Notes under the pieces: generated by a model | The model's input: the letters and a program-made list of their open reading frames with translations, nothing else | Told to the model about the DNA's origin: nothing | Database searches by the model: none | DNA from: Myxococcota bacterium | Lineage (GTDB): Bacteria; Myxococcota; JACRCW01 | NCBI GenBank assembly: GCA_040752415.1 | Contig: JBFMGU010000232.1 | Coordinates: forward strand, 1-16,705 | DNA length: 16,705 bases | Direction: 5' to 3' | Translations under genes and position numbers: made by a program | In this document: positions 1 to 16,705 of the stretch, one piece after another | Layout: every line of letters begins with the position of its first letter | Position numbering within the stretch: position 1 is the first letter of the stretch

Positions 1-41
1 GGCGCGGAGGAGTACCGCGGTAATCGTAGCAGCCGCGAATC

Positions 42-79
42 AAATGGGACCCGCGGTGGGATTTCCCGTTTTTCTTTCT
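42..79 (+). terminator. Possible intrinsic terminator
   Basis: Imperfect hairpin AAATGGGA-CCC-gcggt-GGG-att-TCCCGTTT running into a T-rich tract (TTTTTCTTTCT, 69-79). It lies shortly after a TAA at 21-23 that may end an upstream gene outside the window. Confidence 0.4.
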
Positions 80-163
80 CAACCCAACAGCAAGGAGCAC
101 CACGACGGAACACGGAAGAACGAAACGAAAGACGGAAGGCGGAAGGCAGGCGGTACCGAAGAG

Positions 164-530
164 ATGAGAAAGACGAAGCGGGTACCAGACGAGCCAACGC
201 CGAACGAGAAAATTCGAGACAGGTACCAGCGACGCGACTCGCGCTCGCGACGCACCCGTCCGCTCAGCGGCCTCACTGTCACAACCCGGACGTCCACGAA
301 ATGCGAAGCGCGAAGCGGGTCCCGGGCGAGCCGCGCCAACGGATGACAACGAGACGGTGGCCCAGCCGACGCGATTCGCGCTCGCGACGCGCCCGTCCCC
401 TCCGCGGGCTGACTGTGAGAACCCGGATTTCCGCGAGGCGTGAAACGCGAAGCGGGTGCGCGCGCGCCACGTCTCAGCCGGAATCAGACGGTGGTCACAG
501 CGACGCGGTTCCGTCGCGCAACGCGTCGTC
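164..530. repeat. Diverged tandem repeat, 137-bp period, about 2.7 copies
   Basis: CGAAGCGGGT occurs at 174, 311 and 448 (spacing 137, 137). CGACGCG occurs at 230, 367 and 501. Segments 230-300 and 367-437 align without gaps at 59/71 identity. Confidence 0.85.
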
Positions 531-601
531 CTGGCCGTTCCCATGGACTCCCGAATCCCTACCGCTTGTCATCCCGCCGCGGCGGACGGCACAGTGGCGA
601 C

Positions 602-2233
602 ATGGTCGCTTGTCGTGTGTTGACGTTGGGCAGCATGCTCCTGCTCACCGCGTGCCCCTGGCTGGAGGAGAAGGCCTCCCCGCCCATGGACCCCTGTCCG
701 CCTCCCGGCGCCCGCCCCAGCGACGACGGACGCGCGCGCATCTGGCAACGCGGCCCCGGCTGCACCGACCTCTGGCTCGACGAGAAGGTGAGCTACCCGG
801 TGGCGCGTCCGCAGGACCTGCCGCTGGTGTCGTCGGGGGAGGCGGGTTTCGAGGCGTTGGCGCAGGAGGGGGAGCAGCACTGGTACTTCACGGCGCAATT
901 GGAGGGTGAGCCGTTTGGCGTGCCCGCCGAGCTGATGGACGCGTGGATTGGCAACCGTCCCGTCGAGGACGTGGACGCGCTGTTCGAGACGCTGGAGGAC
1001 GTCTGGCACACGGGGCTCGTCCACATCCCGGGCGAGGAGCTCCCGCGGGGGTTGGTGCGCATCAATGAGCCGGAAGCGCTGGCCACGCAGAACTGCAGCG
1101 CGTGTCACAGCGGCGTGGTGAAGGGGAAGCTCTTCGCCGGCGTGGGGAACAAGTGGTACGACCAGAAGCAGCTCATCCGGTTCGCGCGGGCCATGATGGA
1201 GGACGGGCTGCCGGAGCCCGGAGTCGACGACGAGCTGCGCGCCCGGATCGAGCGGCAGATGGCCAAGCTGGACCGCTACGACGCGCTCTACGGCAACGGC
1301 TGCGCGGACCTGGGTCCCGGCATGATCACCGCGGCGCGCATCTGGGAGATCAGCAGCAAGCTCCTCACCGACCCGGCGCAGCTGGCGGACCCGGCACAGG
1401 CCCCGCGCTTCCTGTGCGGCGCCACCAAGCCGCCGCCGCTCAACACCGTGCGCTTCCGCAACCAGCTGTTCTGGGACGGGAGCGTGAGCACGTTGTGGGT
1501 CACCCACTGGCCCATGTTCGACTTCTTCGGTTTCGATGATTACCAGCGCTGGTCCAACAAGGTCGTGACGCGGGAGATCCAGGCCATGGACGCGTTCATC
1601 ATCTTCAAGAGCCCGTCCCCGACGTGGGAGGAGGTGATGGACACCGCGGTGGACGCAACCGCCGCGGCGCGGGGCATGGAGATCTTCCACCGCCAGGACC
1701 TGTGCGCGTCCTGCCACGGCAGCTACGCGGCGGACGGGATGCTCACCTCGTTCTCACCTTCCACCACGCCGCTGGAGCTGATTCGCACCGACGTGGAGCG
1801 CGCCGTGGCCGCCACCGACGAGGTCCTGCAGCAGTTCACGCAGTACCAGTGGGTGCAGGTCCCCCGGCTGGAGCACGCGGAGGGTTTCGCGCCGGGCTAC
1901 GCCGCCATGCCGCTGTGCAGCACGTTCCTGAACTTTCCCTACCTGCACACCGCGGGGGTGGCCAATCTCATGGAGCTGCTCACCGAGGAGACCGCGCGCA
2001 GCCCCTCCTACTGGCAGAGCGACGTCACCGACGACGAGAACGTGGGCTTCTTCACCAGCGTGGACCCGCCGGACACGCGCGGCGTGGCGCCGGAGCCCCG
2101 GGTGGTGCAGCGCACCTTCCGCCCCGAGCTGGTGCACGGCCACTCCGGGGAGCGCTTTGGCACCGGGCTTTCCCTCGAGGAGAAGCGCGACCTGCTGGAG
2201 TACCTGAAGTCGCTGCGCTGCCCGTCGTGGTGA
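602..2233 (+). CDS. Di-heme c-type cytochrome lipoprotein, RoxA-like (CcP/MauG superfamily), 543 aa
   Basis: ATG 602 gives a lipoprotein signal (MVACRVLTLGSMLLLTA-C). Two CxxCH motifs: CSACH (1094-1108) and CASCH (1703-1717). MauG-like motif variant PYLHTAGV (1937-1960). C-terminus GH..FG..LSxEEKxDLLEYLKSL is typical of the family. Strong G/C bias at third codon positions. Confidence 0.8.
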   Translation: MVACRVLTLGSMLLLTACPWLEEKASPPMDPCPPPGARPSDDGRARIWQRGPGCTDLWLDEKVSYPVARPQDLPLVSSGEAGFEALAQEGEQHWYFTAQLEGEPFGVPAELMDAWIGNRPVEDVDALFETLEDVWHTGLVHIPGEELPRGLVRINEPEALATQNCSACHSGVVKGKLFAGVGNKWYDQKQLIRFARAMMEDGLPEPGVDDELRARIERQMAKLDRYDALYGNGCADLGPGMITAARIWEISSKLLTDPAQLADPAQAPRFLCGATKPPPLNTVRFRNQLFWDGSVSTLWVTHWPMFDFFGFDDYQRWSNKVVTREIQAMDAFIIFKSPSPTWEEVMDTAVDATAAARGMEIFHRQDLCASCHGSYAADGMLTSFSPSTTPLELIRTDVERAVAATDEVLQQFTQYQWVQVPRLEHAEGFAPGYAAMPLCSTFLNFPYLHTAGVANLMELLTEETARSPSYWQSDVTDDENVGFFTSVDPPDTRGVAPEPRVVQRTFRPELVHGHSGERFGTGLSLEEKRDLLEYLKSLRCPSW

Positions 2234-2340
2234 CGGGGCGGGGCCGGCTGGCTTCACACTTCCGCAACATCCCGGGCGAGTCGCTCCGGTGGGGCCGGCA
2301 TCCCAGGGCGGTGCAGGATGGTTCCGTGACGGAGGTCCGC

Positions 2341-3456
2341 ATGTCCGAGCTCTTCCCTCTCCAGGCCGCGGCCCCGGCTGTCGCTCCCCCGCGGAGCAGA
2401 CGTGTGCTGCCGCAGCTGGGCGCCCATCCCACCGGGCTGCGGCTGGAGCGCATCCAGTCCTCGCCGCGGTTCATCCAGGGGGTGGCGCAGAATCCCGTCG
2501 CCACGGAGATGCTGCGCGACGTGCGCAAGATGCTGCCGCTGGTGCGCGAGTACTTCCAGGGGCGCCGCGAGCAGGAGCCCAGCGCGCCCTTGCCGGTGGT
2601 GAGGCCGGACCTTTCCCGCGCCACCGCACGCGCGCCCGGTGTGCGGGTGACCTGGCTGGGGCACAGCACCATGCTCGTCAACGTCGACGGCCACCTGGTG
2701 CTCACCGACCCGGTGTTCTCCCGGCGTGCCTCACCCTTCCAGTGGTCCGGCCCCGCGCGCTTCCATCCCACGCCGCTCACCATCGACGAGCTGCCGCCGC
2801 TGGACGCGGTGCTCATCTCCCATGATCACTACGACCACCTCGATCACCTCTCGGTGTTGCAGCTGGCACGACGGGGACATCGCTTCGTGACGGCGTTGGG
2901 GGTGGGCGCGCACCTGGAGGCGTGGGGCGTTCCCGCCGAGCGCATCGTCGAGCTGGACTGGTGGGAATCGGTGGACCTGGGCGGGCTCAACCTGGTGGCG
3001 GCGCCGGCGCGACACTTCAGCGGGCGCACCTCCGCCGGCGGGAACCGCACGCTCTGGGCCTCCTGGGCGTTGGTGGGCGCGCGCCATCGCGTCTGGTTCT
3101 CCGGCGACACCGGCCCCTTCGACGGGGTGCGCGAGATCGGCGCGCGCCTCGGTCCCTTTGACCTGACCATGATCGAGACCGGTGCGCATCATCCCGCGTG
3201 GGGCAACATCCACCTCGGCCCCGACGAGGCGGCGCGCATGCACGGCCTGGTCCGCGGTGGCGCGCTGCTGCCGGTGCACTGGGGCACCTTCAACCTGGCC
3301 CTGCACGCCTGGGATGAACCGATTGTGCGGATGCAGCAGCTGGCCGAGCAGCAGTCCATTCCGCTGTTGGCGCCGGTGGCAGGGGAGACGGTGGACCCGC
3401 GCGCGCCCGCCGTGGCCGCGCCGTGGCGGGAGCGGTTGCGGTTGCGCTCGCGCTGA
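2341..3456 (+). CDS. MBL-fold metallo-hydrolase (RomA/NAPE-PLD-like), 371 aa
   Basis: SD GGAGG at 2331-2335 before ATG 2341. Motifs VTWLGHST, LTDPVFS, SHDHYDHLD (HxHxDH), PARHFSGR, FSGDTG and PVHWGTF. Confidence 0.92.
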   Translation: MSELFPLQAAAPAVAPPRSRRVLPQLGAHPTGLRLERIQSSPRFIQGVAQNPVATEMLRDVRKMLPLVREYFQGRREQEPSAPLPVVRPDLSRATARAPGVRVTWLGHSTMLVNVDGHLVLTDPVFSRRASPFQWSGPARFHPTPLTIDELPPLDAVLISHDHYDHLDHLSVLQLARRGHRFVTALGVGAHLEAWGVPAERIVELDWWESVDLGGLNLVAAPARHFSGRTSAGGNRTLWASWALVGARHRVWFSGDTGPFDGVREIGARLGPFDLTMIETGAHHPAWGNIHLGPDEAARMHGLVRGGALLPVHWGTFNLALHAWDEPIVRMQQLAEQQSIPLLAPVAGETVDPRAPAVAAPWRERLRLRSR

Positions 3457-3463
3457 CCGCGGG

Positions 3464-4006
3464 TCAACGGCCCAGCACACGCTCCAGCACAATGCGGAAC
3501 CACGGCGTGTAGCGCTCCGGGTGCGCCACCACGTCCTGGCGCAGCGCTTCCGGCTCCATCCACTTCCAGCCGTCGGCCTCGGCGGGGTTGGGATGCGGCT
3601 CCCCGTCGTAGCGGCCGAACAGGACGTGGTCGTACTCGTGCTCGGTCAGGCCGCTCTGCGCGTCGTGGGCGCGGTAGACGAAGCTGAACTGCTCGGTGAG
3701 TGGCACGTCAAAGCCCATCTCCTCCTGCAGCCGGTTGCGCGCGAACTCGAGGAGACCGTAGTCGGGGTGCGGGTGGCTGCAGCAGGTGTTCGTCCACAGT
3801 CCGCCAAAGTGGTACTTGCTGGCCGCCCGACGCTGCAGCATCACCTGGCCCTGGGAATTGAACACGAAGATGGAGAAGGCGCGGTGCAGCTTGCCGCCGT
3901 CCTCGTGGGCCTTGAGCTTGTCCGCCGTGCCGAGCGGCTGGTCGCGGTCGTCCACCAGGATGACAACGTCGGTGGAGCGGGGAACGGGGCGGGTGGCGGT
4001 GTTCAT
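3464..4006 (-). CDS. idi: Isopentenyl-diphosphate delta-isomerase, type 1 (Nudix fold), 180 aa
   Basis: KLKAH, LHRAFSIFVFN, LQRRA..KY, WTNTCCSHP (catalytic Cys), RLQEEMG, EHEYDHV and YTPWF signatures. Confidence 0.96.
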   Translation of the reverse strand: MNTATRPVPRSTDVVILVDDRDQPLGTADKLKAHEDGGKLHRAFSIFVFNSQGQVMLQRRAASKYHFGGLWTNTCCSHPHPDYGLLEFARNRLQEEMGFDVPLTEQFSFVYRAHDAQSGLTEHEYDHVLFGRYDGEPHPNPAEADGWKWMEPEALRQDVVAHPERYTPWFRIVLERVLGR

Positions 4007-4143
4007 GGTAGGCAGTCCTGGCGCACAAGCGCGCGGGCGTCAAATGTCCGCGCGAGCGGAGCCTTGGCCGCATGCGGAGGCCGGCGGTGCGGAGGGCAGG
4101 CGCTTTCGCCTAGCGTGAGGCGCGGCGGGGGCCGGAAGAAGGA

Positions 4144-5217
4144 ATGGCCAGGCAAGTGTTCACACCCGGTTGGTCCCTGCCGCTGTCGTCGCTGCCCGTG
4201 GGGTGGCGCTGGGTGATGGCGTTGTTGCCCACCGTGGTGGTGCTGGCCAGCCGCCCGTGGATGCCCGCGGTGCTGAAGCAGACTCCCGCCGTGCTCCACT
4301 ACCCGCCGGTCCTGTTGGCGGCGTGGCTGGGCGGTCTGGGGCCGGGGGTGACCAGCACGCTGGCGTGTACGGTGTACTCCGTGTTGGTCCTGCGTCCGCA
4401 CCTGCTCTCCGCGCCGCTGGACGACGTTCCGGGCCTGCTGCGCACCGGCATGTTCCTGGTGACGTCGGTGGGGTTCAGCGCGCTGGTGGCCGGTCTGCAG
4501 CAGGCGGTGCGTCAGGCCGCGCGGGCGGTGGCCCTGCGTGACGAGTTCATCACCCTGGCCTCCCATGAGCTGCGCACCCCGCTGACCACCATGCGGCTCA
4601 ACCTCTACAACACGCGCCGGCTGCTGGGCATGCCGGTTGACGACGAGGCCATCAAGGCGCGCACCACCAAGCTCGTCGACGGACTGGACCGCCAGCTCAC
4701 CCGCCTGGAGCGCCTCATCCTGGACATGTTCGACGTCTCGATGCTGGAGTCCGGCATGAAGCTGAGCCCCGAGCCGTTGGATCTGGCGGCGCTGGGTGAG
4801 TCGCTGGCACCCAAGGCCGCGGCGGTGGGCTCGGTGCTGAGCGTACGCGTCACGGGGCCGGTGGAGGGGAGCTGGGATCGGCGCTGGGTGCAGCAGCTGG
4901 TGGCCAACCTCCTGGACAACGCCATCAAGTATGGGCAGGGCCGGCCGGTGGACGTGGAGGTGCTGCAGCAGGATGGCCAGGTGCACGTGGTGGTGCAGGA
5001 CCACGGCGTGGGCATTGCTCCCGAGGACCGGCAGCGCATCTTCGAGAAGTTCGCGCGGGTCAGCCCGCCGGGACTGGAGCCCGGGCTGGGCCTGGGTTTG
5101 TACGTGGCGGACCAGACCGCGCGGCTGCACGGGGGCCGGATCGACGTGGAGAGCACGCTGGGCGCGGGCACCCGTTTCACGGTGGTGCTGCCCCGCACGG
5201 TGCCGGTGCCGCGCTGA
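4144..5217 (+). CDS. Membrane sensor histidine kinase (DUF4118-like TM sensor, HisKA, HATPase_c), 357 aa
   Basis: About four hydrophobic N-terminal segments (including PVLLAAWLGGLGPG). H-box ASHELRTPLT, N-box NLLDNAIKY, G1 DHGVGI, F-box IFEKF, G2 GLGLGL. Confidence 0.93.
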   Translation: MARQVFTPGWSLPLSSLPVGWRWVMALLPTVVVLASRPWMPAVLKQTPAVLHYPPVLLAAWLGGLGPGVTSTLACTVYSVLVLRPHLLSAPLDDVPGLLRTGMFLVTSVGFSALVAGLQQAVRQAARAVALRDEFITLASHELRTPLTTMRLNLYNTRRLLGMPVDDEAIKARTTKLVDGLDRQLTRLERLILDMFDVSMLESGMKLSPEPLDLAALGESLAPKAAAVGSVLSVRVTGPVEGSWDRRWVQQLVANLLDNAIKYGQGRPVDVEVLQQDGQVHVVVQDHGVGIAPEDRQRIFEKFARVSPPGLEPGLGLGLYVADQTARLHGGRIDVESTLGAGTRFTVVLPRTVPVPR

Positions 5218-5298
5218 CCGGCGGGTACGGCAGGACACCACGCAGACCCTCCTCAACAGGGCGCCCGGTTACGCCACCACCCACATCCACTCCGCGGC

Positions 5299-7143
5299 CT
5301 ACGGGACGGTCACCGCGCTGGCCGGAAGGATCTGCTTGGACACCCCGGGACCCGCCCAGGACAGCTGCGCCACGGCGTTGAACTCCGCGTCAAAGTAATC
5401 CATCTGCAACACGTGGCCCTCCCCGGCGGTGAGCGGCACGGATGCGCTGGTCTCGGTGGCGGATTGTTCCGCCCAGCGCGTGATGACCTGCTGCCCGTCG
5501 ACGGAGAGGCGCACGCCGTCGTCGGTGTAGGTGAAGAACGTCCAGGTGCCGGAGCTGGGAACCGTCAACGTGGCGGTAAAGCGCGCGCTGAAATGGTCGG
5601 CGGCGAGGGCGGGGTGGGGCTCGTCGCGACCCCAGTTGAAGTTCACCGTCGGCGTCACCTCCGTGATCACCGGCGCGCCAGTCAGGTTCTCGTTGTCGAA
5701 GTACTGCGCGCGGAATCCGTGTTGGGCCCCGTCGTTGGACAGCAGCACGCCCACGGTCTGGGAGGCCGGCGCGGGGTTGTCCTCCTCATCCAGCGCCAGG
5801 AGGGCAAAGTAGTAGACGGAGTCCTGCGGCAGGCTGGAGAGGGAGATGGTCTGCACCGTGCCGGCAGGCTCGGGCGCGTCGGTGGTGAGCGCGGCGGCGA
5901 GGTACCAGTTGGCGCGGGTGATGGGCGCGTTGAAGATGCGCAGGTCGTAGCGGGTGGCGGTGCCCTCGAATCCGTCGTCACCGGGGGCCACGAAGGTCAG
6001 GTCCACCCCGTTGTTGCCCACCCGCTCCAGCGTCAGCGTGTCGACAACGGCGGGCGGCGTGACGTCCTCGGTGTATGGCCCCGCGGAGCTGAGCTGGCTG
6101 GTGGGAATCACCGTGGCCACCGGGTTGCCCACGGTTGCCCAGGCGAGTCTCACGTCCGCCTGCTGGGTGTACTCCACGTACTCCAGGCGGATGCGCACGG
6201 GACGGTCCTCCTGGAAGGCAAACGGGGCCGTCCCGTCGTTGGTCGCATTGTGGGTCCACTGGTTGATGAGCAGCCGCCCGTCCACCCAGAGCCGTGCGCC
6301 GTTGTTGCTCTGCACATTCAGGGAATACACGCCGGTGGTGGGAGCCCACACGTGGCCCATCCAACGCACCGTGAAGTTGTCGGCGGGCACGCCCGTTGCG
6401 GGGACGGAGACGCCCCAGTCAAAATCGACGTCGGGGTCCACCCCCTGCAGCTGCAGTGAATCGAAGGAGGTCCCGGCGTAGTACCAGGCCGCCAGCCCGT
6501 CCCCCACCGGCAACCCCGACGACGAGCTGGACGACGAGCTGGACGACGACGAGCTGGACGACGACGTGCTGGATGACGACGAGCTGGACGATGACGACGC
6601 GCCGGAGGTCGACGAGCTCGAGGAGCTGGAGCCGGTGGACGCGCTGCTGCTGGTAGGAGACGAGCTGACCGCGGCCGAGCTGCTGGTGGTGGTACCGCTG
6701 CTGGTGGCGCTCGCGGAGGATGACGTCGCGGAGGTGCTGGTGCCGCTGGTGATCCCACCGGATGATGACGTGGCGTTGTTGGACGTGGACGAGCTGGTGC
6801 TGGTGGAGCCGACGGTGCTGGCAGCGGAGGAGGAACTGGCGGAGGTGGCGGAGCCGCTGTTTGGGGCGGAAGTGGTGGTGCCCACTCCCGACGAGGAGGA
6901 ATGGCTGGAACCGCCCAGGCTGCTGCTGTGCGCTGCGCCGCTGCTGGTCCCGCCCAGCACCGCCTCGCGACACCGGCCATCCGCACACGTCATGCCGCTG
7001 CCGCAGTCCGCGTCGGCGTTGCACAGGCGCACGCAGCGGTTGCCCTCCTGGACCTCGTTGTCGGCGCATTCCAGGCACGCGGTGGCACCCACCAGGGTCC
7101 ACGCCATCACGGCTGGCAGCGCCACTTTCCGGATCGTGTCCAC
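5299..7143 (-). CDS. Lipoprotein: Cys-rich N-terminus, Ser/Thr-rich linker, PA14, FN3-like domain, PA14 (about 614 aa)
   Basis: GTG 7143 gives signal MDTIRKVALPAVMAWTLVGATA-C. PA14 signatures GLAAWYY..VDFDWG..DNFTVRWMG and GFRAQYF..VNFNWG..DHFSARF..TDDGVRL. FN3-like segment APGDDG..GTATRYDLR..YYFALLALDE. The ORF track starts at 7236, so the start is inferred. Confidence 0.85.
   Translation of the reverse strand: MDTIRKVALPAVMAWTLVGATACLECADNEVQEGNRCVRLCNADADCGSGMTCADGRCREAVLGGTSSGAAHSSSLGGSSHSSSSGVGTTTSAPNSGSATSASSSSAASTVGSTSTSSSTSNNATSSSGGITSGTSTSATSSSASATSSGTTTSSSAAVSSSPTSSSASTGSSSSSSSTSGASSSSSSSSSSTSSSSSSSSSSSSSSSSGLPVGDGLAAWYYAGTSFDSLQLQGVDPDVDFDWGVSVPATGVPADNFTVRWMGHVWAPTTGVYSLNVQSNNGARLWVDGRLLINQWTHNATNDGTAPFAFQEDRPVRIRLEYVEYTQQADVRLAWATVGNPVATVIPTSQLSSAGPYTEDVTPPAVVDTLTLERVGNNGVDLTFVAPGDDGFEGTATRYDLRIFNAPITRANWYLAAALTTDAPEPAGTVQTISLSSLPQDSVYYFALLALDEEDNPAPASQTVGVLLSNDGAQHGFRAQYFDNENLTGAPVITEVTPTVNFNWGRDEPHPALAADHFSARFTATLTVPSSGTWTFFTYTDDGVRLSVDGQQVITRWAEQSATETSASVPLTAGEGHVLQMDYFDAEFNAVAQLSWAGPGVSKQILPASAVTVP
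6518..6955 (-). repeat. Low-complexity poly-Ser/Thr coding tract with short tandem repeats
   Basis: Plus strand (GAC)2-3-GAGCTG units are repeated at about 6518-6600. The tract encodes roughly 140 aa dominated by S/T, including an uninterrupted poly-Ser run. Confidence 0.9.
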
Positions 7144-7149
7144 GTCGAG

Positions 7150-7155
7150 AGCATA
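7150..7155 (-). promoter_or_regulatory. Putative -10 box of a leaderless transcript
   Basis: Minus strand reads TATGCT-ctcgac-GTG: a TANNNT hexamer 6 nt before the inferred start at 7143, with no SD. No convincing -35 box. Confidence 0.4.
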
Positions 7156-7234
7156 GCGCGCGCAGCGAACGGCGTCTCGGAGCAGTGGGAAAACGTCTCC
7201 GGGGGACGCGGCACGGTTCACCCGCCCCCCGGCC

Positions 7235-9100
7235 ATGGCCTACACCTGCCGCGTGGGACGACGTCACGCCTGGGCCACCGCTGCGCTGGCCTTCCTCATC
7301 TACCTCGCCACCCTGCAGCCGTCGGTGGTGGGTGGCGACGCCGGGGAGCTGATGGACGCCGCGCTCACCGGCGGCGTTGCGCATCCTCCCGGCTATCCGC
7401 TCTACACGCTCCTGCTCCGCCTGTTTGCCGCCCTGCCCGGGTTGGACGTGGGCGTGCGGATGAACCTGCTCTCCGCGCTGCTTGGTGCACTCGCCTGCGG
7501 ATTGCTCGCGGAGGCGGTGACCACGGTGTCACGAGCGCCCTGGGCTGGCGTGTTGGCGGGCGGAATGTTCGCATTGAGCCACCGCGTGTGGCCCCATGCG
7601 ACGAGCGCGGAGGTGTTCGCGCTGAACAACATGCTCACGGCGGCGTTGCTTGCCCTTGCGGCGCGCTATGCGGAGCACGCCTCTTTCCGCACGGTGGCGT
7701 TGACGGCGTTCTGCGCGGGACTGGCGCTGGCGAATCATCACACCAGCATCTTTGTCGTCATTCCGGTCCTTGGCTGGATGGGCCGGGCCTTTCCGCGGGC
7801 CCTGCTGCTGCTGCCGTTGGGCCTCATTCCCTACGTGTACCTGCCCCTCGCTGCGCGCAGTGCCGCCGCGGTCACCTGGGGCGATCCGAGCACGCTCACG
7901 GGGCTCGTCGAGCACGTGCTGCGACGGGAATACGGCACCTTCCAGCTCGTCAGTGCGCCGCTCGGTGAGGCCGAGACGCTGCGCGCGTTGGGCTTCTTCC
8001 TCACCGACACGGTGCGCGGTGTTCTCGGGGTGGGCGTGGTGTTCGCGGTGCTCGCCATGCGCCAGCGTCGGACCTGGTGCCGCGTGGTGGCCGGCGCCCT
8101 GCTGATCGACGTGCTGGTGTTCCATTCCCTGGTGAACATGCCGCTGGAACCGGCACTGCTCCGGGGCGTGCAGGCGCGCTTCTACCAGCTTCCGCTGCTG
8201 CTGCTCCTGGCGTTGGCCGGCGTGGGCTTCGCCCGTCTTCGCCGGGGTTCGGCGCCGGTGGCGGTGGCTCTGGTCGTGATCCAGGGGGCGCTCAACCTGG
8301 GCGACGTGTTGCGTCACCGTGGGCGCGTCGTCGAGGAATACGGACGGAGCATCCTGCGTGCCGCGCCGCCCGACGCCATTGTGCTCACGCGTGGAGATCT
8401 CATCACCAACAGCGTTCGCTACCTGCAGGCGGCGGAAGGCCTCCGCGGTGACGTGCGCGTGGTGGACCAGGAGATCCTCAGCCGCACCTGGATGCGCTAC
8501 GCGGCCCAGTTCCCCGACGTCACCTTCCCCGGCACGCATTACCACCCGCGCGAACCGGGTGGGTTCACCATGGCGCAGTTCGTGGCTGCCAACCTGCCGC
8601 GCCATCCCATCGTGGTGTGCGGCGGGTTCAAGGAGGGGGACAGCTCCGTCCCCGGTCTGCTGCAGCAGTGGCCCCTGGGAATCTGCAAACGTCTCCATCC
8701 TCCCGACGTCAGCGTGGACTTCCACGCCTGGCTCGTCGAGAGCGAGCAGGCCCTGCCGCCCGTGCCATCCGGGCCGTTCTCCGACGAGAGCTGGGAGCAG
8801 GTGGTGCTCCAGGACGCGTTGGAGGCGCGTCACGCGCGCGGCTTCCTCGTGCTCACCCACCCGTCGCTGCCCGTCGACACCGCCACGCGCAACACCCTCG
8901 CGGTGCGATTGCTGGAGGAAGCGGCCCAGGATCCGCGCGCCGCCCCGCACGTGCACAAGAACCTTGGGATTGCCCTCAGCCGCCTGGGCACGCCCGAGGC
9001 CCACGAGCGCATGAAGGCGGAATTCCGACGCTACTTGCAGCGCGCGCCCGCCCAGGACCCCGAGATCCCCGCCATCAAACGCGCGATGGGTGACCTCTGA
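7235..9100 (+). CDS. TMEM260/DUF2723-like GT-C glycosyltransferase (putative protein O-mannosyltransferase), 621 aa
   Basis: PSVVGGDAGEL..GVAHPPGYPLY (7319-7405), AEVFALNN, GLALANHHT, PYVYLPL, TWGD, LRREYGTFQL and RGDL..NSVRY. Polytopic N-terminal half, soluble C-terminal half and a TPR-like end (HKNLGIAL..EFRRYLQRAP). Alternative start GTG 7253. Confidence 0.9.
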   Translation: MAYTCRVGRRHAWATAALAFLIYLATLQPSVVGGDAGELMDAALTGGVAHPPGYPLYTLLLRLFAALPGLDVGVRMNLLSALLGALACGLLAEAVTTVSRAPWAGVLAGGMFALSHRVWPHATSAEVFALNNMLTAALLALAARYAEHASFRTVALTAFCAGLALANHHTSIFVVIPVLGWMGRAFPRALLLLPLGLIPYVYLPLAARSAAAVTWGDPSTLTGLVEHVLRREYGTFQLVSAPLGEAETLRALGFFLTDTVRGVLGVGVVFAVLAMRQRRTWCRVVAGALLIDVLVFHSLVNMPLEPALLRGVQARFYQLPLLLLLALAGVGFARLRRGSAPVAVALVVIQGALNLGDVLRHRGRVVEEYGRSILRAAPPDAIVLTRGDLITNSVRYLQAAEGLRGDVRVVDQEILSRTWMRYAAQFPDVTFPGTHYHPREPGGFTMAQFVAANLPRHPIVVCGGFKEGDSSVPGLLQQWPLGICKRLHPPDVSVDFHAWLVESEQALPPVPSGPFSDESWEQVVLQDALEARHARGFLVLTHPSLPVDTATRNTLAVRLLEEAAQDPRAAPHVHKNLGIALSRLGTPEAHERMKAEFRRYLQRAPAQDPEIPAIKRAMGDL

Positions 9101-9123
9101 CACACGCGTTCCGGCCGCGGTGC

Positions 9124-9424
9124 GCTAAGGACGTGGCCAGAAGTTCTTCACACACGGAGGAGTCCCGGTGAGCCCGGACAGCCCGAGCCAAAGCGGTATT
9201 TCAGACCGCACTCCCAAAGGTGCGGGCGCCGCAGGTGCGCTTTCATCAGAGTGCCCGCACCGCGGTTGCTCGTCGGGAAAATCTGCGTGCCGGCTTCTCC
9301 GCCCAATGGGATGGGCGCGGCCGGCACCTTGGGAGCGCGGTCTGGAATACCGCTTTGGAGCGAGCGGGTCGGGCTCAGCCGGAGTCTTCCCAGATGTGAA
9401 GGAACTTCTGGCCAGGTACTTAGC
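9124..9424. mobile_element. 301-bp non-coding element with about 100-bp imperfect terminal inverted repeats (MITE-like or structured RNA)
   Basis: 9124-9146 GCTAAGGACGTGGCCAGAAGTTC matches the reverse complement of 9402-9424 (GCTAAGTACCTGGCCAGAAGTTC) at 21/23. A second block, CCAAAGCGGTATTtCAGACCGCaCTCCCAA (9188-9217), matches the reverse complement of 9329-9358 at 28/30. The inverted repeat is certain; mobility is inferred. Confidence 0.6.
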
Positions 9425-9461
9425 TTAGGGCGGGAGATCCGTGCATTTCCGAGGTGAAGCC

Positions 9462-12400
9462 ATGTTGCGTGGGCTGGGTGTTGTGACGGTGATGGTGGTG
9501 TTGAGCGTGGTGCCGGGCGAGGTGCGCGCGGCGTCGAGTTGCGCGGGTTACTGCGGAGCCAACGCGGGTTCCTGTTGGTGTGACGACGCGTGTTTCAATT
9601 ACAACGACTGCTGCAGCGACGTCCGCACGACCTGCTACGTCCCCGCCATTGGCTCGGTGACTCCCACGCACACCCCGACCCAGGGTGCCCCCATCACCAT
9701 CGCGGGAGTGAAGTTTGGCCCCGGGGGCACGGAGAACTGCCGCTCGCGGGTGGCGTTGTCGACGGCGTCGGCGGACAGCCGCGAGTGCTCCATCACTTCG
9801 TGGACCGAAACGAGCATCCGGTGCACCGTCCCGCCCGGCGTGGGCACGGATTACGCCCTCGTCGTAAGGAATCGCTGGTGCAACGAAGGGACCTCCCCCC
9901 AGCGCTTCTCCTACGACGCGCCGGACATCACCGGCATCGTCCCCAGCACCGTGCCCACCACCGGACAGGTCATCACCATCACGGGCTCCAGTTTTGGCTT
10001 GGACGGCGTCCTGCTCCTGGACGGCGAGAGCGTCCCCGCTGCTTCCTGGACCCACGACCAGCTTCTCGTCGACGTGCCGGAGGGCGTGGGCGCGTATCAC
10101 GAGCTGGAGCTGGAGGTCGGTGGACAGCGCAGCAACGTGGAGACGTTCGCGTATGCGCCGCCGCACATCGACATCGTCAGCCCCACGGATCTCAGCAACC
10201 AGGCCCCCACGGTCATCACCATCCAGGGAACGGACTTTGGCCGCAGCGGTGCCACCGTGACGGTGGGCGGCAGCCCCTGTCTCGTCGAGACGCAGGGCCA
10301 CGAGAGCATCACCTGCACGGCTCCGCCCCAGCCGCCGGGAACCAACGCCGAGGTGCGCGTGACCGCGGGGGAACAGGTCAGCAATGGGGTGGCGGTTGGC
10401 TTTGGGCGTCCGCGGATCACCGCCATCTCTCCGGCGAGCGGCACCACGGCGGGCGGAACCATCATCACGCTCACCGGCAGCGGTTTCACTCCCCAATCCA
10501 CCGTGTCCATCAACGGCACGGACTGCCCGCGCACCGGGACCCCGCCCTCCAACCAGATCCTCTGCATCACGCCCGAGGGAGAAGGCCCCACCGAGGTGCG
10601 CGTGGTCACCAACGGCGTCGTCAGTGATCCCCAGGCGTGGGCGCGCGCCGCTCCGAGTCTGGGTGTCATCACGCCGCAAGGCGGAGCCACCGCCGGCGGA
10701 ACGCCGATCACCATCACCGGAGACAGCTTTGGTGCTTCCCCCACCGCCACCGTCGGCGGCGCGAGCTGCCTCGTGACGCAGGGCGGCCACACGCGAATCA
10801 TCTGCGAGCTGCCCGCGGGGCAGGGGGCCACCGCTGACGTCGTGGTGCGGCGCCAGGATGGGACGGTGAGCCAACCCGCCCTCTACCCATACGCTCCCCC
10901 CAGCATCAGCGACATCACGCCCACGACGGGCGCTGCATCCGGCGGAACGCCGCTGACGCTCACCGGGACCAACTTTGGCGTGAGCCCGGTGGTGATCATG
11001 GGCGGGAGCCTGTGCCCGGTGGTGTCGCGGGATCACACGCGGGTGACGTGCACCACGCCGGGTGGAAGCGGTGATGTCACCGTGCAGCTCCTCGCCGGCG
11101 ACAATCCTCCTGCCACCGCGCAGATCCCGTTCCAGTACGAGGGGCCGGGCATCAGCGGTGTGACTCCGCAGGCAGGTGCCACGGCGGGAGGCATCACCAT
11201 CACCATCGAGGGCACGTCGCTGGGGAACACGGCGCTTGCCAGGGTGGGTGGCTCCACGTGCCCCATCATCGACGTCACGGCCGCGCGCGTGCGCTGCGTG
11301 CTCCCGGCGGGTCAGGGCCTGGATCAGCCCGTGGTCCTGACCGACAGTGGTGGCGAACTGACCGCACCGTTCCCCTATGACTACGCTAAACCCACGGTGA
11401 CCATGGTCGAGCCCGCGACGGGGGGCACCGCGGGCGGGACGGTCCTCACCATCTCCGGCTCCAACTTCGGCACCGCGGGTGGTTCGGTGGAGGTGGGCGG
11501 TCGGGCCTGCATGCTGAGCTCCCAGACTCACGGCGAGATCCGCTGCATGACTCCGCCGGGCGAAGGTGCGGATGTTCCGGTGGTGGTGACCGTTGCGGGT
11601 CAGCAGGCGGCGCCCGAGCGCTTCGACTACCGGCCGCCCGATCTCCAGGTGGTGTCTCCGATGGATGTCATGCGCACCGCGGGTGGCGGCGTGATCACCC
11701 TGTCGGGTAGGGACTTCGGGTTGTCGCCGCAGGTCACGGTGGGCGCGGCGCCCTGTCCCATCACCTCTGCGTCCCACAGCAACATCCTCTGCATCCTTCC
11801 CGCGGGAGAAGGCAGCGTTCCCGCCCGCGTCACGGCGGGAGGACAGCAGAGCAATGAACTGCTCTTCTTCTACGGTCCACCCGTCATCTCCGGGATCACG
11901 CCGACCGCCGGCACCTCCGGCACGCAGCCCATCACCATCATCGGCGACAACTTTGGCCTCGACGCGACGGTCTCCTTTGGCGGTGGGGAATGCGTGGTCA
12001 CCAACCAGACACATACCGAGGTGGAGTGTTATCCGCCCGCGGGAGAGGGAACCGCGCCGGTCAGGGTCATCGCAGGCGGGCTTCCGTCCCTGCCCTTCCA
12101 GGCCAGCTACGCGGCGCCTCTCCTCGACGGGGTGAGCCCCGACCACGGTCCCACCTCCGGCACGGTGATCACGCTCCACGGCTCCAACTTCGGGCTCGCC
12201 CCGTCGGTCACCGTGGGCTCGTCGGAGTGCTCCATCCAGGACCGGACCCATGACACGGTCATCTGCAGCGTGCCCGTTGGCGCGGGAACGGGTCTGCCGG
12301 TGCGCCTCACCGTCGGCGGACAAACCAGCGGGACCGCGCTCTTCGACTACGACCCGCCCGCCATCACGGGTGTGACGCCGGTCAGCGTGCCCACGCGCGG

Positions 12401-14828
12401 CACCACGATCACCATCGTCGGCAGCAGCTTCGGCGCTTCGGCACCGTCGGTGCTCTACGGGGAATCCGCCTGCCCCGTCGTCAGCAGCGATCACAACCGC
12501 ATCCTGTGCAACGCTCCGGAGGGAACGGGAGCTCCCGAGCTCGTCGTCAGGGTAGCGTCGCAATCGACCACCTTCCTCCTGCCCTACACGCCTCCGTACC
12601 TGGAATCGCTGACGCCCACGGAAGTTCCAGCGGGGGGCAACATCCCGCTGACCATCAGCGGCACCAACTTCGGCCGCGGCTCCGCGCAGGTGACGGTGGG
12701 AGGTCAGCCTTGTCCCGTGCTCACCCTCGACCACGAGCGCATCACGTGCACGGTTCCCGCGGGCGCGGGCCCGGCCGGGGTGCAGGTCCGCGTGAGCAAC
12801 CAGGTGAGCAACACGCTGCCGTTGACGTATGACACGCCATACATCGAGGGCATCTCGCCCGCCGTGGTGCCAACGCGCGGCGCGGTGATCACGCTGACCG
12901 GTCGGAACTTCGGTGCTTCTGGATCGGTGACCGTCGACGGGGCCGCGTGCCCGGTGCTCACCTACGCCACCTCCCGCGTCACCTGCACGGCGCCGGAAGG
13001 CGTGGGACGCGACAACTCCGTCCTGCTCATCACCGCAACGCAGACGAGCAACACCGCGCTGCTGCAACGCGCCGCGCCCGTGGCGTTGTCGGTCTCACCG
13101 CAAGCCATCCCCGCCGCCGGCGGAATTCCGATCACGATCATGGGCCAGGACTTTGGCGCCGGCTCCGCCGTCGTCGACGTGAACGGCAGCACCTGCCCGG
13201 TGCAGTCCGTTGATCACGAGGAGATCACGTGCCTTGCGCCGCCACGCCCCGTGGATGCCGCGTTGCTGCGCGTGAGCGTCGCGCAACAGGGCAGCAATGC
13301 GATCAGCGTTCCCTACGCGTTGCCGCTGGTGGCGTCGGTGACGCCGGGGCAATTGAGCGAGCTCGGTGGCGCCATCCTCATCGAGGGCAGCGGTTTCGGT
13401 CCGGGTGTCGTTGTCATGGTGGACGGGGTGGCGTGCCCCATCATCTCCATGCGCGACAACGAGATCCTGTGCCGTGCCCCCGCAGCCAGCGGCGCTTCGG
13501 AGGTGACGGTGGCGCTTGGCGCAACGGTCAGCCCGCCGGTGAACTTGCCGCGCAGCGGCGCGTGTGGCGGGTCCCTGGCCGAAGGCGACCCCTGTGACGA
13601 CGGAAACGTTTGCACCGGCCTCGGCCACTGCGAAAACGGCGTCTGTCGCGGCGCGCCGCCGGAGCGTGAAGGCGAGGCCTGCGACAACGGCAGCTTCTGC
13701 GCCGGAGCCGGCGTGTGCCAGAGCGGCGCGTGTGTGGCTCCCGCCGAGCGCGACACGCTGGCCTGTGACGACGGAAACCGGTGCACGCTGGAAGACGTGT
13801 GCACCGCCGGAGAGTGCGTTGGCTCGTTGTCCGACTCCGTTCCCGGGTGTTGCGGCAGCGACGTCGAATGCGGGGCAGGCAGCCGATGCGAGAACGGTGC
13901 GTGCGTTGCGTTGGACCCGCTCGGCACCGCCTGCGCGGACGGCGCCACCTGCGCCAGCGGCGTCTGTGTCGACGGTGTCTGTTGTGAGTCGGACTGCACC
14001 GGCGTGTGTGAGCAGTGCAATCGTCCGGGGCAGGAAGGGTTCTGTGTGGCCGCGGCTCCTGGAGCGCCGGTGGGAACGCGTCCCTCCTGCCGCGGGAACG
14101 GCGTCTGCGCCGGCACGTGTGACGGGGTGCGGACCGGTTGTGTCTTCCCGGACTCGCAGGTGGTGTGCGCCGCGCCGGAGTGTCTCGGCGAGAGTGTGGT
14201 TGGCGAGGGAACGTGCAATGGCGGAGGAGACTGCGTGACGCCGTCGCCGGCTCCGTGCGCACCCTACGCGTGCGCGGCGGGTGGGACCTGCTTCACCGGC
14301 TGCGTCGACAACGGCCACTGTGCCAGCGGCTTTGTGTGCGTGGGGGGATTCTGCACGCGTCCCGCGGAGGACGCGGGAACGCCTGATGCTGGTGAGGACG
14401 CAGGACCGGCCGACGCGAGCGTGGCGTCCGATGCAGCGACCTCCGATGCCGCTTCCGGCAACGACGCCGGCACCACCAGCGACGACGCCGGCATCACGGA
14501 CGCTGGAGGAGCGGGCGACGCGGCGCCCGACCATGACGCTGCCGCGGAAACCCCCGATGCGGCCGCCGACGACGGCGGTGAGGGACGCGATGGTGCCGTG
14601 AGCCGCGATGCCAGCGTGGATGGCGACGCAGCCCAGCCGCAGCGGGATGCGGGCGCGCGGGATGCCAGCGACGCGCACGACGCCGCCGCCGGCGCTGGCA
14701 ACGACGGTGGTGACGACGACGATTCGGATTCGTCCGTCTGCGCGTGCGCGCGACCGGTGACGGGTGTGCCCTGGTTGGCGCTGACGCTCGTGGCGGCGGG
14801 CGCGCTGGTGAGGCGTCGCCGGCGCTAG
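9462..14828 (+). CDS. Large cell-surface protein: signal peptide, somatomedin-B-like domain, 16 IPT/TIG domains, Cys-rich repeats, DAG-rich linker, MYXO-CTERM-like anchor (1788 aa)
   Basis: SD GAGGTG at 9451-9456 before ATG 9462; signal ends VRA-A. 8-Cys SMB pattern at 9540-9635. Sixteen repeats of about 80 aa, P-x-[IL]-xx-[VI]-[ST]-P..[IL]T[IL]xGxxFG..C..C..P, at 9642-13550. CDDGNxCT-type repeats at 13563-14354. C-terminus VCACARPVTGVPWLALTLVAAGALVRRRRR. Confidence 0.93.
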   Translation: MLRGLGVVTVMVVLSVVPGEVRAASSCAGYCGANAGSCWCDDACFNYNDCCSDVRTTCYVPAIGSVTPTHTPTQGAPITIAGVKFGPGGTENCRSRVALSTASADSRECSITSWTETSIRCTVPPGVGTDYALVVRNRWCNEGTSPQRFSYDAPDITGIVPSTVPTTGQVITITGSSFGLDGVLLLDGESVPAASWTHDQLLVDVPEGVGAYHELELEVGGQRSNVETFAYAPPHIDIVSPTDLSNQAPTVITIQGTDFGRSGATVTVGGSPCLVETQGHESITCTAPPQPPGTNAEVRVTAGEQVSNGVAVGFGRPRITAISPASGTTAGGTIITLTGSGFTPQSTVSINGTDCPRTGTPPSNQILCITPEGEGPTEVRVVTNGVVSDPQAWARAAPSLGVITPQGGATAGGTPITITGDSFGASPTATVGGASCLVTQGGHTRIICELPAGQGATADVVVRRQDGTVSQPALYPYAPPSISDITPTTGAASGGTPLTLTGTNFGVSPVVIMGGSLCPVVSRDHTRVTCTTPGGSGDVTVQLLAGDNPPATAQIPFQYEGPGISGVTPQAGATAGGITITIEGTSLGNTALARVGGSTCPIIDVTAARVRCVLPAGQGLDQPVVLTDSGGELTAPFPYDYAKPTVTMVEPATGGTAGGTVLTISGSNFGTAGGSVEVGGRACMLSSQTHGEIRCMTPPGEGADVPVVVTVAGQQAAPERFDYRPPDLQVVSPMDVMRTAGGGVITLSGRDFGLSPQVTVGAAPCPITSASHSNILCILPAGEGSVPARVTAGGQQSNELLFFYGPPVISGITPTAGTSGTQPITIIGDNFGLDATVSFGGGECVVTNQTHTEVECYPPAGEGTAPVRVIAGGLPSLPFQASYAAPLLDGVSPDHGPTSGTVITLHGSNFGLAPSVTVGSSECSIQDRTHDTVICSVPVGAGTGLPVRLTVGGQTSGTALFDYDPPAITGVTPVSVPTRGTTITIVGSSFGASAPSVLYGESACPVVSSDHNRILCNAPEGTGAPELVVRVASQSTTFLLPYTPPYLESLTPTEVPAGGNIPLTISGTNFGRGSAQVTVGGQPCPVLTLDHERITCTVPAGAGPAGVQVRVSNQVSNTLPLTYDTPYIEGISPAVVPTRGAVITLTGRNFGASGSVTVDGAACPVLTYATSRVTCTAPEGVGRDNSVLLITATQTSNTALLQRAAPVALSVSPQAIPAAGGIPITIMGQDFGAGSAVVDVNGSTCPVQSVDHEEITCLAPPRPVDAALLRVSVAQQGSNAISVPYALPLVASVTPGQLSELGGAILIEGSGFGPGVVVMVDGVACPIISMRDNEILCRAPAASGASEVTVALGATVSPPVNLPRSGACGGSLAEGDPCDDGNVCTGLGHCENGVCRGAPPEREGEACDNGSFCAGAGVCQSGACVAPAERDTLACDDGNRCTLEDVCTAGECVGSLSDSVPGCCGSDVECGAGSRCENGACVALDPLGTACADGATCASGVCVDGVCCESDCTGVCEQCNRPGQEGFCVAAAPGAPVGTRPSCRGNGVCAGTCDGVRTGCVFPDSQVVCAAPECLGESVVGEGTCNGGGDCVTPSPAPCAPYACAAGGTCFTGCVDNGHCASGFVCVGGFCTRPAEDAGTPDAGEDAGPADASVASDAATSDAASGNDAGTTSDDAGITDAGGAGDAAPDHDAAAETPDAAADDGGEGRDGAVSRDASVDGDAAQPQRDAGARDASDAHDAAAGAGNDGGDDDDSDSSVCACARPVTGVPWLALTLVAAGALVRRRRR
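9642..13550 (+). repeat. Sixteen tandem IPT/TIG domain repeats (about 240-250 bp each, diverged at DNA level)
   Basis: Manually delimited at recurring PxI/LxxV/IxP starts and TIxGxxFG cores. Repeat 2 lacks the Cys pair; repeat 1 has four Cys. Confidence 0.88.
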
Positions 14829-14989
14829 CGTGGCTTAGCCTGGGATTAGACCGCAGGTTGGAAGGCGTCCGCGGTGCCGAGCAGTCGGCTGTCCTCACGT
14901 GCAGCGTCAGCGGACGTCGGTGTTGTTGGGCTGCTGGACGGGCGCGTGGTGCTTCAGGGGTCTGGGCACGTGCGCGCGCCTGCGGCAAG

Positions 14990-15424
14990 TCACTGGACGC
15001 CTTCTGGGCTTTCCAGCAGCCCCAGCAGCGCCTGCCGCTCCGTCTCGATCTCCTTGGCGGAGCGGACACCGAGTCGTCTGAGCAGCACCATGGGCGGGCT
15101 CCAGCCCGTGAAGGCGTGAAACGCCAGCCAGCCGAGCTGCGCGCGCGCGGCGTAACGCGCGAAGCGGTGTCGTCGCCCGAGCTGAAGTGAGATGGTGGCC
15201 GCCACCGGGATGATCACCTGCATCACGCGGTCCACGTCCCACTCGCGGTCCAGCTCGGAGAGTCGTCGGTGGATGGCGCCCCGCCCCTGACGCGCAATGT
15301 GCTGCACATTCGCCTCGGTGAGACGGTCGATGCGTTCGTTGACACGGTGGGCGGTGTGCGCTCGCACGCGATCATGGGCGCGGACGTCCGGCAGCTCGCC
15401 GGAGATGTCTGGCACGGAGACCAT
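14990..15424 (-). CDS. Small conserved membrane protein (DUF2892/YgaP-like), 144 aa
   Basis: SD GGGAGG upstream of ATG 15424. Motifs ELDREWDVDRV and GWSPP..LRRLGVRS..EI..ER.AL resemble a conserved hypothetical family; two hydrophobic segments. Confidence 0.72.
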   Translation of the reverse strand: MVSVPDISGELPDVRAHDRVRAHTAHRVNERIDRLTEANVQHIARQGRGAIHRRLSELDREWDVDRVMQVIIPVAATISLQLGRRHRFARYAARAQLGWLAFHAFTGWSPPMVLLRRLGVRSAKEIETERQALLGLLESPEGVQ

Positions 15425-15676
15425 GCATTCCTCCCTGTCCAGCCCTCACGAGGGCGGCGGTTGCCTCAAGGGGTAAGGGTTTGGGCCCCCGACGGCAAAG
15501 GCGCGTTGCGTCCAAGCCCAGCCTGCGGCACGGCGACAGGTCCACGCGGACGCTCCACCCACCGGCACATCCGGCCCCGTTGGATTTGGGCGGGAACCGC
15601 GGTGTGCCGCCATGAACACGTGGCACGGTCAGTGCTTAGACCCGCCAGAGCGGTCATCCGCCTGGGGAGTGTCGTC

Positions 15677-16386
15677 GTGAGCACGCGCCGTGGCGGTGTT
15701 ATGTTCCTAACGATTGCAGTCCTTGCGTGCTCCCACCAGGGCGCAAGAGTTCCGCAGGAGGTCACGCCTCAGCCGGACGCTGCGCACTGCGCCGTGGAAA
15801 CGCGTCCGTTGTCGGTGCCACTGGTCCTGACGGGTGACGGGGAGGTGGCCCAGGTGCTGGAGGTCGACGGCTCGACGCGTGAGTTGCCCCTCCCGCCGGG
15901 TGAATGGATTCTCGCTTTCCTGCCGGAGCATCACCTGGTCTTCAGTGTCGGCAACACGGTACGGGCGCTGAACGCCTTCACTGGAGAGACGCTGCTTGAG
16001 ATCCCGTTGGAGGCGCGCCGGGTCCAAGGCCTTGCGGTTTGAGTCACGAACGCGCGCTGCTCTTCCTTGGTCCTCCCGGTGGCACCGGAACGTCGCGCTG
16101 GGTTCTCCTCGGGTTCAGAGACGACAACGTCATCCTGCTCGCCATGGCCGACATCGACGAGTTGCGGGACGTGGGCATGGGCTGGCAGGTGGATGAAGAT
16201 CTCGTGCTCGTGGCGGGGAACACGGTGGGGACCTGGGACATGGTCCTCGTTGATCCCACGTCGGGAGAGACATTCCGGTCCCCGGCGAATGAATGGCTTT
16301 TGTTAGGGTGTGGCTCCCATCCTGACGCCTCGCCCGACGAGAGCCCTCCAGTAGCGCGGTGCGGCTCCCTCGGGATGACGCTCTGA
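15677..16386 (+). pseudogene. Hypothetical lipoprotein split by a frameshift (15677-16042 and 16039-16386)
   Basis: SD GGGGAG before GTG 15677, lipobox MSTRRGGVMFLTIAVLA-C. Protein-like sequence continues in the -1 frame at GCG GTT TGA GT. Adding one T gives ..GLAVLSHERALLF.., a single ORF of 236 aa. Confidence 0.5.
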
Positions 16387-16705
16387 AGTCCCTGCCAATG
16401 AAATTGGCAGGCAGCAGGCAGGGCCAAGTCCTGCTCACCACTTGGCCGATGGACGCGTTTCGCAGGACTGCCAGTGAAGGGCCTTGTCCTCGTTCGTCCC
16501 TTTTGCCTGCGCGTCCCATTCACGGTTAGTCCTGCGACGCGACACCGCCGCCGAGAGGAGAGCAGGACTTGAGCATCTTTGGGTCCTTCGCCCATTCGTG
16601 ACGGTGACGACGTGGGCATGAGTGGTGAGCCGTGGCAGTATCCCCCGACCACATAGCCTGGCCATAGGCTGGCGGGAGGACGACGTGGACGCGGCGAAGC
16701 TTGTT

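Follow-up and report, generated by a model that had tools for sequence, protein, structure and literature searches.

A TMEM260 orthologue encoded beside a 16-repeat IPT/TIG protein in Myxococcota: a candidate enzyme–substrate pair for bacterial protein O-glycosylation

Within the 16,705-nucleotide stretch of myxococcotal DNA analysed here (the window), a gene for a full-length orthologue of human TMEM260 (P0001) adjoins the gene of an exported protein with 16 IPT/TIG repeats (P0002). As this neighbourhood recurs in related bacteria, IPT-type protein glycosylation, regarded as “animal”, is probably also a bacterial process. We estimate a probability of about 60% that the two proteins are an enzyme and its substrate, a reading based on their sequences and on comparative genomics.

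Only since 2023 has TMEM260 been recognised as a protein O-mannosyltransferase, the third class known in animals; its loss leads to a severe heart and kidney syndrome. The bacterial DUF2723 family is large (980 cluster representatives at E <=1e-30), and the literature that we found mentions bacterial relatives of TMEM260 only as “distant homologs” with no substrate assigned; we found no paper that assigns a substrate to any bacterial DUF2723 protein, in line with the original prediction made from this DNA. If correct, the pairing would provide the first candidate substrate for this family and show that Gram-negative bacteria perform sequon-directed glycosylation of a single repeat type. TMEM260 recognition and the influence of O-mannose on how IPT domains fold could then be studied in a simple two-gene system, and the question of the animal pathway's origin would be raised.

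The enzyme gene and its partner

P0001 belongs to the Pfam family PF11028 (TMEM260-like), scoring 100.8 bits (E 1e-28) where the cut-off is 24.2, and phmmer aligned it with human TMEM260 (9rql_A) in a single stretch, residues 13-610 against 30-683 (E 3.4e-80). The proposed relation to TMEM260/DUF2723 is thereby confirmed by homology search and reaches further, as the Rossmann-like and TPR parts and the catalytic-base aspartate also align; on these sequence grounds P0001 is a full-length orthologue of the human enzyme and not just a DUF2723-like protein. Its GGDAGEL motif begins at residue 33 and its HPPGYP motif at residue 50, the former placing Asp35 at the codon to which the GGDAGEL aspartate had been assigned (Table 1). 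According to a 2026 cryo-EM preprint, D52, H67, R264, Y267, R355 and D441 of human TMEM260 are all needed for activity, D52 (inactive as D52A) positioning the donor and D441 being the proposed catalytic base beside the acceptor Thr. In our reading of the alignment, these six residues correspond to D35, H50, R230, Y233, R315 and D388 of P0001, each of which is invariant or at least 90% conserved among 52 bacterial orthologues, G387 likewise being kept with D388 in at least 90% of them; human R439, G440, E466, C522, K641 and N642 are conserved in P0001 too. The same preprint describes a TPR “asparagine ladder” (N602/N638/N642/N680) that serves acceptor recruitment, and a drop in conservation toward the TPR fingers. 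Only one of the four ladder asparagines is kept in the alignment with P0001 (N642; N602, N638 and N680 are replaced by T, H and A), and the human peptide contacts Q591, R652, P443 and I523 are not conserved, so the acceptor grip of P0001 may differ from the human one.

In the AF2 model of P0001 (pLDDT 94.4, pTM 0.93), transmembrane helices are accompanied by an alpha/beta domain of five strands, located at 382-488, and by five C-terminal helices that lie within 520-620, which matches the description of the human structure. Foldseek matches of this model in the PDB were GT-C enzymes (E down to 7e-6), with ArnT and arabinosyltransferases on top and Pmt4 and Pmt1-Pmt2 also present; because the library searched holds no TMEM260 structures, the ranking is uninformative. 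PMT_2 of Pfam matched weakly and under its cut-off (E 0.0068), and no NCBIfam model names the protein. A paralogue in the window genome (L035) reaches only 83 bits against human TMEM260, in an alignment that ends at human residue 485. The idea that the TIG-linked clade is the one closest to the human enzyme was rejected, since P0001 scores 273 bits against human TMEM260 and others 245, 202 and 242, while a metagenome orthologue with no TIG neighbour scores 324. A search of genome contigs with P0001 alone yielded only three distant gammaproteobacterial paralogues, and when a cultured, named organism with an orthologue was looked for, only MAG-named proteins were found (Archangium sp., Myxococcaceae bacterium, Longimicrobiales, Gemmatimonadaceae, Limnocylindrales, Acidobacteria).

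P0002 contains 16 stretches of Pfam PF01833 (TIG; E 2.2e-189), and the predicted order of a PF11028 gene upstream of an exported 16-IPT/TIG gene on the same strand was borne out by the open reading frames and Pfam. The protein is laid out as a signal peptide, a Cys-rich module, the 16 repeats, a Cys-rich region, an acidic low-complexity stretch and a C-terminal anchor-like tail, and the ATG at 9462 is a likelier start than the GTG at 9441. By eye, a Cys-rich module precedes the first repeat in the partner proteins of other genomes too; Pfam recognises Somatomedin_B in two of these (E 5.5e-6 in L031 and 8.4e-7 in L032) and not in P0002's own copy. The tail matches those of myxosortase-dependent and MYXO-CTERM proteins at E 5e-4 to 0.12, all short of the NCBIfam cut-offs, with the pattern visible by eye, and a comparable tail occurs in seven of the ten partner proteins inspected.

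The two genes are separated by 341 nt. A copy of a palindromic repeat fills most of this gap, so the genes would have lain a few tens of nucleotides apart before its insertion. Its inverted arms pair 9115-9146 with 9402-9433 and 9156-9229 with 9317-9390, and the repeat occurs at about 40 places in the window genome (88 matches counting both strands, at 69-92% identity). Rfam gave no match in the element, and no promoter-like sites were found across 6900-9600.

Table 1. Features of the paired genes in the window
Feature	Position	Strand	Basis
Gene of TMEM260 orthologue P0001, 621 aa, ATG start	7235..9100	+	Pfam, phmmer, AF2
P0001 regions in order: GT-C membrane core, Rossmann-like domain, C-terminal TPR helices	7235..9100	+	
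Asp35 codon (= human D52)	7337..7339	+	Alignment with human TMEM260; invariant in 52 orthologues
Asp388 codon, RGD motif (= human D441)	8396..8398	+	Alignment with human TMEM260
Palindromic repeat copy, ~300 nt, MITE-like, between the two genes	9115..9433	.	
Gene of IPT/TIG-repeat surface protein P0002 (location predicted), 1795 aa, GTG start	9441..14828	+	
Probable signal peptide from Met8, hydrophobic stretch ending VRA	9462..9530	+	Read by eye
Cys-rich module resembling somatomedin B, ahead of repeat 1	9531..9641	+	Comparison by eye
16 IPT/TIG repeats	9642..13556	+	
Candidate acceptor Thr codons of repeats 1-15 (start positions; T1071, T1151 and T1232 in repeats 13-15)	9696, 9975, 10218, 10467, 10710, 10956, 11202, 11448, 11697, 11934, 12171, 12411, 12651, 12891, 13134	+	
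Leu instead of Thr in repeat 16	13377	+	
Cys-rich region after the repeats, no family match	13557..14360	+	
C-terminal tail with Cys-x-Cys, a hydrophobic helix and a run of Arg; similar to a MYXO-CTERM sorting signal	14724..14825	+	

Recurrence of the pair and of the repeat subfamily

Elsewhere in the phylum, 27 genomes contain 28 orthologue places, and at 10 of them the immediate neighbour is a multi-TIG gene; these neighbours carry 5-10 Pfam TIG stretches each and lie 0-130 nt from the enzyme gene. An eleventh pairing (G286) was recovered across a contig break. Paired loci occur in the genera g108, g109, g115, g118, g135 and g142, which together with the window's g1 makes seven genera. Their enzymes are only 34-46% identical to P0001, and the pair takes three arrangements (divergent, TIG then enzyme, enzyme then TIG). 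When a third conserved gene was sought, no other family was common to at least three of the 12 paired loci. By our own arithmetic for the window genome (11 Mb, three PF11028 places, 12 open frames with TIG matches spread over 10 contigs), the chance of a TIG neighbour for a given gene is about 0.3%. The original prediction had allowed that adjacency in one genome could be coincidence, a concern dispelled by conservation of the pairing in seven genera.

The further expectation that IPT/TIG genes would be enriched near homologues was borne out, strongly, for the close homologues within the phylum. One of 20 metagenome orthologue loci (L051) has a TIG neighbour; of the 13 whose flanks reach 1.5 kb or more on each side, none does. 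Control loci of 61 distant paralogues (584,705 bases) contained no TIG open reading frame, and neither of the other two PF11028 genes of the window genome has a TIG neighbour. Genus g118 has 13 orthologue places, of which 12 lack a TIG neighbour; the usual neighbour in this genus is SIR2. The pairing is thus found mainly in one Myxococcota clade: in a quick LG+G4 enzyme tree, all pairings fall inside a single 26-row clade (SH-aLRT 92), and a tree test with 500 label shuffles never reached so low a number of changes.

Judged by their sequences, the TIG repeats linked to the enzyme are a distinct subfamily. With a custom HMM built from P0002's own repeats, linked repeats reach medians of 49-85 bits per protein, compared with 14-40 for other TIG domains. 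In a survey of 401 genomes in which only 13 candidates per genome were scored, strong matches to the 16-repeat profile (best E <=1e-19, a threshold picked after the scores had been seen) occurred in 17 genomes, and 16 of those 17 hold an orthologue of the enzyme. The subfamily is therefore present in 16 of 29 orthologue genomes versus 1 of 372 others, and three of the co-occurring genomes have copies that are not adjacent to the enzyme gene. The other 13 orthologue genomes gave no strong subfamily match under this threshold and number of candidates.

Acceptor threonines, proposed reaction and alternatives

PMC10214176 places the mannosylated residues of cMET at Thr582, Thr676 and Thr761. The repeat column aligned with these and with the plexin B-strand Thr holds Thr in 15 of the 16 P0002 repeats; for the remaining adjacent partners the figure is 71 of 78 repeats. 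For all linked repeats the count is 86 of 94 (91%), a figure that owes something to shared descent, the partner proteins being homologues, versus 68 of 127 (54%) for other TIG domains (non-adjacent domains of the window genome, 28/59; genomes without an orthologue, 40/68). The corresponding Fisher p of 4e-10 treats related genomes as independent, which they are not, and so overstates the enrichment. Within the linked repeats, which average 37% identity, the column is the fifth most conserved, and subfamily members encoded away from the enzyme have Thr in 14/14, 8/8, 7/8 and 6/7 repeats.

The human sequon is given as P-x6-P-x3-P-x2-G-G-x3-T in preprint 10.64898/2026.09.21.753134, according to which human TMEM260 also tolerates variation, including loss of the middle Pro. 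P1, P8, G16 and T20 are found together in 12 of the 16 P0002 repeats, and in six of the 16 with the middle Pro as well. Because human TMEM260 recognises an extended sequon and not a folded domain (2026 cryo-EM preprint), the glycosylation originally called “fold-specific” is better termed sequon/domain-specific. A profile of the P0002 repeats ranked plexin-A1 (2.7e-29) and MET on top in the PDB. That the repeats are specifically plexin/MET-like was nevertheless rejected, since plexin-A1 also comes first (3.6e-19) for a control profile made from another TIG protein of the window genome, one not adjacent to the enzyme gene, and the comparison was therefore used for residue alignment only. A complex prediction that paired the enzyme with a repeat's first 32 residues scored 0.01 and was counted neither way.

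We propose that P0001 is an inner-membrane GT-C glycosyltransferase and P0002 its dedicated substrate, which would still be unfolded on leaving the Sec channel. In the periplasm, the TPR/Rossmann-like lobe of P0001 would grip each repeat by its extended A-B strand segment, the bearer of the sequon P-x6-P-x3-(P)-x2-G-G-x3-T, and Asp388 would deprotonate the B-strand Thr. A single hexose, with mannose as the likeliest candidate, would then pass to this Thr with inversion, donated by a polyprenyl-phosphate-sugar that Asp35, His50, Arg230, Tyr233 and Arg315 hold in place. A lipid-sugar donor for P0001 is plausible: a polyprenyl-phosphate-sugar-synthase-like GT2 adjoins the orthologues at two loci (L040 and L042), and the window genome encodes a homologue that is 44% identical (G000:C508:2187-2888). 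The predicted outcome is up to 15 single O-linked sugars on P0002, one per repeat, after which the repeats would fold and the protein would be displayed on the cell surface via its anchor-like tail. A broader view is tentative and of rather low probability: domain-specific O-mannosylation of plexin/MET-type IPT repeats might be no animal invention, if enzyme, sequon and acceptor Thr form a dedicated two-gene module in Myxococcota and the animal TMEM260-IPT pathway shares its origin, in which case enzyme and client domain would have been inherited or transferred as a functional pair. Such a module would also serve as a tractable bacterial model for the human disease enzyme.

The genes could be functionally linked while the TIG protein is not the acceptor, serving instead as a scaffold, as a binder of the product or as a surface component under shared regulation, with the enzyme acting on another protein, a lipid or a polysaccharide. 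We regard this as possible, at rather low probability: adjacency and co-occurrence give linkage and not the direction of action, and it would suit the absence of most human TPR contact residues. Top structural matches that act on lipids or glycans (ArnT, arabinosyltransferases) point the same way, albeit from a ranking that carries no information here. The residue that activates the peptide Thr in the human enzyme, D441, is however kept with its RGD context in at least 90% of orthologues, and the partner repeats retain Thr precisely at the acceptor position, along with a large part of the sequon. It is unlikely that P0001 is a broad protein O-glycosyltransferase serving many exported proteins or all TIG domains, with its neighbour one client of many. 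Orthologues that have no TIG neighbour in other phyla and in genus g118 would agree with such breadth, as would the Thr at the acceptor column in about half of the other TIG domains of the window genome and the sequon tolerance of the human enzyme, but linkage and co-occurrence involve one TIG subfamily and not TIG domains generally, and the Thr is far better conserved in that subfamily.

Chance or inherited synteny of no functional meaning is very improbable. The confinement of all cases to one enzyme clade would permit a single inherited ancestral juxtaposition, yet the pair has survived the divergence of the enzymes and three arrangements with no other flanking gene in common, paralogue loci lack TIG genes, and the label shuffles and the co-occurrence of non-adjacent copies likewise speak against it. 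That P0001 is a catalytically dead relative with another role, such as a chaperone or receptor for the repeats, has hardly any probability, given that all six activity residues of the human enzyme are kept. Taken together, the sequence comparisons support the original reading of an enzyme encoded with its IPT substrate.

Comparison with known protein O-glycosylation systems

The PglL/PilO-type O-oligosaccharyltransferases and the general O-glycosylation system of Bacteroidota also act in the periplasm on exported proteins from lipid-linked donors, but their enzymes come from unrelated families, use glycans assembled beforehand and recognise acceptor motifs that are different or loose. Enzymes of the PMT/POMT family (PF02366/PF13231), including those of actinobacteria, are GT-C proteins that transfer mannose from polyprenyl-phosphate to proteins, either in the course of Sec export or afterwards; PMTs carry MIR domains and target Ser/Thr-rich unstructured regions with no domain sequon. 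They form a separate family from P0001, whose PMT_2 match is weak and sub-threshold; as a point of similarity, Pmt4 and Pmt1-Pmt2 are among its Foldseek matches. A parallel outside the TMEM260 family is TMTC1-4, O-mannosyltransferases of cadherin EC domains that act on B and G strands, as described in PMC10214176. Like the activity proposed for P0001, theirs combines GT-C and TPR parts with domain-selective O-mannosylation of beta-sandwich repeats, although the sequences show no significant match.

Human TMEM260 (Pfam PF11028; PDB 9RQL/9RQM/9RQN) is, according to PMC10214176 and preprints 10.64898/2026.03.17.711096 and 10.64898/2026.09.21.753134, an endoplasmic reticulum protein O-mannosyltransferase for the IPT domains of plexins, cMET, RON and fibrocystins. 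P0001 differs in being bacterial, and so presumably inner-membrane/periplasmic and served by a polyprenyl-phosphate instead of a dolichyl-phosphate donor, and in lacking three of the four ladder asparagines. Its putative client also differs, comprising 16 repeats with a C-terminal tail that resembles a myxobacterial anchor, and the enzyme and client genes are physically linked in the myxobacterium. In common with the human enzyme, P0001 is collinear over 600 residues and has the order of GT-C core, Rossmann-like domain and TPR as well as the six donor and catalytic residues, while P0002, like the human clients, has IPT repeats, most of them with a P-x6-P...G-G-x3-T-like sequon, whose Thr aligns with the mapped cMET sites.

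The enzyme, its neighbour and their surroundings

The original prediction had placed a TMEM260/DUF2723-type gene directly upstream of, and on the same strand as, a gene for a protein with 16 IPT/TIG repeats, and Pfam searches of the two open reading frames (ORFs; 621 and 1795 amino acids) bore this out. The enzyme, P0001, belongs to PF11028 'TMEM260-like' (E 1e-28, 100.8 bits vs a cut-off of 24.2), and a search of all PDB sequences aligned it to human TMEM260 (9RQL/9RQM/9RQN) with E 3.4e-80 in a single stretch (residues 13–610 vs 30–683) that takes in the GT-C membrane core together with the two luminal domains. On this alignment, P0001 is a full-length TMEM260 orthologue. Its bacterial family is large, with 412 proteins at E ≤1e-20 among 8000 candidates scored (the best 46% identical to P0001) and 980 cluster representatives at E ≤1e-30.

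According to a 2026 cryo-EM preprint on the human enzyme (10.64898/2026.03.17.711096), activity requires D52 and H67 of the sugar-recognition motif, R264 and Y267 of the donor-loading loop, R355 in TMH10, and D441 in the Rossmann-like domain, the last being the proposed catalytic base beside the acceptor threonine; D52, H67, Y267 and R355 contact the mannose. In an alignment read by hand, with positions checked, these six residues correspond to D35, H50, R230, Y233, R315 and D388 of P0001. GGDAGEL starts at residue 33, which puts Asp35 at the position given in the original prediction, and HPPGYP starts at residue 50. Among 52 aligned bacterial orthologues D35, H50, R230 and R315 are invariant, and 90% or more retain Y233, G387 and D388. 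The hand-read alignment also has human R439, G440, E466, C522, K641 and N642 kept in P0001; the peptide contacts Q591, R652, P443 and I523 are not kept. The AlphaFold2 model of P0001 (pLDDT 94.4, pTM 0.93) comprises transmembrane helices, a five-stranded alpha/beta domain (strands within 382–488) and five C-terminal helices, and Foldseek against a structural library holding no TMEM260 entries matched this model to the GT-C enzymes ArnT, ALG12, OST/PglB, AftB, Pmt4 and DPY19.

The neighbouring protein, P0002, contains 16 IPT/TIG domains (Pfam, E 2.2e-189). A probable signal peptide, recognized by eye from Met8, is followed by a Cys-rich module and the 16 repeats of ~80 residues. After these come further Cys-rich sequence, a low-complexity acidic stretch, and finally a tail made up of Cys-x-Cys, a hydrophobic helix and five Arg, which gave only below-threshold matches to the tails of myxosortase-dependent/MYXO-CTERM proteins (best E 5e-4). 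Proteins with multiple TIG domains encoded beside other orthologues (hereafter partners) share a common build of signal peptide, Cys-rich module, TIG repeats, Gly/Ala-rich stretch and Cys/hydrophobic/Arg tail, some with additional Big_9 or cadherin-like domains. The somatomedin B-like module before the first TIG repeat recurs in partners from other genera (L028, L031, L032, L010, L012, L020), and Pfam Somatomedin_B was matched in two partners (E 5.5e-6 and 8.4e-7).

The host genome comprises 11.0 Mb in 520 contigs, of which the window is C149; an origin in Myxococcota agrees with what the nearest named proteins are called and with the C-terminal tail of P0002. Features of the window are listed below. 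The palindromic element has 88 matches in this genome at 69–92% identity, in ~40 distinct places and many at contig ends (40 of 130 candidates scored), has no Rfam match, and looks like a MITE; before its insertion the enzyme and TIG genes were probably close enough for one operon. The divergent PA14 gene probably starts further inside its ORF, because the printed starts of this ORF and the enzyme ORF overlap by 2 nt. A lipoprotein-like signal was seen by eye in the PA14 protein, and no homologue of its gene recurs across as many as three of the 12 paired loci. Two upstream ORFs have ~600 nt in common, one with cytochrome c motifs and the other ending in a metallo-beta-lactamase-fold domain; given this overlap and domain content, at least one start must be wrong.

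Features of the window and their positions
Feature	Position	Strand	Description
First ORF of overlapping pair	440-2233	+	
Second ORF of overlapping pair	1624-3456	+	
DUF4118 histidine kinase gene	4144-5217		
PA14 protein gene	5299-7236	-	645 aa; two PA14 domains and a ~150-residue Ser/Thr-rich low-complexity stretch; divergent from enzyme gene
TMEM260-like enzyme gene (P0001)	7235-9100	+	
Asp35 of GGDAGEL	7337-7339	+	
Palindromic element	9115-9433		~300 nt; 32-nt terminal arms, 74-nt inner inverted arms; occupies nearly all of the 341 nt separating the enzyme and TIG genes
IPT/TIG-repeat protein gene (P0002)	9441-14828	+	
Cys-rich module	9531-9641	+	~35 residues, resembles somatomedin B, ahead of first TIG repeat
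Leu in repeat 16	13377-13379	+	

Conservation of the pairing and its limits

A search for P0001 in 400 other genomes of the phylum (E ≤1e-50) recovered orthologues in 27 genomes at 28 places, 23 of them in family f11. Flanks extending as far as 9 kb in both directions underwent a six-frame scan, using an HMM derived from the 16 repeats of the window, and a multi-TIG gene was the immediate neighbour at 10 of the 28 places, 0–130 nt away or with stop-to-stop frames overlapping (L010, L012, L017 and L020 in genus g115; L018 in g109; L024 and L034 in g108; L031 and L032 in g142; L028 in g118). Each of these genes has 5–10 TIG stretches according to Pfam. The count is 9 of 20 when restricted to full-length matches that have 1.5 kb or more of sequence on either flank, and 9 of 27 without genome G195, the source of L034, which is flagged unpublished. 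An eleventh pair occurs in G286 (g135), where the enzyme gene lies in pieces on two contigs, with the N-terminal portion in divergent orientation to a 9-repeat TIG gene; in G212 (g114) the enzyme starts one contig and an 8-repeat partner starts another, an arrangement compatible with a divergent pair.

The enrichment of IPT/TIG genes beside close homologues, put forward as a check on the original prediction, was found within the phylum: the 10 of 28 orthologue places compare with none of 61 loci of distant DUF2723 paralogues (584,705 bases). A TIG neighbour is likewise absent from the window genome's two other PF11028 genes (L035, L036) and from L037, the nearest paralogue in the one further genome of its family. 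In the window genome PF11028 occurs at three places and TIG is matched in 12 open frames, from which we calculate that a TIG neighbour would arise by chance ~0.3% of the time. Pairs are divergent in g108, g109, g115 and g135; on a single strand, the TIG gene precedes the enzyme gene in g142 and in G320, and the enzyme gene comes first in the window. Apart from the pair itself, no gene family recurs in three of the 12 paired loci, which shows conservation of the pair but not of what surrounds it.

The phylogeny of the enzyme, likewise proposed earlier, put all TIG-linked enzymes in one 26-row clade (SH-aLRT 92; quick maximum-likelihood tree of 53 enzymes), on which the TIG-neighbour label requires 3–5 changes; a number as low as this arose in 0 of 500 shuffles. 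In this quick tree the window enzyme is nested within the f11 radiation (SH-aLRT 96) though its host genome is of a different class, which hints at lateral movement of the enzyme gene, perhaps of the pair; one further genome of this family was in the sample, and it lacks the orthologue.

The TIG link is a trait of one clade and not of all bacterial orthologues, because those of g118 and of metagenomes mostly have no TIG neighbour. In g118 this applies to 12 of 13 places (three of these contigs being too short to tell), and a SIR2-family gene is the usual, conserved neighbour (L007, L013, L014, L015, L016). Metagenome contigs scanned with the 52-sequence alignment yielded 78 loci, 20 with a full-length orthologue; one of the 20 has a TIG gene beside it (L051, 26 nt away, cut by the contig end). 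None of the 13 orthologue loci flanked on either side by 1.5 kb or more has such a gene, and 112 neighbouring ORFs from loci without a TIG hit contained no TIG domain in Pfam. Other synteny was seen instead: PlsY-type glycerol-3-phosphate acyltransferase and Omp85-family genes flank the orthologue in six loci of a metagenome clade (L049, L050, L055, L056, L062, L068), and GT1/GT2/PMT_2/NTP_transf_5 clusters hold it in four loci of a clade with ~53% GC (L038, L040, L041, L042), which has the highest score against human TMEM260 (324 bits) and includes a tandem duplication of the orthologue (L040).

The linked repeat subfamily and its candidate acceptor threonine

The linked repeats form a distinct TIG subfamily by sequence. 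Against the window-derived HMM they score medians of 49–85 bits per protein, vs 14–40 bits for other TIG domains of the same genome and a median of 31 in genomes without an orthologue, and their typical Cys pair and G-x-x-F-G turn are mostly absent from other TIG domains (G27 90% vs 6%, C39 89% vs 12%, C51 88% vs 19%). A survey of 401 genomes with the 16-repeat profile (13 candidates per genome scored) found 17 at best E ≤1e-19, a threshold chosen after seeing bimodal scores. Fifteen of these have an orthologue from the P0001 search and G286 has its split one, so that the subfamily occurs in 16 of 29 orthologue genomes vs 1 of 372 others, related genomes not being independent. The 13 orthologue genomes lacking a strong hit are weak negatives, since repeat genes assemble badly. 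Co-occurrence holds without adjacency, as G228, G307 and G343 carry both genes on different contigs. The single exception, G061 (94% complete, 610 contigs), has subfamily-type repeats (C397, L151; best E 2.5e-21) and a 29-bit paralogue, with no orthologue detected.

Two preprints (10.64898/2026.03.17.711096, 10.64898/2026.09.21.753134) describe a human sequon that spans strands A and B, P-x6-P-x3-P-x2-G-G-x3-T, the threonine of which (T822 in plexin-B2) is glycosylated on an extended peptide, and PMC10214176 places the cMET sites Thr582, Thr676 and Thr761 on B strands. Column 20 of the window repeat profile, a Thr, aligns with these cMET sites and with the B-strand Thr of plexin-A1 (residue numbers hand-counted). 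In the window 15 of the 16 repeats carry this Thr (Leu in repeat 16), as do 71 of 78 repeats of 11 other adjacent partners (66 of 72 without G195), vs 28 of 59 repeats of nine non-adjacent TIG open frames of the window genome and 40 of 68 from 22 open frames of 12 genomes without an orthologue. The pooled contrast, 86/94 vs 68/127, has a Fisher p of 4e-10 that ignores relatedness; the HMM came from the window itself, the partners are homologues whose descent inflates agreement, and Thr is common at this column anyway. Repeats that combine P1, P8, G16 and T/S20 number 12 of 16 in the window and 51 of 78 in the partners, vs 12 of 59 and 21 of 68 in the control sets. Column 20 is the fifth best-kept column at a mean repeat identity of 37%, the neighbouring outward-facing column 22 varies freely, and non-adjacent subfamily proteins have the Thr in 14/14, 8/8, 7/8 and 6/7 repeats.

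As in the window, the last repeat of six partners lacks the conserved Thr and has Trp there (L010, L012, L017, L020, L146, L149; g115, g118, g135), which looks like a conserved exception.

Proposed glycosylation and its relation to human TMEM260

We propose that P0001 glycosylates the repeats of P0002, a reading to which we give a probability of about 60%. By homology with the ER-luminal lobe of the human enzyme, P0001 would be an inner-membrane protein whose Rossmann-like/TPR lobe faces the periplasm. P0002 would leave the Sec channel unfolded, the A-B segment of each repeat being bound in extended form; Asp388 would activate the B-strand Thr and one hexose would be moved from a polyprenyl-phosphate-sugar, after which the repeats would fold and P0002 be displayed via its C-terminal anchor. 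Mannose is a first guess for the sugar, because the four residues corresponding to its human contacts are conserved. In L040 and L042 the orthologue adjoins small GT2 genes resembling polyprenyl-phosphate-sugar synthases, all below equivalog cut-offs, and the window genome has seven homologues (best 44% identical, C508:2187-2888).

The genes may instead be linked while the TIG protein is not the acceptor, which we consider rather unlikely; pairing and co-occurrence would fit this reading too, and the threonine contrast, inflated by descent as it is, speaks for the repeats as clients. An enzyme of broad specificity would suit the orthologues found beside SIR2-family, PlsY/Omp85 or glycosyltransferase genes, less so the linkage to one TIG subfamily, and is improbable. 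Synteny without meaning would accord with the gathering of all TIG-linked enzymes in one clade; set against the shuffled labels and the changing surroundings of the pair, it is very unlikely. A dead enzyme is hardly credible with the activity residues so widely kept. Glycosylation of P0002 by P0001 is the reading we prefer.

PMC10214176 notes that TMEM260 has 'distant homologs in bacteria', and was the only mention of DUF2723 found in the literature searched; that literature yielded no claim of a bacterial substrate, whether for TMEM260 or on O-mannosylation in Myxococcus. This analysis adds, for a candidate IPT client, a gene pairing that is conserved, its co-occurrence with the enzyme, and conservation of the putative acceptor Thr.

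The layout of the P0001 model matches that described for human TMEM260 in 10.64898/2026.03.17.711096, and P0001 resembles the human enzyme in sequence, key residues and fold; it differs in the TPR 'ladder', where three of the four asparagines named there (N602, N638, N680) are not kept in the alignment. By analogy, we propose that P0001 and P0002 work as human TMEM260 does with its IPT clients.

Follow-up and report, generated by a model that had tools for sequence, protein, structure and literature searches.

A bacterial full-length TMEM260-type glycosyltransferase gene lies beside a gene for a secreted protein of 16 IPT/TIG repeats

Introduction

TMEM260 is a human disease gene, associated with SHDRA syndrome. 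According to the accessible parts of two reports, its product is an ER protein O-mannosyltransferase for IPT domains that acts on plexins, MET and RON, its specificity having been described in 2023 (PMC10214176) and its structure in 2026 (PDB 9RQL, 9RQM and 9RQN; 10.64898/2026.03.17.711096). Bacterial relatives figure in the accessible text of the earlier report only as 'distant homologs in bacteria' (PMC10214176). A second group of known enzymes is the PMT/POMT family (GT39), which includes yeast Pmt1-Pmt2 and Pmt4; its first-loop Asp and lipid-phosphate-mannose donor are features that the protein described here shares, or in the case of the donor probably shares.

Here we analyse a window of 16,705 nucleotides, the contig JBFMGU010000232.1 of the Myxococcota bacterium assembly GCA_040752415.1, in which we find a TMEM260-type enzyme gene (product P0001) and, adjoining it, a gene encoding 16 IPT/TIG repeats (product P0122). 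The latter is the new observation (Table 1). We also find that the bacterial relatives of TMEM260 are not distant: their architecture is complete, and all the catalytic residues tested in the human enzyme are retained.

Table 1. Features of the window, with positions counted from its first nucleotide
Feature	Position	Strand	Evidence
P0002, divergent neighbour; secreted, Ser-rich, two PA14 domains	5299..7236	-	PF07691, 2 stretches, E 1.2e-50
P0001, full-length TMEM260-type GT-C glycosyltransferase gene, 621 aa	7235..9100	+	PF11028, 9rql_A alignment, AF2 model
P0001 membrane GT-C module, aa 1-360; D35, H50, R230, Y233, R315	7235..8314	+	Human alignment, VIA-align
P0001 Rossmann-like domain, predicted periplasmic, aa 361-510; TRGD motif holds D388	8315..8764	+	Alignment, model
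P0001 TPR-like helical tail, aa 511-621; K575, N576	8765..9097	+	Alignment; VIA-align TPR matches
Palindromic interspersed repeat filling the gap between the P0001 and P0122 genes	9093..9455	.	Inverted arms, blastn
P0122, secreted surface protein gene, 1795 aa from GTG	9441..14828	+	PF01833, 16 stretches, E 2.2e-189
P0122 TIG repeats (16), aa 68-1379, period ~81 aa	9642..13577	+	TIG profile, motif counts

Likeness to human TMEM260 along the full length

A Pfam search placed PF11028 at residues 35-182 of P0001 (E 1e-28; 100.8 bits, Pfam cut-off 24.2), and a first-pass annotation of this DNA had proposed that the likeness to TMEM260 extends along the whole protein, beyond this DUF2723 N-terminus. 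We found this to be so: residues 13-610 align in a single stretch with residues 30-683 of the human chain 9rql_A (phmmer against PDB chains; E 3.4e-80, 273 bits), and while the first 200 aa alone match human TMEM260 at E 1.5e-33, the C-terminal 261 aa alone match human residues 417-683, the Rossmann-like and TPR parts, at E 5.6e-25. Similarity is thus not confined to the N-terminal ~200 aa. A BLASTP alignment of 657 columns with shark TMEM260 showed 33% identity (E 8e-91).

The same annotation had named eight motif strings and stated that human TMEM260 has their equivalents in the same order; both statements hold. In the translation we located TWGD (214-217), LRREYGTF (229-236), PPDAIVLTRGDL (378-389), NSVRY (392-396), EGLRGD (401-406), VDQE (410-413), FPGTHYHP (431-438), VCGGFKEGD (461-469), WPLGIC (479-484), SWEQV (519-523), HKNLGIA (574-580) and FRRYLQRAPAQDP (597-609). 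Their human counterparts in the phmmer alignment, in identical order, are TWGD, LREEYGTF, RGDL, NSLRY, EGLRPD and VDQE, followed by FPG, VCIGIHEGD, WPWGSC, SWESV, HKNYAIA and FRLYSQKAPN-DP. A match of this kind, in motifs and alignment together, is far beyond chance.

Identity by region was computed against six named eukaryotic homologues and amounts to 35-41% in the membrane part, 36-41% in the Rossmann-like part and 27-35% in the TPR part; overall, P0001 is 32-35% identical to eight named eukaryotes. The GT-C membrane module, the Rossmann-like domain and the TPR tail are collinear with those of the human protein, from which P0001 differs in being ~90 aa shorter, with shorter loops.

Conserved residues and predicted fold

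Six residues of proven importance in human TMEM260 are common to both proteins. By the phmmer alignment, D35, H50, R230, Y233 and R315 of P0001 correspond to human D52, H67, R264, Y267 and R355, and D388 to the human catalytic base D441. As described in the accessible part of the structural report, alanine at these human positions abolishes activity, with ~20% left in R355A (10.64898/2026.03.17.711096). All six are invariant against the eight named eukaryotes, and across 49 bacterial rows D35, H50, R230 and R315 are invariant while Y233 and D388 are kept in at least 90%. The accessible part of that report further describes human R439, G440 and E466 as peptide contacts and the Rossmann-like and TPR parts as binding the acceptor peptide (10.64898/2026.03.17.711096); the three contacts are matched in P0001 by R386, G387 and E413, of which G387 is, like D388, invariant against the eight eukaryotes. 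Two structural cysteines, human C522 and C544, are matched by C462 and C484, and human K641 and N642 by K575 and N576.

The two proteins part company in the tail. Of the human asparagine ladder (N602, N638, N642 and N680) only one residue in four is kept, as N576, with T541, H572 and A606 at the other positions, and human R652 is replaced by T586. According to the accessible part of the structural report, TMEM260 conservation drops towards the TPR even between species (10.64898/2026.03.17.711096), and because of this we treat the ladder as a detail of the human lineage and not as family-defining.

The AF2 model of P0001 (pLDDT 94.5, pTM 0.93) contains a five-stranded domain, with strands at 382-385, 408-411, 459-462, 476-481 and 484-488, and a helical tail. 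In VIA-align comparisons the GT-C matches of the membrane module lay overall at Z 23-27, the best being yeast Pmt1-Pmt2 (27.0) and Pmt4 (26.7), followed by ArnT (26.4), while residues 493-621 matched TPR proteins at Z 9-11. Neither Foldseek 'pdb' (copy to 2026-04-08) nor VIA-align wide listed 9RQL, 9RQM or 9RQN; the matches were to other GT-C enzymes and to TPR proteins. Compared with PMT/POMT enzymes, P0001 has no MIR-domain match and carries the Rossmann-like and TPR region in its place; in Pfam, PMT_2 stayed below threshold (17.1 bits, cut-off 26.1) and no PMT or MIR family was listed.

On full-length homology, predicted fold and retained catalytic residues, P0001 is to be read as an intact bacterial member, of orthologue type, of the TMEM260 family.

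A TIG-repeat protein is encoded next to the enzyme

In the product of the adjoining gene, P0122, a signal peptide and a Cys-rich head precede the 16 IPT/TIG repeats, which are followed by a Cys-rich stalk, an acidic stretch and, at the C-terminus, a Cys, a TM helix and RRRRR. Its start is likelier to be the ATG at 9462 than the GTG at 9441. Ten stretches match the choice-of-anchor Z repeat NF058597. The C-terminus may resemble MYXO-CTERM; no MYXO-CTERM model was reported there by NCBIfam.

As with the clients of human TMEM260, the multi-IPT/TIG protein encoded beside P0001 carries the acceptor threonine. Taking the human acceptor position from the PLXNB2 peptide, as given in the accessible part of the structural report (10.64898/2026.03.17.711096), we found Thr at this position, in the motif [ILV]-T-[ILV]-x-G-x-x-[FL], in 15 of the 16 P0122 repeats; in TIG proteins adjoining such enzymes the counts are 15/16, 6/6 and 2/3, against 24/63 in the remaining TIG frames of the P0001 genome, with the caveat that the TIG profile was seeded on P0122 itself and may favour it. 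The sequon P-x6-P-x6-G-G-x3-[TS] (10.64898/2026.09.21.753134) occurs in 6/16 P0122 repeats and 8/63 of the other repeats, and since some of its positions also help to determine the TIG fold such matches are partly expected.

The 11.0 Mb genome holds 12 open frames with TIG matches and three PF11028 genes, among which P0001 is the only full-length one. The two paralogues, on contigs C212 and C157, share the PF11028 membrane module, as N-terminal-only DUF2723 proteins do, and their alignments with P0001 are limited to residues 10-421 and 22-389. Given ~12 TIG frames spread over 11 Mb, we roughly estimate the chance of direct adjacency at a few in a thousand.

Full-length relatives are numerous in bacteria and belong to several phyla. 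We counted 980 P0001-like representatives at E<=1e-30; the 120 hits listed all cover 85-99% of the query. Annotated as 'DUF2723 domain-containing protein', they have the architecture of P0001 at 36-47% identity over 85-99% of its length, and their hosts include Myxococcales, Gemmatimonadaceae, Rokubacteria and Acidobacteria MAGs, in the same tree clade as P0001. The best match among 5.8 billion proteins has 46% identity, and no close orthologue was found there.

We classed a locus as full-length where tblastn coverage reached query residue 600 or beyond, which gave 29 other loci; a C-domain profile used for the same end was too loose, since 'full length' was its verdict for 103 of 171 loci. 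With an initial TIG profile derived solely from the 16 P0122 repeats, 80 genome loci gave no TIG match. A broader profile revealed TIG frames at three of 173 other loci (171 of which total ~1.58 Mb of flank), all three from metagenomes (L097, L099 and L109), and a third profile round added none. Each time the TIG gene, confirmed by Pfam, adjoins a full-length TMEM260-like gene, so that TIG adjacency is seen at 3/29 other full-length loci, all three in one clade other than that of P0001. Unlike P0001, none of the 19 full-length genome loci, which include the nearest named relatives, has a TIG neighbour; the flanks of several loci are short. In at least two bacterial lineages, then, TMEM260-like genes adjoin genes for TIG proteins with the same acceptor motif. 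Co-occurrence across whole genomes is uninformative: TIG domains are present in 14/15 genomes with a full-length enzyme, and they are common without it, occurring in 52/60 relatives that gave no full-length match.

Proposed function

P0001 is most likely a periplasmic protein O-mannosyltransferase, a reading in which activity, sugar and site are all transferred from the likeness to TMEM260. Where the human enzyme resides in the ER, the bacterial P0001 is presumably an inner-membrane protein that faces the periplasm. As an inner-membrane GT-C glycosyltransferase it would bind, through its membrane module, a bacterial polyprenyl-phosphate sugar, most likely mannose, in place of dolichyl phosphate mannose. 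The periplasmic Rossmann-like and TPR domains may hold an unfolded, Sec-exported polypeptide, and D388, the Asp of the Rossmann-like domain, would activate the hydroxyl of the acceptor Thr or Ser. The 16 TIG repeats of P0122 could then be modified on their strand-B Thr (I-T-I/L-x-G) while the chain leaves the Sec translocon, in parallel with the action of human TMEM260 on the IPT domains of plexins, MET and RON. We regard the IPT/TIG repeats of this directly downstream protein as a candidate substrate, with an even chance of being the right one.

Sizeable, though short of even, is the weight that we give to an active protein glycosyltransferase with other exported clients, such as the Ser-rich PA14 protein P0002 or a broad set, or with a sugar other than mannose, the TIG neighbour being a coincidence. 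It would fit the 26 of 29 other full-length loci in whose examined flanks no TIG gene lies, the failure of TIG presence to follow enzyme presence from genome to genome, and the alteration in P0001 of most of the human TPR contact residues; however, it would have to accommodate the low estimated chance of direct adjacency, the recurrence of the arrangement in a second clade and the denser acceptor motif of the adjoining TIG proteins. That P0001 glycosylates a lipid or glycan, like ArnT or the arabinosyltransferases, is highly improbable: its membrane module is as near to ArnT as to the PMTs, but its Rossmann-like and TPR domains align with the peptide-binding parts of human TMEM260, and the human catalytic base and peptide contacts are matched.

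Should the pairing of P0001 with P0122 be real, it would provide a candidate substrate for the bacterial family and a simple system in which to study sequon recognition, and it would mean that this glycosylation pathway originated before the eukaryotes. If it is coincidental, P0001 simply adds to a bacterial family that is large and uncharacterised.

Phylogeny and origin

TMEM260 homologues were found in Metazoa, Discoba, CRuMs and Hemimastigophora. The first-pass annotation had also placed the protein in a bacterial clade close to eukaryotic TMEM260, and this was not supported by maximum-likelihood analysis. The eight named eukaryotes form one clan, separate from P0001, which instead groups with records from Myxococcales, Rokubacteria and Gemmatimonadaceae in a bacterial clade (SH-aLRT 97), not as sister to the eukaryotes; ranked by tree distance to the eukaryotic clan, it comes ~59th of 242 bacterial rows. 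These trees have a weak backbone with very short branches, the LG+F+G4 search was unconverged after ~160 iterations and the bootstrap had not converged. AU tests on regrafted trees, which were not re-optimised, rejected placement next to the eukaryotes for P0001 alone (p 3e-50) and for its 5-, 10- and 15-row clades (p 0.001, 8e-6 and 0.0015). In the N-domain tree, 12 N-only DUF2723 outgroup proteins gave no single root, as they split into two sets that joined the tree at separate points.

P0001 is a member of a broad bacterial family, and its recent transfer into this genome from a eukaryote is unlikely. Very little probability remains for the idea that the gene represents a bacterial clade particularly near eukaryotic TMEM260, with a myxobacterial donor, or derives from a eukaryote. 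The grouping of P0001 with eukaryotes was not rejected in an earlier AU test on two poorly searched trees, the identity to eukaryotes (32-35%) is little lower than that to the best bacterial matches (36-47%), and the backbone branches are very short; against this stand the separate eukaryotic clan, the well-supported bacterial clade, the rejected grafts, the rank of P0001 and a GC content that is even over the window (0.66-0.72).

The position of the P0001 gene next to one for 16 copies of the domain that human TMEM260 modifies suggests, short of proof, that this pairing of enzyme and target predates eukaryotes. We put forward tentatively, as a rather unlikely proposal, that IPT/TIG O-mannosylation arose in bacteria as an enzyme together with a sequon-bearing secreted TIG protein, and that the eukaryote ancestor inherited both. 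If true, the modification of human plexins, MET and RON would be a relic of a bacterial system for the maturation of surface proteins, and the P0001-P0122 gene pair would offer a tractable bacterial model of IPT/TIG O-mannosylation.

The intergenic repeat

The two genes are separated by a repeat element, which leaves their co-transcription unproven. Its inverted arms lie at 9156-9229 / 9317-9390 and 9093-9146 / 9402-9455, and no Rfam match to it was found. By blastn it gave 147 HSPs, spread over many contigs of this genome; among the HSPs listed, near-full-length copies have 86-91% identity, and weaker opposite-strand matches 71-81%.

Full-length likeness of P0001 to human TMEM260

The source genome of the window comprises 11.0 Mb in 520 contigs (96.8% complete); the window is the whole of contig C149 (16.7 kb), with an even GC content of 0.66-0.72. 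All eight motif strings picked out by the first-pass annotation are present in the P0001 translation, in the order it gave. The only Pfam match is the N-terminal signature PF11028 'TMEM260-like' (residues 35-182, E 1e-28), with PMT_2 under the Pfam cut-off and no match in an NCBIfam scan; a precomputed domain listing also assigns PF28495.1. Across all PDB chain sequences, phmmer returned one strong match, human TMEM260 (9rql_A; E 3.4e-80, 273 bits), in which P0001 residues 13-610 align with 30-683 in a single stretch. The first 200 aa alone matched human TMEM260 at E 1.5e-33, and the C-terminal 261 aa alone matched 9rql_A 417-683 at E 5.6e-25, a region assigned to the Rossmann-like (416-564) and TPR (565-706) domains of the human enzyme (10.64898/2026.03.17.711096). 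Similarity restricted to the first ~200 aa is thus excluded, and the proposed likeness to TMEM260 along the full length of the protein holds.

For region-by-region identity, the reference set consisted of eukaryotic homologues from our searches, named via clusters: 'transmembrane protein 260' of the white shark and one fish, 'Transmembrane protein 260 homolog' of Andalucia godoyi, and sequences of Entosiphon, Papus, Rigifila, Diphylleia and Hemimastix. The shark protein aligned by BLASTP with 215/657 identities (33%, E 8e-91), covering residues 22-614 of 621. Global alignments to six of the eukaryotic homologues put identity at 35-41% for the membrane part (1-360), 36-41% for residues 361-510 and 27-35% for residues 511-621.

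Coordinates of the features discussed
Feature	Location	Strand	Description
P0002 gene	window 5299-7236	-	645-aa divergent neighbour of P0001 with two PA14 domains and an extended low-complexity stretch rich in Ser/Thr
P0001 gene	window 7235-9100	+	621-aa open frame
Palindromic element	window 9093-9455		nested, two pairs of arms
First arm pair	window 9156-9229 / 9317-9390
Second arm pair	window 9093-9146 / 9402-9455
P0122 gene	window 9441-14828	+	next same-strand frame after P0001; likely start ATG 9462; 1795 aa
P0122 head	window 9441-9640		short Cys-rich module
P0122 C-terminus	window 14736-14828		Cys-Ala-Cys-Ala-Arg-Pro, hydrophobic helix, RRRRR
L100 frame	L100:1153-5514	+	contains TMEM260-like gene
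L099 frame	L099:7226-10660	-	1145 aa
L109 TIG protein	L109:11968-16875	-	TIG domains and Cys-rich modules
G065 TIG cluster	C9:65033-80029		15-kb cluster of TIG-repeat frames

Predicted fold and catalytic residues

An AlphaFold2 model of P0001 built on a 49-row alignment (pLDDT 94.5, pTM 0.93) shows a helical membrane module, followed by a five-stranded alpha/beta domain (strands 382-385, 408-411, 459-462, 476-481 and 484-488) with a helical tail at the end, a predicted architecture in agreement with the published description of human TMEM260. 9RQL was not listed in the structure libraries searched, and the best matches were other GT-C enzymes: ALG12, ALG9, ArnT, Pmt4 and STT3/PglB by Foldseek (query-normalised TM-scores 0.33-0.49), and Pmt1-Pmt2 (Z 27.0), Pmt4 (Z 26.7) and ArnT (Z 26.4) by VIA-align, which also matched residues 493-621 to TPR proteins (Z 9-11).

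In the human enzyme, Dol-P-Man is engaged by D52 and H67 of the sugar-recognition motif, R264 and Y267 of the donor-loading loop and R355 of TMH 10, whilst D441, in the Rossmann-like domain, serves as catalytic base; alanine substitution of D52, H67, R264, Y267 or D441 abolishes activity and R355A leaves ~20% (10.64898/2026.03.17.711096). With 9rql_A chain numbering equal to native numbering (D52 lies within GGDSGE), the phmmer alignment places these six residues at P0001 D35, H50, R230, Y233, R315 and D388. They are invariant relative to the eight named eukaryotes, and invariant or at least 90% conserved among 49 bacterial full-length relatives. The human peptide contacts R439, G440 and E466 are retained (R386, G387, E413), as are C522 and C544 (C462, C484). 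Retention of the TPR contacts is weaker than that of these positions: N642 alone of the Asn ladder is kept (N576), and R652 is replaced by T586. At the level of sequence and model, homology to TMEM260, the predicted fold and the conservation of these residues are demonstrated, and P0001 adds a member to an established enzyme family.

P0001 among bacterial relatives

P0001 is not special among bacteria. A word-indexed search gave 469 matches at E<=1e-10, of which the 120 listed share 36-46% identity over 85-99% of P0001; those that carry a name are 'DUF2723 domain-containing protein' from Longimicrobiales, Gemmatimonadaceae, Limnocylindrales, Acidobacteria and Archangium. An exhaustive search of 50% representatives gave 15,089 matches at E<=1e-3, 980 of them at E<=1e-30. 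GTDB species genomes hold 594 stretches encoding a relative, and for 19 of the 80 loci kept from these, in MAGs of Myxococcales, Polyangiaceae, Bdellovibrionota, Acidobacteria, Rokubacteria and Gemmatimonadaceae, the match extends at least to query residue 600. The closest match is 46% identical, leaving P0001 without a close orthologue. With P0001 as query, none of 60 relatives of its own phylum gave a full-length match; the best alignment, from the only same-family genome, spans residues 11-492 at 36% identity. Alignment to the two paralogues in its own genome is confined to residues 10-421 and 22-389. In L100, the frame carrying the TMEM260-like gene stays open for ~2.4 kb 5' of the match, which could be an N-terminal fusion or a mere open frame in GC-rich DNA.

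Position relative to eukaryotic TMEM260

The first-pass annotation had proposed that P0001 belongs to a bacterial clade close to eukaryotic TMEM260. In a FastTree phylogeny of 257 rows, eight named eukaryotes and seven unnamed sequences formed a 15-row clan (support 0.985), with P0001 in the opposite half of the tree; ranked by how far they lie from the eukaryotic node, P0001 comes approximately 59th among the 242 bacterial rows. A quick IQ-TREE search (LG+C20 PMSF, 74 rows) grouped P0001 with records of Myxococcales, Polyangiaceae, Gemmatimonadaceae and Rokubacteria, 13 rows in all (SH-aLRT 97), and put the eukaryotes elsewhere. This search was poor, as a tree forcing the P0001 trio and the eukaryotes together had a higher likelihood, and the AU test did not separate the constrained from the quick free tree (p 0.42 and 0.58).

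A longer LG+F+G4 search leaving out five long rows (L020, L055, L067, L036 and P0238) ran for ~160 iterations, unconverged and without bootstrap, to a best lnL of -81902.6. In this tree P0001 groups with P0040/P0123 and the Myxococcales sequences P0069/L002; next outwards lie a Rokubacteria group and a Myxococcales/Gemmatimonadaceae group. The eukaryotes form one clan with the metagenome row L110, and their nearest bacterial row is P0167. Regrafting P0001 or its clades onto the eukaryotes cost 34-97 lnL units (AU p<=0.0015); these p-values overstate the case, the regrafts having been scored without re-optimisation and under a model with no mixture. The trees do not support a special closeness of the P0001 clade to eukaryotic TMEM260.

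Cost of regrafting rows to the eukaryotes in the best LG+F+G4 tree (AU p-values overstated, regrafts being unoptimised)
Regrafted rows	lnL loss	AU p
P0001 alone	97	3e-50
5-row clade of P0001	70	0.001
10-row clade of P0001	67	8e-6
15-row clade of P0001	34	0.0015
Control: P0178 + L008	28	0.029
Control: P0066	13	0.06

Rooting with 12 N-only DUF2723 proteins (loci L021-L094) split this outgroup into two groups that join the full-length proteins at separate points, giving no single root; in neither position did it adjoin the eukaryotic clan. The split would reflect either excessive noise in the tree or repeated loss or replacement of the lumenal domains. We read P0001 as an ordinary member of a broad bacterial radiation and the eukaryotes as one lineage within or beside it.

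By NCBI taxonomy, the named eukaryotic homologues belong to Discoba (Jakobida, Euglenida, Kinetoplastea), CRuMs, Hemimastigophora and vertebrates, a broader spread than the metazoan range given for TMEM260, described as 'conserved in metazoans' (PMC10214176). Six protist sequences (P0239, P0244, P0257, P0175, P0250 and P0205) are full-length homologues from Euglenida, Kinetoplastea, Jakobida, two genera of CRuMs and Hemimastigophora. They point to an early eukaryotic origin, with the reservation that most are transcriptome-derived and may include bacterial contamination.

A TIG-repeat protein is encoded next to P0001

In P0122, a signal peptide and a Cys-rich head precede 16 IPT/TIG domains (PF01833, E 2.2e-189; period ~81 aa), which are followed by a Cys-rich and acidic stalk and by a C-terminal Cys, TM helix and RRRRR. 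The repeats also match NF058597 'choice-of-anchor Z'. The C-terminus is reminiscent of a MYXO-CTERM-type sorting signal; no MYXO-CTERM model from NCBIfam matched P0122.

The 340-bp gap between the two genes is filled by the palindromic element, which produced 147 blastn HSPs on many contigs of its own genome; among the matches listed, near-full-length copies are 86-91% identical and weaker opposite-strand matches 71-81%. An Rfam scan gave no match; in appearance the element resembles MITEs or REP-type interspersed repeats. On the other side, the called ATG of P0002 overlaps that of P0001 by two bases, so one of these starts is probably located further inside its gene; from about residue 38, P0002 shows a possible lipoprotein-type signal (…LVGATAC).

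The human acceptor is T822 of PLXNB2, within '...GGGIRITILG...', in an extended A-B strand peptide (10.64898/2026.03.17.711096), and a sequon P-x6-P-x3-P-x2-GG-x3-T has been described, whose -8 Pro and N-terminal part may vary (10.64898/2026.09.21.753134). In P0122, 15 of the 16 repeats carry a Thr in [ILV]-T-[ILV]-x-G-x-x-[FL], and six fit P-x6-P-x6-GG-x3-[TS]. Other TIG frames of the genome have the acceptor motif in 24/63 domains and the strict pattern in 8/63, with the caveat that the TIG profile behind these counts was seeded on P0122 and may favour it.

By analogy with GT-C enzymes and TMEM260, P0001 would sit in the inner membrane with its D35 loop and C-terminal domains in the periplasm; its membrane module would bind a polyprenyl-phosphate sugar, and D388 would deprotonate the acceptor hydroxyl. 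The TIG protein may be modified while it is being translocated or shortly afterwards, on TIG domains still unfolded, a natural model given that extended chains are the substrate of the human enzyme and that P0122 has a Sec-type signal peptide. Mannose as the sugar and the TIG strand-B Thr as the substrate are our hypotheses. Literature searches showed nothing on bacterial TMEM260 relatives or their substrates among the titles and abstracts listed, and 'DUF2723' only in a 2023 PNAS paper; the words bacteria and prokaryote are absent from the main text of the cryo-EM preprint (10.64898/2026.03.17.711096).

Chance or linked adjacency of enzyme and TIG genes

TIG matches fall in 12 open frames of the genome, and PF11028 genes number three. 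Only the full-length PF11028 gene adjoins a TIG gene; no TIG match lies on the contigs that carry the remaining two. Assuming approximately nine to ten thousand genes, an estimate rather than a count, direct adjacency by chance would have a rough probability of a few in a thousand. TIG frames occur at three of 173 other loci (L097, L099 and L109; 171 of these loci provide ~1.58 Mb of flank), in each case touching a full-length TMEM260-like gene, with 2, 3 and 6 TIG domains confirmed by Pfam. The TIG gene is downstream on the same strand in L097, as in the window, and convergent in L099 and L109, where 2/3 and 6/6 TIG domains carry the acceptor motif. The three enzymes form one clade (SH-aLRT 95) distinct from that of P0001, so these cases amount to two independent instances of adjacency, not four. 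Two observations speak against a link: no TIG gene was found in the flanks of 26 of the 29 other full-length loci, including all 19 genome loci (several flanks being <1.5 kb), and TIG presence does not track the enzyme (14/15 genomes with a full-length gene versus 52/60 relatives without one). The pairing of a TMEM260-type enzyme and a TIG protein offers a lead that can be tested.

The TIG protein of L109 also has 22 ephrin-receptor-like repeats and TNFR-type and NCD3G-type Cys-rich modules, an ectodomain set that we find strikingly 'animal-like' for a prokaryote-style contig. The 1145-aa frame of L099 is directly upstream of the TIG frame and in-frame with it across a single stop codon; its PMT_2 match is weak (20.8 bits, under the cut-off), and it may be a second GT-C enzyme of the cluster. 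In G065, the Rokubacteria MAG that holds the close full-length relative L005, the TIG-repeat cluster accounts for 29 of the genome's 30 TIG matches and lies in another part of the assembly, outside the 10-kb flanks of L005.
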